A DNA stretch of 64,000 nt from an uncultured Anaerolineaceae bacterium (GCA_964611395.1 CAZSXY010000002.1:1682-65681); one strand, 5' to 3'. Positions 1-64,000 are shown, counted from the stretch's first letter. Made by a program: numbers and translations. The notes: a model not told the origin generated them from the letters alone.

Positions 1-2
1 AT

Positions 3-641
3 GTGTTACCCAAGAGATATGGTATTGGAACGGGGCACATTGTGGATTGTCAGGGGATGATGAGTAATCAAACAGATATTGTTATCTTTGATGCGGTAGA
101 TGGGATAGTGCTACCTATTGATGAGTATTATTCTTTGTTCCCTTGCGAGTGTGTGTATGCTGCAATTGAGGTCAAATCCATACTGACAGGAGGTTCTGGC
201 AAGGGGGAAATCAGCAAGTGTGTTGAAAACACGAGAAAACTGAGGTCTCTGAACAGGAACAGAAATTACGATTTACCTCCTATTCCTAGCCTTGTCTTTG
301 CATATGAAACAACTTGGAAGAAGGAACAAGGAAAGAAAACGATGGAATGGTTCGTCAAGTTGGGCAAACCATATTCCAAAAGATTTCCTGAAGCGGTGTT
401 TGTTTTAAATCCTGAACCTGGATTTTTCTTCTATCCCTCTGGGCCAACTGGCTATAGTACGGGCGAAATGTCTGAGCTTGTGTTTATTGAGAAGGTTCCA
501 CTACTCGGATTTGTTTCACATCTCATTCAACTTTTAATGCCTAAGAAGGTGTTAAAACCGAACCTCTGGTCGCAATATGTTGACTGGAGCGAGGAGAATT
601 CAATTGCGAGAGTGTATACCCTTCAAGGGTTGGTGCAGTAA
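3..641 (+). CDS. PD-(D/E)xK nuclease-fold protein (DUF6602-like); may be 5'-truncated by the window edge
   Basis: The ORF starts at the window edge. The pattern QTDIVIFD ... ECVYAAIEVKS gives a D...E-x-K arrangement typical of the restriction-endonuclease fold. The segment is visibly AT-richer than the rest of the window. Confidence 0.4.
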   Translation: MLPKRYGIGTGHIVDCQGMMSNQTDIVIFDAVDGIVLPIDEYYSLFPCECVYAAIEVKSILTGGSGKGEISKCVENTRKLRSLNRNRNYDLPPIPSLVFAYETTWKKEQGKKTMEWFVKLGKPYSKRFPEAVFVLNPEPGFFFYPSGPTGYSTGEMSELVFIEKVPLLGFVSHLIQLLMPKKVLKPNLWSQYVDWSEENSIARVYTLQGLVQ

Positions 642-826
642 ATTTTCAAAGTGGAAAGACGTTCAAGGGTTTTTGTATTGGGAAATATTAGTATGGCTAT
701 GTCGAAAGATGCAAATTGGGCGACATAATCATGACCCCGCTCTTTGCGGAAAACGCAAAAAAGCGTTTTCAGGTAACGCATTGAAAAACCATCAGCCAAA
801 GGTATACCACTACCGAGCTTTTGAGC

Positions 827-1846
827 ATGTCACTGACACACAAAGAACGCGTTCTCCGAGCCTTACGTTATGAGCCGGTCGACCGGCTACCGACGCAGAT
901 CAATTACACAGCAGCGGCGGGCCAGGCTATGGCCCGTCACTTCGGCATCCCGGCCCATGCGTTGCCCCAGTTCCTCGATAATCACATGGTTCGCGTCGAC
1001 CTGAGCTATCCTCAACGCACCAGTGGCGACGGATCGATCGCGTACGATTGGTGGGGAGTCGGCTTTGACACGCGCGAAGAAGGTTACTTCGTCAGCGATC
1101 CGCCGTTAGCCAGCACAAAAGACCTGGAGAGTATCCCCTGGCCCGACCCGCATGATCCGCACTTGCTGGAACAGGCTGCCAGCCAGATCGAACGCGACGG
1201 GAACGAGTATTTCATTACCCCGAACTTCGGGTTCGCCCTGTTTGAGCGGGCGTGGGCGCTGCGCGGCTTCGACACGTTCTTGATGGACCTGGTACTGGAC
1301 CCCGATTTTGTCGAAGCGCTCCTTGACCGTATCGTTGCCATCCAATTGGTGCTGATCGAACGCTTCATCGCGCTGGGGGTGGACGGCGCATATTTCGGCG
1401 ATGACTACGGCGCACAGAAAAACACGCTGATTTCGCCGCGCATGTGGCGAGCGCTCATCAAGCCCCGGCTGGAACAGTTATTTGCCCCGTTCCGGGAGCG
1501 TGATCTGCCCATTCTGATGCACTCAGACGGCGACATCGCGCCCATCCTTCCCGACATGGTCGAAATTGGGCTGACGACGCTCAATCCGGTGCAACCAGAA
1601 GTTATCGACCACCACTGGCTGCGCGAGACGTTCGGGCAGCGACTATCTTACTATGGCGGCATATCGACACAAACTGTGCTGCCCTACGGCACGCCGGATG
1701 AGGTCCGGCAAGCGGTCGATGCAACCGTTCACGCGCTGGCCCCAGACAACACCGGCGTGATGCTCGCGCCATCGCATCGCATGATGACCGACATTCCTTT
1801 AGATAACATTGAAGCATTGCTTGCAGCTTTTAGCGCACAGGGGTGA
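827..1846 (+). CDS. Uroporphyrinogen decarboxylase (URO-D)/MtaA-like superfamily protein
   Basis: Length ~340 aa. N-terminal KERVLRALRYEPVDRLP, plus FERAWALRGFDTFLMDL, DDYGAQKNTLISP and HSDGDI..LNPVQP blocks typical of URO-D family TIM barrels. Paralogous to 4977-6068. ATG at 827 preferred over TTG at 821. Confidence 0.8.
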   Translation: MSLTHKERVLRALRYEPVDRLPTQINYTAAAGQAMARHFGIPAHALPQFLDNHMVRVDLSYPQRTSGDGSIAYDWWGVGFDTREEGYFVSDPPLASTKDLESIPWPDPHDPHLLEQAASQIERDGNEYFITPNFGFALFERAWALRGFDTFLMDLVLDPDFVEALLDRIVAIQLVLIERFIALGVDGAYFGDDYGAQKNTLISPRMWRALIKPRLEQLFAPFRERDLPILMHSDGDIAPILPDMVEIGLTTLNPVQPEVIDHHWLRETFGQRLSYYGGISTQTVLPYGTPDEVRQAVDATVHALAPDNTGVMLAPSHRMMTDIPLDNIEALLAAFSAQG

Positions 1847-1852
1847 TGCAAC

Positions 1853-3037
1853 ATGTCTTTGGACAGCGAACGCCGCTCGACCATCGAAACAACCTTTCGC
1901 CGCCTCTTTGATGGGGCAGAACCATCGCTCTGGGTTCAAGCCCCTGGACGAGTGGACTTGATGGGCAGTCACACCGACTATAATGAAGGCTACGTGCTGA
2001 CCATGCCCATTAACCGCAACACCTGGATCGCTGCCACGCCACGCGACGACCGGATCGTCGCCATTCACTCGCTGAATGTGGCTGGAAGCGCCGAATTCGC
2101 CCTCGATGATATCCAGCACGACGCACAAGTGCCCTGGACGAACTATGTGAGAGGCGTAGCCCACATCCTGCAACAGGAAGGGTACACGCTGCGCGGGTTC
2201 AACGGGCTGATTCACAGCACCGTGCCGTTCGGCAGTGGATTGAGTTCCTCCGCGGCGCTGGAAGTCGCGACCGCTACGCTATTCAACGTGCTGGTCGACC
2301 TTGACCTCGATCCGATCCGGGTTGCATTGCTCACACAACGAGCCGAAAATGAGTTTGTGGGGGTCAACTGTGGCATCCTGGATCAGTACACATCGGCGGT
2401 TGGCCGGGCCGATCACGCGCTGCTGTTAGATTGTCGTGACCTGACCAGCCGCGCGGCAGCGATTCACCCGGATATTCAGATCGTCATTTGCGACACGCGC
2501 GCCGCGCGAGCGCTGTCCGGTTCAGCATACGCCGAGCGCCGCGCCCAATGCGAAAGCGGCGCGGCCCGCCTGGCCGCCATCGACCCATCCGTCAAGACCT
2601 TGCGCGATGTCTCGATCGATCAGCTTGAGGCCCACAAAGACCTGCTTTCAGAGGCCGTCTACCGGCGCTGCCGGTTCATCATCGAAGAAAACCAACGCGT
2701 GCGCGACCTGGCGAACGCCCTCCCGGCAAACGACTACCAGGCGATCCAAAGGCTAACGGCTGCATCGTTTGCGGGGGCACGCGATCTGTACGAGATTACG
2801 TCGCCGGAGATGCTCGCCATGATGGATGCGATGCTAAGCGGCCCCGGTATAATGGGAGCCAGGCAGGCAGGAGCCGGCTTTGGGGGGTGCATGGTCGCTT
2901 TCATCGACCGCACCTCCACGTCAGAATTCGTGACGCACGTCTGTGATGCCTACACGGCCCAAACCGGCATCGAGCCTGAAGTCTATCCGGTTCAAGCGGA
3001 AGCGGGCGCAGGGGTCATTAACCCGTCACACAAGTAA
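1853..3037 (+). CDS. galK: Galactokinase
   Basis: Galactokinase signature GRVDLMGSHTDYNEGYVL and GHMP-kinase motif PFGSGLSSSAALEVA. Length 394 aa. Confidence 0.9.
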   Translation: MSLDSERRSTIETTFRRLFDGAEPSLWVQAPGRVDLMGSHTDYNEGYVLTMPINRNTWIAATPRDDRIVAIHSLNVAGSAEFALDDIQHDAQVPWTNYVRGVAHILQQEGYTLRGFNGLIHSTVPFGSGLSSSAALEVATATLFNVLVDLDLDPIRVALLTQRAENEFVGVNCGILDQYTSAVGRADHALLLDCRDLTSRAAAIHPDIQIVICDTRAARALSGSAYAERRAQCESGAARLAAIDPSVKTLRDVSIDQLEAHKDLLSEAVYRRCRFIIEENQRVRDLANALPANDYQAIQRLTAASFAGARDLYEITSPEMLAMMDAMLSGPGIMGARQAGAGFGGCMVAFIDRTSTSEFVTHVCDAYTAQTGIEPEVYPVQAEAGAGVINPSHK

Positions 3038-3142
3038 CCATATGCTGAACGCTTCAGGATACCCTCACCAGGCGGGCCTATCGTCTCTGGATCAGAGGAT
3101 GCGAAGCGTCTTTCACCGTCGCAATACCGGCGGATTACAGTC

Positions 3143-4840
3143 ATGAGCGCTCATACCATGTTACGTTCGGTGCGAACAAACCTTTCACCATCAATCTGGC
3201 AAGACCTGCTGGCTGGTGTGGCAGGCGCTGTTGCGGGCGCGCCCCTGGCCATGGGGTTTGCCATCATCGCGGGCGTCAGTCCAATTTATGGTTTGTACAC
3301 GGCGGCCATCAGCCCAATCGTGGGATCGCTTTCGATCAGCTCCACGTTCATGACCGTTGGCTCCACAAATGCTCTTGCGCTTGTCGTCGGCAGCAAGCTC
3401 ACCGAGTATGACAGTGCCAACCACCTGGAAATCGTGTTCACGCTTACGCTGTTGGTGGGCGTCTTTCAGTTCCTCTTTGGCCTGCTGCGACTGGGGACGC
3501 TCTCGCGGTTTGTGTCCAACGCGGTCATGACCGGCTTTGTTAGCGGGGCGAGCCTGCTCATCATCATCGGGCAACTGAAAAATCTCACGGGGGTCTCTGG
3601 CGGCGCAGCACGAAGGGCACTGCCGCGTCTGTGGCATTGGCTCAACCATTTGTCGGACCTAAACGTTCATATCCTGGCCACCGGCTTGCTGGCCATCATC
3701 ATTATCGTGGTTCTCAAACGCACCCGATTCAAGAGTCTGGCCACCCTGATGGCCATCGTGATAACCTCAATACTCGTTGCTTATCTGCACTGGGACGACG
3801 TCACCCTCGTTCGGGACATGTCGCCCGTACCATCTGGCCTGCCTGCGCCCCAACCGCCGCCACTGAATCACGTTTCGGAACTGGCTACCGCTGCGCTGGC
3901 AATGGCTGTGCTGGCGTCGGTGCAAAGCGCTGCCCTTGCCAATATCATCCCTCAGCCGGATGGCACCACCTCCAACATCTCCAGAGACTTTGTCGGCCAG
4001 GGGCTGGCAAACATGGTAGGAAGCTGGTTTCAGTGCATGCCCGCCGGAGGATCACTGTCGCGGACAGCGATCAATGTCGCGGCGGGCGCTCGTTCGCGCC
4101 TGTCAAACATCTTTGCCGGGCTCATCGTGATCGCCATTCTGCTTTCGTTGGGAAAGTCCATTGAGCGCGTCACGCTGGCGGCCCTGGCCGGGCAACTCAT
4201 CATCGCCGCGATCAGCCTCATCAATCCGAAGGATATCCGGCTCGTGTGGCGGGTCAACTGGACAGCCCGCGTGGTGATGCTGGTCACTTTCTGCGCGACC
4301 CTGCTGCTGCCGTTGGAATTCAGCATCTACGCCGGCGTGGTGATTTCATTGCTGTTGTACGTGTATACATCGTCCAGCAACATCAAGATAGTCCGGCTGG
4401 TTCCCAACGGCAACCACCAGTTCCGCGAAGAAGCGGTGGGCTCGACCCTGCCGGATAACAGCACGGTCATTTTTTCGGTTTCCGGCAACCTTTACTTCGC
4501 CGCCGTCAAACAGTTGGAGGACACACTCCCGTCGCCGCGTACCTCGACCGGCACTGTCGTGATCCTCCGCTTGCGGGACAACCAATATCTGGGCAGCACC
4601 GGAATCCGGTTTTTGCTCCGCTACAATGAACAACTCAGAGCGCATGGCGGCAAGCTGATTCTGACCGGTATCAGCCCGGCATTACACGAACAGCTTGAGC
4701 GATCCGGCGTTGTGGATGAATTTGGCCCAGAGAACATCTTCTACGCCAACGACATTTTGTTCTCGGCTCTTGAACACGCGCTGGCCATAACCCCGCCCAA
4801 CACCCATGAGAACACCCCGGAGGCATCACCCAAAACCTGA
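3143..4840 (+). CDS. SulP-family anion (sulfate) permease with C-terminal STAS domain
   Basis: Multi-TM N-terminal part with SulP-like blocks (GLYTA, VMTGFVSGASLLIIIGQL). C-terminal STAS-like part (SGNLYFAAVKQLEDTL ... ILTGISPALHEQLERSGV). Confidence 0.85.
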   Translation: MSAHTMLRSVRTNLSPSIWQDLLAGVAGAVAGAPLAMGFAIIAGVSPIYGLYTAAISPIVGSLSISSTFMTVGSTNALALVVGSKLTEYDSANHLEIVFTLTLLVGVFQFLFGLLRLGTLSRFVSNAVMTGFVSGASLLIIIGQLKNLTGVSGGAARRALPRLWHWLNHLSDLNVHILATGLLAIIIIVVLKRTRFKSLATLMAIVITSILVAYLHWDDVTLVRDMSPVPSGLPAPQPPPLNHVSELATAALAMAVLASVQSAALANIIPQPDGTTSNISRDFVGQGLANMVGSWFQCMPAGGSLSRTAINVAAGARSRLSNIFAGLIVIAILLSLGKSIERVTLAALAGQLIIAAISLINPKDIRLVWRVNWTARVVMLVTFCATLLLPLEFSIYAGVVISLLLYVYTSSSNIKIVRLVPNGNHQFREEAVGSTLPDNSTVIFSVSGNLYFAAVKQLEDTLPSPRTSTGTVVILRLRDNQYLGSTGIRFLLRYNEQLRAHGGKLILTGISPALHEQLERSGVVDEFGPENIFYANDILFSALEHALAITPPNTHENTPEASPKT

Positions 4841-4976
4841 CCGGTTACGCACCTGATCTCACCTCATCGCCCTGGATGAACTGCAGACCTCTGCCCCATA
4901 CAAAAACGGTGCGGGACTTTCCAGTTCCACACCGTCAAAGCCTGCAAACCGGCATTTCCAGCAGGCGAAGGCCGCG

Positions 4977-6068
4977 TCACGCCAGGGCGCTGTATGGCGT
5001 TTCGACAATGGTGTTCACCATCGCCCAGAAATTCTCCAGGGGCGTATCAAGTTGCACGTGATGCGTCGGGCCGAGAATCAACCCGCCGTCACGGCCCACC
5101 GTCCGCAGCCGCTCCGTGACCTCCGCCCGGACATCTTCCGGCGACCCGTAAGGCAACGTGTGTTGCTCGTCAATCGTGCCCCAGAAGCACAACCGGTCAC
5201 CAAATTGCCGCTTAACTTCGGCGGGGTCCATGCTGGCCGGTTGGATGGGATTCAGCACATCAATCCCGATCTCAATCAACTCCGGGATGATCGGCAGGAT
5301 GTTCCCATCAGAATGGTAAGCCACCTTGAGATCGGGATTGATCGCCTTGAGTTCGGCGACGAAATTCGCCATGCGCGGCTTGAGAAACCGCCGCCAGTGT
5401 CTGGGGGAAATCAACATCGTGTGTTGAGTGCCGACATCGTCCCCCGTCCAGATCATATCTACGCCCATCTCAACGAGCTTCTTGGCCGCTGTTAGATGAT
5501 AGCGGTATGGTATCTCCAGGATGTGGTCGGCCAGGTCGGGATCCATCACAAAATCCATGAGCATTGGCTCGAGGCCCCGCAGCGCCCACGCGGTTTCAAA
5601 GATCGTGGTGACCGTCACGCCGACGATCCAATACTCATCTTTGTAGTCGCGGAGTACTCGCCCGGCCTCCACGTAAAGTTCGGGGCGTGTCGGGTCGGGT
5701 GGCTGGTAGCGAGTGATCGCCTCTTCGTCCGCCAGGGGGTGATGCACGATCTCCGTGTAATAACCGCTTCCGAAGGGCGTTTCATAGGGCTGCGAATCCC
5801 ATCCAATACCCCATTCGTCGGTATACGGACCCGCCTGCTGGTAATACGAATTGGCCCAGCCTACCGACGTCAGCAGCATATCTTCGCCCAAAGCGCGTTC
5901 CAGTTCGTATGTGTTGCCCCCGCCATGCGGGTTGTGAACCTGCTGCCCTCGGAGCGCCAGTTCGTCACGCAGCCGGTCGGCGAATTCGGGGGTGAAGCTG
6001 ATCTGCATCGGGCAGCGATCCGGTGTTTCGTGGTTAAGCGCCAGCCACACTCGTTCGCGGTGTTTCAT
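4977..6068 (-). CDS. URO-D/MtaA-like superfamily protein (paralog of 827-1846)
   Basis: MKHRERVWLALNHETPDRCP, FETAWALRGLEPMLMDF, GDDVGTQHTMLISP and HSDGNI..LNPIQP align block by block with the 827-1846 product. Confidence 0.8.
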   Translation of the reverse strand: MKHRERVWLALNHETPDRCPMQISFTPEFADRLRDELALRGQQVHNPHGGGNTYELERALGEDMLLTSVGWANSYYQQAGPYTDEWGIGWDSQPYETPFGSGYYTEIVHHPLADEEAITRYQPPDPTRPELYVEAGRVLRDYKDEYWIVGVTVTTIFETAWALRGLEPMLMDFVMDPDLADHILEIPYRYHLTAAKKLVEMGVDMIWTGDDVGTQHTMLISPRHWRRFLKPRMANFVAELKAINPDLKVAYHSDGNILPIIPELIEIGIDVLNPIQPASMDPAEVKRQFGDRLCFWGTIDEQHTLPYGSPEDVRAEVTERLRTVGRDGGLILGPTHHVQLDTPLENFWAMVNTIVETPYSALA

Positions 6069-6194
6069 AAGCTCGTCCTGTAAAAATAAGCTAACCGTCG
6101 CGGGTCACCCTGTGAAGAAACCAGGGGCGCTGGCATCCTCACGCGTACTCTTGATCATAGGCCTATGCGTGCGCGGCATCACTTGCGGCTGCGC

Positions 6195-7340
6195 TCAAAA
6201 GCGTTTGCGCCCCGCCCACCTGGTGACTTTACGCAGGATATCCCGTTCCTCCGCTTCGCTTTCGGTGGCGACCCACAAGAAAATCCCCTCTGGCTCCACC
6301 GCGTCCATAAAATCGTCCAGGTCCCGCTTGTCCAGGTCAACGATGATGGGCGCACGCGCTTGAACGCGTTTGATGAACGGCACCCATTGCATGATCGGGT
6401 AATCGTCGCCCACGCCTTGCACCCATTGAATGGCGTGTACTTCCGGCACATCCAGAATCATGTCAATATGCCGGGCCACCCCCCGGCCATCAACATGAAA
6501 GATATTGTGCGTCATCGTCTGGACTTCGCGCCGCAAAACCGGTAAACAAAACTCCTCGAACATGGTAGGGGAGATCAACGCGGAAAAATCGCAACTGGGG
6601 ATGTGCATCCGCCCAAAAGATGGGATACCCATCCAGCTCACGGACAACTGTTTCCCGGCCTTGAGCATCGCGTCAAAATGATCGTAGATGGTCTCAAAAT
6701 CCTGTATGGCCAGGGCAATCAATTGCTTGGCCTTGTCAGGATTCTCGATCATATCCAGGCAAAGCTGTTGCGGATCGCGCCAGGCCGCCGCACAGTCAAC
6801 ACCGGGGTGCAAATCCGTATAGCCCACCAGGGACTTGCCCTGGCAGCGTTCCAGTGCGCACCGTGTCAGCGCTTCGAGCTTCGTAAAATAGTCATTCTGC
6901 ATATCCAGCCGCAACCGGTCCATATCGCCCCACGATTTCACACATGGTTTGGACCAGGCCGTCACCTCGCCATATTCAAGCTCTGCGCCATAGAACGCGG
7001 CATAAACTTCTGGCCCAAGGTTGGGCCAGAATACGGGGAACGTCTCCCCCAGAAATGTCTTGCCTGCAATAGACTTCAGGTACGTATCAACCTGGAATTC
7101 CTCGTCGAACCAGCGATCCTTCAGGTTATCCGACGGGTAAGCCGTGTTAGCTTCCTCGACAAACGCATTATGCGCCACGAAACGCACCGGTGGGCGGTCA
7201 ATAATCGCCCGTTCATACCAGGCATAGACCCGCTTCATGGCCATCTCGAACTGGGGCATCCCCTCAAGTTCGACCGTCCACCAGTCGGTTGTAACCGGTT
7301 GCGTCATGATGTGTCCCACACTATTGGTTTGGGCCGGCAA
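6195..7340 (-). CDS. Hypothetical protein, distant URO-D-like barrel suspected
   Basis: Long ORF with coding-like composition in the same sugar locus. Only weak family resemblance by eye (C-terminal HVDGRG...IQWVQG block). An alternative ATG start at 7307 (MTQPV...) is likely. Confidence 0.35.
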   Translation of the reverse strand: MPAQTNSVGHIMTQPVTTDWWTVELEGMPQFEMAMKRVYAWYERAIIDRPPVRFVAHNAFVEEANTAYPSDNLKDRWFDEEFQVDTYLKSIAGKTFLGETFPVFWPNLGPEVYAAFYGAELEYGEVTAWSKPCVKSWGDMDRLRLDMQNDYFTKLEALTRCALERCQGKSLVGYTDLHPGVDCAAAWRDPQQLCLDMIENPDKAKQLIALAIQDFETIYDHFDAMLKAGKQLSVSWMGIPSFGRMHIPSCDFSALISPTMFEEFCLPVLRREVQTMTHNIFHVDGRGVARHIDMILDVPEVHAIQWVQGVGDDYPIMQWVPFIKRVQARAPIIVDLDKRDLDDFMDAVEPEGIFLWVATESEAEERDILRKVTRWAGRKRF

Positions 7341-7356
7341 CCCGCCCTTCGTCGGT

Positions 7357-8382
7357 TTAGCTAATACGTCGCCGCAATGCCCCGTGCATCGCCACCGACA
7401 CGGTGATGATCAGGCCGTAGATCAACTGGGTATAAAACCCCGTGAGACCAATAGCTACAATCCCCGGTTCAATCGCGCCGATAATCAGGCAACCGGCAAA
7501 TGTGCCCAAAATGGTGCCGGTTCCGCCAAACACGGACGTGCCCCCCAGAAACACTGCCGACAACGTGCGCATCAGGTAGCCCTCGCCTAACGTCGGCCAG
7601 AAATAAGACACCTCCAGGCTAGAGAGAACCCCGCCAAACGCGGCAGCCAAGCCGACCAGGGCGAACACCAGCATGCGCGTGCGGTCCACATTGATGCCCA
7701 TGAGCCGGGCGCTATCTTCGTTGTCACCAATGAGATACACGTGTGCGCCGAATTTGTGCCGGTTCAGCAAAATCCACACGGCAACCCCAACCAACAACAT
7801 CCATAACATCTGGCGCGGCCAAAAGCCGTTGAAGCGTCCCACCAGCGCCTCGCGCAACAGGGTCTCTCGCACAGTCACCAGGGTATCCCCACGCCCTTCG
7901 CGGATCACCAGCACCACACCACGCCAGAAAAACATGGTGCCGATCGTGGCAATCAGCGACGGAATGCCCAATTTCACCACGATGATCCCGTTGAATAAAC
8001 CGACCGCAAAACCCACAGCCAGCGCCGAAACGAAAGCCAGGGCAATGTTGTCTGTCGCGTGAAACACTTCCAGAAACGCCACCGTTCCAATGGCCATAAT
8101 CGACGGGAACGACAGGTCCATTTCACCGGCAATCACCACCATCGTCAGGGGAAGCGCAATCACGCCAAAGAACGGGATCGTGGACATCAAAGCGCCATAA
8201 ATCTCTTTGCTTTGGAAGGTCTCTGGTGCAGCAAATATAAAGAGGGCCCATAGCGCAGCCAGCACGCCCACAATACCGAGCTGCATCGCATTTCGCCGTA
8301 TGAGCACGGTCGTGCTTTCGCGCGGCCAGTCCGCCATCTGCAAAGCTGATTCAGTGTTCTGTTCTTCTACATGCGACGCCAT
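7357..8382 (-). CDS. Sugar ABC transporter permease (CUT2/RbsC-like)
   Basis: ~10 TM segments. Typical CUT2 permease blocks (GEMDLSFPSIMA, IGDNEDSARLMGINV, FGGTGTILGTFAG). Confidence 0.85.
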   Translation of the reverse strand: MASHVEEQNTESALQMADWPRESTTVLIRRNAMQLGIVGVLAALWALFIFAAPETFQSKEIYGALMSTIPFFGVIALPLTMVVIAGEMDLSFPSIMAIGTVAFLEVFHATDNIALAFVSALAVGFAVGLFNGIIVVKLGIPSLIATIGTMFFWRGVVLVIREGRGDTLVTVRETLLREALVGRFNGFWPRQMLWMLLVGVAVWILLNRHKFGAHVYLIGDNEDSARLMGINVDRTRMLVFALVGLAAAFGGVLSSLEVSYFWPTLGEGYLMRTLSAVFLGGTSVFGGTGTILGTFAGCLIIGAIEPGIVAIGLTGFYTQLIYGLIITVSVAMHGALRRRIS

Positions 8383-8420
8383 TGGTAAGAAACCTTTCTG
8401 AAATCCTTGCTCTTGCGCAA

Positions 8421-9176
8421 TTAATCCAGGCTGCCCGTTTCGGCAACGCGGTACATCTTCTCCATCAAATCGTCCAGTGTAATATCTTGGGTCTTGAACT
8501 CGCCGGCCACCTTTCCGCGATCCAATACCACCACCCGGTCAGCCACCGAATACACATGGAACACATTGTGATCGATGAAAATAGCCGACTTGCCAGCCTT
8601 CTTAATGTTGCGCACAAAATCCAACAGTTTGCGCGTTTCTTGCAACGACAGGCCCATCGTCGGCTCGTCTAGAATGATCAGATCGGCCTGGAAATACAAG
8701 GCTCGCACGATGGCCACACCCTGCTTTTCACCGCCGGAAAATGTCTTGACAACCGAGTTCGGACTCACTGCCGAAGATGTGAACCCCATCGACTCCAGCA
8801 TCAGGCGGTTGGTCTCAGCCCTCATCTTGCGGATATCCAGGAAGCCGAATCGGTTTGAAATCTCGCGCCCTAAGAAGATATTGCGCCAAAGCGTCTGCAG
8901 ATCCGCCAGGGCACGCTCCTGGTACACGGTTTCTACCCCAAGCGCGCGCGCTTTGGAGACGGTGAGGTTAGTCACTTTTTGACCGTTGAAATAGATCTCA
9001 CCGCTATCCGGTTGATGATACCCGGTGATAATTTTGATCAGGGTCGATTTGCCCGCGCCGTTGTCGCCCAGCAAACCCACCACTTCGTTGTGCTCTACGC
9101 GAAAATTTACATCGACCAGTGACTGCACTTCACCAAATGACTTGGAGATGTTTTTCAACTCTAATCTGTAGTCCAT
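8421..9176 (-). CDS. Sugar ABC transporter ATP-binding protein, single NBD (FrcA-like)
   Basis: Walker A GDNGAGKST, signature FSGGEKQ, Walker B LILDEPT. ATG at 9176 is preceded by GGAGG (9182-9186), whereas the track start at 9188 is a GTG inside that RBS. Confidence 0.9.
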   Translation of the reverse strand: MDYRLELKNISKSFGEVQSLVDVNFRVEHNEVVGLLGDNGAGKSTLIKIITGYHQPDSGEIYFNGQKVTNLTVSKARALGVETVYQERALADLQTLWRNIFLGREISNRFGFLDIRKMRAETNRLMLESMGFTSSAVSPNSVVKTFSGGEKQGVAIVRALYFQADLIILDEPTMGLSLQETRKLLDFVRNIKKAGKSAIFIDHNVFHVYSVADRVVVLDRGKVAGEFKTQDITLDDLMEKMYRVAETGSLD

Positions 9177-9193
9177 TGAAGCCTCCACAGTTA

Positions 9194-9280
9194 CGAAGGA
9201 GCAAACGGCCTCTTGGCGCTACCTCTGAGGGCGGCACATTCCGGCGAAAGTGACGATGCCGGTCGGTCGTTTGCTCCTTG
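9194..9280 (-). promoter_or_regulatory. Intercistronic stem-loop between the binding-protein and ATPase genes
   Basis: AAGGAGCAAACG (9196-9207) is perfectly complementary to CGTTTGCTCCTT (9268-9279). The stem extends by 3 more pairs (one G-U), and there is an inner CCGGC/GCCGG hairpin in the loop. It sits just upstream of the ATPase RBS on the minus strand. Confidence 0.5.
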
Positions 9281-9330
9281 AAGTCACAGCAGGCTATCTG
9301 GCCGATGTTTCCGACCAGATAGACCACGAT

Positions 9331-10344
9331 TTAGCGAATACCCTGCTCAACCAGGCTGGCCAGGAACTCGACATTATCCTTGTGAGCGAAGCCTGAACCA
9401 GTATTGATATGTAGACCGGAGAACCCATATTGCTTGGTCAGGCAGATCTGGAGAATGGGCAAGTAACCCTGTAGCCACTGCTGCTGGTCGATCACCAGGT
9501 CGGTCCAGCCACCACGAATCGCCTCGACGGTCGCAACCGACAGATCAAAACCGGCAGCATAGATGTCATCCGGCCCCTTGCCTGCAGCGGTCAGATAGGT
9601 TTCCAGGGTGGCGGTCAGTGCGCCATGATCGGTCACAACCAGCTTGACATCCGGGTGCGAGGACACATAACCGGCAAAGGTTGGGGTACCAGCCGCAGCA
9701 TCAGCGTTGGTCGTCGAGTCGATCTCAAGGTAGTCGACAACTACGCCAGCTTCCTCCAGCGCGTCGATCACGCCCTGGGTACGCAGGCCACGAGTCGGCT
9801 GGGACAGCAGTCCCCAGACCATCGCACGGTCGCCTTCTTGAATGCCTGCACGCTTAACCGCTTCCTTCCCCAGCGAATAACCAGCATCATATAGCTCTTG
9901 CCCCACGTAACCGAAGCCCTCACCGAAGTGGTTGGCCTCGATGCGCGGCAGGGTGGTGTTCTGGCTGGTTACGATGATGCCTTGCGCGATAGCGTCTTCG
10001 ATGACCGGCTCGAAGGCATCCTCACCGGGGTGCCCCATGACGGCGATGCCATCCGGCTTGGTCGCGGCAGCCTCAACAAACTGGCGTACCATCTTCTCCG
10101 GGTCCCAGTCGGACCACACGTACTCGACGTTCGGCCCGAGATCCTTCTCGGCCTGCACCGCGCCATTGTACACCACAGAAGCGAACACGCCGCCTGGCGG
10201 GCCACCGGGGAAGAACACGATATCCACTCCGCTGCACCACTTCTCGCCATCCTGAGCAGAAGCGACATCAACGGCTGCAGCCGGAGCCAATACCCAGGCC
10301 ACAATCAGCAAGAAAGCAACAACAACCCACGATTTCTTTAGCAT
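9331..10344 (-). CDS. Sugar ABC transporter periplasmic substrate-binding protein (type I PBP)
   Basis: N-terminal signal/anchor (MLKKSWVVVAFLLIVAWVLAPAAA). Length 337 aa. First gene of the ABC operon, with a PBP-like alternating pattern. Confidence 0.8.
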   Translation of the reverse strand: MLKKSWVVVAFLLIVAWVLAPAAAVDVASAQDGEKWCSGVDIVFFPGGPPGGVFASVVYNGAVQAEKDLGPNVEYVWSDWDPEKMVRQFVEAAATKPDGIAVMGHPGEDAFEPVIEDAIAQGIIVTSQNTTLPRIEANHFGEGFGYVGQELYDAGYSLGKEAVKRAGIQEGDRAMVWGLLSQPTRGLRTQGVIDALEEAGVVVDYLEIDSTTNADAAAGTPTFAGYVSSHPDVKLVVTDHGALTATLETYLTAAGKGPDDIYAAGFDLSVATVEAIRGGWTDLVIDQQQWLQGYLPILQICLTKQYGFSGLHINTGSGFAHKDNVEFLASLVEQGIR

Positions 10345-10537
10345 TTTTCTTTTCCTCCCTAATTAAGAATCAGGTCGATTTCCGATCGTTGATAGTTGGT
10401 TTGGGCAATTGGCGACCATACACCCCCTTTCCGATCTACAGTAGTCAGTGCGGTGAGCAATGCGAGGATAAGCGGATCATTGTTAGCAAAAGAAAGCCAA
10501 CACTCATCGCAAGCCGGGAAGATCCAACGACTCGTTA

Positions 10538-10551
10538 TGTTAGCGCAAACA
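10538..10551. promoter_or_regulatory. Candidate LacI-family operator TGTTAGCGCAAACA
   Basis: 14-nt near-palindrome with a central CG, in the divergent region between the ABC operon and the LacI gene. It shares the 10-mer ATGTTAGCGC with the second site. Confidence 0.45.
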
Positions 10552-10709
10552 CACCCTCAGTATATTACAGCCCTGATTGCAGAGTCAAGTCATCCGAAAG
10601 TTGACGAGCTACGCAAACTTCGTTCGAAGACAACACATCATTCATCCTCAAAAGAGACTTTCTCACCCCGTTCGCCCCGCTTGATTTTGAGAGCAAAAAT
10701 GTGATATGA

Positions 10710-10723
10710 TGTTAGCGCTATCA
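10710..10723. promoter_or_regulatory. Candidate LacI-family operator TGTTAGCGCTATCA
   Basis: Second copy of the near-palindrome, ~30 nt upstream of the likely LacI start codon (10751). Suggests autoregulation. Confidence 0.45.
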
Positions 10724-10750
10724 GATGCGCATTGGGACTTGAACTTGCGA

Positions 10751-11770
10751 ATGACAAAATCCCCTGCACACCGCGTCACGCTCAGCGATGTAGCCCGTCT
10801 GGTCGGGGTTTCATCCCAAACTGTGTCACGTGTGGTCAACAATCACCCCTATGTCTCCGAAGCGACACGCCAGCGCGTTCAAGAGGCCATCCGCGAACTC
10901 GATTACCGCCCCAACCGGGCCGCTCGCAGCCTGGCGACGCGGCGAACGTGTATGCTGGGTATCATCAGTTTTGGCATACACCACTATGGCCCGGCCCAGA
11001 TGATGAATAACATCGAGCAAACCGCCAAGACCAAGGGCTATGGGGTTAGCTTCTCAACGGTTGACACGCTGACGCCCGACGAGTTGCATCGCGCGATGGC
11101 GGCCCTCGGTGAACGTTCCGTTGATGGCATTGTGTTCATCACGCCGGTGACCGGCATCTGTCACAACGACCTCACCGATCTATGCAGCGGTATCCCTTTT
11201 GTCCAGATTGACACAGAACTGTCCGCTCAGGTTCCGTCCGTTGTCATCGATCAACACTACGGTTCGCACCTCGCCACACAACACCTGATTGATCTCGGCC
11301 ACAAGGCAATCTGCGAGATCAGCGGGCCGCTCAACTGGTACGGCGCGCAGGCACGCCACCAAAGCTGGCTTGAAACACTCCATGCCGCCGGGTTGTCACC
11401 GGGCGTATCCGTCGAAGGTGATTGGACCGCACAGAGTGGCTATGAAGCCGCCCGCAAGCTCTTACAAGAAAGGTACGCGTTCACGGCCCTGGTTGTTGGC
11501 AATGACCAGATGGCCCTGGGAGCGATCCGCGCCTTGCGCGAACAAAACTTACACGTGCCCGATGACATTTCAGTCGTCGGTTTTGACGACGTGCCCGAAG
11601 CAGCCTATTACGAGCCACCGCTTACCACGGTGCGGCAAGACTTCGCCGCCCTGGGCAAACAAAGCGTGGACTATCTCACCACCCTGATCAGCAACCCGGA
11701 CACACCGTTACACCAGCGCGTGCTGTACCCGCAGTTCATCGAACGCCAGAGTACGCGCCAATTGGAGTAG
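10751..11770 (+). CDS. LacI-family transcriptional regulator
   Basis: N-terminal HTH VTLSDVARLVGVSSQTVSRVVNN, followed by a PBP-like effector domain. Start moved to 10751 so the HTH sits at the N-terminus as is usual in this family. Confidence 0.9.
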   Translation: MTKSPAHRVTLSDVARLVGVSSQTVSRVVNNHPYVSEATRQRVQEAIRELDYRPNRAARSLATRRTCMLGIISFGIHHYGPAQMMNNIEQTAKTKGYGVSFSTVDTLTPDELHRAMAALGERSVDGIVFITPVTGICHNDLTDLCSGIPFVQIDTELSAQVPSVVIDQHYGSHLATQHLIDLGHKAICEISGPLNWYGAQARHQSWLETLHAAGLSPGVSVEGDWTAQSGYEAARKLLQERYAFTALVVGNDQMALGAIRALREQNLHVPDDISVVGFDDVPEAAYYEPPLTTVRQDFAALGKQSVDYLTTLISNPDTPLHQRVLYPQFIERQSTRQLE

Positions 11771-11896
11771 CATGAACGTTTTAGTGGCGGTGGACGGCCT
11801 GCCCGTCACCGTACCAGTTTTCAAACCGTCACTCCGGCAAGCCCCGGAGAACGGGTTTTGGGCAGCATCAAATGTTTGGTAAGGAGTTTAGTACCG

Positions 11897-13564
11897 ATGA
11901 CAGGCGAAAAATACACCATAGGGGTTGACTTCGGAACCGAATCGGGGCGGGCCGTCGTTGTGCGCGTCAGTGACGGATCCGAGTTGGGGAGCGCGGTATA
12001 CCACTATCCCGATGGCGTGATCGACGACCGGTTGCCAGGCACAGGCGAGAAACTACCGCCTGAATGGGCACTACAGAACCCCGACGATTACATCGGCGTA
12101 TTCAAGCATGCCGTCCCGCAGGCTCTAAAAGCCAGTGGCATAGACCCGGAGGATGTGATCGGCATCGGGGTCGACTTCACCGCGTGCACCATGCTCCCCA
12201 CCCTCGCCGATGGCACGCCGCTGTGTCGTTTACCCGAATGGCGCGGCAATCCGCACGCCTGGGTCAAGCTCTGGAAGCACCATGCAGCACAACCAGAAGC
12301 CGACAAGATCAACGAAACAGCCCAGAAGTTGGGCGAACCCTGGCTAGACCGTTACGGCGGCAAGATTTCATCCGAATGGTTCTTCAGCAAGGTATTGCAA
12401 ATCCTCGATGAAGCGCCCGCAGTCTACCACGCCGCCGACCGGCTGATCGAAGCCGCCGACTGGGTCATCTGGCGGCTTTGCGGAGTCGAAACTCGCAACA
12501 CGTGCACGGCGGGTTACAAAGCCATTTACCAGGATGGTCAATTCCCAGACAAAGACTACCTCGCCGCGCTGCACCCCGAACTGGTGGACGTGATCGAGAA
12601 AAAGATGAAGGCAGAACTCGCGCCGCTTGGTGGCCGCGCGGGCGACCTGACAGAAGAAGCCGCCCAGTGGACGGGGCTGAAGCCGGGCATCGCGGTCGCA
12701 GTCGCCAACGTGGATGCTCATGTGACCGTTCCGGCGGCACAGGTCGTCGAACCGGGACGCATGGTCATGATCATGGGCACCAGCACCTGCCACATGGTTT
12801 TGAGCGACTCGCTGCATGAAGTGCCGGGCATGTGCGGCGTGGTTGAAGGGGGCATCATCCCCGGTCTGTATGGCTATGAAGCCGGGCAGAGCGGCGTTGG
12901 CGACATCTTCGCCTGGTTCGTGAACCATGCCGTCCCGCCGGAATACCATGAAGCGGCCAGGAACGCCGGTATGGATTTGCACCGCTACCTGGAAGCCGAA
13001 GCCGCCAAACAAAAGCCCGGCGAACACGGCTTGCTGGCCCTGGATTGGTGGAACGGCAACCGCTCGGTGCTGGTCGATGTGGACTTGAGCGGCCTGCTCA
13101 TCGGGGCGACCCTCGCCACCCGTGCCCCCGACATTTACCGCGCGTTGATCGAGGCCACCGCATTCGGAACGCGTGTGATCATCGAATCGTTCGAAACCAG
13201 CGGCGTGCCGATCACCGAGCTGGTAGTGGCCGGTGGCCTCCCTGAAAAGAATAAGCTGCTGATGCAAATTTATGCCGACGTCACGGGGCGCGAGTTCCGC
13301 ATCATCGGCAGCGGGCAAGGCCCGGCCCTGGGGAGCGCCATGCACGCCGCGGTGGCCGCTGGCGCTTACCCTGATATTCAGGCAGCGGCCAAAGTAATGG
13401 GCAAATTGAAGGACGAAGTTTACAGGCCCATTCCCGAACACCAGGCCGTCTACGACAAGCTGTATGCCGAGTATGTCATCCTCCACGACTACTTCGGTCG
13501 CGGCGAAAACGATGTCATGAAGCGCCTGCGGGCCATCCGCAACAAGGCACGGGGGATTGATTGA
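11897..13564 (+). CDS. araB: Ribulokinase
   Basis: YTIGVDFGTESGRAVVV N-terminus and FGGY-kinase layout, ~555 aa. AAGGAG RBS at 11881-11886 supports ATG 11897. Confidence 0.85.
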   Translation: MTGEKYTIGVDFGTESGRAVVVRVSDGSELGSAVYHYPDGVIDDRLPGTGEKLPPEWALQNPDDYIGVFKHAVPQALKASGIDPEDVIGIGVDFTACTMLPTLADGTPLCRLPEWRGNPHAWVKLWKHHAAQPEADKINETAQKLGEPWLDRYGGKISSEWFFSKVLQILDEAPAVYHAADRLIEAADWVIWRLCGVETRNTCTAGYKAIYQDGQFPDKDYLAALHPELVDVIEKKMKAELAPLGGRAGDLTEEAAQWTGLKPGIAVAVANVDAHVTVPAAQVVEPGRMVMIMGTSTCHMVLSDSLHEVPGMCGVVEGGIIPGLYGYEAGQSGVGDIFAWFVNHAVPPEYHEAARNAGMDLHRYLEAEAAKQKPGEHGLLALDWWNGNRSVLVDVDLSGLLIGATLATRAPDIYRALIEATAFGTRVIIESFETSGVPITELVVAGGLPEKNKLLMQIYADVTGREFRIIGSGQGPALGSAMHAAVAAGAYPDIQAAAKVMGKLKDEVYRPIPEHQAVYDKLYAEYVILHDYFGRGENDVMKRLRAIRNKARGID

Positions 13565-14223
13565 TGCTGGAAGCACTGCGCAAAGTCGTTGCCGATCTTC
13601 ATGCCGAGCTGCCCAAGAACGGCTTGGTCACCTGGACATCCGGCAACATCAGCGGACGCGACCCCGCAACCGGCCACATTGTGATCAAGCCGAGCGGCCT
13701 GCGGTTTGAGCAACTCGGCCCCGAAAACATGGTCGTGGTCGATGCCAACGCCAACGTGATTGAAGGCGATTACAAACCGTCGTCGGACACAGCCACTCAC
13801 TGTGCCATCTACCGCGAGATGCCGGAAGTCGGCGGCATCGTTCACACGCACAGCCCCTACGCCACCGCCTGGGCAGCCGTCGGGCGAGACATTCCATGCA
13901 TCCTGACCGCGATGGCCGATGAATTCGGCGGTGTCATTCCGTGTGGGGGCTTCGCCCTCATTGGCGGTGAAGAAATCGGGCGTGAGGTCGTGCGCATTCT
14001 CCGCGAAGGCCCAAACCCCAACTCACCGGCAGTGATCATGCAGAACCATGGGGTATTCACCATCGGCCCCACACCACAAGCCGCTGTGAAAGCGGCGGTG
14101 ATGTGCGAAGATGTTGCCCGTACCGTCTTTCTGGCCCACCAGCTTGGCGAACCCATCCCGATCACGCCGGAGAATATCGCGAAACTGCACAAACGTTATA
14201 CCACCGTGTACGGGCAAAGGTGA
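13564..14223 (+). CDS. araD: L-ribulose-5-phosphate 4-epimerase
   Basis: Class II aldolase/epimerase blocks (VTWTSGNISGRD, VIKPSGL, KPSSDTATH, GGIVHTHSPYAT) collinear with E. coli AraD. TGATG stop/start overlap with araB. Confidence 0.9.
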   Translation: MLEALRKVVADLHAELPKNGLVTWTSGNISGRDPATGHIVIKPSGLRFEQLGPENMVVVDANANVIEGDYKPSSDTATHCAIYREMPEVGGIVHTHSPYATAWAAVGRDIPCILTAMADEFGGVIPCGGFALIGGEEIGREVVRILREGPNPNSPAVIMQNHGVFTIGPTPQAAVKAAVMCEDVARTVFLAHQLGEPIPITPENIAKLHKRYTTVYGQR

Positions 14224-14260
14224 TCGAGGCATTTTTCCAAAGATTTAAGGAGCGACCGCG

Positions 14261-15679
14261 ATGAAAAAAGATGTTACGCTGGGTCTTATCGTTGGCAACC
14301 GGGGCTTTTTCCCCAGTCACCTGTGCGAGTCCGGGCGCGAAACCATGCTCAAGGTACTCGAAGAGGAGGGCATCAAGGTCATTACACTCGGCCTAAACGA
14401 TACCGAGTATGGCAGCGTGGAGAGCCTGAGCGACGCACACAAGTGCGCCGAGTTATTCCGCGCGCACCGCGACGAAATCGACGGGATTCTGGTCACGCTG
14501 CCCAATTTTGGGGACGAACGTGGCGTGGCCAACACACTGCGCTTTGCCGGGCTGGACGTGCCGGTGCTCATCCAGGCTTTCCCCGACGACTCGGCCAAAA
14601 TGGACCTCGCATGGCGACGCGATAGTTTCTGTGGCAAGATGTCGGTGTGCAACAACCTGCACCAGTACGACATCCGCTACAGCCTGACGACGCAACACAC
14701 CGTCGATCCCGAAAGCGAAAGCTTCCGCGCCGACCTGCGCAAGTTCGCGGGGGTCTGCCGCGTCGTGCGGGGCATGCGCCGCGCCCGCTTCGGCATGCTA
14801 GGCGCGCGTCCGGTCGCGTTCAACACCGTGCGCTTCAGTGAAAAACTGTTCGAACGCACCGGTATCACTGTCGAAACGCTAGACCTGTCCGAAGCCTTTG
14901 GCCGGATCGGGCGGCTGGCGGATGACGACACGCGCGTGGTGGAAAAACTCAACGCAATCAAAGCCTATGTCAACGCCGCCAAAGTTCCTGCCAAATCCAT
15001 GCTGCGCATCGCCAAGCTGGGCGTCGTGATCGACGAATGGGTACACCATAACGAATACGACGCGACCGCCATCCAGTGCTGGACCAGCATGCAAGAATTC
15101 TTCGGCGTCGTGCCCTGCACCATCATGAGCATGTTGAGCAACAAATTGGCGCCATCGGCGTGCGAAACGGACATCGCCGGAACCGCCGCCATGTACGCCA
15201 TGACGCTGGCGTCAGGCAGGCCCAGCGCCTTGCTCGACTGGAACAACAACTACGGTGATGATCCGAACAAAGGGGTGGTGTTCCACTGCTCAAACCTGCC
15301 CAAGGACGTGTTCGCCGATGATATTCCGGTGCTGGAATATCAGGAAATCATCGCGGGCAGCGTTGGCAAAGATAACACATGGGGCGCGATCTACGGGCGT
15401 ATCAAACCCGACCCCTTCACCTACCTGCGCATCAGCACCGACGACATGAACGGGGAAATCGTGTCCTATGTCGGCGAGGGGCAGTTCACCACCGATCCCA
15501 TCGAAACCTTCGGCGGTTATGGGGTTGTCGAAGTGCCAAACTTCCAGGGATTGCTGCAATACATTTGTGAGAATGGCTTCGAGCACCACGTGGCCGCCAA
15601 TCTCTCCCGCGTTGCCGACATCATTTATGAGGCGTTCACCAAGTATCTTGGCTGGAATGTGTACTATCACAAGGGGTAA
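14261..15679 (+). CDS. L-fucose isomerase-family sugar isomerase, candidate non-canonical L-arabinose isomerase
   Basis: 472 aa, not collinear with canonical AraA. Resembles FucI-like/COG2407-type isomerases by eye. Sits directly after araB-araD. Confidence 0.55.
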   Translation: MKKDVTLGLIVGNRGFFPSHLCESGRETMLKVLEEEGIKVITLGLNDTEYGSVESLSDAHKCAELFRAHRDEIDGILVTLPNFGDERGVANTLRFAGLDVPVLIQAFPDDSAKMDLAWRRDSFCGKMSVCNNLHQYDIRYSLTTQHTVDPESESFRADLRKFAGVCRVVRGMRRARFGMLGARPVAFNTVRFSEKLFERTGITVETLDLSEAFGRIGRLADDDTRVVEKLNAIKAYVNAAKVPAKSMLRIAKLGVVIDEWVHHNEYDATAIQCWTSMQEFFGVVPCTIMSMLSNKLAPSACETDIAGTAAMYAMTLASGRPSALLDWNNNYGDDPNKGVVFHCSNLPKDVFADDIPVLEYQEIIAGSVGKDNTWGAIYGRIKPDPFTYLRISTDDMNGEIVSYVGEGQFTTDPIETFGGYGVVEVPNFQGLLQYICENGFEHHVAANLSRVADIIYEAFTKYLGWNVYYHKG

Positions 15680-15911
15680 GATCGCACCCCGGCATTCGTA
15701 GCGTAAACCGGGCCGGGCTGGCCTTTGATCCAGCCCGTAACCTGCTTGAATTTTTCACATCGCAGATCGGGTGCGGCTGCTCGAAAGGCATGAGCGTCTG
15801 CGCCCGATCGTGCTAAGTGGAACCGGCCTCCGACTTATTGGCAGGCAGGCGGTGATTTGCTATGCTCGTGGCGTTTTGAGCCGGATACCCACCTACCCGA
15901 TCTGATGCACC

Positions 15912-16829
15912 ATGCCTGAACAACGTCCACCATCCACCATCGCAGCCTGGATCGCCGCCGCGCGTCCCCGTACCCTGCCGTTGGCGCTTGCCAGCGTCAT
16001 TTTAGGAACCTTGCTGGCTTATGCTGACGGCGTTGCCAACGGCCCCGTCGCCGCATTGTGTGTGATTACCGCCAGTTTGCTGCAGATATTGTCGAACCTT
16101 GCCAATGATTACGGCGACGCCCTTCACGGTGCCGACCAGACCGGTCGTAAGGGGCCGCGGCGGGCGGTTGCCAGCGGTGATATTTCCCCTCAGGCGATGC
16201 GTGCCGGGCTGGCGGTTACCGTCGCGCTAACCGTGATCGGCGGGGTGGCGCTCGTGGTGATTGCCACGCGCAACAACCCGGCATCGCTCATCCTGTTCGC
16301 CGGTTGGGGAGCGCTCGCCATTGGCGCGGCGCTGGCCTACACCCTGGGCAAACGGCCATACGGCTATCTCGGCCTGGGCGATGTGGCCGTGCTTGTCTTC
16401 TTCGGATGGACGGGGATGCTGGGGACGTATTATCTGCAAGCCCAACGTCTCGATGGGGCGCTCGTCCTGCCAGCCACCAGCGTAGGCTTGCTGGCTGTCG
16501 GCGTTCTGAATCTGAACAACCTGCGTGATATAGACTCGGATCGCCGCGCGGGCAAGCTCACGATTCCGGTGCGCATCGGGCGTACCGGCGCACAATTGTA
16601 CCACAGCATTCTGATTGGTATGGCGCTCCTTCTGACTATTGCTTACGTCGCCCAGCGAAACACCGGCGCGACCGCATGGCTTTTCCTGGTCTGTGTTCCG
16701 TTATTCCTGCACCACGTCATGCGCGTGTGGCACGCCCAGACCTTCCAGGAGCAAATCCGGTTGCTCAAACAGCTATCCATGCTCACGCTTGTATTTGCGG
16801 TCTTGCTGGGAGGCGGGCAAGTTCTCTAA
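15912..16829 (+). CDS. menA: 1,4-dihydroxy-2-naphthoate polyprenyltransferase (UbiA superfamily)
   Basis: Polytopic membrane protein with NLANDYGDALHGAD (NDxxDxxxGxD) and the second Asp-rich region NNLRDIDSD. Confidence 0.8.
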   Translation: MPEQRPPSTIAAWIAAARPRTLPLALASVILGTLLAYADGVANGPVAALCVITASLLQILSNLANDYGDALHGADQTGRKGPRRAVASGDISPQAMRAGLAVTVALTVIGGVALVVIATRNNPASLILFAGWGALAIGAALAYTLGKRPYGYLGLGDVAVLVFFGWTGMLGTYYLQAQRLDGALVLPATSVGLLAVGVLNLNNLRDIDSDRRAGKLTIPVRIGRTGAQLYHSILIGMALLLTIAYVAQRNTGATAWLFLVCVPLFLHHVMRVWHAQTFQEQIRLLKQLSMLTLVFAVLLGGGQVL

Positions 16830-17143
16830 TCCAGTTCAAGACAACACTTCTGGAGCAGCTACGGGTCACCTGGTATACTTTTCACCTGGTGTCCCCTTAC
16901 GGTTGGGTTCAGAGGAACCAACGTGACGATTCTCCCCGCTAAAGCAAGGAGCTTTTCAGGGCACGCTCGGCCACCGGCCCACGTTACGCCCTGAAGGCCC
17001 CGTCCGGGCCTGGAAGCTCTTTCTCTCTTTGGCGCGGTTCCGGTTTTATGCCGCGGTCTTCCCACGACAACCCCCGACCTGAAGGTGTTAAAGAGTCGCG
17101 TCTGGCAGGGTGCTGAGGCTATGCTCCTCCTGATACCAGGGCC

Positions 17144-19105
17144 ATGACCGTATTGAGCGTGAGTATGCCAGAAAGGAGGCAAGCGCCATTCCCCATCCCG
17201 CTAAGCAGGGTGTCCCCTGGCGCAAATTCTATGGAACCGATCGCAATTCTAAAAGTCCTCTTTGGTTTGGCCGTGCTGGTTGGCTGGCCGGGTGTGGTTG
17301 TGGGATGGTTTGGGAATATCCAAAAGCACTTTGACGGATGGCCCCGATTCGCCATCGTGATTGGCACCGGATTTGCCACAACAATCGTTGTCGGCACCCT
17401 CGCCGCAATATTGGGCGTCCCCCCCTGGATCACGATCGTGGCGTTGGTCGCGTTCTGCGCTGCCCTCAGCCTCCGCCACTGGCAGCACGGGTTGCTAAGT
17501 GCATCAAGCTTCCCAGTTCTGACGGGCGCTCGTCTGTCACTCCTGAGTGTGATCGTGTTAATGTTGGTGCTAGTCATCATGATCGACGGTGTACGAACCA
17601 TCGCCCGCCAGCCCGAACCGCTATCCGGAGTCAACGCCGACAGTTGGCACTACATGACCGTCATCCAAGACTATTACAACGACCCCGAACCGTTCAAATT
17701 GCTGGATAGTCCACCTATTATGAGCGTCAACGCACGCTTGTTCGCTAATGGGTGGCTTTACCTCGAATCGATGCTGGTGCAATTCACCGGAGTTGAACTA
17801 ACACACTTTTTCATCAAGTATTACGCCGAGATTCTGCTTCTGCTCTCACTGGTGAGTCTCTACAGCCTTGCTGTGACCCTGGGTCTGCCGAAAGGGCCGG
17901 TTGCGCTACTGGCCACTGGCGCACAGGCTGCATTTTGGTCTAGCCTGTGGCCATCACAATCTTTGCTCCGCCTAAGCGAGGACAAATACGCCGCTGCATT
18001 CGTGCTTTATCCGGTCGCGATCAGCCTGCTGGTCGTCACCATGGAAACACGCAACCACCGCCTACTGGGCCTGGCCGCCCTGTTTTCGTTGGCTACCGCC
18101 ATGATGCATCCGTTGCAGCTTCCGGTCATCCTTGTTGTTTTCCTGCCATACGTCGGATTGAGGTGGTTGCTCACCAGCGATCAGACTGAACGCCGCTGGT
18201 TGCTTCTCTTTGGTACTGTCATCACCGTGCCTATCATCTACACTGCACTAATGCGGATCGCTCTCACCAGCTCTTCTGATTCGATAGAAACAAGGTTGCG
18301 TCATGTTTCGACAATTGCCAGGGCATCTGACTGGCGCGATCCAACTGAACAACGCGTCATGTTACTCAAATGGCAAACGCAGTTGGCACTGGTTCTGCTG
18401 CCAGTAGTCCTAGTCGATGTCTGGAGACGCGCCCGCCGGGGGTTGTATCTTGTGATTTCCGCACTGGTGTTGGGATTCTTCCTGTACACATGGCCAGGTA
18501 CAGCCGTAATGGGCAAACTGGTTACCTTCAACCTGCTGCCACGCCTCACTTACTACTTTTTACTGGGGTTTGTCGTTGTGTGGGGTGGCTATGCCATCGG
18601 GCGGTGGCTTTGGTTGTACACCGGCAAGTCTGAGAGCAGGCAGCATATCCTCTGGCCCATCGCGATGAGTGCCGCAGCCTTGTTCATCGTGGCCTGGATC
18701 ATCTGGCCCCACAGCCACAATCGCACAACAAACGCCCTGAAAGACGATTTCTGGGCCGCTCATGTGGATACGGCCATCGTGGACAGCAGCCGTGTCATCG
18801 TACCCTACACATTCGCCGCCCGCACACCTGTCACCTGGCCTGATGCTGACATTCTCTACTCGCCAAAAGAAAAACGTCTCGCCATTGACGAAAAACTCGG
18901 CATCGAGGAGACACTGACCCTGACCGTGATTCGAGACTTCTACGAGAATCCCACTGCGGAAACGCTCGACATTCTGGTGACCGACTTCTACTTTGACTAT
19001 ATTCTGACCCCCAACGAAGCGGCTTTCGTCGATCTGCTCGTAGCGGATTTCTACACCAACCGCTATGAAAACCCATCTTACGTGCTCTGGGGAACCCAGA
19101 ACTGA
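17144..19105 (+). CDS. Large polytopic membrane protein with C-terminal soluble domain (GT-C-like architecture, unassigned)
   Basis: More than 10 predicted TM helices followed by a ~130-aa hydrophilic tail. No family motif recognised. The start may be at 17231 (MEPIAIL...). Confidence 0.45.
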   Translation: MTVLSVSMPERRQAPFPIPLSRVSPGANSMEPIAILKVLFGLAVLVGWPGVVVGWFGNIQKHFDGWPRFAIVIGTGFATTIVVGTLAAILGVPPWITIVALVAFCAALSLRHWQHGLLSASSFPVLTGARLSLLSVIVLMLVLVIMIDGVRTIARQPEPLSGVNADSWHYMTVIQDYYNDPEPFKLLDSPPIMSVNARLFANGWLYLESMLVQFTGVELTHFFIKYYAEILLLLSLVSLYSLAVTLGLPKGPVALLATGAQAAFWSSLWPSQSLLRLSEDKYAAAFVLYPVAISLLVVTMETRNHRLLGLAALFSLATAMMHPLQLPVILVVFLPYVGLRWLLTSDQTERRWLLLFGTVITVPIIYTALMRIALTSSSDSIETRLRHVSTIARASDWRDPTEQRVMLLKWQTQLALVLLPVVLVDVWRRARRGLYLVISALVLGFFLYTWPGTAVMGKLVTFNLLPRLTYYFLLGFVVVWGGYAIGRWLWLYTGKSESRQHILWPIAMSAAALFIVAWIIWPHSHNRTTNALKDDFWAAHVDTAIVDSSRVIVPYTFAARTPVTWPDADILYSPKEKRLAIDEKLGIEETLTLTVIRDFYENPTAETLDILVTDFYFDYILTPNEAAFVDLLVADFYTNRYENPSYVLWGTQN

Positions 19106-19130
19106 ATCCCATGCCCTGGGAAACCCGCCA

Positions 19131-20039
19131 TCACTCGCGGCACCAGTGAGTGAGGTCGCGCCCCACTAGCTCGCTAAGTCTCTGCACTTCTGGCAAGAAC
19201 TCCGCCTGGAGACGCCTGCGTAGGTCGGGGTCAATCGGCGAACGAGGAAGCGATGTGGCATTGAACCGCCGGATCATCGCGTTGATGGGGAGCGCAATTG
19301 CCGGGAATCGAGACCCCCACTTTATGAGCAGTGGGTTCCTCAAAAAGGAACGGATGAACGTACTGCGCACTTGCTGCGATGAATGGATAACCCGGAAGTT
19401 GGCTTGAAAATCAGGCTCCACCTCTAGAAATTCCAAAGTCCGGCGATAGACCCCTGCCGTATCTGTTTTGAAGTCATCAAAGATGATGACATGCACCTGC
19501 TCTTTCCCGAATGTGGAAAAGTAGCGTTCGACTTGTTCAGAATACTTTACAATGTCACGGTAATATAATGCCTCGACCATAACATACAGAGATTCCGGTA
19601 TCCGCTTTCCTGCTTTGCGATCGGCCTCTGCAGCTAAGGCTTCCTCAAAAGAGGGTATATCCTCATATCCGGTCGCATAACGATAATGATGGTAGAGGGA
19701 ATACAGCATATCAACCGGCGAGCGCAACATGATGATGATTCTGGCATCAGGATCGAACTCATGTATTTCTTGTGCTGCGCGACGAGAATACAGGTAAAAG
19801 ATCGATGCTTCCCCGATGCGCTTTTCGCTATGAGATGGCGCAAAGAGTCTCAAATAACCTTGCAGATCACCCCGGTAGCGCTCAAAACGTCGACCGTTCA
19901 AATCCGAACCGAAAAAGTGAGGCTCTTTATCATAAACAGGCATAAAAATTTGGGGGTGCTCACGAAGGTATTCGTACATCGCTGTCGTCCCGCAGCGCGG
20001 CGCTCCCACAATGAAAAAGTTTGGTTGCTTGACCGTCAT
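19131..20039 (-). CDS. PAPS-dependent sulfotransferase-family protein
   Basis: 5'-PSB-like motif FFIVGAPRCGTTAMYEYL and 3'-PB-like motif IIIMLRSPVDMLYS. The gene is AT-richer than its neighbours. Confidence 0.75.
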   Translation of the reverse strand: MTVKQPNFFIVGAPRCGTTAMYEYLREHPQIFMPVYDKEPHFFGSDLNGRRFERYRGDLQGYLRLFAPSHSEKRIGEASIFYLYSRRAAQEIHEFDPDARIIIMLRSPVDMLYSLYHHYRYATGYEDIPSFEEALAAEADRKAGKRIPESLYVMVEALYYRDIVKYSEQVERYFSTFGKEQVHVIIFDDFKTDTAGVYRRTLEFLEVEPDFQANFRVIHSSQQVRSTFIRSFLRNPLLIKWGSRFPAIALPINAMIRRFNATSLPRSPIDPDLRRRLQAEFLPEVQRLSELVGRDLTHWCRE

Positions 20040-20089
20040 CGTCTCAATCCCTCATTCGAAGCCCCACTCATCAGCTCACGTAGGCGTGC

Positions 20090-21295
20090 CTAAGCATCTG
20101 CCACAACCGCTGCAAACAGATCAAGGGCCTGCTGGGCAATGGCCCGCCACGAAAACGGCCCACCCACCAGCGCATAGCCATTGGCAATCAGGCGATCACG
20201 CAGGGCCGGATCATCCATCAACCGCTCAATGGCATCAGCCAGCGCATCAGCCCGCCCCGGTTCAACGAGCAGGCCGGTTTCCTCATGCGTCACAATATCG
20301 ACGATGCCGCCAATATGAGAGGCGACAACCGGCGTGCCATTGGCCATCCCCTCCAGGGAGGGAATCCCCAACCCTTCCGTGTCGCCGGTTTTGTCGGCAA
20401 TAGACGGCATCGCCAGCACGTCAGCCGCCCGCAGATAATACCGCAACTGGGCATCCGGAATGAAACCCAGCAACCGCGCATGTCCAGTCAGGCCCTGCGC
20501 ATCGATACGTTCCTGAAGCTCACCGGCCTGCGGGCCTTTCCCTGCCAGCAACAGTTTGACAGGCCGGCCTCTCTCGACGAGACGAGCAACCGCGTCGATC
20601 AGCACCGCATACCCCTTGCGCTCGACCAGGCGGCCCACGGCAAACACCAGCGTTTCATGCGGCGCGACGCCCTGTTCCGCTCGGAAGCGTGCGCCATCGA
20701 AATCGTCCGGCGCAATTTTTTCGTCATTCACACCGAAAGCAATCACCTGGTGGCGGGGTGTCTGCGCCACCTGTTCAACCTGGTCATACGTGTAACGGCT
20801 GATCGAGAACACCGCCTGACTGTTGCGCACGATAAAGCGATTGATGGGGCGCAACGCGGCAGGAACGTACTCCGCACTATACGCCGTCGTCACCAGCGGC
20901 TTGCCTAGAAGTTTCGATGCCATGACCGCCGGCACACCGGCAAACGACCAGTGCGCATTCAACACGTCGGCATCGCGACCATAGCGCAACGCCGCCAACA
21001 GAAACCCGGCCTCCAATGGCGGGAGTTGCAGGGCGAGCCAGCGGTGACGGCGCACATTGGTAGGAATCCCCGCCCCGTAACACAAACCGTGCATGCGCCT
21101 GGGCCACCAGTAATGAAACCGCCGAATCTCCACGCTGTCCCAGACCTCATAACCCTTTGTATCTTGATGGTGGGGAGCAACAACCGTCACCTGTGCCCCG
21201 GCCTCAACCAGGGCACGCGATAGACCGATCAACCATTGTCCCATGAAATCATCACGGAATCGCGGAAAGGTGGTCGTCAGCAGGCAGATTTTCAT
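20090..21295 (-). CDS. Glycosyltransferase family 4 (GT-B)
   Basis: MKICLLTTTFPRF N-terminus and the E-x7-E region EGLGIPSLEGMANGTPVVAS. Confidence 0.85.
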   Translation of the reverse strand: MKICLLTTTFPRFRDDFMGQWLIGLSRALVEAGAQVTVVAPHHQDTKGYEVWDSVEIRRFHYWWPRRMHGLCYGAGIPTNVRRHRWLALQLPPLEAGFLLAALRYGRDADVLNAHWSFAGVPAVMASKLLGKPLVTTAYSAEYVPAALRPINRFIVRNSQAVFSISRYTYDQVEQVAQTPRHQVIAFGVNDEKIAPDDFDGARFRAEQGVAPHETLVFAVGRLVERKGYAVLIDAVARLVERGRPVKLLLAGKGPQAGELQERIDAQGLTGHARLLGFIPDAQLRYYLRAADVLAMPSIADKTGDTEGLGIPSLEGMANGTPVVASHIGGIVDIVTHEETGLLVEPGRADALADAIERLMDDPALRDRLIANGYALVGGPFSWRAIAQQALDLFAAVVADA

Positions 21296-21317
21296 AGGAG
21301 TTTGCTTTCCCCCACAT

Positions 21318-22913
21318 TCACGTCAAATCACTCAAACGACTCGGCGTTCCGTTTCGGCGCGCCTGGAGCACGTTCAGCAAATGAGCGCCCAATTCGCGAT
21401 CCTCGTCATCCAGGAAGCCCCCTTTCCACACCCACAACACTAAGACCCCGCTATAGAAAAGGCCAAACAGCACACCCACCGCCAGCGATGTCCCGCCAAG
21501 CAGCACGCTGATCCATCCCAACAGGCCACCGGCCAGCAAGCCGAACACGATCAGCACAAGATACATGCGGGTAAAGGGCTGGATACCCAGGCGCAACCAC
21601 AAATACCCGGACGTTAACCCATTGCTGAGCATAATCGTCAGCGCCGCGGCAAGCGCCGCGCCATCCAGGCCCGCTGCCGGAATCAAGATGACATTGGCGA
21701 CAACACTGAACAGGGCCATGATCACATTGATGAGCAGGATCAGGCGATTCTTGCCAATCGCGATCAGGAAGACCCGGTTGGGACCAACAACCACGCTTAC
21801 CGCGAACGCCACCAACAACAGTCGAAACGCGGTTGCAGCCATGCCGTAGCCGTTGCCATACAGCGATAGCACCGCCGGAGCGTAAATGACACCGGGAACG
21901 ACCATCGCCAACGTAGGCAAAAACAGCCACCGCGTGACACGCTGGTAGAGCCGTTCCGCCATGGGGATGTTGCCTTCGGCAACCAGCCGTGCCACCAGCG
22001 GCACAAAGATGCCAATGATGGCCAGCAACCCGGTTGAGAGAATGTTGGATAAGTTAAAGCTGGCATTATAAGCCCCCGCATCGATATTACCCAGCCACAG
22101 CGCCACCAGGTAGTTGGATAGTTGGTTACGCAGGCGCTCCAGCACCAGCGCCAACGCGAGCGGCATACCGGCAACGACCAGCAATCTTAGATTCCTGCGG
22201 CTTTGGGCCGATGTCATGAACGCGCCCCGCAATGGCATGATCAGGAAGCGGTATCGAAACACACCGTATCCCGCCACCACCCCAAAAACCAGCGCAAACA
22301 CACCGGCATAGGTCGCCAGATTTCCCCCGGCAAGCGCCAACAGGAGGGCAGCGACCAGCCACACCAGGTATGGCAGCGTGCGCACGAATGCCGCCTGGCG
22401 CATCTTTTCCAGGCCCCGCAGCGTGCCGCTTAACACCTGGATGACGCTCATGGGGATCAGCGCCAGGCCAATGATCCCCATGACCCGCGCCAACCGGGTT
22501 GTGTCAGATTCCCCACCGGCAGCCAGGCCGATGCCCGCCAGGATCAACGCGACAACCAGGCTGAGCAGAATCACCAGCGAAAGCGCGGGCACTACCAGCG
22601 CGGGTAAATTCAATGCCTGCCCGGCCCCGCGTGCCCGCCCGATGATCGGCGAAAGCGTGATCTCACTGCGCAGACTGGTCAAAATCACCACGGCATTCAC
22701 GAGCAGGATGGCCGTCGACCAGACGCCAAAGTCTTCGATGCCGACAGCCCGGCTGACGATCACGCCGGATAAGAACAGCGCACCGGTCCCGAAGACGGTT
22801 TCAAACAGGCCATAAAACAAGCCAACAGCCGCACCTAAGTTGGATGCAAACGCGGCAGAGTGTGCAGAGTTTCCCGAAGATTCGGCCATGTTTCCCCTAT
22901 CAGCAGCCATCAA
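21318..22913 (-). CDS. MOP-superfamily polysaccharide flippase (Wzx-like)
   Basis: ~14 TM helices, ~510-530 aa, adjacent to the GT4. The start may be internal (MAESSG...). Confidence 0.7.
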   Translation of the reverse strand: MMAADRGNMAESSGNSAHSAAFASNLGAAVGLFYGLFETVFGTGALFLSGVIVSRAVGIEDFGVWSTAILLVNAVVILTSLRSEITLSPIIGRARGAGQALNLPALVVPALSLVILLSLVVALILAGIGLAAGGESDTTRLARVMGIIGLALIPMSVIQVLSGTLRGLEKMRQAAFVRTLPYLVWLVAALLLALAGGNLATYAGVFALVFGVVAGYGVFRYRFLIMPLRGAFMTSAQSRRNLRLLVVAGMPLALALVLERLRNQLSNYLVALWLGNIDAGAYNASFNLSNILSTGLLAIIGIFVPLVARLVAEGNIPMAERLYQRVTRWLFLPTLAMVVPGVIYAPAVLSLYGNGYGMAATAFRLLLVAFAVSVVVGPNRVFLIAIGKNRLILLINVIMALFSVVANVILIPAAGLDGAALAAALTIMLSNGLTSGYLWLRLGIQPFTRMYLVLIVFGLLAGGLLGWISVLLGGTSLAVGVLFGLFYSGVLVLWVWKGGFLDDEDRELGAHLLNVLQARRNGTPSRLSDLT

Positions 22914-23039
22914 ACCAGCCCATATTACCGCAAAAACACCGTCTTGTATCTACGCGGCTGGGCCATGCACGAACACACTCGCGGTGCCCCAGCCACGAGT
23001 GTGTGTACGCGCCCTCCTGCTACGAGCAAGATAATCGAA

Positions 23040-24299
23040 TTATTCCGCCGCCTCGTCAATGAAATCTGGCCGGGGGCGGGTCTTGTGCGGGCCGTAAATC
23101 AGTCTGTCGAGTTTGGGCAGCAGGGACTGGTGCGGCCCCTTGATCCGGGCAACGGTTGAAACGGTCTTGTGCAACCAGTTCAACCGCTTGGTCCAGGGAC
23201 ACGCGGCCATGCAAATACCACAATCGGTCCCCACCGCGTGCCAGTAGCGATAACATTTCTCCTCGTCGAGTTTCCACTTCCTGATTCCGTTGTACTCGAC
23301 CTTGTCGCCCGCTGGAATAGCGCCAATGGGACAACTGTCAGCGCACACCTTGCACGTGTCACAAAACGACTGCACGCCAATATCCACCGGCTCATCATGC
23401 TGGAGGGGCATGTCCGTCGTAACAATGGCCAGCCGCAAACCTAACCCGTAATCTTTGTTGAGCAGGTATCCGGCCCGCGATAGCTCGCCCAGCCCGCAGT
23501 CAACGGCTACCGGCACACACAGCACCTGGTAGTTATGGAAATGATGCGCCCGCGCCGAATAGCCCAGCATACGAATGTACTTCGCCAGTTGAACCGACAC
23601 CCAGGCCCCTGTGGCATACCCCTCCGCCGTCGCCAGCAACACCGGAAAATCCGGGGCGTGCTGGATCAAGTCGTAATTCATGGCAAAGCCCAGCGTCACA
23701 GCAGTCGTGTGCTGGCTGAGATCGTTGGGCGTCCCCCAGGGTTGAAACCCATCCTGATCGCCAAAGGAACGCGCGCTGTGACTATACACCCATTCCTGGC
23801 GCAGCGGCCCGATCCCGACCAAGTCAGCGCCGAGCACACGCGCCAGCGCCTTAACCTTGAGCGCAGCGCGTTCGGGTGGGATGATCGTTTTCACCGGGGC
23901 AGGCGGGCCATCCACAAACGCATCAGGGCTGATCTGGTCGAGGGCGTCGAACTGGGCCGCAAACATCGGCTCATCAATGCCACCTGTTCGTCCCAGGCCG
24001 GGCATCTTGCTGATTTTCGTGTCGTAGTCCAGGTGTTCCGGATGCGCCGCATAGTAAGCCTGGTAGTGAGGTGAATCGACGCCAAAGTAGCGAAAGAGAT
24101 CGTTGCGAGAGAAGACGATATCCCGCTCATCCCACTGGCGGATGTCGCCTGTTACGTCCGCACAATACGTTGGTTGCTCGATACGCTCGCCCCATGTGGC
24201 CACCCGGCCCATACCTGCCTTGAGGGCAAACCAGGCGCGCCGAATTCGAGACCGGGAACGACGCGCGGGGGCACGATAGTTATTGACTCCCATCGTCAC
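23040..24299 (-). CDS. Reductive dehalogenase (RdhA)/QueG-family Fe-S protein, apparently cytoplasmic
   Basis: C-terminal double ferredoxin motifs FCDTCKVCADSCPIGAI and DCGICMAACPW. RdhA-like blocks LGADLVGIGP, VDCGLGELSRAGYLL, GLGLRLAIVTTDMPL. Confidence 0.6.
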   Translation of the reverse strand: MTMGVNNYRAPARRSRSRIRRAWFALKAGMGRVATWGERIEQPTYCADVTGDIRQWDERDIVFSRNDLFRYFGVDSPHYQAYYAAHPEHLDYDTKISKMPGLGRTGGIDEPMFAAQFDALDQISPDAFVDGPPAPVKTIIPPERAALKVKALARVLGADLVGIGPLRQEWVYSHSARSFGDQDGFQPWGTPNDLSQHTTAVTLGFAMNYDLIQHAPDFPVLLATAEGYATGAWVSVQLAKYIRMLGYSARAHHFHNYQVLCVPVAVDCGLGELSRAGYLLNKDYGLGLRLAIVTTDMPLQHDEPVDIGVQSFCDTCKVCADSCPIGAIPAGDKVEYNGIRKWKLDEEKCYRYWHAVGTDCGICMAACPWTKRLNWLHKTVSTVARIKGPHQSLLPKLDRLIYGPHKTRPRPDFIDEAAE

Positions 24300-24923
24300 T
24301 CCTCAATTTAACTGAACCAGGTGCCCATCATAGCACATTTCCCCGTGAGCCAGATCGCGTGCAGGGCCATCCCAGGCCACAGATGCACCTTTGCCCGGCA
24401 CGAATCGCGTGCACCAACTGATTTACAACCATTTTATTACTGCTTTCATATAATAGAAACGTCTGAGTGAACGCGTTTGGGCCAAAGCCCTTCTGAGCGC
24501 CACGTTGTCCGCGTGGAAAGTCATGCTCAGTCGGGGCGTGGGAGTGTCGTACTATTGCCCCTGGCACCGGGCATCCTGTATAGTGATATCATGCTGAAAT
24601 TAGCGTTGTTCCTTAATGGTTTCACCACGTTTAGTGGGAACCGGTGGGCCAAGGAACACCCCATCAGCATGAAGCATCCAGCCCATCCTGCGTACTCGCC
24701 GCACCCGCACCATGGCAGACCGCGAGTAGATAGTGGAGAGCGGATTTGACACATCAACCATCCTATACCCCCACGGCCTTCTCCGAAACAGCCTGCGGTT
24801 GGGGAACCGGCGCGGCGCAAGTAAGGCGAGTCAAGCGCTTCCCTTCCAACTAGGCTGAAAACCAAATCACCCTTCTCAATTCGCAGAATGCTATGCCTGC
24901 GCGTCAGGTATAAGTGTCGATAG

Positions 24924-27900
24924 GTGACGTGTATGTATTGGAATAAAGTTTCACTAATCAGGTATGTCGTCGTGTTGAGTATGCTAATAACCCTCTGGGT
25001 CTCCGCGAGCGCCTTACGCGCAGAAGACAGTGGCGAAGCCATCCCGGCAACAAATCGCCTGGCCGGGCAGACGTCCTCCAGCTATTCGTCGCGTGGCTAT
25101 CTCACTACGCCCGCCGAATTGAAGATCATTGCCCAGAAAGCCGCGCAGGGCGTCGAACCCTATAAAAGCACGGTGAGAGGAGTCCTTTCGGACGCGAATC
25201 GCACTTGGAATTACTCCCTCGATGCCAATGAAACGTGCGGCGGGTCCTCCGATCCCGCCTGGATCGTGCACAACGAAGGCATCCGCACACTCTACGCCAA
25301 GGCCCTGGCCTTTCACCTCACGGGCGATGCGCGCTACGCGGAAGAAGTTCGCACCATCCTTGAGGCGATCATGACTCGGGTGATCACCATCACCACAAAG
25401 GATGCCCAGTGCGGGCTGAACTTCGGCTGGGGTACACCGGAGCTTGTCGCGTCCGCCGACTTGATCGAAGACTACTGGCGCACCATGACCTGCACCGGCC
25501 CGCTCAACACAACATACGGCGACTCCAAAATCGGAACGGGCAACTGCAAGCAACTGTTCCAGAACTGGCTGGTGAAAAACCCGTACTACATCGTTTCCTA
25601 TACCGCCGAAAAGAGCCTGAACAACTGGGGCGCAGCAGCGACGACCGCCGTCGCCTATATTGCAGACTATCTATGGGATCGCCCCGATATGCCACTGGTA
25701 CACCGCTACCCGTCCCAGGTTAACGGCGGGAAGAGTGTGACCTTCACACCGGCGCAGGCTTACGCGCACGCCAACCAGCTCGCCATCGACCGGATGAACG
25801 GTTACCGGGTCGACTACCATGGCAGCAGCAGTTGCGATTTTCTGAGCGGGTCGCAGCAAAGCAGCCGGTGGACTCCGGTTAAATCGCAGATCACCGAACG
25901 GGGCATCGTGCCCGATGATGCGCGCCGCGAAGAGTATTGCAACGTCCCAACCTACAACGGCAGCTACCAGAACTACCCGCAAGTGCACCTGGGCAACAAC
26001 ATCCAGCAGTGCGAATTGATGCTCCGGCGCGGCGACCGTTCGTGCTATGACAATATCGACACCACCAAAATCACCGATTTCACCTATATCGATGCGCGTG
26101 GATCCGTGCGCACGACCACGTTGTATCCGGGACGCGGATCCATCGAACGGGCAATCAATGCCGTGATCCGGGACTCCAAGACCGAATGGCGACACGATGC
26201 GGGCCTGGCCGTCGCGTACCGGTACTACGCCAGCTATAGCCGGTTTGGTGGGGTTCAGGATTGGGCATCTCAAATCACCGCGATCAATGACTGTGCCCAG
26301 GATGTCTGCTTTGGCGTCCTGACGCACGGATTCGCGCCTGGCGAAAAAGTGGGGTTGCCGCCTACTGTTCCGCCACCATCGGACGGCAGCGCAAAGGCGC
26401 TACCAACACCTGTGCCGACGCAGACAACCGCCCCGACGCAAACGCAGATGCCAACAGAAGCGCCAACAGCAACCCCCACGACCGGCATGACCAGCACTCC
26501 CACACCGGAGATGACATACACGCCAACGGCCCTGCCGGGCGACGTTCAAATCTTCCTGCCCGTCGAAGATGCGCTGGTCAAATCAGCGCGTCCCGACCGG
26601 AACTATGGCACTGTCAGCTATCTGCGTCTGCGCGACAACGATGACGATTATCACGGCTATCTCAAATTCTACGTTGCCGGGCTGTCCGGGCCGGTGCAAC
26701 GCGCCACGCTGCGCCTGTTCGCTTATAACGGCAGCAAGGACGGCGGATCCGTCTACAGCGTCATGGATACTTACAGAGACAGCGCCGCGCCCTGGTTAGA
26801 GACCGAACTGACCTGGAACAATGCCCCACCGATGGATGGCACGCCGCTGAGCACTGTTGGCCCGGTCGCTGATGGCCAGTGGGTCGAGTTCGATGTAACC
26901 GCCGCCGTTACGGGCAATGGGATCATCTCCCTGGGGTTGTTGAACCGGTCATCGAATAGCGTGTACTACTACGCGAAGGAAGCGGAGGCCAACCAACCGC
27001 AATTGATCATCGAAGTGAGCGACGGCAGTCCAGAGGCCACCGAACCGCCCAACCCACCACTCCCTACCGAGACGCAACTTCCGACCGCGACGGCCACTCA
27101 AACGATAGTGCCGACCGATACACCTACGGCAACATCGACAATGATGCCAACCGACGCGCCCGCAGCAACATCGACGTCGGTGCTGACGCCAACCAGCACT
27201 GCCACGACCATCCCATCCGTGACACCAACATCACTGCCGCCGACGGCAACACCGGCATCACCGTCGCTAAAGACCGATCCACCGGTCAGCAGCACCCGTA
27301 TCGTGCTGCCGCCGAGCGATGACGTGCTGGTGAAGTCCAGCCGGCCTGACTACAACTACAACATTCGCACCTACCTGCGCGTCCGGATGACATCCACCGC
27401 CGATTATGACAGTTACCTCAAGTTCTCAGTGCCTACCCTGGCCGGACCCGTCACGAAGGCGACGGTGCGTCTGTATGCCTACGACGGCAGCCCGGACGGT
27501 GGTACGCTCTACGCTGCCTCAAACGAGTATGCGACCGGGGGCGCGTGGACAGAAACCGGCCTGGTCTGGAACAATGCGCCCGGTCTGGGCAGGCAGGTGC
27601 TGGGTTCAGCCGGCCCGGTTGCTGATGGTCAGTGGGTTGAGTTCGACGTCACTACCGCGATCAGCGGGGGCGGAACCTACAGCTTCGGGTTGACCAGCGC
27701 GTCTTCGAATAGCGTCTTTTACTACAGCAAAGAGGCCACCCAGAATCATCCGGAGTTGGTTCTTGAGATCGAATCCGGCTCACCGCCATCGTCAACTCCT
27801 GCCCCGACAGCCACCGCGCCGTTGCCGCCAACGATGACGCCGGTGGCAACGACGACACTGGTCATGCCCACCTTGCCACCTACCGTGACGGCCACGCTGG

Positions 27901-29276
27901 TCATGCCCACCACCACACCGACTTTGCCGCCTACTGCGACAGCCACGCTGGTCACGCCCTCCGCCACGGCCACCCTACTGCCTACTGCCACAGCCACGCT
28001 GGTCATGCCCACCGCCACACCAACACCCGATCCAGGGCGCTCGCTCACAGTCATCGAATCCGATAGTGCGCAAGTGACCAGAACCGGCCAATGGACGGCG
28101 CATGAAACGTCCTTGGCCAGCGGCGGGCAATACCTGTTCAGCAGCGGCAGCACCGCCGACACGCTCAGCCTGAGCTTCAGTGGCGGCTATGCCGAAGTGA
28201 TCTTTGTGCGCCATCCCGCGCTTGGATCATTTGCGGTGGAAGTAGACGGCGCGGTCATCCAAACCGTCGACAGCACCGCGAGCGACAGCATATTCGGTGA
28301 GCGGGTGGTGCTGAGCCTCAGCCCCACGCAGCACACGCTGCGCATCGTGCCGGTGACAGGCACGGTGGCCATCGATGCCTTCGTCGTCGAAACGCCGGCG
28401 CAACCACCGCTCTCGCCTGAGCCAACGGCGACGCCGGTCGTGTTACCAACGCAGACCATTGCCACCCAGGAGCCAACGGATGCGCCACCTTCGCCGACTG
28501 CCACAGCAACCAGCACGCCTGTAGTGCGCCCCCCAACATGGCCCCTGCCATACGTCGATCACTTCGACACCGCGACGAACTGGCAGGCAGAAGGCTCGTG
28601 GAAGTACGAACCCGAACGCAACAACCGGGGTGGGGAATGGCTGGCCGACAGCCAGATTCGCCAGCAGACAAGCACTCTGACCCTGCTCATGCCGGTCGAT
28701 CTGGGCACAGCAGTACGCCCGCAACTCTCCTTCTGGCACAAGGCCATGCTTGATCAAAGCGACCGGATCGCAGTGGACGCAAGCCGCGATGGTGGGATCA
28801 CCTGGCAGACACTCACCGAGCAGGCCGGGGCCAACTGGGACTGGGCACAACTCACGCTCGACCTGGCGGCCTATCGTGGCGCACCGGTGATGCTCCGCTT
28901 CCGGCTGGTGACGGGCGCTGCCAGCTTTGCGACCGTCAGCACCGGCTACTGGATTGATGACGTGGTTGTGCAAGACACTGTCACCACCCCGCCTACACCA
29001 ACCCAGCCCGCATCAGCAACCCCGCTGCCGACAGTAACGATGGCTCCAACAGAAACGGCTACGCCAACGATGCCACCAACTCCGACGGCAACACCACTGC
29101 CGACACTCACACCATCGTGGACGGCCACGCCACCACCAACGCTTACGCCGACCGGAACGGCCACGCTGCTGCCAAGCGCAACGCCATCCTGGACGCCCAC
29201 CAGCCCGCCGGAGGTCACACTCACCACACCTACGCAACCTCCCGATCAACCAACACCGGGTGCCGGAGAGCCTTAA
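24924..29276 (+). CDS. Giant secreted multidomain protein: lyase-like N-domain, 2 DNRLRE/CBM96-like domains, CBM-like domain, MAM-like beta-sandwich, Pro/Thr linkers
   Basis: Signal-like N-terminus. The N-domain is paralogous to 58488-59939. SARPDRNYG..YLRLR and SSRPDYNYN..YLRVR motifs mark the DNRLRE domains. Long PT-rich linkers. Start at GTG 24924 or ATG 24933. Confidence 0.8.
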   Translation: MTCMYWNKVSLIRYVVVLSMLITLWVSASALRAEDSGEAIPATNRLAGQTSSSYSSRGYLTTPAELKIIAQKAAQGVEPYKSTVRGVLSDANRTWNYSLDANETCGGSSDPAWIVHNEGIRTLYAKALAFHLTGDARYAEEVRTILEAIMTRVITITTKDAQCGLNFGWGTPELVASADLIEDYWRTMTCTGPLNTTYGDSKIGTGNCKQLFQNWLVKNPYYIVSYTAEKSLNNWGAAATTAVAYIADYLWDRPDMPLVHRYPSQVNGGKSVTFTPAQAYAHANQLAIDRMNGYRVDYHGSSSCDFLSGSQQSSRWTPVKSQITERGIVPDDARREEYCNVPTYNGSYQNYPQVHLGNNIQQCELMLRRGDRSCYDNIDTTKITDFTYIDARGSVRTTTLYPGRGSIERAINAVIRDSKTEWRHDAGLAVAYRYYASYSRFGGVQDWASQITAINDCAQDVCFGVLTHGFAPGEKVGLPPTVPPPSDGSAKALPTPVPTQTTAPTQTQMPTEAPTATPTTGMTSTPTPEMTYTPTALPGDVQIFLPVEDALVKSARPDRNYGTVSYLRLRDNDDDYHGYLKFYVAGLSGPVQRATLRLFAYNGSKDGGSVYSVMDTYRDSAAPWLETELTWNNAPPMDGTPLSTVGPVADGQWVEFDVTAAVTGNGIISLGLLNRSSNSVYYYAKEAEANQPQLIIEVSDGSPEATEPPNPPLPTETQLPTATATQTIVPTDTPTATSTMMPTDAPAATSTSVLTPTSTATTIPSVTPTSLPPTATPASPSLKTDPPVSSTRIVLPPSDDVLVKSSRPDYNYNIRTYLRVRMTSTADYDSYLKFSVPTLAGPVTKATVRLYAYDGSPDGGTLYAASNEYATGGAWTETGLVWNNAPGLGRQVLGSAGPVADGQWVEFDVTTAISGGGTYSFGLTSASSNSVFYYSKEATQNHPELVLEIESGSPPSSTPAPTATAPLPPTMTPVATTTLVMPTLPPTVTATLVMPTTTPTLPPTATATLVTPSATATLLPTATATLVMPTATPTPDPGRSLTVIESDSAQVTRTGQWTAHETSLASGGQYLFSSGSTADTLSLSFSGGYAEVIFVRHPALGSFAVEVDGAVIQTVDSTASDSIFGERVVLSLSPTQHTLRIVPVTGTVAIDAFVVETPAQPPLSPEPTATPVVLPTQTIATQEPTDAPPSPTATATSTPVVRPPTWPLPYVDHFDTATNWQAEGSWKYEPERNNRGGEWLADSQIRQQTSTLTLLMPVDLGTAVRPQLSFWHKAMLDQSDRIAVDASRDGGITWQTLTEQAGANWDWAQLTLDLAAYRGAPVMLRFRLVTGAASFATVSTGYWIDDVVVQDTVTTPPTPTQPASATPLPTVTMAPTETATPTMPPTPTATPLPTLTPSWTATPPPTLTPTGTATLLPSATPSWTPTSPPEVTLTTPTQPPDQPTPGAGEP

Positions 29277-29310
29277 TCCCTCCCGTCGGCAACACGGTGC
29301 CCGCCCCGAA

Positions 29311-29363
29311 GAATCCCGCGGCCTCACAACCCTTCTTTATATGAGGCGCGGGATTCTTTTTTT
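29311..29363 (+). terminator. Rho-independent terminator of the 24924-29276 gene
   Basis: GAATCCCGCGGCCTCA / TGAGGCGCGGGATTC form a 15-bp stem with one bulge, followed by TTTTTTT. Confidence 0.8.
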
Positions 29364-29506
29364 CTAACTTCGAAACAAGAATTGACAGCATATTTATGCT
29401 GTTAGACCTTTAATAACCTTATAATAGAGATAGAGAGGTTTATCGATGCTGGCACAACTGTCGTTGGTCATGCACGTCTATTGGCAAAGTAATTTGTGGG
29501 GGAACC

Positions 29507-29746
29507 ATGGCCCAACGTAATCGCGGGCGACTGGACTCGTTGCTGGAAGCATTGCAAGAGTTAGTGAATGACTGGCAGGAAATCGCGGTGGAGTTACGCG
29601 CGCGTGCCGACCGGCGCGCACGCAACGACCTTGAGACCGGTTACATGTACGGGCTTGCCGACGGCTATGAACGCAACGCGAAGAAAATCACCCACCTCAT
29701 CACAACCCAGGAGCCCCAGCGCGACCCAAATCCTGCCCCGGAATGA
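29507..29746 (+). CDS. Small hypothetical helical protein (79 aa)
   Basis: ATG preceded by GGGGGA. It is the only ORF in the gap between the two convergent giant genes. No recognisable family. Confidence 0.35.
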   Translation: MAQRNRGRLDSLLEALQELVNDWQEIAVELRARADRRARNDLETGYMYGLADGYERNAKKITHLITTQEPQRDPNPAPE

Positions 29747-29765
29747 TAACTCCGCATACAAAAAA

Positions 29766-29790
29766 CCGGCCCGTAAGCCAGTTCTTGTTT
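29766..29790. terminator. Weak bidirectional hairpin terminator
   Basis: CCGGC-ccgtaa-GCCAG hairpin flanked by AAAAAA upstream and TTCTTGTTTT downstream. Lies between the two convergent stop codons. Confidence 0.3.
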
Positions 29791-29834
29791 TCCATTAAAA
29801 TCGCCATCAAGGCCGATACCGGTGCACTTGCAGG

Positions 29835-32800
29835 CTATGCGTCTTCGATCTGCACTCCGTTGAGCCAGTAGGAACCACCCACACTCGCCGCCGGGTCGCT
29901 GAGCACCACCCGGAAGCGCAACCGGATCACCTGCCCCTGATAGGCGTTCAAGCTGACAGTGCGCTGCGCCCAAACAGTGACCAACCCCACCTGCTGATCA
30001 ATCGTCACCCAGGAAGCACCACCGTCCACACTGACATCGATCGCGATCGTATCACCGGGCAACAAGTCGCCCTTCTGCATGAAGCTGAGTTGCTGCAACA
30101 CGCTGGCATCGAGTGCGAGGAATCCGTTGTATTCTAGCGTACTCACCGCCACCTGACCGTTTGGCGCCAACACCCAGGACGTTGTCGCCGCATCATAAGT
30201 CCAGTCTCCGCTCGCCAGCCAACTCGATTCGTCCCCCGATAGATCGCTGGCAGGCACAGGGGTTGTGGTCGCAAGTGGCATCGATAGCGTTTCAGCGCTT
30301 GAGGATGTTGTCTCCGCAGCGGAATCAAGCTCAATGACAAGCTCCGGCGGGTTCACTGTTGACTCTTTGCTGTAGTAGAACACGCTGTTCGTCGACGCGC
30401 TATTCAGCCCAAAGCTGTAAATGCCATCACCACTGATCGCGCCGGTCACATCAAACTCGACCCAGGTGTCAATGACGGCCTCGCCCACCGCATCCAGCGC
30501 TGATCCGCCGATCACAGGCGCGTTATTCCACGTGATCCCCATTTCAGACCAAGCGCCGCCGGTCGCGTAATCGTTCGAGACCAGGTAAATCGACCCACCA
30601 TCCGGGCTGCCGTCATACGCATACATGCGCAACGTGGCCTTCGTCACCGTTCCACCCAGCCCCGTGATATTGAATTTCAAGAAGGTACGATACTCGCGTG
30701 TGTCTGTCAGCCGCAGCCGCAAATACGTCGAGTCGCCATAGTTCGAGGTCGGGCTGGACGAAGACACCCGCGCGTCATCACTGGGCGCAAAGATCATCTC
30801 CGCCGGTGGCGGCGGCGTGAAGGTCGGCGTTGGTGTTGGTGTGCTGGTAAACGTTGCCGTCAGCGTCGGCGTATCCGTCACTACCGGTGTGTCCGAGGGC
30901 GTTGGCGTCTCGGTCGGAGACGGCGTCTCGGTGGGTGTGTCCGTCACCGTTGGTGTAAACGTCTCGGTCGGCGTGTCGGTTGGCGTGAACGTCTCCGTTG
31001 GTGTAAACGTCTCGGTCGGCGTGAAGGTCGCCGTCGGAGTCTGCGTCTCGGTCGGTGTGTCTGTCACCGTTGGCGTAAAGGTATCCGTCGGAAGCGGTGT
31101 ATTGGTAGGTGGCGGACCAGCATCCACCTCAAGAACCAGCTCCGGCGGGTTCACAGCCGATTCTTTGCTGTAGTAGAGCACGCTGTTCGTCGACGTGCTA
31201 TTCAACCCAAAGCTGTAGATGCCGTCACCGCTGATCGCGCCGGTCACATCGAACTCTACCCAGACATCGGCACCGACCGCGCCTACGGAATCCAGCGCTG
31301 TCCCGCCGATCGCAGGCGCGTTGTTCCACGTGATCCCCATTTCAGACCATGCGCCACCGGTCGCGTAATCGTTCGAGACCAGGTAAATCGTGCCGCCGTC
31401 TTTGCTGCCGTCATATGCGTACATGCGTAACGTGGCCTTCGTCACCGTTCCGCCTACGCCGCTCACCGCAAATTTCAGGAACGTGCGGTATTCGCGCGTG
31501 GAAGTCAGCCGCAGCCGCAGATATGTCGAGTCGCCGTAATTCGAATCCGGGCTGGACGAATACACTCGCGCGTCATCGCTGGGCGCAAAGATCATCTCCG
31601 CCGGTGGCAGCGGTGTAAATGTTGCCGTTGGCGTGAAGGTGAAGGTCGGCGTGGGCGTTTCGGTGGGCGTATCCGTCACTATTGGCGTGTCCGTCGGTGT
31701 GAAGGTCGCCGTAAACGTCGGCGTGTCAGTGGGCGTCGGCGTGTCGGTCGGCGTAAGTGTCTCCGTCGGAGTCTGCGTCTCGGTGGGCGTATCCGTCACC
31801 GTCGGCGTGTCCGTAGACGTAGGCGTTTCGGTCGGCGTATCCGTCACCGTCGGAGTCAGCGTTTCGGTGGGCGTATCTGTCACCGTCGGCGTGTCCGTTG
31901 GTGTATCTGTCGGCGTAAACGTCGGCGTAAAAGTATCGGTCGGAAGCGGTGTATTGGTCGGCGTCGGGCCAACTTCCACCTCAAGAACCAGTTCCGGCGG
32001 GTTCACAGCAGACTCTTTGCTGTAGTAGAATACGCTGTTCGTCGATGTGCTATTCAGCCCAAAGCTGTAGGTGCCATCACCGCTGATCGCTGCGGACACA
32101 TCGAACTCAACCCAGGTGTCAATCACGGCTTCGCCCGCCGCATCCAGCGCCGATCCGCCGATCGCGGGCGCGTTGTTCCAGGTGATCCCCAGTTCAGACC
32201 ATGCGCCACCGGTCGCGTAATCATTGGAGACCAGGTAAATTGTGCCGCCGTCCGGGCTGCCATCATACGCATACATGCGCAACGTGGCCTTCGTCACCGG
32301 CCCGCCCAGCCCGCTCACAACGAACTTGAGGAAACTCCGATATGCCCCGGTATCGGTCAAGCGCAGCCTCAGGTACGTCGCATCACCATAGTTTGAATCG
32401 GGATTTGCTATGTAAACACGCGCGTCATCGCTGGGTGATATGGTCACAATGGCCGGCGGTAATGGCGTATTAGTAAACGTTGCCGTCGGCGTTGGCGTAT
32501 CCGACGGCGTTGGGGTATCGGATGGTGTTGGCGTGTCCGAGGGCGTGGGCGTGTCCGATGGTGTCGGCGTGATGGATGGGGTCAACGTGTCCGTTGGCGT
32601 TGGCGTGATCGATGGCGTGAGCGTTTCAGTGGGCGTGTCCGTCACCGTCGGCGTATAGGTGAACGTAGGCGTCGGTGTCGGCGGCCCTCCCGACAACGTC
32701 AGGTAATTATGGTAATAAAACTCCGTCGAACTATTCGACGCGACTACGACGATGCCTGTCGTGCCGTCAACATTCTGTTTGGTGGACGCCGGATTATTGG

Positions 32801-33968
32801 TCTTGACCGTCGAGGAGCTGCTGATGAAAACATCGCCTTTGCCCGGAGGGAACGCAATAGTATTGATGTCTGATGACTTGTGATAAATCGCGCCGCCACT
32901 TTGCCCCGATGTCGCAAACATGTGGATCATGCCGTTTGCCTCATCGAGCAACACAATGGGGCGCGTATGGCTATCATCCCCCGTGCCAAATGTATAGGTT
33001 GACCACCCGCCCAGCGCCCCGCGCACGTGCAAAACCACAAGCGGGTCGCTGCCCGTATGTCCTGTCTTGCCGGCGACAAACAATCGCCCGGAGCTATCAG
33101 CTTTGAGATTAAGGTGATCGTCGGTCTCCCCGCTCCCCTGAACGATCACTTCCTGCTGCCAGGTCGTGTCTGGGTCTCCATCCTGGTGGATCGCCAGGTA
33201 CGACGCCGAGTCATTCTGGTTACTCCACACAACGCCGATCTTGTTTCCCTGGAACGCAATAACGGCGGCTATGTCGTCGCTCGACACGTTATCAGCCCCG
33301 GTCGGAACCGGCAAAACATACGACGTGCCCCACGTCGCATCGTCAGATAGGCTGTGGTTCACCATCACCTTGCGGCTTTCAACATAGGCGATCCACAACG
33401 TACCGGATGAATCTTTGGCAATGGTCAGCGTTTCCGACTTGCCCTGAGTTATCGTAACCGGGAAACCGGGGTCGAGGCTATATTGCTGAGTTGAACTGTT
33501 ATAACTGTACCGGTAAAGGCGGCCCCAGTTCGAGGCGGAAGAAGTTGGCGCTGCACTTGTGGTGAAGACATGCGAAACGAGATACAGCTTCTGGCTCGCA
33601 GCGTCCCACAGCACATCCCCCTTGGTTCCACCCCGGTCGTCCAGCGCCGTGCCGGTGTCAATCCAGGTTTGCGTAAACGGGTCCAGACGATAAATGCGGT
33701 ACTCGTCAGCGGCCTCGTTGAACAGATCGCCCCACCAGAACCCATCATTCCACCACAGCTTGCTTTCCGGTTTTTCACCCGTTGGCGTTGAGTTTACTGA
33801 ACTACCGTAGCTGAAATCAACATAACCGACATCGCCTTCTTGGGCCAATGTCGGTGTTTGTGACCATAGCGATGTGCTACCGGCTACCGCAACGGTAGCC
33901 AATATGACAATTAGCCACAGACGCACACTTCTATGGCCAAGAATTCGACGTCGATTCGGAAAAACCAC
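29835..33968 (-). CDS. Giant secreted multidomain protein: beta-propeller/sialidase-like N-domain, 3 DNRLRE/CBM96-like domains, MAM-like C-domain, Pro/Thr/Asp linkers
   Basis: Signal-like N-terminus. Three repeats of [23 protein letters not shown] ... ELVLEV. The C-terminal domain is homologous to that of 24924-29276. Confidence 0.8.
30331..32462 (-). repeat. Three tandem ~0.8-kb intragenic repeat units (DNRLRE domain plus PT linker)
   Basis: Domain-coding blocks at ~30331-30815, ~31121-31612 and ~31968-32462 align at DNA level with few mismatches. For example, tccggcgggttcac...ctttgctgtagtag recurs at 30342, 31141 and 31992. Confidence 0.85.
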
Positions 33969-34205
33969 TTCAGCTCCCAGAAACCATACAAGCAGTTACA
34001 GTTACGCCAAAAAGGTCACCGAACCGCCCCGGCTTATATTACTAGCCCGCTTGTTAGAGTTGCGATCACATTATCATTGACACGACGTGACCATACTATA
34101 CCACATCACAGGGATAAAAAACTGTAAAAATTCCTTCACATTGGATATACGGTACATTCAACCTTCGTTTAACCTGGCCTATGTCGCAGGCAGGCTAATA
34201 GAGCT

Positions 34206-34817
34206 TTATCCTCCGGTGTCGTTTGTCTCCCCAAATTGTTGCGCGACGCCCCTGGTGTCATAGGCAATCCAGGCTTCGGCGATCTTTCCATCCTCACCGA
34301 AACGATGAATGACCGTAAAAACCAGGTCAAGCACTTCCCCTGTCGGCGGAAAATCGTAAAACTCACTGGCAAACGTGCCGCGCAGGCGGGCGCGTACGGC
34401 CACAAACTGCCCCTCGGCGATCACGATCTCCGGCGTAACAACCAGGTCGGGAACGGCCCTGCGCAACAGCAAAATTACTTCCGCATAGTCCGTCAGCGTT
34501 AAATCCTCGCGATCAACCACGCTATCCGGCAAATGCCCGACAAAATCAGCCGCGTAAACCCCGGCTAACATGTCCTGGTCACCGGCATTGAACGCGTCGT
34601 CGATCACACGCTGTATGACCTCTTTGTAGACCGACAGTTCCTCCGCGCTGGCGGTGCCAACTGCCTGCGTAGGCACGGCTGTCGGCAACAACGGCGGGCC
34701 GGTTGACGCCGCTACTGGTGTTGAATCAGAATTGGGTGCGACCAGCAAACCGATTACAAGACCTCCCACAACCAACAAAACCGCCACGATCCCTGTAACA
34801 AACCATTTCCGTTGCAT
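34206..34817 (-). CDS. Membrane-anchored SnoaL-like (ester cyclase/NTF2-like) protein
   Basis: N-terminal TM helix, Pro-rich linker, then a ~130-aa block with an ester-cyclase-like pattern (VIDDAFNAGD...YAADFVGH...GKIAEAWIAYD). Confidence 0.5.
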   Translation of the reverse strand: MQRKWFVTGIVAVLLVVGGLVIGLLVAPNSDSTPVAASTGPPLLPTAVPTQAVGTASAEELSVYKEVIQRVIDDAFNAGDQDMLAGVYAADFVGHLPDSVVDREDLTLTDYAEVILLLRRAVPDLVVTPEIVIAEGQFVAVRARLRGTFASEFYDFPPTGEVLDLVFTVIHRFGEDGKIAEAWIAYDTRGVAQQFGETNDTGG

Positions 34818-34872
34818 GGCCCTACTCCTTTTGTCCTTCTATCCCTCTACAATGTCCAGCACGCCCCAATTC

Positions 34873-36555
34873 TTATTGTGAAGATACAACCGGTAACAAT
34901 GACAAATCGCCGTTAGGAGCCAGCAGAAACGCCGCTATCCAGCCGGTATAGCGGGCATTCTGCACCTGTATCCACTCGCCATCCGCTGAACGCCCAATCG
35001 CCGCCAGACTATCGCCGTTCCCCAGCGTTGCAATGACCGCAAAATTTCTGCTGGGGCCGCTGCGCATATAGATGCCACCGCTAGTATACACGGTGACCAG
35101 TAGTTGATCGTCAAGCATGTAATCAAACGGCGCATTTGTGAGCGCCAGCAAAGCACGCAACACCTGCCCCAGACAGTCCTCCGATCCCGGTGCACCGGGC
35201 AATTCAATGCATACCTCGCTAAATGCCAGATCAACGCCAAACACCCGGCGAGGCAAACGAAGCTCGATCACGTCACCAACTGCCATTCGCGCATCGGGGA
35301 CGAAGAATGCTTCGCCCGTTTCACTGACGCTGATCGTCTCGCGTGTGGTCACCTTAATCTGCCGGTCTGCCCGGCCATCCCGGTTAGTATCCAGAGCGAG
35401 CTTGATCTCAACGGCGGAATCAGGACGCATCCGCGTGCGCACCAGCAGGTAGACATACAGGTCATCCGCAAACGCGGATGCTACCTGCAAGTCCGGGCTG
35501 GCGACTTCTGCATCGACGGCATCAAAGACGGCGGTCACACTACGGGCGGCCCAATCATCGCCCTTGCCATCGACCGCCAGCCAGGTGAACCCCCTGGGCA
35601 ACGCCGGCCACGCTTCGGGCGGAGACCCCAGCAGCCAGGCCGCGATTCGCTCAGCCAGGATTCGATTGCCAGGGTAGCGGGGTGACAGCCCATCGCGCGC
35701 CAGCCCGTAGCCATTCTGCAACAACTCCGAATCGCCCAGGAGCACGATCCGCGCGCCGGTGTTGGTGCTGATCGCCTGCGCACCGATGTTCAGCCGCCCG
35801 CGGGCATCCAGGTGTGCTTCAAATTCCAGGTGGCCTATCGCCTCGTCACTGCGCGTCCGGAAGAGATCCTCGCCCGTCTCGCCATACGCCGTATCGGTAT
35901 ACAGCAACGGGGCGGCCTCGCTGCCCAACCCCAATGGCTCAACGGTCATATGTCGCGCTCCCCAGACCCACACAGGGAGATCGAAGCGCCGCAATGGGGC
36001 AGCAATTGGCTCGGAAACAACGTCAGCAAACGCCAGCCCGTAAGTCGTATCGAGACTCTGGATCGTCTCGATTGAAGACCAGGGTTCTGCGAGGAACGTG
36101 TCAAATACCTTGAGGCCAAAGTCGGCCTCGATCAGCTTGGCCAGCCCACTCCGGTTATAGCGCGGTTTGACATTCTTCGTGCCAAGAAAGAAGTTTTCCG
36201 GATCAATGGCCAGCAACAGGTTATTGCCGCGAGCCAGATGCGCCCACAAGTACCCCACCTGGGGCAACTTGAGACTGCGCATCGGGCGCACCAGAACGAC
36301 CACATCCGCATCAGAGGGCAAGGGCGACTCCAACCGGTCAAACTGAACGCGTGCGCCTTGCGCGCGGAATATTCCGGCGAGTTGGCTGATCCCCGACGGG
36401 CCGATATTGGTCATCGCCGCCGAATCAAACGGGCGACTCCCCTCGATGATCACGACCAGGGGCTGTCCACCGGTTTGCGCCCGGCTGAAAGGTAGCCCTG
36501 TACCCAGCAGCACCAGAACCACCAACCCAAAAGCTAACAAGCGAAACCTGTTCAT
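34873..36555 (-). CDS. Secreted GldG/DUF4350-like protein with C-terminal SH3b domain
   Basis: Signal peptide. The N-terminal part is paralogous to 36566-37630. The C-terminus (YMRSGPSRNFAVIATLGNGDSLAAIGRSADGEWIQVQNARYTGWIA) is SH3_3-like. Confidence 0.5.
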   Translation of the reverse strand: MNRFRLLAFGLVVLVLLGTGLPFSRAQTGGQPLVVIIEGSRPFDSAAMTNIGPSGISQLAGIFRAQGARVQFDRLESPLPSDADVVVLVRPMRSLKLPQVGYLWAHLARGNNLLLAIDPENFFLGTKNVKPRYNRSGLAKLIEADFGLKVFDTFLAEPWSSIETIQSLDTTYGLAFADVVSEPIAAPLRRFDLPVWVWGARHMTVEPLGLGSEAAPLLYTDTAYGETGEDLFRTRSDEAIGHLEFEAHLDARGRLNIGAQAISTNTGARIVLLGDSELLQNGYGLARDGLSPRYPGNRILAERIAAWLLGSPPEAWPALPRGFTWLAVDGKGDDWAARSVTAVFDAVDAEVASPDLQVASAFADDLYVYLLVRTRMRPDSAVEIKLALDTNRDGRADRQIKVTTRETISVSETGEAFFVPDARMAVGDVIELRLPRRVFGVDLAFSEVCIELPGAPGSEDCLGQVLRALLALTNAPFDYMLDDQLLVTVYTSGGIYMRSGPSRNFAVIATLGNGDSLAAIGRSADGEWIQVQNARYTGWIAAFLLAPNGDLSLLPVVSSQ

Positions 36556-36565
36556 TGATCGGCGC

Positions 36566-37630
36566 TTATTCTTCTACGACAGGCGTGCTGGTAATCGGAA
36601 CCGGCGTTGAAAGCGGCAGCGGGGTTGCCGTTGGCCCCGGTGTCGGGAAAGTTAGCTGAGCGGTCGATGATGGGTCCGCGCCGACCAACCACGCCACGCT
36701 TTGCAACAAGAATTGCACGTTGCCGCGATACAGGAAACCGGCAGAATTGGGCGGTGATGTCTGCAGGCCGCCGCCGTTTGTGGCGAATTCACGGTCGCCA
36801 ATGATCACCAGACGAGTACCCGCCACCGGGTCTTCTGCTGCAACAGCCAGCGCCAGGAACTCATAAGGCGTGTCAATCCCGGCATCGAATTGAACTTCTC
36901 CGACCTGCAAAAAATCGATATAGGCCATCTCGCCGTAAAATGCATCGTCAGAAAAGAGCAGAGGCGTCGTCTCAAAGTTCTGCACCGAGGCATCGTATTC
37001 GATCGAACGTGCACCAAAAAATGCAATGTCCCCCTCCAGCCCGGTCGTAATGGGATGTGTTGCGTCAATGCGCCCTGCCATAAAATCGATGATCAAGTTC
37101 TCATCTCTCACGTTCCTGACGACAACATCATCACGAGCGCGCACGCCATAATCGGCCCACGTCAGAACAAACAGGCCCTTGCCGGACTTGAACGCCTTGT
37201 TAGCCTCGACGATGATGTTGCCCTCGTCGCTTGTGGAATGCGTCAGTGGGTCAGTCAGTAGCAACAACGATCCGCCACTTCTGAGGTATGCCCACAGGCG
37301 GGCGCTCTGGTCGTCGCCCAGGGCTTTCGTCGGACCAACGATGATGACAAGATCGGCTTCCGCCGGAACATCACGCCGCCAGTCCAATGTGTGAATCTCC
37401 GCGCCAAGGCTCTGCAACAACCCCGCCAGGCGGGACACGCCATCAACAGACCGGTCGAAGGGACTGGCTTCCTTGTTATCCTCGGTGAAATATATCTGGT
37501 ATCCGTCCAGCCGGGGAACCTCCTGGCGCAAAGCACCCGCCCAACTAGACGATGCAGAAAATGCGATGATAGCCATCAAGATGACAACCACGACGATCTG
37601 TCCGAAATGTAAGCCTGTTATGCGTCTCAT
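36566..37630 (-). CDS. Secreted/anchored GldG/DUF4350-like protein
   Basis: N-terminal TM/signal. Blocks ADLVIIVGP, LRSGGSLLLLTDP and RLVIIGDREFATN are typical of the GldG/DUF4350 layout. ATG 37630 has an AAGGAAAA RBS. Confidence 0.5.
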   Translation of the reverse strand: MRRITGLHFGQIVVVVILMAIIAFSASSSWAGALRQEVPRLDGYQIYFTEDNKEASPFDRSVDGVSRLAGLLQSLGAEIHTLDWRRDVPAEADLVIIVGPTKALGDDQSARLWAYLRSGGSLLLLTDPLTHSTSDEGNIIVEANKAFKSGKGLFVLTWADYGVRARDDVVVRNVRDENLIIDFMAGRIDATHPITTGLEGDIAFFGARSIEYDASVQNFETTPLLFSDDAFYGEMAYIDFLQVGEVQFDAGIDTPYEFLALAVAAEDPVAGTRLVIIGDREFATNGGGLQTSPPNSAGFLYRGNVQFLLQSVAWLVGADPSSTAQLTFPTPGPTATPLPLSTPVPITSTPVVEE

Positions 37631-37683
37631 GAGTTTTCCTTTTTTTTGCCTAACTTCCCCCAAACGAATGAACCATCCCCGGC

Positions 37684-38694
37684 TCACCGCGCGCGCTGAC
37701 CGGTGAAGCGAGCCATCACCGGCATCATCTGAGCACGCAGCGCCGCCAGAGGCGTTTGACTCCCGACATTGATCCGGCGCAACAGCAGCGGATTGGCCGT
37801 GCGCATGTCGTTCACGCCGCGTTCGGTGGTGAACGCGAGCGCAAACCCGTCCTCGCCAAACGCCTGGGCCACGCGCCCATCCACGCCACCGCTTGGATAG
37901 GCGAATAGCGGCAAGACATCGCCAATTTCACGCTCAAGATCGCGCAGCGAACCCACCGCCTCGGCTACCGCGCGTTCCAGCGAGACCCGATTCACCAGCG
38001 GGTGTGTCTGCGTGTGAGCGCCCAGGGTCACGCCCTCTCGCGCCAGCCAACGCAAATCATCCCAGCCCAAGACCACCGGTTCCTGATGCGAGTTCCCCTC
38101 ACCGCACGTCGTATCAATCCAGGCCATCGCCTCATCATGATCCAGGGTCTTAACATACATTCTAAGCTGTTTGAACAACTTGCGCCGCTGCATTGGCGTC
38201 CCCAGCGCATAGCGCCCCGACGGTGTATCAAGATGCGCCCGTGTGGGATCACTTAGCACCTGAAACAGGCGATCCCACCAAAACCCTCGCTCCGGATGGT
38301 CGGGGTATGCCGTCGCCACAAACAACGTCACCGGCAAACCAAGCCGCTTGAGAACCGGCCATGCATGGTCGGCGAAATCACAGTACGCGTCGTCAAACGT
38401 AATCATGACGGCACGCGGCGGCAGTGGAACCTGCGCCACAACGGCATCGAGCACCTCTTGCGCCGATACAACATGCGCGTGCTTTGCCAGGAACTGCATG
38501 TGTTCGGCGAATACCGCCGGAGTCGCGCTCAACAAGGCGGGACTGAGATGCGGGCGGTGGTCTGGCTCATCGACGCGGTGGTAGGTCAAAACGGCCAACA
38601 CCCCGCCCCGGTTCCGGTCGAGCCGTTCGAGCATCGCCACAAGGTACGCGAATGGCACGCTGTGCATCGCCGCGATGAGCGTTCGCCTGATCAC
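37684..38694 (-). CDS. Polysaccharide deacetylase (NodB homology domain)
   Basis: Motifs VMITFDDAY, GAHTQTHP and LFAYPSG. GTGA overlap with the upstream ATP-grasp gene. Confidence 0.8.
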   Translation of the reverse strand: MIRRTLIAAMHSVPFAYLVAMLERLDRNRGGVLAVLTYHRVDEPDHRPHLSPALLSATPAVFAEHMQFLAKHAHVVSAQEVLDAVVAQVPLPPRAVMITFDDAYCDFADHAWPVLKRLGLPVTLFVATAYPDHPERGFWWDRLFQVLSDPTRAHLDTPSGRYALGTPMQRRKLFKQLRMYVKTLDHDEAMAWIDTTCGEGNSHQEPVVLGWDDLRWLAREGVTLGAHTQTHPLVNRVSLERAVAEAVGSLRDLEREIGDVLPLFAYPSGGVDGRVAQAFGEDGFALAFTTERGVNDMRTANPLLLRRINVGSQTPLAALRAQMMPVMARFTGQRAR

Positions 38695-39956
38695 TGTGTG
38701 GCCTCCTGCAACTGCCGGACTTCTTGTCGTTTGCTCACCAATTTGCGAACAATCTTCGGAACCTCAACCAGCCCCGGCACCGGATCAGAAAGCGATTGAA
38801 CATCCAGCCTGTGGCGGGGGTTGAACAACCCCAGTAACGCCGTGAGCGCCCGCCAGCGAGGGGGCATGGGCAAGAACGGATAACTCTGCCGCCCGGCCAG
38901 CACCTTCACAATCCAGACCAGGTCTTTTTCGAGATCACGCGAGCGCACGCCAAGCCGGTAATCGGTGTCCGGTTCACGCGCATCACCCGGCGGCCCGGAC
39001 AGATACAGTTCCGTCATCCGCGCCGGAAAATCCATGCCACTGTGTACGGCCAGCGGCAGCGATCCCCACACCCGGCCATTGATCTCCATCAAGCGCGGCC
39101 CCGCGTGCGGCCCAACTTTGAACTCAACCATCGCCAGCCCCGTCCAGTTGAGCGCCTGGAGCAATTGCTGCGAATAGTCGTACAACACGGGGTCGAGCGC
39201 GACGCTCTCGCGGAACGAGCTTGCCCCGCCGGTGACCGGCACTTCGCGCAACCGCCGGTGTTGGAAAGCTGCCAGAGTCCGCCCCTGATAGGCCAGCAAC
39301 TCCACGCCATAGCCCACACCATGACAATATTCTTGCAGCAACACCGGGCACGTCCCTTCGAACCCGCGCACGATGGCCAGCAGATGTTCGAGATCTCTGG
39401 CGTAGGTCACTTCCAGCACATCGACCGCCACCTGATCGCGGTAAAGGCGCGACACCTGCGGCTTGACCACCACCGGCCAGTTTAGCGACGTCTTGAGGCC
39501 GCGCACGTCATCCACCGTCTGCACCATGAACGTCGCCGGAACGGGCACGCCAAGCCGTTGCGCCAGCTCAATCGTCTTGAGCTTGTTCGTCACGACCTCA
39601 AGCTGGTCGCGTTCGGGCATGGCAATGGTGCACGCGCCGGCGAACTGTTCCCTCGCGCCGGACAGGGGCAGGATCACATCATCGGTAACCGGCACAAGCA
39701 GGTCAACCTGATGGTCGCGCACAGCATCGAGCAAGGCCGCCACCATCCCCGGCGGATCCACCTGGGGATCAGGGTACACAACGCGTCCGGCAACAAACCG
39801 CGAGTGAAATCCGAGGCTGTCGGGCCTCGAATCCGCCGCGATAACGCGCCAGCCCCGCCGGCCAAGCGAGCGGATAATGGCAATCGCGCTGCCGCGATTG
39901 GCGTCGGTGACCAGAATGGCCGGTGGAGCGCCTGTTTGACGGGACATATGTCGCAC
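38691..39956 (-). CDS. ATP-grasp carboxylate-amine ligase-like protein
   Basis: Pre-ATP-grasp N-domain (ILVTDANRGSAIAIIRSLG). ATP-grasp core (WPVVVKPQ, LLQEY, AMVEFK, LMEINGR). Confidence 0.75.
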   Translation of the reverse strand: MRHMSRQTGAPPAILVTDANRGSAIAIIRSLGRRGWRVIAADSRPDSLGFHSRFVAGRVVYPDPQVDPPGMVAALLDAVRDHQVDLLVPVTDDVILPLSGAREQFAGACTIAMPERDQLEVVTNKLKTIELAQRLGVPVPATFMVQTVDDVRGLKTSLNWPVVVKPQVSRLYRDQVAVDVLEVTYARDLEHLLAIVRGFEGTCPVLLQEYCHGVGYGVELLAYQGRTLAAFQHRRLREVPVTGGASSFRESVALDPVLYDYSQQLLQALNWTGLAMVEFKVGPHAGPRLMEINGRVWGSLPLAVHSGMDFPARMTELYLSGPPGDAREPDTDYRLGVRSRDLEKDLVWIVKVLAGRQSYPFLPMPPRWRALTALLGLFNPRHRLDVQSLSDPVPGLVEVPKIVRKLVSKRQEVRQLQEATQ

Positions 39957-39957
39957 C

Positions 39958-40671
39958 CTATTTGCGCATGCGGCGTTCGTGGAACGCCAGGATTGACGCT
40001 TTCACGTCATCCAGCACTTTGTCTTCCGGTTGAGTCGCATCGATAACGACGAAGTTCGGCACGAGCCGGCCCATTTCCTGGTACGCTTTGCGCCGCTCTT
40101 CCAGCAGCTCCGCTGTGCCCTCCCCTTTGCGGGCGAGCAAGACCCCCGCCGGAGCATCGAGATAGATCATCAACCCCGGTTTGGGGTAGATGTGTTTGAG
40201 CATCAGGCCGTGAATCCGCCGCGCAAGCGTTTTTTTGTATGGCGTCTCGGCCACATCATAGCTGTAATAGTCCGGGAAGAAATGCCGGTCAAACAACACC
40301 ACATAGCCGCGCCATTCATAGACCCACGTGATCACCTGGCGGAACCATTCTTCGGCCATCCGGTTCATCAAGGACAGCAACGACTTGATGCCACGCACGA
40401 ACCGACGGGCACGCCCTGCCGGATCGGCGGCAATCGTGCTGGGATCGCGCGGGCCGTGCGTGTCGGCAGGAACTCCGCGCAGCCGCTTAATCGCTCGCAA
40501 CAGGCGCGTTGTGGGTAGCATCACGTTGCTGGAGTCGGTACTCACTCCCATGTAAACATAACGTGTGGGTAACGAGAACGACTCCTGCAAACGGTGGCAG
40601 ATGGTGGTCTTTCCACAACCATCCGGGCCCACTAACGCAACTGAGAACATCTTCATTGTCTCATGCCTCAT
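39958..40671 (-). CDS. Small P-loop kinase-like protein (paralog of the C-half of 48754-50025)
   Basis: Walker A VALVGPDGCGKTT, Walker-B-like VVLFDRHF, and the LDAPAGVLLARKGE block shared with the paralog. Confidence 0.6.
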   Translation of the reverse strand: MRHETMKMFSVALVGPDGCGKTTICHRLQESFSLPTRYVYMGVSTDSSNVMLPTTRLLRAIKRLRGVPADTHGPRDPSTIAADPAGRARRFVRGIKSLLSLMNRMAEEWFRQVITWVYEWRGYVVLFDRHFFPDYYSYDVAETPYKKTLARRIHGLMLKHIYPKPGLMIYLDAPAGVLLARKGEGTAELLEERRKAYQEMGRLVPNFVVIDATQPEDKVLDDVKASILAFHERRMRK

Positions 40672-41852
40672 GCCTTGGACGCTATAGCTTCAATGATCTG
40701 GTGAACCCTGGACCCGCTAACGCCCCAGTCAAAATGCGCCTTCACATAGGCGCGTGCGCCAGCGTCAGGCTGGCGATCCGCCGCCCGCGCCTGCAATTCC
40801 TCGCAGATGATCTCCGCCATCGCGTCCGGAGCATCAGCGATCCGGAGAGGCGGCATCTGGCCGTTTTCGGTGCGCAAGCCAGCCGCCGCCAGGCTCGTCG
40901 CCACCACAGGAACCTGCATCGCCATGGCGTCGAGCAGCTTGTTCTGAATGCCCGCCCCAAACCGCAAGGGGGCGACGAAAAGCGTCGCCTGCTCCAGGTA
41001 GGGGCGCACGTCGTCCACATACCCTGTCACCGTCACATTGGGCCGCTTGCCTTCAGCAACGAGTGCGGGCTTGGGGCTATGCCCGACGATCAACACCTGC
41101 ACCTCAGGGATCACTGCTTCAACGAGCGGCAAGATGTCGCGGATCAGGTGCATGGCGGCGTCCGCGTTGGGCGCATAGTTCATCGCCCCGGTGAAGATCA
41201 GAGTGTTCAGGCCTAGCTGTTCAGAGTTGCGCGTCCAAAACTCAAAATCCACGCCATTGGGAATCACGGTCATGTTGGGCTTAGGGCCGCCGACCAGGAC
41301 ATCCCGGTCACGCACCGACGCAAACAAGCCGTGCGCCGCCCGCGCCAGAAGCAGCCGTTCATATCGTCGCATCTTCCGGTACTTCACCCACAAAACGGGC
41401 AGCTTCGACCGGAGAGCGACCTGCATCTGCCCCCTGATACGCATGGACGACGCATCGGTGAAATCGGCGATGACCGGCGGTGTGTTCAATCCCTCGATAG
41501 CCGGATACGTTTCCTTCCCACTAAACAACACCACATCGAACGATTCTTCCGACAGCAAGCGCTCAATCGTCCGGCGCATGCCGTGAACGGCGCTGTTCTT
41601 CAAGAGTCGGCCCTGCGCCCAATGGATCATCTTTCCTGCCGGTGACCGTCCCCTTCCGTGCGACCGGAATGTGATCACCCGCTCTGTAAACGGTTCCATG
41701 GCTGCCGCATGTTCTGGCTCAAACGACGGCCCGACCACCGCCAGCAACGTAATCGCGTGATGTTTCGCCAGCTCCCTCATCAGAAAATAGTGACGCAAAT
41801 ACCCGCTGGTGAGCGGAAATGGGAAACCGTTTGTCAAATACAAGATACGCAT
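40668..41852 (-). CDS. Glycosyltransferase family 4 (GT-B)
   Basis: MRILYLTNGFPFP N-terminus and C-terminal GAGIQNKLLDAMAMQVPVVAT. ATGA overlap with the downstream gene. Confidence 0.85.
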   Translation of the reverse strand: MRILYLTNGFPFPLTSGYLRHYFLMRELAKHHAITLLAVVGPSFEPEHAAAMEPFTERVITFRSHGRGRSPAGKMIHWAQGRLLKNSAVHGMRRTIERLLSEESFDVVLFSGKETYPAIEGLNTPPVIADFTDASSMRIRGQMQVALRSKLPVLWVKYRKMRRYERLLLARAAHGLFASVRDRDVLVGGPKPNMTVIPNGVDFEFWTRNSEQLGLNTLIFTGAMNYAPNADAAMHLIRDILPLVEAVIPEVQVLIVGHSPKPALVAEGKRPNVTVTGYVDDVRPYLEQATLFVAPLRFGAGIQNKLLDAMAMQVPVVATSLAAAGLRTENGQMPPLRIADAPDAMAEIICEELQARAADRQPDAGARAYVKAHFDWGVSGSRVHQIIEAIASKA

Positions 41853-41874
41853 CGCGTATATCCACCACCTGTCG

Positions 41875-42906
41875 TTAGAAACTCAAATCCCCAACATGAC
41901 TCGCGGCATAAAGCCACAGGGCATGGTACCGATTCGACCGCAGCCAATCGGCGGTTTCGCCGCTAAGCCGGTCGTCAAGACCTCCGGCCTCACGAACACG
42001 CGCCACCAGTTGGCCGGTGTAGCGCGCCCAAGTCAGCACAAACAACGGGGCAAGCGCCTCAGTGGGCAACTCCAGCGCCCGCGCGTAGTGGCTTATATAG
42101 GGCCGCGCCCAGGCCTCGGTCCCAAAGAACGCCTCATGAAACGCCTGCAGATACTCCGGCAATGACCGGGCGCGGTTGCGCGCGAAGGCAATGTACGTGA
42201 GGAAGAAAAACAAATCGCAAGCAACCAGCCCATCGAGCCGGGCCAACTCCCAATCCACTACACCCAGCCCCCCGTGAGGCATCACAATCAAATTGGGATG
42301 GCTCAGGTCGCCGTGCTCCAGCACTGGGGGCAAATTCGCCTCCTGGAGCCGGGCCGCAAGCTGGCGGGTTACCGCCAGGGCGCGCTCTTCGTCCGGCGTG
42401 AGCGCCGACGCGTTTTCGATGGCCGCCAGCGGTTCCAACACGAGACGGTCGAACCAGTCCGCGCCACCACGATCGGGCTGCGGCTGTTGCACCTCAACCA
42501 GCCACTCAACGCCCAACCGGCAACAACGGGCCATGTCACGGCGCGCCACAGCCTTGCTCATCGGAGTGCCGACAATAGCCGTCTCAAGCAGGATGGGGTA
42601 GCCGCAATAGGTATCGTAAGCGACTACTTCCGGCACTGACGCGAAACCGCCAGGACGCAGCGCCTGCACAGCCCGCAATATGCGCACTTCGCGCTCCAGA
42701 AATTCCCCGGCATCAGGCAGGCGCGGCACTTTGGCCACCAGCACCGGGCGCACCCGGCCCACCGGCAAAATCAGGAACACCGCATGGCGCGACGCCTGAA
42801 ACCGTGGCGTGAGCACAACGCTGGTCAACCGGCGCGGCACACCCAGACGTTCCAGGTCAAGGCTTACGCGGTGTTCTTCCAGGTATGAAAGCGCCATGTT
42901 CATCAT
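41875..42906 (-). CDS. Aminoglycoside-phosphotransferase/protein-kinase-like fold protein
   Basis: Brenner motif EHGDLSHPNLIV and VVDWELA. Start set at the ATG overlapping the upstream stop (TGATG at 42904-42908). The longer track ORF overlaps the upstream gene. Confidence 0.7.
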   Translation of the reverse strand: MMNMALSYLEEHRVSLDLERLGVPRRLTSVVLTPRFQASRHAVFLILPVGRVRPVLVAKVPRLPDAGEFLEREVRILRAVQALRPGGFASVPEVVAYDTYCGYPILLETAIVGTPMSKAVARRDMARCCRLGVEWLVEVQQPQPDRGGADWFDRLVLEPLAAIENASALTPDEERALAVTRQLAARLQEANLPPVLEHGDLSHPNLIVMPHGGLGVVDWELARLDGLVACDLFFFLTYIAFARNRARSLPEYLQAFHEAFFGTEAWARPYISHYARALELPTEALAPLFVLTWARYTGQLVARVREAGGLDDRLSGETADWLRSNRYHALWLYAASHVGDLSF

Positions 42907-43529
42907 CACACCCGCTGGCCGGTCAGGCTGAAATGCCGGATGCCCCACCCCAACAACCGGCTGTAAAACAGGCCAAGCGCGGTCAGATGGGCGAGCATTC
43001 CTTTCACGCCGGATGCGCCCTTCAGCCACGCGCTCGACACCGCGCCTGCGTCGTCTAAAGGAACCATGCGTGTGCAGGACGCGAAATTCGGCCAATGCCA
43101 GTGTGCCTGCACTCCGATCAAACCAGCACGCAGCGCCGCCCGGCGATAGGCACCGGGATGCACCCACCGGCCTGACACTTCCGCATACACGGCCCCACCG
43201 GGTCGCAGCAACACCACAACAGACGCCAACAAAGCAGGCGAAACCCCTTTACACACCACGCGATCATAGGGAGTATCGGTGGCTCCCAACGACGACGCAT
43301 CCAACACTATCAATTCGTCGCTAAAGGTGCGCAACGCTTCAAGCAACGCGCCCTGTTCCGGGCCGATATAGGCCACCCGGCCCAGCGTGGGGTCCGGCAG
43401 CAAGAAACGCCAATCCAGGCGACGCACCGCGATCAATTGCGCGTGACCGGCGTCTTCCCCTGCTGCAGTGTTGGGCTGCTGATCTAGCGCAACCAGGCTA
43501 TCAAGCGTCATCACTACCCTCACCACCAT
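42906..43529 (-). CDS. Rossmann/methyltransferase-like domain protein (homolog of the N-half of 56669-58483)
   Basis: WRFLLPD...VAYIG...IVLD...LLRPGGAVY pattern resembles a class I methyltransferase fold. Collinear with the N-terminal 200 aa of the 56669-58483 product. Confidence 0.4.
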   Translation of the reverse strand: MVVRVVMTLDSLVALDQQPNTAAGEDAGHAQLIAVRRLDWRFLLPDPTLGRVAYIGPEQGALLEALRTFSDELIVLDASSLGATDTPYDRVVCKGVSPALLASVVVLLRPGGAVYAEVSGRWVHPGAYRRAALRAGLIGVQAHWHWPNFASCTRMVPLDDAGAVSSAWLKGASGVKGMLAHLTALGLFYSRLLGWGIRHFSLTGQRV

Positions 43530-43532
43530 CGT

Positions 43533-44708
43533 TTACTGGCAAATACACGGCTTCATCACGTCAAACATATCGGAAAGCACAGCGGGGTAGGGATGGCCGA
43601 TGATGTAAGCATCTTTACCCGCCAGCGCTGATGTCAGTAGCTCAAACTGGCGGGTCTCCGCCGATTCGATCAGTTTGTTACGGGCTTCTGGAAACGCAAA
43701 ACGATACATCATGTAGGTGCTCATGAATGGAAACAGTTCGTATTGCAACGAAAACACCATCCGGCGAGCAATTTCAGCGGGGTCAATCGGTCTGGCATAC
43801 ACCTCGTCGGATTCATGGCTGAGCACCCAAAAGACCTTGTCCAAAGACCCCGACAACGTAAACGCCGACTCTGGGAACAGCTTGCGCGGATGCATATCTA
43901 CGAACATCTGGCGTTCCAGAAAGCGAACCACGCGCCCGGCTTTTCGGGAGACACTTTGAGGACCGAGGCGGCTACCACGCCGGATCACGTCCAGCGCTTT
44001 TAAGCGCGCGCGGTCGCCCATCTGGATCAAGCCATTGACACGCGGAAGCTGGTCAAGATACCAATGCCAAATCCGGATCGGTTCCGGAATGCCGAACATC
44101 TTTCCATCTGGCGTGAGGTAGACCCATTCATCGCCGACATATGCCGCGCCCTTTTCCATAAAGGCCAGCAGCGCCTCGGTTTTCCCGCCCTTTGACCAGC
44201 CGGTCGTCAACACGCCAACGCCGTCGAACGTAAATGCCGATGCATGGAGCGGGACGATGCCTTTTGCCAGCATTGTCAGGTTGATGATCGGGATCAGCAG
44301 CGGAACGGCAGACAGGCCCGACTCGCACTCAACCACGCACGGGCCGCCTATCTGGTCAAGCGCCAGCCGCACCCGCGCCTGGGCCTTGTGTTTGCTGCGC
44401 AATACGAAAAACTCATCGTCGGTGAATCCGGCTTCATGAGCGCCAAGGTAGCGGAGCGGTGACGTCAGGGACATGCGCTCGACAAAACGGATGGTGATAT
44501 CGGGTTCGCCGGGCCAGGGCCGTTGAATAGGCCCAAGTTGGCGCTCAACCGCTGCCACATCGCCGGGCAATGGATCAAGCAAACGGATTCCAACCAGGTC
44601 GTGCAGGTTGAAATCTACGACTGCATGCTGTTCTTCACTCAATATCCCATCCCCAATCCTGGTGAGATTCCCGGTAGCCACGGTGTAAGGCAAAAACGAG
44701 TCTTTCAA
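43533..44708 (-). CDS. HPr kinase C-terminal-domain-like P-loop protein
   Basis: PLHASAFTFDGVGVLTTGWSKGGKTEALLAFMEKGAAYVGDEWVYL is collinear with the HprK core (hHG..v...G.GVLitG.SG.GKSE.aLeLi.rGh.LvaDD). Confidence 0.6.
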   Translation of the reverse strand: MKDSFLPYTVATGNLTRIGDGILSEEQHAVVDFNLHDLVGIRLLDPLPGDVAAVERQLGPIQRPWPGEPDITIRFVERMSLTSPLRYLGAHEAGFTDDEFFVLRSKHKAQARVRLALDQIGGPCVVECESGLSAVPLLIPIINLTMLAKGIVPLHASAFTFDGVGVLTTGWSKGGKTEALLAFMEKGAAYVGDEWVYLTPDGKMFGIPEPIRIWHWYLDQLPRVNGLIQMGDRARLKALDVIRRGSRLGPQSVSRKAGRVVRFLERQMFVDMHPRKLFPESAFTLSGSLDKVFWVLSHESDEVYARPIDPAEIARRMVFSLQYELFPFMSTYMMYRFAFPEARNKLIESAETRQFELLTSALAGKDAYIIGHPYPAVLSDMFDVMKPCICQ

Positions 44709-44980
44709 CCAATTGTAACTTCACTATTCTATGACTTTAATTATAACTTTGACCATTGACCATTAGCCAAGACCCCTATATGATTATAATAGCAAATATG
44801 TTTAAGTAGATCGAAGTCTTCAAAATTTCAACGGCGGTTGGTCATTCACGGCTGGATAGTGACGCGTCACCACGTTGGGCCACATCAACTCAGCACATAG
44901 TAGCTAACACGTCTTCTCCGCAGGCTGGCTGCAACTGGATGAGCCAAGAAAGTCGAAGGATAGCGCGGCCTTATCTGTAT

Positions 44981-44996
44981 TGAAACGAACGTTTCA
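44981..44996. promoter_or_regulatory. Inverted repeat TGAAACG-AA-CGTTTCA in the divergent promoter region
   Basis: Perfect 7+7 inverted repeat, central in the AT-rich 535-nt gap between the two glycan operons. Confidence 0.3.
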
Positions 44997-45243
44997 GTAT
45001 CATCAAAGAATTGCTTTAGTGGTGTCGTCAAACACCTGCATCAAAACTTCCCCAATGCCTTTCTCATTCTAGGTTAGCAGAACAATAAATTTTGTCTGGT
45101 TCTTATAAAAAACTACTAAATATCGGCGCTCAGCAATGTTTTTGGGTCGCCCAACCCATATAATTCTTGAAGTAGTGGTGGTAGTACTCATTTCCTAGAT
45201 CGGAACAGAGAAGACGGAATTTAGTGTTGTAAGGGTGGGAACC

Positions 45244-46977
45244 ATGTATCAACTTCGTATTCTCATAGTGGCCGCTGTTCTTTGGGTGATCTTCTTATTC
45301 GGTTTAGCCCGCCCAGACCTCATCGGTGTAGAGTTATCCCCAGCCGTCTATGTCCTTACCCTGGGCATTGTGCTGGCTGTCTTTTTCCTGCCCGACCTGG
45401 GTGTCTGGCATTGGGCGGTAATTACCGCGCCGACCGTGGCGATCTATCTTGGCGCGGGCCTTTTCGGAGGCCTCAACCACGCGCTTTCTGACTGGCCGGT
45501 TGTGTCAATCGAGCTGATCGTGCTGTTGATCACGGTGTTCCTGGCACGCACCACATCGCTCATTGTCGCAAAGCTGGAACACGTGCTGGAGAGCCTGGTG
45601 GTTGACGCCAACAGCACACGCATTCTGTCTCCCGCCGATGGTGAGGAAACCATCAATAGCGAGTTGTTTCGCGCCAGGCGATTCGACCGGCCTGTGGCGT
45701 TTGCGCTCCTGAAGCTGGGGGATGTCCCCGAACTGCGCAATGCGCCCACCGATCGGTTTGACATCCATGCCGTACTCCAGCGCAGCTATTTGCGTTCGCG
45801 CGTCGGGCAACTTGTCGAATCCGTGTTGTATCGCACCGACCCGCTCGCCTGGTTCGATGACAACCTGGTGCTCTGCCTGCCCGAAACAACCAAACCAGAA
45901 GCAGAGAAACTCGCCCAGCAGATCTACGACCTGGTCCGGATGATGCTCAATATTCGGATACCCATCGGTATTTCCACGTTCCCTGAAAATGGGTTGATCT
46001 ACAGCGATCTAGTCGAGGCCGCGTCAAAAAACCTGTGCCAGTTTATGGAGGCAAAAGTGCAGAAGAAGGTCGCCGAAAAGCAATCGGCCAGCCAGGCGTC
46101 CCCTGCAAACATGGATGAAGGCGCGACATCGGGAAAACTGGCGCTCGACTTTTCCAACGTGAGTATGGGCAATAATGGTGCATTGAGCCTCAAACATGAG
46201 GCTGGATCGCGCTTCCTGATGGCGCTGGGCTTAGGGGCATTGTCTACCTGGGACGAACTGGTCCAACCGTTTCTGTCGCACGCCGATACGTCCATTAAAA
46301 AAGAGACGCCCTACTATGATCCGGGTTTTTGGGTCAACCGCCTGCCCTACCAGAGTGCCCAGACGCGCCGTGTCTATCTGAAGATCAAGCGCCTGATGGA
46401 CTTGACGGCAGTCATTCTCACCATGCCGCTCACGCTCCTGTTGGGGCTGACGCTGGCGTTTCTCATCTGGTTGGAAGACCGCGCGGCACCGATCTATGTC
46501 CAGCAACGGATCGGGCTGGGGGGGCGGCAGTTCAAGATGTACAAGTTCCGCTCCATGATTCCCAACGCGGATCGACGGCTGACGGAACTGGGTGTTCGTG
46601 TCAATGAACGCGGCGAGACGATCAACGAAAACGGTGACAAGCTAGAAAACGACCCGCGCATCACGCGCATGGGCAGAATCCTGCGTAAGACCAGCCTGGA
46701 TGAGCTGCCCCAACTCTGGAACGTATTGCTCGGACAGATGAGTCTGGTAGGGCCGCGCCCCACGTCGTTCGGTGTGGATAGCTACTCCTTGCTCCAGACG
46801 CAGCGCTTGAGCGTCAAGCCGGGCATCACCGGGCTGTGGCAAATCTATGATCGTGGTGACACCGACTTTGACAAGCGCCTGATCTGGGACATCAAGTATA
46901 TCGAGAAAATGAGCCTGTCATTGGACATTGAAATCCTGCTGCGCACGGTGCTCAAGTTCACCAATGGTGCACGCTAA
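45244..46977 (+). CDS. Polyprenyl-phosphate phosphoglycosyl transferase (Bac_transf) fused to N-terminal TM region and degenerate GGDEF-like domain
   Basis: C-terminus has KFRSM, SLDELPQLWNVL, LVGPRP and PGITGLWQ. The middle region has the GGDEF-domain pattern with GGDEF replaced by WFDDNL and the DxDxFK site lost. Confidence 0.8.
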   Translation: MYQLRILIVAAVLWVIFLFGLARPDLIGVELSPAVYVLTLGIVLAVFFLPDLGVWHWAVITAPTVAIYLGAGLFGGLNHALSDWPVVSIELIVLLITVFLARTTSLIVAKLEHVLESLVVDANSTRILSPADGEETINSELFRARRFDRPVAFALLKLGDVPELRNAPTDRFDIHAVLQRSYLRSRVGQLVESVLYRTDPLAWFDDNLVLCLPETTKPEAEKLAQQIYDLVRMMLNIRIPIGISTFPENGLIYSDLVEAASKNLCQFMEAKVQKKVAEKQSASQASPANMDEGATSGKLALDFSNVSMGNNGALSLKHEAGSRFLMALGLGALSTWDELVQPFLSHADTSIKKETPYYDPGFWVNRLPYQSAQTRRVYLKIKRLMDLTAVILTMPLTLLLGLTLAFLIWLEDRAAPIYVQQRIGLGGRQFKMYKFRSMIPNADRRLTELGVRVNERGETINENGDKLENDPRITRMGRILRKTSLDELPQLWNVLLGQMSLVGPRPTSFGVDSYSLLQTQRLSVKPGITGLWQIYDRGDTDFDKRLIWDIKYIEKMSLSLDIEILLRTVLKFTNGAR

Positions 46978-47120
46978 ACACACCAGGCCTTAAACATGAA
47001 AGACTCGTCTATCAGAGTCTTGCCTCAACAGCACAAAGGGCATGTCCGCCGGTTGCAGACATGCCCGAAGATATTGTGAAAGGCCCACCTGCGGCCTTGC
47101 ACAGGCAAAGGGACGTAAAG

Positions 47121-48746
47121 ATGATTCGAAGCTATACAGGTATTCTTCGACGGTGGTTCTGGTTATTGGCGCTCACCACCGTGATCGCTGGTTTGGTCAG
47201 CTACGTGGTTAGCAGCCGTGCACCGGTGCGATACTCCGCTAAAGCCAAATTACTCGTGGGGCCGGCTGCCGAAAGCCTGAATCTAGAACTGGATGATCTG
47301 CGAACGGCGGCGCAGTTACTCGAAGTATACGCTGTGCTCCCTACCATGCGCCCCTTCCTGGAAACGGTGATCGAGGATCTCAACCTGGACGTCAACCCTC
47401 TTGCACTCAAAAATGACCTCACGATCACAACGGACACAACAACACAAATCTTGAGCATCGAAGTGACCAACAACGATCGGGATCAGGCGACGCTGATCGC
47501 CAACGCGATCGCTGACAAGCTTGTTACCCGCAGCCCTTCCGGTGCGACGACGCCCAATGCATGGGACCGCCTCCGGGATCAAATCGAGCGCGTCGAAGCC
47601 ATCATTGCCAAAAGTGAGGCCCGCACTGAGACCCTTGAAGCATCCCTGGAAACCGCAGACACCGAAGCGCAACGCGCCCAAATCTCCACGCAGATTTCAG
47701 ACGAACGCTCGTACATCTCAGAAGCCGAGCGGCTGCTGATCTCGCTCTATACTGCGTTGCAGGACACGCCAAACAACCAGATCGACGTCATTGAACCGGC
47801 TGAGCGCGGCACACCAATCGATCGGGCTGTGCCCCTCAAAACAATTTTAGGCGTGCTGGGCGGGCTGGTGTTCGGCGGGGCGATTGTATTGGCTTCCGAA
47901 TATTTCAACGAGACCATCCGGCTGCCCGGCGATCTTGAAAGAATCGAGGCTGCCCCGGCGCTTGGCTCCCTCACCATCCGCCGATCGCGGCGTGCTGCAA
48001 TCCGGTCCCGGCCCCTTGTCTTGACCGATATCGAATCGGACGCCGCCGAGCGCTATCGCCGGCTTGCTATGCGCCTGCGCTTTGCCGATAACAACCAGGC
48101 CCTGCAGATGGTTGTGATTGGCGACATTCAAGGCGATGGCAGCGGCGGTGAAGTGGCCGCGAACCTCTCCGTCGTCATGGCGCAGCTTGGGGATAATATC
48201 GTGCTGGTTGATGGTGATCTGCGCAAGGGGATTGTGACGCGCATTTTCGACCTCGCAGACTCCCCTGGCCTGACCGATTTATTCGCTGACGAAATCGCTC
48301 TCGACGACATCCTCGTGCCAACCGACCAGTCAAATGGGTTGGCCATCCTGCCAAGCGGGCAGGGAACGCGTGACTTCTTTGAAATGGTGACCTCCGAACG
48401 TTTTACCGAAATCATCGAGCGGCTCACGGGCATTGCGGATCGTGTCATCATTGCGTCTCCTCCTCTGCACGCGTCTGCCGCCGGTCTGGTACTAGCTGCG
48501 CGTGCCGATGGGACTCTGATCGTCGTCAGAAGCGGGCGTAACAACCGCCAGCAACTTGGCGAGGCTCTCGCCAGCTTGCAGGAAGTGGGTGCGCACGTGA
48601 TCGGCACCATTTTAGCCGTCCAGATGCGGGAATTCGCCAGCGGGTTCCGTAGGCGGCGCGCGCGTCCAGCGGCAAAGAACACACGCAGCCAATCGTCGTC
48701 AACTCAGTCCCAGCGCCAGCCCCTGGAAAAATCAATGGAATCATGA
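47121..48746 (+). CDS. Wzz-like chain-length determinant fused to a BY-kinase-like domain with degenerate Walker motifs
   Basis: N-terminal TM, coiled-coil and second TM (PCP topology). C-domain is collinear with CpsD/Wzc ATPases, but Walker A is GDIQGDGSGGEV, Walker B is VIIASPP, and there is no C-terminal Tyr cluster. AAGGGA RBS before ATG 47121. Confidence 0.75.
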   Translation: MIRSYTGILRRWFWLLALTTVIAGLVSYVVSSRAPVRYSAKAKLLVGPAAESLNLELDDLRTAAQLLEVYAVLPTMRPFLETVIEDLNLDVNPLALKNDLTITTDTTTQILSIEVTNNDRDQATLIANAIADKLVTRSPSGATTPNAWDRLRDQIERVEAIIAKSEARTETLEASLETADTEAQRAQISTQISDERSYISEAERLLISLYTALQDTPNNQIDVIEPAERGTPIDRAVPLKTILGVLGGLVFGGAIVLASEYFNETIRLPGDLERIEAAPALGSLTIRRSRRAAIRSRPLVLTDIESDAAERYRRLAMRLRFADNNQALQMVVIGDIQGDGSGGEVAANLSVVMAQLGDNIVLVDGDLRKGIVTRIFDLADSPGLTDLFADEIALDDILVPTDQSNGLAILPSGQGTRDFFEMVTSERFTEIIERLTGIADRVIIASPPLHASAAGLVLAARADGTLIVVRSGRNNRQQLGEALASLQEVGAHVIGTILAVQMREFASGFRRRRARPAAKNTRSQSSSTQSQRQPLEKSMES

Positions 48747-48753
48747 GCGCCAC

Positions 48754-50025
48754 ATGCACACGATGATAGAACACACCTTCGACGAACTAGAGGCGGCTGG
48801 CATCGTTTATTGCCTTTTGCGAGACGCAACCCGGCTTGACCATCTTGCGCAAGGCGGCGAAATCGACATGCTGGTTCAGGCAAACCAGCTCAAAGCCCTG
48901 AAACAACTCCTATGGCAACTCGGTTATGTGCCGCTGCCGTCGATGGGTTATGAACCGCACCATTTCTTTGTCCGGTACGAACGGGAATCCGACGGCTGGT
49001 ACAAGCTCGACGTGGTCACCAAGATCGTATACGGCAAGAGCGTGAAGTTCCTCCACACGGACCTGGCTGCAGCCTGTTTGCGCAACCGCCAGCGTGTGGG
49101 GCCAACCTATGCGCCTTCCCCCGAAGACGAGTTTGTGACCCTGTTGCTCCATTGCCTGCTGGACAAAGGGCGTTTCGCCCCCCACCGGCGCACAAGGTTG
49201 GAGGCGCTGCGCCATGCGGTCACGCAGCCCGAGTACGTCTCAACATTGCTTGCCACGTATTGGCTGCCCGATGCGACATTCGATCAGATCACCGGGCACA
49301 TCGACGCGGGGGACTGGGACGGCTTGCTGGCTGCCCGCGAACGCGTCACCGCGCACCTCAAGCGCCGGAAGCCTGTCGCCCAGGTCGTCGCCATTCTGCG
49401 ACGGAAGTCCGGGCGTATCCTGCACCGGATCGGGGGGCTGGCACACCCGGTCATGCCGTCGGTGGCCCTGCTGGGGCCGGACGGCGCAGGGAAATCGACC
49501 CTGGCCGAGAGCCTGAGCGAGCGCTTCTGCATGCCGGTTCGGTCGGTGTACATGGGCCTGTACCCCAATTCCGCGCGGAAAAAGCCCGCCAGACGAGTGC
49601 CAGGCCTGGGTTTCATGAAATTATTGACCGTCCAGTGGCGACGATACCTCCAGGCACGCTCGGCGCAGGCACGCGGCCACCTGGTAGTCTTCGACCGCTA
49701 CGCTTATGACGCGCTATTGCCGCAACCGCAGCGCCGCAATCCGCTCAAGCGCCTGCGCCGGTGGCTGCTGGCCCATGCTTGCCCGCCGCCTCACCTGGTG
49801 CTGGTGCTGGACGCGCCCGCCGAAGTGCTGTATGCGCGCAAAGGCGAACATACGGTGGGTAAGTTGGAATCGCAACGGCAGGCCTACCGGTCGTTACAAA
49901 CCCGGCTGTCCAACGTCACGATCCTCGACGCGACCCGCGAAGCCGAGCACGTCCGCCGCCAGGCCAATACGGCTATCTGGGAGACCGTTTTCAGACGAAG
50001 AAACAGCAAGGGCAAGGTCACATGA
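48754..50025 (+). CDS. Nucleotidyltransferase-like (NTP_transf_5-like) domain fused to P-loop kinase-like domain
   Basis: N-half has GGEIDMLV...LGYVPL...YKLDVVTKI. C-half has Walker A VALLGPDGAGKST, LVVFDRY and LDAPAEVLYARKGE, paralogous to 39958-40671. Confidence 0.55.
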   Translation: MHTMIEHTFDELEAAGIVYCLLRDATRLDHLAQGGEIDMLVQANQLKALKQLLWQLGYVPLPSMGYEPHHFFVRYERESDGWYKLDVVTKIVYGKSVKFLHTDLAAACLRNRQRVGPTYAPSPEDEFVTLLLHCLLDKGRFAPHRRTRLEALRHAVTQPEYVSTLLATYWLPDATFDQITGHIDAGDWDGLLAARERVTAHLKRRKPVAQVVAILRRKSGRILHRIGGLAHPVMPSVALLGPDGAGKSTLAESLSERFCMPVRSVYMGLYPNSARKKPARRVPGLGFMKLLTVQWRRYLQARSAQARGHLVVFDRYAYDALLPQPQRRNPLKRLRRWLLAHACPPPHLVLVLDAPAEVLYARKGEHTVGKLESQRQAYRSLQTRLSNVTILDATREAEHVRRQANTAIWETVFRRRNSKGKVT

Positions 50026-51299
50026 CGGCGACATTCACCCCTACCGCAGAGCAAGAAACTACAGCCCAGAAACCAATGCCTAAAGTGGCATATATAATGT
50101 CGCGCTTCCCTAAAATTACCGAGACGTTTATCCTGTACGAAATCCTCGCCGTGCAGAAACAGGGCGTGCCCGTCGAACTCTACCCGCTCCAGCGTGAACG
50201 CACATCCGTCATGCATCCCGAAGCCAGGCCGCTGGTAGAAGCTGCTCATTTCCTGCCGTTGATCGCCTGGCCGATCATCCGGTCGCATCTCCACTACTTG
50301 CGCACCAGGCCCCGCGCCTACGTTAAGGCATTGTGGGATCACCTGCGAGCGACCTGGGGCAGCAAGCGCTATTTCTTTGGCGCACTGGCATTCTTCCCCA
50401 AGACGGTACGCTTTGCGCACATGATGGAAGCGGCGGGTATTGAGCATATTCACGCGCACTTTGCAAGCCACCCGGCGGCAGCAGCATTTGTGATTCATCG
50501 CCTGACCGGGATTCCCTACAGCTTCACGGCACACGGTTCTGATTTGCATCGCGATCGCCACATGCTATGCCAAAAAACGGCTGAAGCCGCTTTTGTGGTG
50601 ACGATCTCAAACTTCAATCGCGACATCTTTGTTCAGGCGTGCGGCGACTGGGTGCGTGACAAAGTCCACGTGCTCCATAGCGGCGTCGATACCGAGGCCT
50701 TTCAACCGTTAGACGCCGACCGCCCCCCAGGCCAACCGTTCACCATCCTTTGCATCGGCACATTGCACGAGGTCAAAGGGCATACCCACCTCATCGAAGC
50801 CTGTCGCCTGCTCCGCGAACGTAACATCGATTTTTCGTGTCACTTTGTGGGCGATGGACCCGATCACGCGGCACTTACCATCCAGGTAGCCAGTGCTGGT
50901 CTGTCCGATCACATCCATTTTGAAGGGCGGTTGACACGCCAGGATGTGATTGCCATGCTGCGGCGGGCTGATGTCGTCGTTGCGCCCAGCGTGCCGTCGC
51001 GTGACAACCGGCGCGAAGGCATCCCGGTGGTGCTGATGGAAGCCATGAGCAGTGGCGTGCCGGTCATCGCCAGCGACCTATCGGGCATCCCGGAACTGGT
51101 CGAGCACGAGGTAAGCGGCCTGCTGGTCTCGCCCGGTGACCCGGCAGCGATTGCCAGCGCGATCGAACGCCTGGCCCGCGATCCGGCGCTTCGGCGGCGA
51201 CTCGGCCAGGGCGGGCGCGACAAAGTGCAGCGTGAGTTCGACCTTGACACCAATGCTTCACTGCTGGTGAAGCACATACAAAGCAGGGAGCAGGCATGA
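50022..51299 (+). CDS. Glycosyltransferase family 4 (WcaL-like)
   Basis: KVAYIMSRFPKITETFILYEI N-terminus and EGIPVVLMEAMSSGVPVIAS E-x7-E region. ATGA overlap with the upstream gene. Confidence 0.85.
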   Translation: MTATFTPTAEQETTAQKPMPKVAYIMSRFPKITETFILYEILAVQKQGVPVELYPLQRERTSVMHPEARPLVEAAHFLPLIAWPIIRSHLHYLRTRPRAYVKALWDHLRATWGSKRYFFGALAFFPKTVRFAHMMEAAGIEHIHAHFASHPAAAAFVIHRLTGIPYSFTAHGSDLHRDRHMLCQKTAEAAFVVTISNFNRDIFVQACGDWVRDKVHVLHSGVDTEAFQPLDADRPPGQPFTILCIGTLHEVKGHTHLIEACRLLRERNIDFSCHFVGDGPDHAALTIQVASAGLSDHIHFEGRLTRQDVIAMLRRADVVVAPSVPSRDNRREGIPVVLMEAMSSGVPVIASDLSGIPELVEHEVSGLLVSPGDPAAIASAIERLARDPALRRRLGQGGRDKVQREFDLDTNASLLVKHIQSREQA

Positions 51300-52456
51300 G
51301 CACAGTGACTTTCTGGGTAGCAGTGGCGTTGTTGGCTTATACTTATGTGTTGTTCCCCATCATGCTGGTGGTGCGCGGCCTGCTGAGGCAACGCCCGGTC
51401 AACGCCGCAGACATTGAGCCACGCGTCAGCATGATCATCGCCGCCTATAACGAAGCGGACAGCATCGGGGCCAAGATTGACAACCTGCTCTCGCTGGATT
51501 ACCCCGAAGACCGGCTTGAAGTCGTGATCGCCTCCGATGGATCGGATGATGGCACGGTCGCTGTTGTCGCCAGTTATACGGATGAACGCATCAAGCTGCT
51601 GGCCCTGCCACGCCAGGGAAAAGCGGGCGCGTTAAACGACGCCGTCAATGCCGCCACCGGAGACATTCTGGTCTTTTCGGATGCCAACAGCATGTACGCT
51701 CCCGATGCCATTCGCCGGTTGGTCCGGCACTTTGCCGACCCCCGTGTCGGCGGCGTTGCCGGGAACCAGCGTTACCTGTCGGAACAAGACTCTGACTCCG
51801 GCGCAACCGGAGCCGGAGAGCGCAGCTATTGGGGACTTGATCGTCTGCTCAAGCGGATCCAGAGCCGGGCCGGGAACACGATCTCGGCCACCGGCGCAAT
51901 CTACGCGATCCGGCGCTCGCTGTTCCAGCCGGTTCCTGAAGGGGTGACCGACGACTTTGTAACATCCACCCGTGTCATTGCCCAGGGGTACCGGCTTGTG
52001 TTCGACCCGGAAGCCGTCGCCTTCGAGCCGGTCGCCCAATCCAGCGAAGTCGAGTTCGGACGCAAGGTGCGCGTGATGACGCGCGGGTTGCGGGGCGTGA
52101 TCGTCATGCGCGAATTGCTCAACCCCTTTCGCTTCGGCTTCTATGCGGTGCAGCTATTCTCACACAAGGTACTGCGGCGGCTGATGTTCGTCCCGCTCAT
52201 GGCTGTGTTCGCGGCCAATCTTTTCTTGTGGGGCGATGGGTTGTTTTACAAGCTGGCCATGCTCGCGCAACTCCTTTTCTACGGGTGCGCCTTGCTGGGG
52301 CTGTTCCTGCGCGGGCACAAAATCGGACGGGTGAAGGTCATCGCGATTCCATTCTATTTCTGCGTGGTCTATTGCGCGGCCTTGATCGCAACGTGGAATG
52401 TGATTCGCGGACGACGCATCACAAGCTGGACGCCGCAAAGGCAGGTAGCACACTGA
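51296..52456 (+). CDS. Membrane-associated glycosyltransferase family 2
   Basis: VSMIIAAYNE, ASDGSDDGT and VFSDANS motifs, flanked by N- and C-terminal TM helices. Confidence 0.85.
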   Translation: MSTVTFWVAVALLAYTYVLFPIMLVVRGLLRQRPVNAADIEPRVSMIIAAYNEADSIGAKIDNLLSLDYPEDRLEVVIASDGSDDGTVAVVASYTDERIKLLALPRQGKAGALNDAVNAATGDILVFSDANSMYAPDAIRRLVRHFADPRVGGVAGNQRYLSEQDSDSGATGAGERSYWGLDRLLKRIQSRAGNTISATGAIYAIRRSLFQPVPEGVTDDFVTSTRVIAQGYRLVFDPEAVAFEPVAQSSEVEFGRKVRVMTRGLRGVIVMRELLNPFRFGFYAVQLFSHKVLRRLMFVPLMAVFAANLFLWGDGLFYKLAMLAQLLFYGCALLGLFLRGHKIGRVKVIAIPFYFCVVYCAALIATWNVIRGRRITSWTPQRQVAH

Positions 52457-52514
52457 CCGGCCACACGTGCTAAATTCTGGACAGAGGCTTAGTGTTGAGC
52501 ACACGGATACCCGA

Positions 52515-53990
52515 ATGATCACGGCAAAGCGCAACCCCAAACGCCCCTTATCACAAACTCAGGTGCTGGCCGGACTGGTCGCCGCCGCGAGTGCGGTGGT
52601 GGGGCTGGCCCTGGCAAATAGCAGCCCTCTCCTGGCATTGGGTGTGCTGGTGTTGGCAGGTATGGCGTTCGTACTTCTGTCCAGGCCGGAATGGGTGACG
52701 CTGATCGTGATCTTCGCGCTTTATTCCAACCTGACGGTTATCGCCATCCGGCAAGGCGTGCCCCCTCAAATCGCCGGGGGTATCTTGCTGGCACTCGGTT
52801 ATCCGCTGTTCCACTACCTGATTGGTCATCGCGAGCGAATCATCATCACCGCGCCGTTCGTGTTGATGGTGATCTACCTTGCCACGTTGCTTTTGTCCGC
52901 CGCTTTTTCTGACCAACCGACCCTGACATTTGAGCGCATCCAGAACTTCGTGCTCGAAGGGCTGATCCTGTACTTTCTGGTGATCAACGCGGTAAGAAAC
53001 CGGGCGATATTACGGCTAACGATCTGGGTATTGTTGCTTGCCGGGAGCCTGATGGGCGCATTGACCATTTTCCAGGGCGTGACACAGAGTTATGACAACG
53101 ATTTCGGCGGATTAGCCCAGGCCACCGATGCCGAGGTCCCAGTGAGCGAAGAAGACTTTGTGGGTAACACAATCGTTGTCAAGCGGCTGGCAGGCCCTAT
53201 CGGTGAAAAGAATCGCTACGCCCAGGTATTGGTCGTCCTGATCCCATTGGCGATCACGCGCATGTTAGCCGAGCGTCGCAAGTCATTGCGCTTTGCCGCT
53301 TTCGTGGCAATGATGCTAATTCTCGGCGGCATTCAATTCACCTTCTCGCGCGGCGCGGGGGTGGCCATCGGCGTGATCCTTCTGGCTTTATTGCCCATGC
53401 GCCTGGCGAAAGCACGCCATTTTATGATCGTGGGCACGTTGATCGTCATTGCCGTGTTCGCGCTTGCCCCCGGCTATTTCTATCGTCTCTCGACGCTGGG
53501 CGACGTCGCCGATCTGGTCAGCGGAGACCCAACCGAAGCGGGCTCATCGGTGCAGGGGCGCGCAACCGAAAACCTGGCCACGTTGCTCATGTTCCTTGAC
53601 CATCCTGTTGTCGGCGTCGGGCCGGGCCAGGCACCACGCCTCATGCGTGATTACGGGCGCGGCATAGGCTTCCGGCTGCTTGATCCCAATCGCCGGGCGC
53701 ACAACATGTACCTGGAAGAACTGGCCGACACGGGCATTCTTGGCTTCAGCGCGTTCATCGCCATTGTGTTGGTCACGACGTTCACGCTGGACACCATCCG
53801 CCGCCGGGCGCGCGCAGGCGACCCGGACACGTTTTACCTGGCTTCCGGCTTCCTGTTGAGCCTCATCGCCTATCTCACAACAGCGATCTTTCTGCACCTG
53901 GCATATGCGCGTTATTACTGGTTTTTGCTCGCCATTGCCGGTGCTGCAGCTCACATCTTAAAGCAGGGCACATCCAAGGCACGCGTATAA
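52515..53990 (+). CDS. O-antigen ligase/polymerase-like (Wzy_C family) membrane protein
   Basis: ~11 TM helices with a large loop containing FTFSRGAGVAIG and the HNMYLEELADTG block. The start is ambiguous (GTG 52467 or ATG 52515). Confidence 0.7.
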   Translation: MITAKRNPKRPLSQTQVLAGLVAAASAVVGLALANSSPLLALGVLVLAGMAFVLLSRPEWVTLIVIFALYSNLTVIAIRQGVPPQIAGGILLALGYPLFHYLIGHRERIIITAPFVLMVIYLATLLLSAAFSDQPTLTFERIQNFVLEGLILYFLVINAVRNRAILRLTIWVLLLAGSLMGALTIFQGVTQSYDNDFGGLAQATDAEVPVSEEDFVGNTIVVKRLAGPIGEKNRYAQVLVVLIPLAITRMLAERRKSLRFAAFVAMMLILGGIQFTFSRGAGVAIGVILLALLPMRLAKARHFMIVGTLIVIAVFALAPGYFYRLSTLGDVADLVSGDPTEAGSSVQGRATENLATLLMFLDHPVVGVGPGQAPRLMRDYGRGIGFRLLDPNRRAHNMYLEELADTGILGFSAFIAIVLVTTFTLDTIRRRARAGDPDTFYLASGFLLSLIAYLTTAIFLHLAYARYYWFLLAIAGAAAHILKQGTSKARV

Positions 53991-54064
53991 CCACCATTTA
54001 ACGAGGGCTTGGGGTTATGGTGAATTCCCTTACAGCCCCCGCGCAATTGAAACAGGTGTAATGA

Positions 54065-56656
54065 GTGAAACACGACCAACTGATCAGTAACCTGATCGGA
54101 AAACTCAACAGCCGGGATAACGACGAAACGCACGCGGCAGTCGACGCGCTGCGCGAACTGGGGTGTTTGAGTGATGGCACGCTGCGCGGGGGCAACTTCC
54201 TGGGCGCGAACCTGCAAGGGTTGCAACTGGGCGGCGCAGACCTGCATAGCGCACGCCTCGAATGGTCACAGCTAGACAATGCCGACCTGACGGAAGCCAA
54301 CCTGCAGGAAGCCAACCTGTCAGTGACATCGCTCAAACACGCCAGGCTGGTGGGCGTCGATTTGCGCCACGCCCAACTGTTAAAGGCGCGCCTGCAAGGA
54401 GCAGACCTGCGCTCAGCGCTGCTCAACTCCGCAGAACTGGGAGAAGCTCGCTTGCACGGCGCGAACCTCAGGAGCGCGAACCTCAGCAAAGCGCGCTTGG
54501 GGCAGGCAGAACTGGTGGGGGCTGACCTGTCAAACGCCACCCTCAAACAAACGTGGCTGCGCGGAGCCGACCTGGAAGACACAAGCATGGAAAAGGCCGA
54601 CATGCGCCAGGCTTACCTGGGAGAAGCCAATCTGCGGCAGGCCATCTTGCGATCCGCCAACCTGGCCGGGGCTATCCTGACCGGCGCGACCCTGCTGAAA
54701 GCCGACCTCCGCCATGCCAACCTGACCGGCGCGCGCCTGACATCCGCTGACCTGCGCGGCGCAGACCTGAGCGATGCGTGCTTGCGGGAGTGCAATCTGA
54801 GCGACGCGAACCTGCAGAATGCCGATCTCACCGGGGTTGACCTGCGCGGCGCGAATCTGACGGGCACAGACCTGTTCGCAGCCTCGCTGGATCAGGCATA
54901 CTTCGACGAATCCACCATCCTGCCAGATGGACGCGCATGGTCACCCGCCGTCGGTGAACCCTTCGCCATGCTCACGCCATTGCCAGACATACCCACAGAA
55001 GAAACGCCAAACGTGTCCATTACCCCTTTACTGAAGCCATCGCACGTTGAACCAGCCGGCGGCGGCAACGGCCATCCGGTTGCCCCGGTTGCCGAAATAC
55101 CGCGTGCGATAGTAAGGAAAAAGAAACGACCCAAAGACATAAGTGCCGCCGGGTCAACGCGCCGCCAGATTCGCGGGTCAAGCCTGTTGCTGGTCGGACG
55201 TATGATCTCGATGGTCGTCAACTTCGTCGTTCAGGTCTTGACGGTTCGCTACCTGACCAAGGCCAACTACGGCGCGTTTGCCTATGCGCTCTCCATCGTG
55301 TCACTGGGCGAAACTATTGTCACCCTGGGGCTGGACAGGGCCGTCACACGCTTCGTGCCGATTTACCAGGAACGCGACGAGTACCCCAAGATGTTCGGCA
55401 CACTCGTGATGGTCTTCGGCACGATTCTTTCGCTGGGAATCGCGCTCGTTCTGGCCGTCGTGCTGTTGCAAGATTTCATTGCCACACACCTGATCAGCGA
55501 CCAAAAAGCGGTCGAGTTGCTGGTGATCCTGGTCGCGTTATCGCCGGTGCAGGCCATCGACAATGTGTTGAACGGGTCATTCGCGGTGTTCTCGAAACCC
55601 AGCGCGATTTTCTTCCGCAAGTACGTCTTAGGCCCGGCCCTAAAAATTACCGTTGTCGCGTTGCTGATTCTGGGCAACAGTGGGGTGGAATTCCTCGCGG
55701 CGGGCTACCTGGGCGCAGGATTGGTGGGGATTTCAATCTTCTCGGTCATTCTATGGCGCATGTTACGCGCCCAAGACTTCTGGGCGCAGTTCAGCCTGAA
55801 GACGATTCAGTTTCCGGCCCGCGAAGTGCTGGCGTTCACCGTGCCGCTGCTGGCATCTGACATGGTATTCGTGGTGATGAACACGGTCGATGCCATTCTG
55901 TTGGAACGCTACAAAGGAACTGTCGATGTGGCCGCGTTCCGCGCCGTCCAGCCTACAGCCCGCTTGAATCAAATGGTTCTGTCGAGCTTTGCCCTGCTCT
56001 TCACCCCCGCAGCCGCACGAATGTTTGCCCGCAACGACAAAGAAGGCATCAACAGCCTGTATTGGCAAAATGCCGTGTGGGTCGCGATTGTGTCATTCCC
56101 GGTGTTTGCGCTCACTTTTTCGCTGGCCGAACCCCTGACCGTGCTCTTGTACGGTTCGCGCTATGAGCAATCGGCGCTGATCATGGCCATGTTGTCGCTG
56201 GGGTACTACTTCAATGCGGCAACCGGCCAAAACGGGCTGACGCTCAAGGTGCTGGGCAAGCTGCGCTACATCGTCGGCGTCGATATCCTGGCGGCGGTGA
56301 TCAACCTGCTGGTCAACCTCACGCTGATCCCACGCTATGGCGCGATGGGAGCCGCCATCGGCACGATGACCACGTTGATCCTGTTCAACATACTCAAGCA
56401 AATCGGGTTAATGTTGGGCACGGGCATTCGCGTGTTTGATCTCAATTACCTCAGGGTGTATCTAAGTATCGTGGTAGGCGCGGTGGGGCTGCTGGCGATC
56501 CAGGCGTTCTTCGTGCTCCCACTCGCCGTCGGTTTTGCCATTACGGCGCTGGTATCGCTGCTCGTATTGCGCCTTAACCGGCGGATGCTCAACCTGGAAG
56601 TGATGTTCCCCGAACTACTGCGCATTCCCATCGTGCGCTGGTTCTTTGGCGAGTAG
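54065..56656 (+). CDS. Pentapeptide-repeat domain fused to a MOP/Wzx-type polysaccharide flippase
   Basis: Residues ~35-285 are continuous A(D/N)LxX pentapeptide repeats (ANLQGLQLGGADLHSARLEWSQLDNADLTEANL...). After a basic linker there is a ~500-aa, ~14-TM Polysacc_synt-like region. Confidence 0.8.
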   Translation: MKHDQLISNLIGKLNSRDNDETHAAVDALRELGCLSDGTLRGGNFLGANLQGLQLGGADLHSARLEWSQLDNADLTEANLQEANLSVTSLKHARLVGVDLRHAQLLKARLQGADLRSALLNSAELGEARLHGANLRSANLSKARLGQAELVGADLSNATLKQTWLRGADLEDTSMEKADMRQAYLGEANLRQAILRSANLAGAILTGATLLKADLRHANLTGARLTSADLRGADLSDACLRECNLSDANLQNADLTGVDLRGANLTGTDLFAASLDQAYFDESTILPDGRAWSPAVGEPFAMLTPLPDIPTEETPNVSITPLLKPSHVEPAGGGNGHPVAPVAEIPRAIVRKKKRPKDISAAGSTRRQIRGSSLLLVGRMISMVVNFVVQVLTVRYLTKANYGAFAYALSIVSLGETIVTLGLDRAVTRFVPIYQERDEYPKMFGTLVMVFGTILSLGIALVLAVVLLQDFIATHLISDQKAVELLVILVALSPVQAIDNVLNGSFAVFSKPSAIFFRKYVLGPALKITVVALLILGNSGVEFLAAGYLGAGLVGISIFSVILWRMLRAQDFWAQFSLKTIQFPAREVLAFTVPLLASDMVFVVMNTVDAILLERYKGTVDVAAFRAVQPTARLNQMVLSSFALLFTPAAARMFARNDKEGINSLYWQNAVWVAIVSFPVFALTFSLAEPLTVLLYGSRYEQSALIMAMLSLGYYFNAATGQNGLTLKVLGKLRYIVGVDILAAVINLLVNLTLIPRYGAMGAAIGTMTTLILFNILKQIGLMLGTGIRVFDLNYLRVYLSIVVGAVGLLAIQAFFVLPLAVGFAITALVSLLVLRLNRRMLNLEVMFPELLRIPIVRWFFGE

Positions 56657-56668
56657 GAGTCACGCCTG

Positions 56669-58483
56669 TTGCTTGAGCTTACACTAGCCACCGATTTTAT
56701 TCCCGGCTCAAATCTGCGCGGCAATGTGGCCGGAGCCAACTGGACCTATCTACTACCCGACCTGAACCTGGAAGCAATGCTCTGTGTAGGCGCGCCTTCG
56801 ACGGCAGCCTTGCACACGCTGGCTTCGCTGGCCCAGTCCGTTATCGTGTGCACACCCTCGCATGCCAGCCTCGATACTAGAGCGCTCGCTGGCTGGCCGA
56901 ACGTCACGCTACTGGCCATTGCCAGCAACGGAACGCTGCCCCTTGATGACCTGAGCGTCGATCTGGTATTTGTGACAGACCGGCATCTTGTGCGCGATCA
57001 CCGGCAACTGGAGAACGAGATACGCCGCGTGCTGCGCCCGCGCGGGCTGGCGTACTACGAAACCCGTAGCCCGCTGCGCCGGATGCCGTCAGCCGACAAC
57101 CTTCTGGGTTCCGGAAGCGCGCAACACTTCTGGCTGACGCCGCTCGGTGGCGAGATGCACACCGCGGTTCCGGCCAGCGATGCCGTCACACGCCGCTTTT
57201 TCCTGCGGCAGGCGTTGTTCAGCCCGTCGATCACCGTGCACACGGCGAAACGCGCTATACGCCGCATGCGCAGACGACGCCAGACCGTCGCGTCGCCGGA
57301 CACCCCACCCTCGCCACCAGAAGACCGCGCCCCGCAACGCCTGGGTGACAGGATGCGGTTGCTTGGCGATCGCGTGTTCGAAGCGCTGGCCAGCGCCGAG
57401 GGTACACTGCACCGGCATACCACGCTGATCGGGCGGTATGGCGTCCTCGAAGGTCGCGCGGGCGCTCCCCTTACCGGCGACCCACCCGCCTACCTGTGCG
57501 ACATGGCGGAGCAGGCGGGTCTTGACCTGCACCAATACGGGTGGGGATTGTGGGCCGGAGGCCAATACAGCTCGCGGAAGCTGCTATTCTTCCTCGTCGA
57601 TCGGGAATCGGCGTCGCTGCGCTACCTGGTCAAAATGGTTCGCGACCCGTCGTTCAATACCCGGTTGGAGAACGAATGCGCGGCCCTCAAAGACCTGGAA
57701 GCACGCAACTTCGCGCACGATCACGCGCTGCCAAGGGTTGTCTTTCATGGCCATCACCACCACCTGGCAATCGTCGGCGAGACGGCGGTGCAGGGAGTTC
57801 CCTTCAAGAGCAAAACGCGCCTCACGGCGTCATGTCCCTACGCCCATGCCGTGATCGAGTGGCTGACAGATTTGGGCGCAACCACCGCCTCGCCCGACGA
57901 CGTCGCGCCGCAGGACGTCGCCCGCGCTCTGAACACCCTTTTCGAGCGCTTCCAGGCCATTTACCGGTTACCACCTGCCGAGCGCGACTTCCTCAGCGAA
58001 CAGATCGCCGCTTTGGGCAATAGCCGGACGCCGTTTCCGCTGGTATTTCAGCACGGCGATCCCGGCCCCTGGAATATGCTGGTCACGCCTGACGACACGG
58101 TTGCCTTGTTGGATTGGGAATCTGCCGAGGCGAAGGGCATCCCGTTGTGGGACCTGTTTTACTTCTTGCGATCATATGCCGTGAACGTTGCGCGTTCCAA
58201 CGGGACGGCTGATCGGGTGGAGGGGTTTGCCAAACACTTTCTAACCCGCTCGTCGCTTAACCACATGATAGTGGATGCCACGCGCCAGTACTGCACGCGG
58301 ATCGGGCTGGCTGGCGAATTCATTGGCCCGTTGTTTTACACCTGCTGGATGCATCGTGCGCTCAAGCAATCAACTCTGCTACAATCTCATACATTGGCAG
58401 ACGGGTACTACTTCCGCCTGCTTCGTTACACCATCCAGCAACACGACGCACCAGCACTCAGACAATTATTCACGCAGACCTGA
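56669..58483 (+). CDS. Fusion of methyltransferase-like domain and APH/protein-kinase-like domain
   Basis: The N-half is collinear with 42906-43529. The C-half has QHGDPGPWNMLV and LLDWESA, collinear with 41875-42906. TTG start. Confidence 0.6.
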   Translation: MLELTLATDFIPGSNLRGNVAGANWTYLLPDLNLEAMLCVGAPSTAALHTLASLAQSVIVCTPSHASLDTRALAGWPNVTLLAIASNGTLPLDDLSVDLVFVTDRHLVRDHRQLENEIRRVLRPRGLAYYETRSPLRRMPSADNLLGSGSAQHFWLTPLGGEMHTAVPASDAVTRRFFLRQALFSPSITVHTAKRAIRRMRRRRQTVASPDTPPSPPEDRAPQRLGDRMRLLGDRVFEALASAEGTLHRHTTLIGRYGVLEGRAGAPLTGDPPAYLCDMAEQAGLDLHQYGWGLWAGGQYSSRKLLFFLVDRESASLRYLVKMVRDPSFNTRLENECAALKDLEARNFAHDHALPRVVFHGHHHHLAIVGETAVQGVPFKSKTRLTASCPYAHAVIEWLTDLGATTASPDDVAPQDVARALNTLFERFQAIYRLPPAERDFLSEQIAALGNSRTPFPLVFQHGDPGPWNMLVTPDDTVALLDWESAEAKGIPLWDLFYFLRSYAVNVARSNGTADRVEGFAKHFLTRSSLNHMIVDATRQYCTRIGLAGEFIGPLFYTCWMHRALKQSTLLQSHTLADGYYFRLLRYTIQQHDAPALRQLFTQT

Positions 58484-58487
58484 TGCC

Positions 58488-59939
58488 ATGAGATTTATGC
58501 CCATTCGCTATTTGAAACAAACGGTCTTTACCATCATCGCACTCATCACCATCCTGGGACTTCCAACCCCCGTTCATATAGCCGCAACACCCTACCAGCC
58601 ACACGCGCCAGACCCACCGCGCCAGACCGGCAGCAGCACCTCGCGTGGTTACCTTACCACGCCCGAAGAACTGCGCGTGATAGCCCAGAAAGCCGCCGAA
58701 GGTTTGGAACCCTACCAGAGCGCAGCAGCCGACGTCATCAAAAACGCGGAGCGCACATGGGACTACAAGCTGGACGAGTACGAAACCTGCAAAAGCTCGC
58801 GCAACCCCGCCTGGATACACAGCGAGCGCGGGACTGCAGTGCTTTATGCCAAAGCCCTGGCCTATCACCTGACCGGCGACACCCAGTATGCCGCCGAGGT
58901 CAAAACGATCCTGGAACGGATCATGCGCACCGTGCTCACCATCTCGTTGAACAAACAGCAGTGCCGCCTTAACTTTGCATGGGGTACACCCGAACTGGTC
59001 GCTTCCGCCGATCTGATCGAGGACTTCTGGCATGATATGACCTGCACGGGGCCGCTCAGCACACGTTACGATGATACAACCCTCGGCGCGGGAAACTGCA
59101 AGGCCTTGTTCCAGAACTGGCTGGTCAAAAACCCGTACTATATCGTGGCCTATGCGGCGGAAAATAGCCAGAGCAACTGGGGGGCAGCGGCCACGACGAC
59201 TCTGGCGTACATCGCCGACTATCTATGGGATCGCCCGGATGTGCTGATCGTGCACCGCGTGCCCCCGCAAATCAACGGCGGGAGGGATCTGTTGCTCACC
59301 CCCGCAGAAGCCTATACCTATGCCAACCAGATCGCCCTGGATCGCATGAACGGCTACCGCGTGGAGTATCACAGCAGCAATTCATGTGATTTTCTGTCCG
59401 GCCCGCAGCAATCCGACGCGTGGGCACCGGTGAAGTCACAGATCACCGAACGAGGCATCATCTCTGAAGACGCCCGCCGCGCAGAGTATTGCAACATCCC
59501 GGCCTACAACGGGGAATACCAGAACTACCCCCAGATATACCTGGGCAACACCATCCAGCAGTGTGAATTGATGTGGCGACGTGGCGACAACTCATGCTAC
59601 GACAACATCGATCGCACCGACATTTCGGACTACACATTCACCGATCCCGGTGGCACGACGCGCACGACGCATCTCTATCCAGGACGCGGCTCTATTGAAC
59701 GGGCCATTAACGCGATTATTATCGATTCGGGCACCGAATGGCGGCATGATTCGGCGCTTGAAGTGGCCTATCGTTACTACTACCTGCACCACCAGTTCGA
59801 CGGCGTTGGGTATTGGGCCAGCCAGTTTAACCGCCCCGCTATCTGTAGCCAGGACATCTGCTTCGGCACGCTCACCCACGGCTTTGCCCCTGGCGAAACT
59901 CCCAAACCTCCGCCCACCGTGCCCCCACCGGCAGAATAG
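58488..59939 (+). CDS. Secreted polysaccharide-lyase-like protein (alginate-lyase-like alpha/alpha toroid suspected), paralog of the N-domain of 24924-29276
   Basis: Signal peptide (FTIIALITILGLPTPVHIAA). Roughly two thirds of positions are identical by eye to residues ~55-490 of the giant protein, with conserved Cys positions. Start at ATG 58488, since the track ORF extension overlaps the upstream gene. Confidence 0.55.
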   Translation: MRFMPIRYLKQTVFTIIALITILGLPTPVHIAATPYQPHAPDPPRQTGSSTSRGYLTTPEELRVIAQKAAEGLEPYQSAAADVIKNAERTWDYKLDEYETCKSSRNPAWIHSERGTAVLYAKALAYHLTGDTQYAAEVKTILERIMRTVLTISLNKQQCRLNFAWGTPELVASADLIEDFWHDMTCTGPLSTRYDDTTLGAGNCKALFQNWLVKNPYYIVAYAAENSQSNWGAAATTTLAYIADYLWDRPDVLIVHRVPPQINGGRDLLLTPAEAYTYANQIALDRMNGYRVEYHSSNSCDFLSGPQQSDAWAPVKSQITERGIISEDARRAEYCNIPAYNGEYQNYPQIYLGNTIQQCELMWRRGDNSCYDNIDRTDISDYTFTDPGGTTRTTHLYPGRGSIERAINAIIIDSGTEWRHDSALEVAYRYYYLHHQFDGVGYWASQFNRPAICSQDICFGTLTHGFAPGETPKPPPTVPPPAE

Positions 59940-59991
59940 CGCGTGCCGGGCCGCCACTACTGGATGGGGCGGCGGATGCCACAACAACACA

Positions 59992-60019
59992 GCGGCAGGA
60001 AGTCTCGACCTCCTGCCGC
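59992..60019 (+). terminator. Stem-loop after the last gene of the plus-strand glycan operon
   Basis: GCGGCAGGA / TCCTGCCGC form a 9-bp stem with a 10-nt loop, followed by a T-containing tract (cgcattcttc). A second GCCGCC/GGCGGC hairpin lies at 59950-59973. Confidence 0.45.
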
Positions 60020-60056
60020 CGCATTCTTCAGCTCAACAGCCGATGGGGTTGGAACT

Positions 60057-61145
60057 TTAGGGTACCAAAACGACCGTCCCCGCACTGGGGATGCTGGCGC
60101 ACGTGTAGCCGCCCTCACTGGTCGATGGTAGCAAGCTCAAGGGACGCGGTGATTGCGTTGCGTTCAGATAGAGGAACCGCCCGCTGCCCAGTAAGCAAAC
60201 TTCGACGCTGTTGTTAAATGCCGAGACGCCTGTACTACCGGCCATGCCAAACACGTCCACGGCCTGGATCACGCCCAGAGCAACTACATCCGGGTTGCCA
60301 ATCGCCGCCGAACCGTAGTTCATGGACACAAACTCGCCATTTTCGGCCAGCACGCGGCAATAGACCCCACCATTCGTCACCGTGCCCGCCGGAATAACGG
60401 CCCGCACAACCGGGTTGGTGTCTCCGCTGAGGTCGGCGCAGAGCGGAGCCTGGGCGCGAAGCACATCTGCTGCGGTAATGACCCCAGCGCCGGGACCAAT
60501 CACAACATCGGTCGTAGTGATGGTCAGGCTCCAGCCACCTGTGATTGCGCCGACATAACCATCATTGTCATCCATCACGTAAAGGCTCCACGTGCCGTTC
60601 GGAACTGTGCCATCGAACACCGACAACGTGGCGCTCGCCCCGCCGGGTGCTGGGGCATCGAACTGATCGGGCTCAACGGTGCCGACATAATTCGACGGCT
60701 GGTAGGTTCCCGAGACACAGGGAACCAGATCGCCGCCATCCGAATCCGGTAACGGCCCGGCAGCTTCGTCGTCAAACGTGAAATCGAAAGGCCCCCCTGT
60801 GTTACCGCACGTGTCGGACATCACGATCACGCTTTGACCAAGTGGGCCTGCTAACAGAATATCGAGATCATCTTCACGCGTAACATCGATCCCAAACAGC
60901 GAAACATTGACGTCCGTGATGACACCCGCCAACCCTGAGACATTGATGTTTGAGGGGTAGAGCAGAGCCGGTTCTGCTCCGATCGTTGACTCCGTAAGCG
61001 TGATAGTGGAACTGTTGATGAATGTATTCACCGCCGCATGAGCCGGACTTGAACCAAGCGGGAATACCGCCAGACTGAACAGGAAGACGCCGATAATGCC
61101 GGCACGAAGAACGCGTGCAAAAGTCGGATTATAAACCTTAAACAT
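60057..61145 (-). CDS. Secreted protein with proprotein-convertase P-domain-like module
   Basis: Signal peptide. VITDVNVSLFGIDVTREDDLDILLAGPLG ... NGTWSLYVMDDNDGYVGAITGGWSLTI matches the P-domain pattern. Confidence 0.5.
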   Translation of the reverse strand: MFKVYNPTFARVLRAGIIGVFLFSLAVFPLGSSPAHAAVNTFINSSTITLTESTIGAEPALLYPSNINVSGLAGVITDVNVSLFGIDVTREDDLDILLAGPLGQSVIVMSDTCGNTGGPFDFTFDDEAAGPLPDSDGGDLVPCVSGTYQPSNYVGTVEPDQFDAPAPGGASATLSVFDGTVPNGTWSLYVMDDNDGYVGAITGGWSLTITTTDVVIGPGAGVITAADVLRAQAPLCADLSGDTNPVVRAVIPAGTVTNGGVYCRVLAENGEFVSMNYGSAAIGNPDVVALGVIQAVDVFGMAGSTGVSAFNNSVEVCLLGSGRFLYLNATQSPRPLSLLPSTSEGGYTCASIPSAGTVVLVP

Positions 61146-61354
61146 TAACCTCTCTCCAGAAGTAACCCCAATCCCATCACCGGTCGTGCGATAAGATTAT
61201 GAACGAGCGTGCAGGAGACACTCGGAATCTCCCCCTATGCCAATTGTATTCATATAGTAGATGTAACACAAGTTTGTAAAATCATGCGAAATGAATTGTT
61301 ATGGTTCGGTTTCAATGTCTGCCCCCGCATCTCTCAGCGAGGGCCGGGCTTATC

Positions 61355-61873
61355 TCACCGGAAACGCTGATGGCAAGTGTCGCAGACGATTTCCGCCCCT
61401 GTAATAACTGAACGGTTGACCAGAATCGATCGCGGGGGCACACACCGGCAACTGGCAAGCACACAGGGATCGTCGGCTGCAACGGGTTCGCTCATGTCGC
61501 TGACCACTCGCGTGGCCAGGAGCACCCCCAGGTTACGGCCAATCGCATGGTTGAGCGCTTCCAGCGCCCTGCGCCGTCGCACTTTCGCTTCAGGGGTCAA
61601 AGTCCAATACACCTGCTGCGCGCCCCGGTCATGCGTCAGCGTCAACCCAAAACTTTCGGCGGTTTGCCGGTACCAGGGAGAAAATCGCCCGACACACTCG
61701 ATTATTTCCGCCAGCATATTGGCCACGACGGTCTGTGCAGCCAGGGTTGGCCCCGACAGATCAACGCCTCTGAACAGAACCTCCCACTCGGGCAGATCAG
61801 CCGTAACGTCATAGTCTGCACAGAGCGCCTGCCATGTCTGCTGCAAGGTGTTCACTAAATCGACGGAGATCAT
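61355..61873 (-). CDS. Hypothetical protein with C-terminal Cys cluster
   Basis: 172-aa ORF downstream of the Hdr-like gene. C-terminal CxC...CxxC (ASCRCVPP...VCDTCHQRF). No family recognised. Confidence 0.3.
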   Translation of the reverse strand: MISVDLVNTLQQTWQALCADYDVTADLPEWEVLFRGVDLSGPTLAAQTVVANMLAEIIECVGRFSPWYRQTAESFGLTLTHDRGAQQVYWTLTPEAKVRRRRALEALNHAIGRNLGVLLATRVVSDMSEPVAADDPCVLASCRCVPPRSILVNRSVITGAEIVCDTCHQRFR

Positions 61874-61973
61874 AAGCGGCCTCCCAAAATGAACTCGTTT
61901 GTAAGGGGAGGCGATTGCGCGTGATGCTGGCGAGTCCCCCAGCCCGAGACCGCGTTCATGCGGGCTGGGGGCT

Positions 61974-63392
61974 TCACCGGTATCGATGATAAGCCCCTTG
62001 TCGTTCCAAAATCGGTCGTGGATCTACCAGGTTTTTGTCGAGCGCTGCCTTCTCCGGTAGGCCGAAGGCCAGACTCATCAACTGCGTAAAGTACAGCACC
62101 GGCACGGGATGTTCCAGGTTCATCTGGGACTGGCGAGCATCCAGGTTCAGGTGGCACAGCGGGCAAGCGACGACGATGATATCCGCACCGGCTTCGGTGG
62201 CGCGCTCAATGATCGCCCGGCTCAACGACAGCACGATATCGGGCCGCGTCACGGAATGCGCCGCGCCGCAGCAGGCCGTCTTATGAGACCAGTCACGCAC
62301 CTCGACCCCCAGCGCCGCGACCAACCTGTCCATGTTATCGGGATTTTCCGGATGAGAGGCTTCGGTAACCTCTGGCGGGCGCGTGAGCAGGCAGCCGTAA
62401 TAACAGACGGCACGCAAGCCGGTCAATGGATGTGTAACCCGCTCCGCCACACGATCAACCCCCGCATGCCGGACCATCGCGTCGATCAAGGTGCTGACAT
62501 GAATGGAATCCTGGTACGTGTAGCCAAGTTGTTCGTCTGTGGCAGCCTTCAGGTCAGGGTGGCGACGTATCTCAAATTGGGCCGCTTTGTGCCGGTTGAA
62601 ACACGCCGCACAGGGCATGACCACCTCGCTGAAACCGCTCTGTTCGGCAATCGACAGGTTTTGCAGGGGCAAACGGCGCGCCGTCTGCGGATCGGCGCGG
62701 TGAGCGGCTGAGCTACCGCAACACACCCACCCCGGCAATTCAACCAGTGCCATATCAAGCGCCCCGGCTACCGCGCGCGCCGACTCGTCAAACTCGCGTG
62801 CGGAGGAGTGCAGCGAACATCCCGGATAATAGCCCAGCGTGTTGGCATCCGGAGCCTCGGAGCGAATCCGGCGTGGGGGTCGCCCGCGTCGCGGCAGAAG
62901 ATTGAGCTTGCGCTTGCGCAGCATCGTGATCCCCAGATCGAGATCGTCCGTCCAATTGCCGGTACGCAGCTTCATTTCTGCCATGAGGCCCAATTCATAG
63001 GCGCGGCCCCATAAGCGCACCTCTCGCAAGAATGCCTCGTTAAAGACATCGACCGTTTGCACCGCCGGTTTGATGCCGCGCGCGCGGCTCTCACGGGTCA
63101 AAAAGTCCATAATTGCGGCAATGTCCAGCTCTTGCGGGCAGCGTGTGGTACACGTCTGGCACGATGAACACAGCCAGGGCGTTTGCGCACGGAGGGCAAT
63201 ATCTTCCTGCCCCAATTGCACTGCCCGCATGATGGCATTGGGCGGCCAATCAAAGAACTCCGCCACCGGGCAGCCGCTTGTACACTTGCCACACTGGTAA
63301 CAACGGTAAACGTTCTGCCCCAGTTCGTCCTGGATGCGCCGGGCCAGGTCTGATTGCAGTGCCCATGGCCCATCGCTTAGCTGTTCAACCAT
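61974..63392 (-). CDS. Heterodisulfide-reductase-like HdrC/HdrB fusion (2x[4Fe-4S] plus two CCG domains)
   Basis: CYQCGKCTSGCP and CSSCQTCTTRCP ferredoxin motifs. CCG-domain motifs WVCCGSS and TACCGAAH. Confidence 0.8.
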   Translation of the reverse strand: MVEQLSDGPWALQSDLARRIQDELGQNVYRCYQCGKCTSGCPVAEFFDWPPNAIMRAVQLGQEDIALRAQTPWLCSSCQTCTTRCPQELDIAAIMDFLTRESRARGIKPAVQTVDVFNEAFLREVRLWGRAYELGLMAEMKLRTGNWTDDLDLGITMLRKRKLNLLPRRGRPPRRIRSEAPDANTLGYYPGCSLHSSAREFDESARAVAGALDMALVELPGWVCCGSSAAHRADPQTARRLPLQNLSIAEQSGFSEVVMPCAACFNRHKAAQFEIRRHPDLKAATDEQLGYTYQDSIHVSTLIDAMVRHAGVDRVAERVTHPLTGLRAVCYYGCLLTRPPEVTEASHPENPDNMDRLVAALGVEVRDWSHKTACCGAAHSVTRPDIVLSLSRAIIERATEAGADIIVVACPLCHLNLDARQSQMNLEHPVPVLYFTQLMSLAFGLPEKAALDKNLVDPRPILERQGAYHRYR

Positions 63393-63401
63393 GATGGTCT
63401 C

Positions 63402-64000
63402 CTACGTGACGGATACCTCAGCGGGACGCGGCAACAGCCCGGCCCCTTCCATAATGGGGCGGACCGCTTCTTCCCATTCAATCGCCATGATGTGCACGCC
63501 GGACACGCCTTCGATCTGCTGCAATTGGTGGATCAACTCCACGCAGATCGCGATCCCTTCTTGTCGCCAGGCCGCCGCACGCGCCTTTTTGTCTTCTCGC
63601 GTCAGTTCTTCTTTCGGAATCCCCGCCCACTCCGCTCCGGCTTCCGTCATCCGTTCGATCAGCGCATCCGGCACGCGCAAACCGGGAACGTTCTTCTTCA
63701 TGTAGCGGGCCATGCCGGGACTCTTGAGCGGGCCAACGCCAGCCAGGATGTACGTTTGCTCGTGCAGCCCCAGGCGTCGAACCTTGTCCATGTAATCGCC
63801 GAAGGCGTCGACATCATAGATCAATTGCGTCTGGATAAAATCGCCTCCGGCCTTCACCTTCTTGGCCAGCCGATAGGGGCGGTAATCGACCGGATCGGCA
63901 AAGGGCGCGGCGGCGGCCCCGACAAAGAAGCGCGGCTCCATGCCATCGAACGCATCGCCGCACTGGAACACGCCCTGATCGCGCATCGCCGCGACCATCT
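63402..64000 (-). CDS. metF: Methylenetetrahydrofolate reductase, C-terminal part (N-terminus lies beyond the window)
   Basis: FFVGAAAAPFADP, GGDFIQTQLIYD and ILAGVGPLKS blocks typical of MTHFR. The ORF is open to the window end. Confidence 0.75.
   Translation of the reverse strand, partial: MVAAMRDQGVFQCGDAFDGMEPRFFVGAAAAPFADPVDYRPYRLAKKVKAGGDFIQTQLIYDVDAFGDYMDKVRRLGLHEQTYILAGVGPLKSPGMARYMKKNVPGLRVPDALIERMTEAGAEWAGIPKEELTREDKKARAAAWRQEGIAICVELIHQLQQIEGVSGVHIMAIEWEEAVRPIMEGAGLLPRPAEVSVT

What the first reader, a model, noticed from the sequence alone, without database searches (positions are those of the whole stretch)
54065..56656. Pentapeptide-repeat beta-helix fused to a Wzx-type flippase
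A single 863-aa ORF joins three parts: a short HEAT-like N-terminus, ~250 aa of uninterrupted pentapeptide repeats (A[D/N]LxX), and a ~14-TM MOP/Polysacc_synt flippase. A basic Pro-rich linker separates the repeats from the membrane part. Pentapeptide-repeat proteins are soluble right-handed beta-helices, known as DNA mimics (Qnr/MfpA) or of unknown role. A covalent fusion to a lipid-linked-oligosaccharide flippase is not something I recognise as described. A second, unfused Wzx is present at 21318-22913.
Basis: seen in the sequence. Interest (0 to 1): 0.65.

Follow-up and report, generated by a model that had tools for sequence, protein, structure and literature searches.

The report
Pentapeptide-repeat rod fused to Wzx flippase
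A real, rare and so far undescribed gene from filamentous-type Chloroflexota bacteria joins a rigid pentapeptide-repeat rod, predicted to sit inside the cell, to the membrane transporter that flips sugar-lipid building blocks outward; this gives a concrete handle on what such repeat rods do in cell-envelope sugar export.

Summary
ORF 54065-56656 (+) encodes one 863-aa protein:
- a two-helix cap (residues 1-43);
- 48 pentapeptide repeats in one unbroken register (about 12 beta-helix coils, residues 44-290);
- a disordered Pro-rich linker (291-365);
- a 14-TM Wzx/PST flippase (366-863) whose predicted fold matches WzxE and MurJ.

It is not an artefact. Near-identical copies occur in two other metagenomes, and collinear fused homologues (57-60% identity) occur in at least 8 further assemblies, four of them Anaerolineae MAGs. 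A distant second lineage (P0122/P0388) carries the same module.

The repeat domain is under purifying selection as strong as the flippase (dN/dS about 0.1). It has family-specific surface motifs that are absent from 120 generic pentapeptide proteins.

The gene sits in a complete, syntenic Wzx/Wzy polysaccharide operon. The closest orthologues in the same operon lack the module and have no separate pentapeptide gene, so it is an optional accessory. Topology (K+R 23 inside, 1 outside) puts it in the cytoplasm, tethered to TM1 at the substrate gate.

My best reading is a tethered protein-docking rod (inferred, not shown), not a DNA mimic. The fusion is rare (9 clusters seen; 4 of the best 80 of 137 related species genomes) and absent from the searched literature. 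I rate it a new variant of a known kind, of moderate interest.

The parts
54054..54058 (+). Shine-Dalgarno-like AGGTG, 6 nt upstream of the GTG start
   Evidence: Read directly from the sequence. The start position agrees with the aligned N-termini of the fused homologues.
54065..56656 (+). Whole CDS, 863 aa plus stop: pentapeptide-repeat / PST (Wzx-type) flippase fusion
   Evidence: ORF list, Pfam, full-length homologues P0002-P0007, AF2 model with mean pLDDT 88.1.
54065..54193 (+). N-terminal two-helix cap (residues 1-43) on the beta-helix
   Evidence: Helices 3-14 and 19-31 in the AF2 model, pLDDT 84-94. The motif is conserved among fused homologues. No HEAT Pfam hit. dN/dS 0.15-0.23.
54194..54934 (+). 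Pentapeptide-repeat right-handed beta-helix (residues 44-290): 48 repeats, about 12 coils, ending in the conserved cap motif FDxxTxLPDGxxW
   Evidence: PF00805 E=7e-56. Unbroken register. pLDDT 92-98. Foldseek matches to HetL 3du1 and Np275/276 2j8k. dN/dS 0.07-0.12. Invariant outward residues W67, K107, E127, Y184, G186, E187, R224. Signature motifs absent from generic PRPs.
54935..55159 (+). Disordered Pro-rich linker (residues 291-365) with a KKKRPK patch just before TM1
   Evidence: pLDDT below 50 for residues 306-366. 13 Pro, pI 8.4. Only 15-20% identity to other fused lineages, with relaxed dN/dS.
55160..56653 (+). 14-TM MOP-superfamily / PST-family (Wzx-type) flippase domain (residues 366-863), starting at the invariant RRQIRGSSLLL
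   Evidence: PF01943 and PF13440. Foldseek TM-score 0.80 to WzxE 9g9n and 0.79 to MurJ 6nc6. 70-75% identity to unfused Chloroflexota proteins that NCBI names 'flippase'. K+R 23 inside versus 1 outside for the N-in topology.
45235..46977 (+). Operon partner: priming phosphoglycosyl transferase (Bac_transf)
   Evidence: PF02397 E=1e-59. Syntenic in L001.
47061..48746 (+). Operon partner: Wzz-like chain-length/co-polymerase protein
   Evidence: PF02706 at its cut-off, E=1.6e-5. Syntenic in L008.
48754..50025 (+). Operon partner: NTP_transf_5 plus P-loop kinase-like protein. In other lineages this protein type is fused to the flippase N-terminus.
   Evidence: Pfam. N-terminal fusions P0237, P0254 and P0146.
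50022..51299 (+). Operon partner: GT4 glycosyltransferase
   Evidence: PF00534 E=9e-41.
51296..52456 (+). Operon partner: GT2 glycosyltransferase
   Evidence: PF00535 E=6e-28.
52467..53990 (+). Operon partner: Wzy_C-type polymerase/ligase-like membrane protein, directly upstream of the fusion
   Evidence: PF04932 E=1.5e-18. In unfused orthologues its stop overlaps the flippase start.
56669..58483 (+). Operon partner: methyltransferase plus APH-type kinase-like protein, directly downstream. In other lineages APH is fused to the flippase C-terminus.
   Evidence: PF01636 and PF08241. C-terminal fusions P0136 and P0259.

Best explanation
The gene encodes a working Wzx/PST-type flippase for the undecaprenyl-diphosphate-linked repeat unit made by the surrounding Wzx/Wzy operon. 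In a few Anaerolineae lineages this flippase carries an extra cytoplasmic module.

The module is a helix-capped pentapeptide-repeat beta-helix of about 12 coils (roughly 6 nm). A floppy Pro-rich leash of 60-85 residues ties it to the cytoplasmic end of TM1. In solved MOP flippases, TM1 together with TM8 forms the lateral gate through which the lipid-linked substrate enters.

The rod most likely acts as a tethered protein-docking surface. A conserved edge on coils 2-8 (W67, K107, E127, Y184/G186/E187) would bind a cytoplasmic partner. The variable coils 9-12 and the leash would act as a spacer. Binding would hold the partner at the flippase gate, or hold the flippase where the partner is. This would tune or couple flipping rather than being required for it. 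The likeliest partner is a cytoplasmic enzyme of the same pathway.

Shown: the fusion is real; the domain folds (predicted with high confidence); the cytoplasmic placement (predicted); purifying selection; family-specific conserved surface residues; the module is optional in orthologous operons.

Inferred: that it binds a protein, which protein, and the effect on flipping.
For: The fusion is real and recurrent.

Folds:
- AF2 mean pLDDT is 88, with the beta-helix at 92-98 and the linker below 50.
- Foldseek matches WzxE (0.80) and MurJ (0.79) for the membrane part, and HetL and Np275/276 for the rod.

Cytoplasmic placement:
- K+R is 23 in the loops predicted inside versus 1 outside for the N-in topology.
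- The N-terminus has none of the hydrophobic stretch a signal peptide needs (sequence; nothing before residue 374 reaches the threshold in the hydropathy scan). No signal-peptide predictor was run.
- Wzx N- and C-termini were mapped experimentally to the cytoplasm (PMC2932511).
- 14-TM TacF tolerates an N-terminal BRIL fusion and has its gate between TM1 and TM8 (PMC13385700).

Functional constraint:
- dN/dS is 0.07-0.12 for the repeat domain versus 0.09-0.11 for the flippase. The linker is freer.
- Between the two distant fused lineages the rod is 51% identical while the flippase is 43%.

Specific surface:
- Invariant outward-facing residues cluster on one edge of coils 2-8. Coils 9-12 show whole-repeat indels.
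- The motifs LEW[AS]xL, AY[LF]GEA and LPDGxxW occur in 7-8 of 8 fused proteins and in 0 of 120 best generic PRPs.

Accessory role: the unfused orthologues P0008, P0013 and P0015 sit in the same operon with no pentapeptide gene nearby.

Flippase termini as attachment points: other family members carry NTP_transf_5, kinase-like or deacetylase domains at the N-terminus and APH or Wzy_C at the C-terminus. All of these are operon neighbours here.

Precedent for PRPs as protein binders and in envelope glycan export: HetL-HetR, HglK, and the PilQ-associated PRP (PMC8145042, PMC7476756, PMC12475490).
Against: - No partner has been identified.
- Fused and unfused operons have the same gene content, so no operon gene co-varies with the module.
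- The surface-conservation signal is modest: 10, 7, 4 and 2 invariant outward positions per face, several of them Gly that may be structural.
- dS is near saturation (0.8-1.5), so the dN/dS values are approximate.
- The AF2 run gave no reliable inter-domain geometry (pTM 0.63; no PAE or coordinates were available).
- Topology is predicted, not measured.
- Most PRPs have no known function, so the analogy is weak.
Confidence: 0.45

Rival explanations
1. Spatial targeting. The cytoplasmic rod binds a positional landmark (septum, pole or cytoskeletal element), so that repeat units are flipped at defined sites along the filament. This would resemble the membrane pentapeptide protein HglK of filamentous cyanobacteria.
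For: HglK (4 TM plus 36 repeats) localises to septa and is needed to deposit the heterocyst glycolipid layer (PMC8145042). All fused proteins come from Anaerolineae-type Chloroflexota, many of which are filamentous (my own knowledge). No operon-encoded partner co-varies with the module, which fits a partner encoded elsewhere.
Against: The morphology of these uncultured MAG organisms is unknown. Close relatives lack the module. HglK has the opposite domain order, and no homology beyond the repeats was shown. There are no localisation data.
Confidence: 0.2
2. Intramolecular regulator. The tethered rod docks on the flippase's own cytoplasmic face or on the TM1/TM8 gate. It acts as an autoinhibitory plug or conformational brake that is released by a signal.
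For: The rod is attached directly to TM1, which forms one side of the lateral gate in MOP flippases (PMC13385700). The long flexible leash allows it to fold back. The module is optional, as expected for a regulator.
Against: AF2 gave no confident docked arrangement (linker pLDDT below 50, pTM 0.63). The flippase's cytoplasmic loops are equally conserved in fused and unfused orthologues, so there is no sign of a co-evolved docking site.
Confidence: 0.15
3. Membrane-tethered DNA mimic of the Qnr/MfpA type that binds DNA gyrase or another DNA-binding protein.
For: The fold matches QnrB1, AlbG and MfpA in Foldseek. The rod is mildly acidic (pI 5.4).
Against: NCBIfam Qnr and MfpA models score far below their cut-offs (80 versus 240 bits; 70 versus 360 bits). 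The repeat register is unbroken, without the two loops that interrupt Qnr proteins. HetL-type and designed solenoids match better than Qnr. The operon context is purely glycan synthesis. A membrane tether makes little sense for a gyrase protector.
Confidence: 0.03
4. The rod is extracytoplasmic (N-out), like the luminal pentapeptide domain of SV2 transporters, and contacts the polymer or the Wzy/Wzz machinery outside the membrane.
For: SV2A-C carry a luminal pentapeptide domain on a 12-TM transporter (PMC8145042). Wzy and Wzz act on the outer face of the membrane.
Against: The first 43 residues are a polar, charged helix pair with no hydrophobic signal-peptide-like stretch (no predictor was run). 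K+R is 23 versus 1 in favour of N-in. There are 10 K/R in the 30 residues before TM1. The TM count is even, and MOP topology has both termini in the cytoplasm (PMC2932511).
Confidence: 0.03
5. Assembly or frameshift artefact, or a decaying passenger domain with no function.
For: The architecture is rare and the closest orthologues lack it.
Against: There are more than 10 independent assemblies from four data sources, and all are collinear. dN/dS is about 0.1 in the repeat domain. There are no stops or frame breaks.
Confidence: 0.01

Closest known systems
Wzx / PST-family flippases of the MOP superfamily (WzxE, PDB 9g9n; 14-TM relatives MurJ and TacF)
   Same: Pfam PF01943/PF13440. The predicted fold superposes on WzxE (TM-score 0.80) and MurJ (0.79). 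Predicted N-in/C-in topology. Located in a Wzx/Wzy operon with a priming transferase, glycosyltransferases, Wzy and Wzz.
   Different: It carries about 365 extra N-terminal residues (cap, 48-repeat beta-helix, leash). Sequence identity to the solved flippases is only 15-17%, and a sequence search of the PDB found nothing. It has 14 helices like MurJ and TacF, not 12 like WzxE.
Unfused Chloroflexota orthologues (for example P0008, P0009, P0015; NCBI name 'flippase', Aggregatilineaceae)
   Same: 70-75% identical over the flippase domain. Same operon order. They also have a short Pro-rich N-tail before the invariant RRQIRGSSLLL.
   Different: No cap or repeat module, and no separate pentapeptide gene nearby.
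HglK of Nostoc/Anabaena PCC 7120 (membrane pentapeptide protein needed for the heterocyst glycolipid layer)
   Same: A long pentapeptide array covalently joined to a polytopic membrane part, with a link to export or deposition of an envelope glycoconjugate in filament-forming bacteria.
   Different: HglK has 4 TM helices at the N-terminus and its repeats at the C-terminus. It has no MOP transporter domain and belongs to a different phylum. Its mechanism is also unknown.
SV2A/B/C synaptic vesicle transporters
   Same: A transporter with a covalently attached pentapeptide beta-helix.
   Different: Eukaryotic MFS fold. The short (4.5-coil) helix is inserted in a luminal loop, not placed at a cytoplasmic N-terminus.
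Soluble pentapeptide proteins: HetL and Np275/276 (protein binders or unknown) and Qnr/MfpA/AlbG (DNA mimics)
   Same: Right-handed quadrilateral beta-helix fold, with A(D/N)LXX consensus repeats.
   Different: Those are free-standing with 5-9 coils. Qnr proteins have loop interruptions and act as dimers. This one has 12 uninterrupted coils, is membrane-tethered, and has its own signature motifs (LEW[AS]xL, AY[LF]GEA, LPDGxxW).

Membership tests
MOP superfamily, PST (Wzx-type) flippase | Match to Pfam Polysacc_synt (PF01943) above the gathering score | tested here: met
   81.6 bits versus a cut-off of 28.2, residues 370-644. PF13440 scores 52.9 versus 23.
MOP superfamily, PST (Wzx-type) flippase | MOP fold: two 6-helix lobes (TM1-6, TM7-12), with TM13-14 in the 14-TM members | tested here: met
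   The AF2 model has about 14 long helices with pLDDT mostly above 90. Foldseek TM-score is 0.80 to WzxE 9g9n and 0.79 to MurJ 6nc6 over about 510 columns. This is a prediction, not a solved structure.
MOP superfamily, PST (Wzx-type) flippase | Both termini cytoplasmic | tested here: met
   Positive-inside count is 23 versus 1. This agrees with the experimentally mapped Wzx topology (PMC2932511). Prediction only.
MOP superfamily, PST (Wzx-type) flippase | Encoded with the other parts of a Wzx/Wzy-dependent pathway (priming transferase, glycosyltransferases, Wzy, Wzz) | tested here: met
   Bac_transf, Wzz-like, GT4, GT2 and Wzy_C lie on the same strand directly upstream. The arrangement is syntenic in 6 related loci.
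MOP superfamily, PST (Wzx-type) flippase | Translocates a polyprenyl-diphosphate-linked oligosaccharide across the membrane | not testable with these tools
   Needs genetics or a reconstituted flipping assay.
Pentapeptide repeat protein (PF00805) | At least 8 contiguous pentapeptides with consensus A(D/N)LXX | tested here: met
   48 contiguous repeats in one register. PF00805 E=7e-56.
Pentapeptide repeat protein (PF00805) | Right-handed quadrilateral beta-helix, four repeats per coil | tested here: met
   The AF2 model has one short strand every 5 residues from 44 to 290, with pLDDT 92-98. Foldseek probability is 1.00 to HetL, Np275/276 and designed solenoids. Prediction only.
Qnr / MfpA DNA-mimic pentapeptide proteins | Score above the NCBIfam equivalog cut-off | tested here: not met
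   Qnr 80.4 versus 240 bits. MfpA 69.7 versus 360 bits. All Qnr subfamilies score far below their cut-offs.
Qnr / MfpA DNA-mimic pentapeptide proteins | Qnr-type loops interrupting the helix, and about 8-9 coils | tested here: not met
   The register is unbroken over 48 repeats, about 12 coils.
Qnr / MfpA DNA-mimic pentapeptide proteins | Binds or protects DNA gyrase | not testable with these tools
   Needs a biochemical assay.
Alr5209 family pentapeptide protein (NCBIfam NF052603) | Whole-protein score above the cut-off as a true equivalog (a small protein of about 113 profile positions) | tested here: inconclusive
   159 bits exceeds the cut-off of 125, but only by summing 4 partial matches of a 113-position profile along a 240-residue repeat array inside an 863-aa membrane protein. 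I do not count this as membership.
HglK-like membrane pentapeptide proteins | N-terminal 4-TM anchor followed by a C-terminal repeat array | tested here: not met
   The domain order is reversed and the membrane part is a 14-TM MOP transporter. HglK architecture is taken from PMC8145042.
HEAT / HEAT-like repeats (N-terminal 43 residues) | Match to a HEAT-type profile, or an array of helical hairpins | tested here: not met
   No Pfam hit at E<=10 for the N-terminal 52 residues of two family members. The model shows a single two-helix hairpin that caps the beta-helix.

The most novel reading that the evidence does not exclude
The rod is a dedicated cytoplasmic control element for lipid-linked glycan export. 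By binding a pathway enzyme, or the flippase's own TM1/TM8 gate, it decides when or where finished repeat units are flipped. That would give pentapeptide repeats a first defined mechanistic role in envelope glycan export. It would also link this fusion with HglK (glycolipid layer) and with the PilQ-associated pentapeptide protein of cyanobacterial slime nozzles as one recurring theme. The same module on a CPBP-type membrane protease (P0414) hints at a portable 'membrane-protein adaptor' cassette.
Probability: 0.25. Interest if true: 0.65.

Novelty: new variant of a known kind. Interest (0 to 1): 0.42.

Why it matters
Pentapeptide-repeat proteins number in the tens of thousands, yet apart from the gyrase-targeting DNA mimics almost none has a known mechanism (PMC8145042).

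A natural, selected fusion works as a Rosetta stone. It says this particular repeat rod works at the cytoplasmic face of a lipid-linked-sugar flippase. That turns an open question into concrete experiments: pull-downs with a defined bait, rod-deletion complementation, and point mutants of a mapped conserved edge.

Accessory cytoplasmic domains on Wzx-type flippases did not come up in my literature searches. How flipping is coupled to cytoplasmic assembly and tailoring of the repeat unit is, to my knowledge, poorly understood.

The finding also adds to scattered hints (HglK, the PilQ nozzle protein) that pentapeptide rods take part in envelope glycoconjugate export.

On the limits: the organisms are uncultured, the module is dispensable in close relatives, and the architecture is a rare lineage-specific variant rather than a new kind of system.

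Tried and rejected
(1) Homology search with the N-terminal 300 residues alone. The word pre-filter was swamped by generic cyanobacterial pentapeptide proteins at 40-50% identity through the repeat consensus. Even the true fused homologues were not listed. The search says nothing about the module's origin.

(2) Sequence search of the PDB with the flippase part found no hit at E<=1. Only the fold comparison worked.

(3) Pfam scan of the N-terminal cap and of the linker at E<=10 found nothing meaningful, so 'HEAT-like' stays unverified.

(4) Crude Kyte-Doolittle TM scan. It was too noisy to count helices and was replaced by helices from the AF2 model.

(5) The first attempt at a full-length 120-sequence alignment and tree timed out. 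It was redone on the trimmed flippase domains.

(6) Separate pentapeptide gene next to unfused orthologues (a gene-fission scenario): none in L001-L003 or L008-L010. Rejected.

(7) Operon gene that co-varies with the module. A phytase-like gene sits upstream in L004 and L005, but not in the window or in L011. Rejected as an obligate partner.

(8) Recent repeat expansion at the DNA level. Only 2-copy 15-bp matches were found, so the repeats are old.

(9) Internal start or promoter that could give a flippase-only product. There is no promoter-like site and no well-spaced Shine-Dalgarno sequence before Met305. No support.

(10) DNA-mimic reading: rejected on NCBIfam scores, the unbroken register and the operon context.
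Full report
**Observation**

The window holds an uninterrupted ORF at 54065..56656 on the + strand. It has a GTG start and encodes 863 aa. AGGTG lies 6 nt upstream of the start.

- Pfam places seven Pentapeptide (PF00805) stretches in residues about 40-285 (E=7e-56).
- Polysacc_synt (PF01943) covers residues 370-644 with 81.6 bits against a cut-off of 28.2. PF13440 covers residues 394-703.
- Written in fives, residues about 46-285 form 48 repeats in one unbroken register. The centre Leu is present in 44 of 50 units and the i-2 Ala in 38 of 50, which gives about 12 coils.
- The linker (291-365) has 13 Pro and a KKKRPK patch, pI 8.4.
- The 'second Wzx' at 21318-22913 is real. It is on the minus strand and is a distant paralogue, 27% identical over 208 residues.
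No HEAT profile matches the N-terminus even at E<=10. The linker is basic only in this protein; in the homologues it is Pro-rich but acidic.

**Not an artefact**

- The database protein P0001 differs from the window protein by one residue, G56A. It was assembled in two separate JGI samples (L006, L007).
- Six further full-length fused clusters were found: P0002-P0007, 851-921 aa, 57-60% identity, 100% coverage, from JGI, ENA and Logan.
- In the alignment the cap, the repeats, the end motif FDxxTxLPDGxxW, the linker and TM1 are collinear and in-frame in all of them.
- A scan of species-representative genomes found 137 relatives. Among the best 80, four carry the fused gene. All four are Anaerolineae-class Chloroflexota MAGs: L012, L013, L014 and L050, the last labelled Aggregatilineaceae.
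- An exhaustive HMMER search of 1.84 billion representatives found a second, distant fused representative. P0122 is 901 aa and 45% identical, with PF00805 plus PF01943. It has one close relative, P0388.
- P0012 is a truncated copy on a 1.8-kb contig.

**Context**

The gene lies in a complete Wzx/Wzy-type operon, all on the + strand. In order:

1. Bac_transf priming transferase (45235-46977)
2. Wzz-like protein (47061-48746)
3. NTP_transf_5/P-loop kinase-like protein (48754-50025)
4. GT4 (50022-51299)
5. GT2 (51296-52456)
6. Wzy_C (52467-53990)
7. the fusion
8. methyltransferase plus APH-like protein (56669-58483)
9. an unknown protein

The same order is found around fused homologues (L004, L005) and around unfused ones (L001-L003, L008-L010). 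In the unfused loci the Wzy_C stop overlaps or abuts the flippase start, and no pentapeptide gene is nearby. The module is therefore an optional N-terminal addition to an orthologous flippase, not a fusion of two neighbouring genes.

**Evolution**

- Over the flippase domain, the window protein is closer to the unfused P0008, P0009 and P0011 (75%) than to the other fused proteins (68-72%).
- In a neighbour-joining tree the 7 fused proteins fall in three sub-lineages of a 15-leaf clade, each next to unfused proteins.
- The modules are nevertheless homologous. The motifs LEW[AS]xL, AY[LF]GEA and LPDGxxW occur in 7-8 of 8 fused proteins, including the distant L011/P0122. They occur in none of the 120 best generic pentapeptide proteins.
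- Between the window protein and L011 the rod is 51% identical while the flippase is 43%.
- This pattern fits an old fusion with repeated loss, or a module that moves between flippase genes. I could not tell these apart.

**Selection**

- Within the L004/L013/L014/L050 subclade, Nei-Gojobori dN/dS is 0.07-0.12 for the repeat domain and 0.09-0.11 for the flippase. It is 0.15-0.23 for the cap and 0.09-0.21 for the linker.
- Between lineages the linker keeps only 15-20% identity.
- dS is 0.8-1.5, close to saturation, so these values are approximate. The repeat domain is still clearly not decaying.

**Structure**

- AlphaFold2 on a 46-sequence alignment gave mean pLDDT 88.1 and pTM 0.63. It shows helices 3-14 and 19-31 capping a beta-helix (44-290, pLDDT 92-98), a disordered segment (306-366, pLDDT below 50), and an all-helical membrane domain.
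- Foldseek against the PDB matched the membrane part to the Lipid III flippase WzxE (9g9n, TM-score 0.80, inward-facing). It also matched 14-TM MurJ (6nc6, 0.79 over about 510 columns).
- The rod matched HetL, Np275/276 and designed solenoids. Qnr, AlbG and MfpA matched more weakly.
- Using the model's helices as 14 TM segments, the N-in topology puts 23 K+R in cytoplasmic loops and 1 outside. Ten of the 23 lie in the 30 residues before TM1.
- Three further points place the rod in the cytoplasm. The N-terminus is polar, with no hydrophobic stretch before residue 374 (no signal-peptide predictor was run). Wzx termini were mapped to the cytoplasm experimentally (PMC2932511). In TacF and MurJ the lateral gate lies between TM1 and TM8, and an N-terminal BRIL fusion is tolerated (PMC13385700). 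The rod is thus tethered next to the substrate gate.

**Surface**

Invariant outward-facing residues across the four fused lineages cluster on one edge of coils 2-8: W67, K107, E127, Y184, G186 and E187, plus R224. Coils 9-12 differ by whole-repeat insertions and deletions. This suggests a binding edge followed by a spacer. The statistics are modest.

**Mechanism**

- Other members of this flippase family carry different fused domains. At the N-terminus these are NTP_transf_5, thymidylate-kinase-like, AAA or polysaccharide deacetylase domains. At the C-terminus they are APH or Wzy_C. All of these are operon neighbours here, so the flippase's cytoplasmic ends are habitual attachment points for pathway proteins.
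- Putting this together with the optional nature of the module, its selection, its conserved edge and the floppy leash, I think a tethered protein-docking rod is most likely. It would couple or tune flipping. The partner is unknown.
- Rivals, in order of weight: targeting to a cellular landmark (HglK-like; PMC8145042), and an intramolecular plug on the gate.
- A DNA-mimic role is unlikely. Qnr and MfpA models score far below cut-off, the register is unbroken, and the context is glycan synthesis.
- An outside-facing rod is unlikely given the charge bias and MOP topology.

**Comparison and novelty**

- The membrane part is a member of the PST/Wzx family. The rod is a member of the pentapeptide family. 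Neither is new.
- The combination is rare: 9 clusters seen, 2 of the best 150 representatives, and 4 of the best 80 species genomes.
- Full-text searches for 'pentapeptide repeat' with 'flippase' or 'Wzx' returned no paper describing it. A 2021 review of pentapeptide proteins lists HglK and SV2 as the membrane-attached cases.
- The proteins do sit in public databases with an automatic double COG label.
- I rate it a new variant of a known kind. It is of moderate interest, chiefly as a handle on pentapeptide-repeat function.

Noticed in passing
P0414 (JGI protein, 731 aa, single 4.6-kb contig); not in the window: The same cap, repeat and linker module is fused to a CPBP/CAAX-protease-type membrane domain (PF02517) instead of a flippase. 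It is 54% identical and collinear over 373 residues with P0122, including AYLGEA and LPDGxxW. The module may be a portable cassette for polytopic membrane proteins, or the contig may be chimeric.
   Followed up: partly
P0122 / P0388 linker (L011 4726-7431): The long linker of the second fused lineage contains 'SSLMLVGRTSS'. This resembles the flippase's own start 'RGSSLLLLGK' about 55 residues downstream. It may be a vestige of a duplicated or recombined junction. P0414 keeps 'LLLIGRTVS' at the same place.
   Followed up: no
Related proteins P0136, P0259, P0205, P0237, P0254, P0146, P0177: This flippase family is repeatedly fused to its operon neighbours. APH-like kinase or Wzy_C sits at the C-terminus. 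NTP_transf_5, thymidylate-kinase-like, AAA or polysaccharide deacetylase domains sit at the N-terminus. This is Rosetta-stone evidence that these proteins work together.
   Followed up: partly
window 24924-29276 (+) and 29835-33968 (-): Two giant proteins (1450 and 1377 aa) lie convergently between the polysaccharide clusters, with 2 and 3 CBM96 carbohydrate-binding modules respectively.
   Followed up: no
window 34873-44708 (-): A second glycan-related cluster lies on the minus strand. It encodes SH3_3/DUF4350, ABC_transp_aux, polysaccharide deacetylase, ATP-grasp (Ter-type), thymidylate-kinase-like, GT4 and APH-like proteins. These partly mirror the domain set of the fusion's operon.
   Followed up: no
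window 19131-22913 (-): A third cluster holds a sulfotransferase (19131-20039), a GT4 (20090-21295) and the unfused Wzx (21318-22913). It suggests a sulfated polysaccharide.
   Followed up: no
window 58275-59939 (+): The mechanically listed 554-aa ORF overlaps the upstream APH-like gene by 209 nt. Orthologues in related loci are 465-496 aa, so the true start is probably further downstream. The protein has no Pfam match.
   Followed up: no
window 56669-58483 (+) versus L006 5605-7164: The gene downstream of the fusion is 604 aa in the window (methyltransferase plus APH). In the near-identical contig L006 it is called as 519 aa, with an overlapping next gene. This may be a frameshift or a strain difference in that assembly.
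   Followed up: no
L004 6947-8062 and L005 6562-7674: A phytase-like (PF02333) gene sits between Wzy_C and the fused flippase in two fused loci. It is absent from the window and from L011.
   Followed up: partly
window 54065-56656, NCBIfam result: The 'Alr5209 family' equivalog model passes its cut-off (159 versus 125 bits), but only by summing four partial hits along the long repeat array. Long repeat proteins can trip equivalog thresholds in this way.
   Followed up: yes
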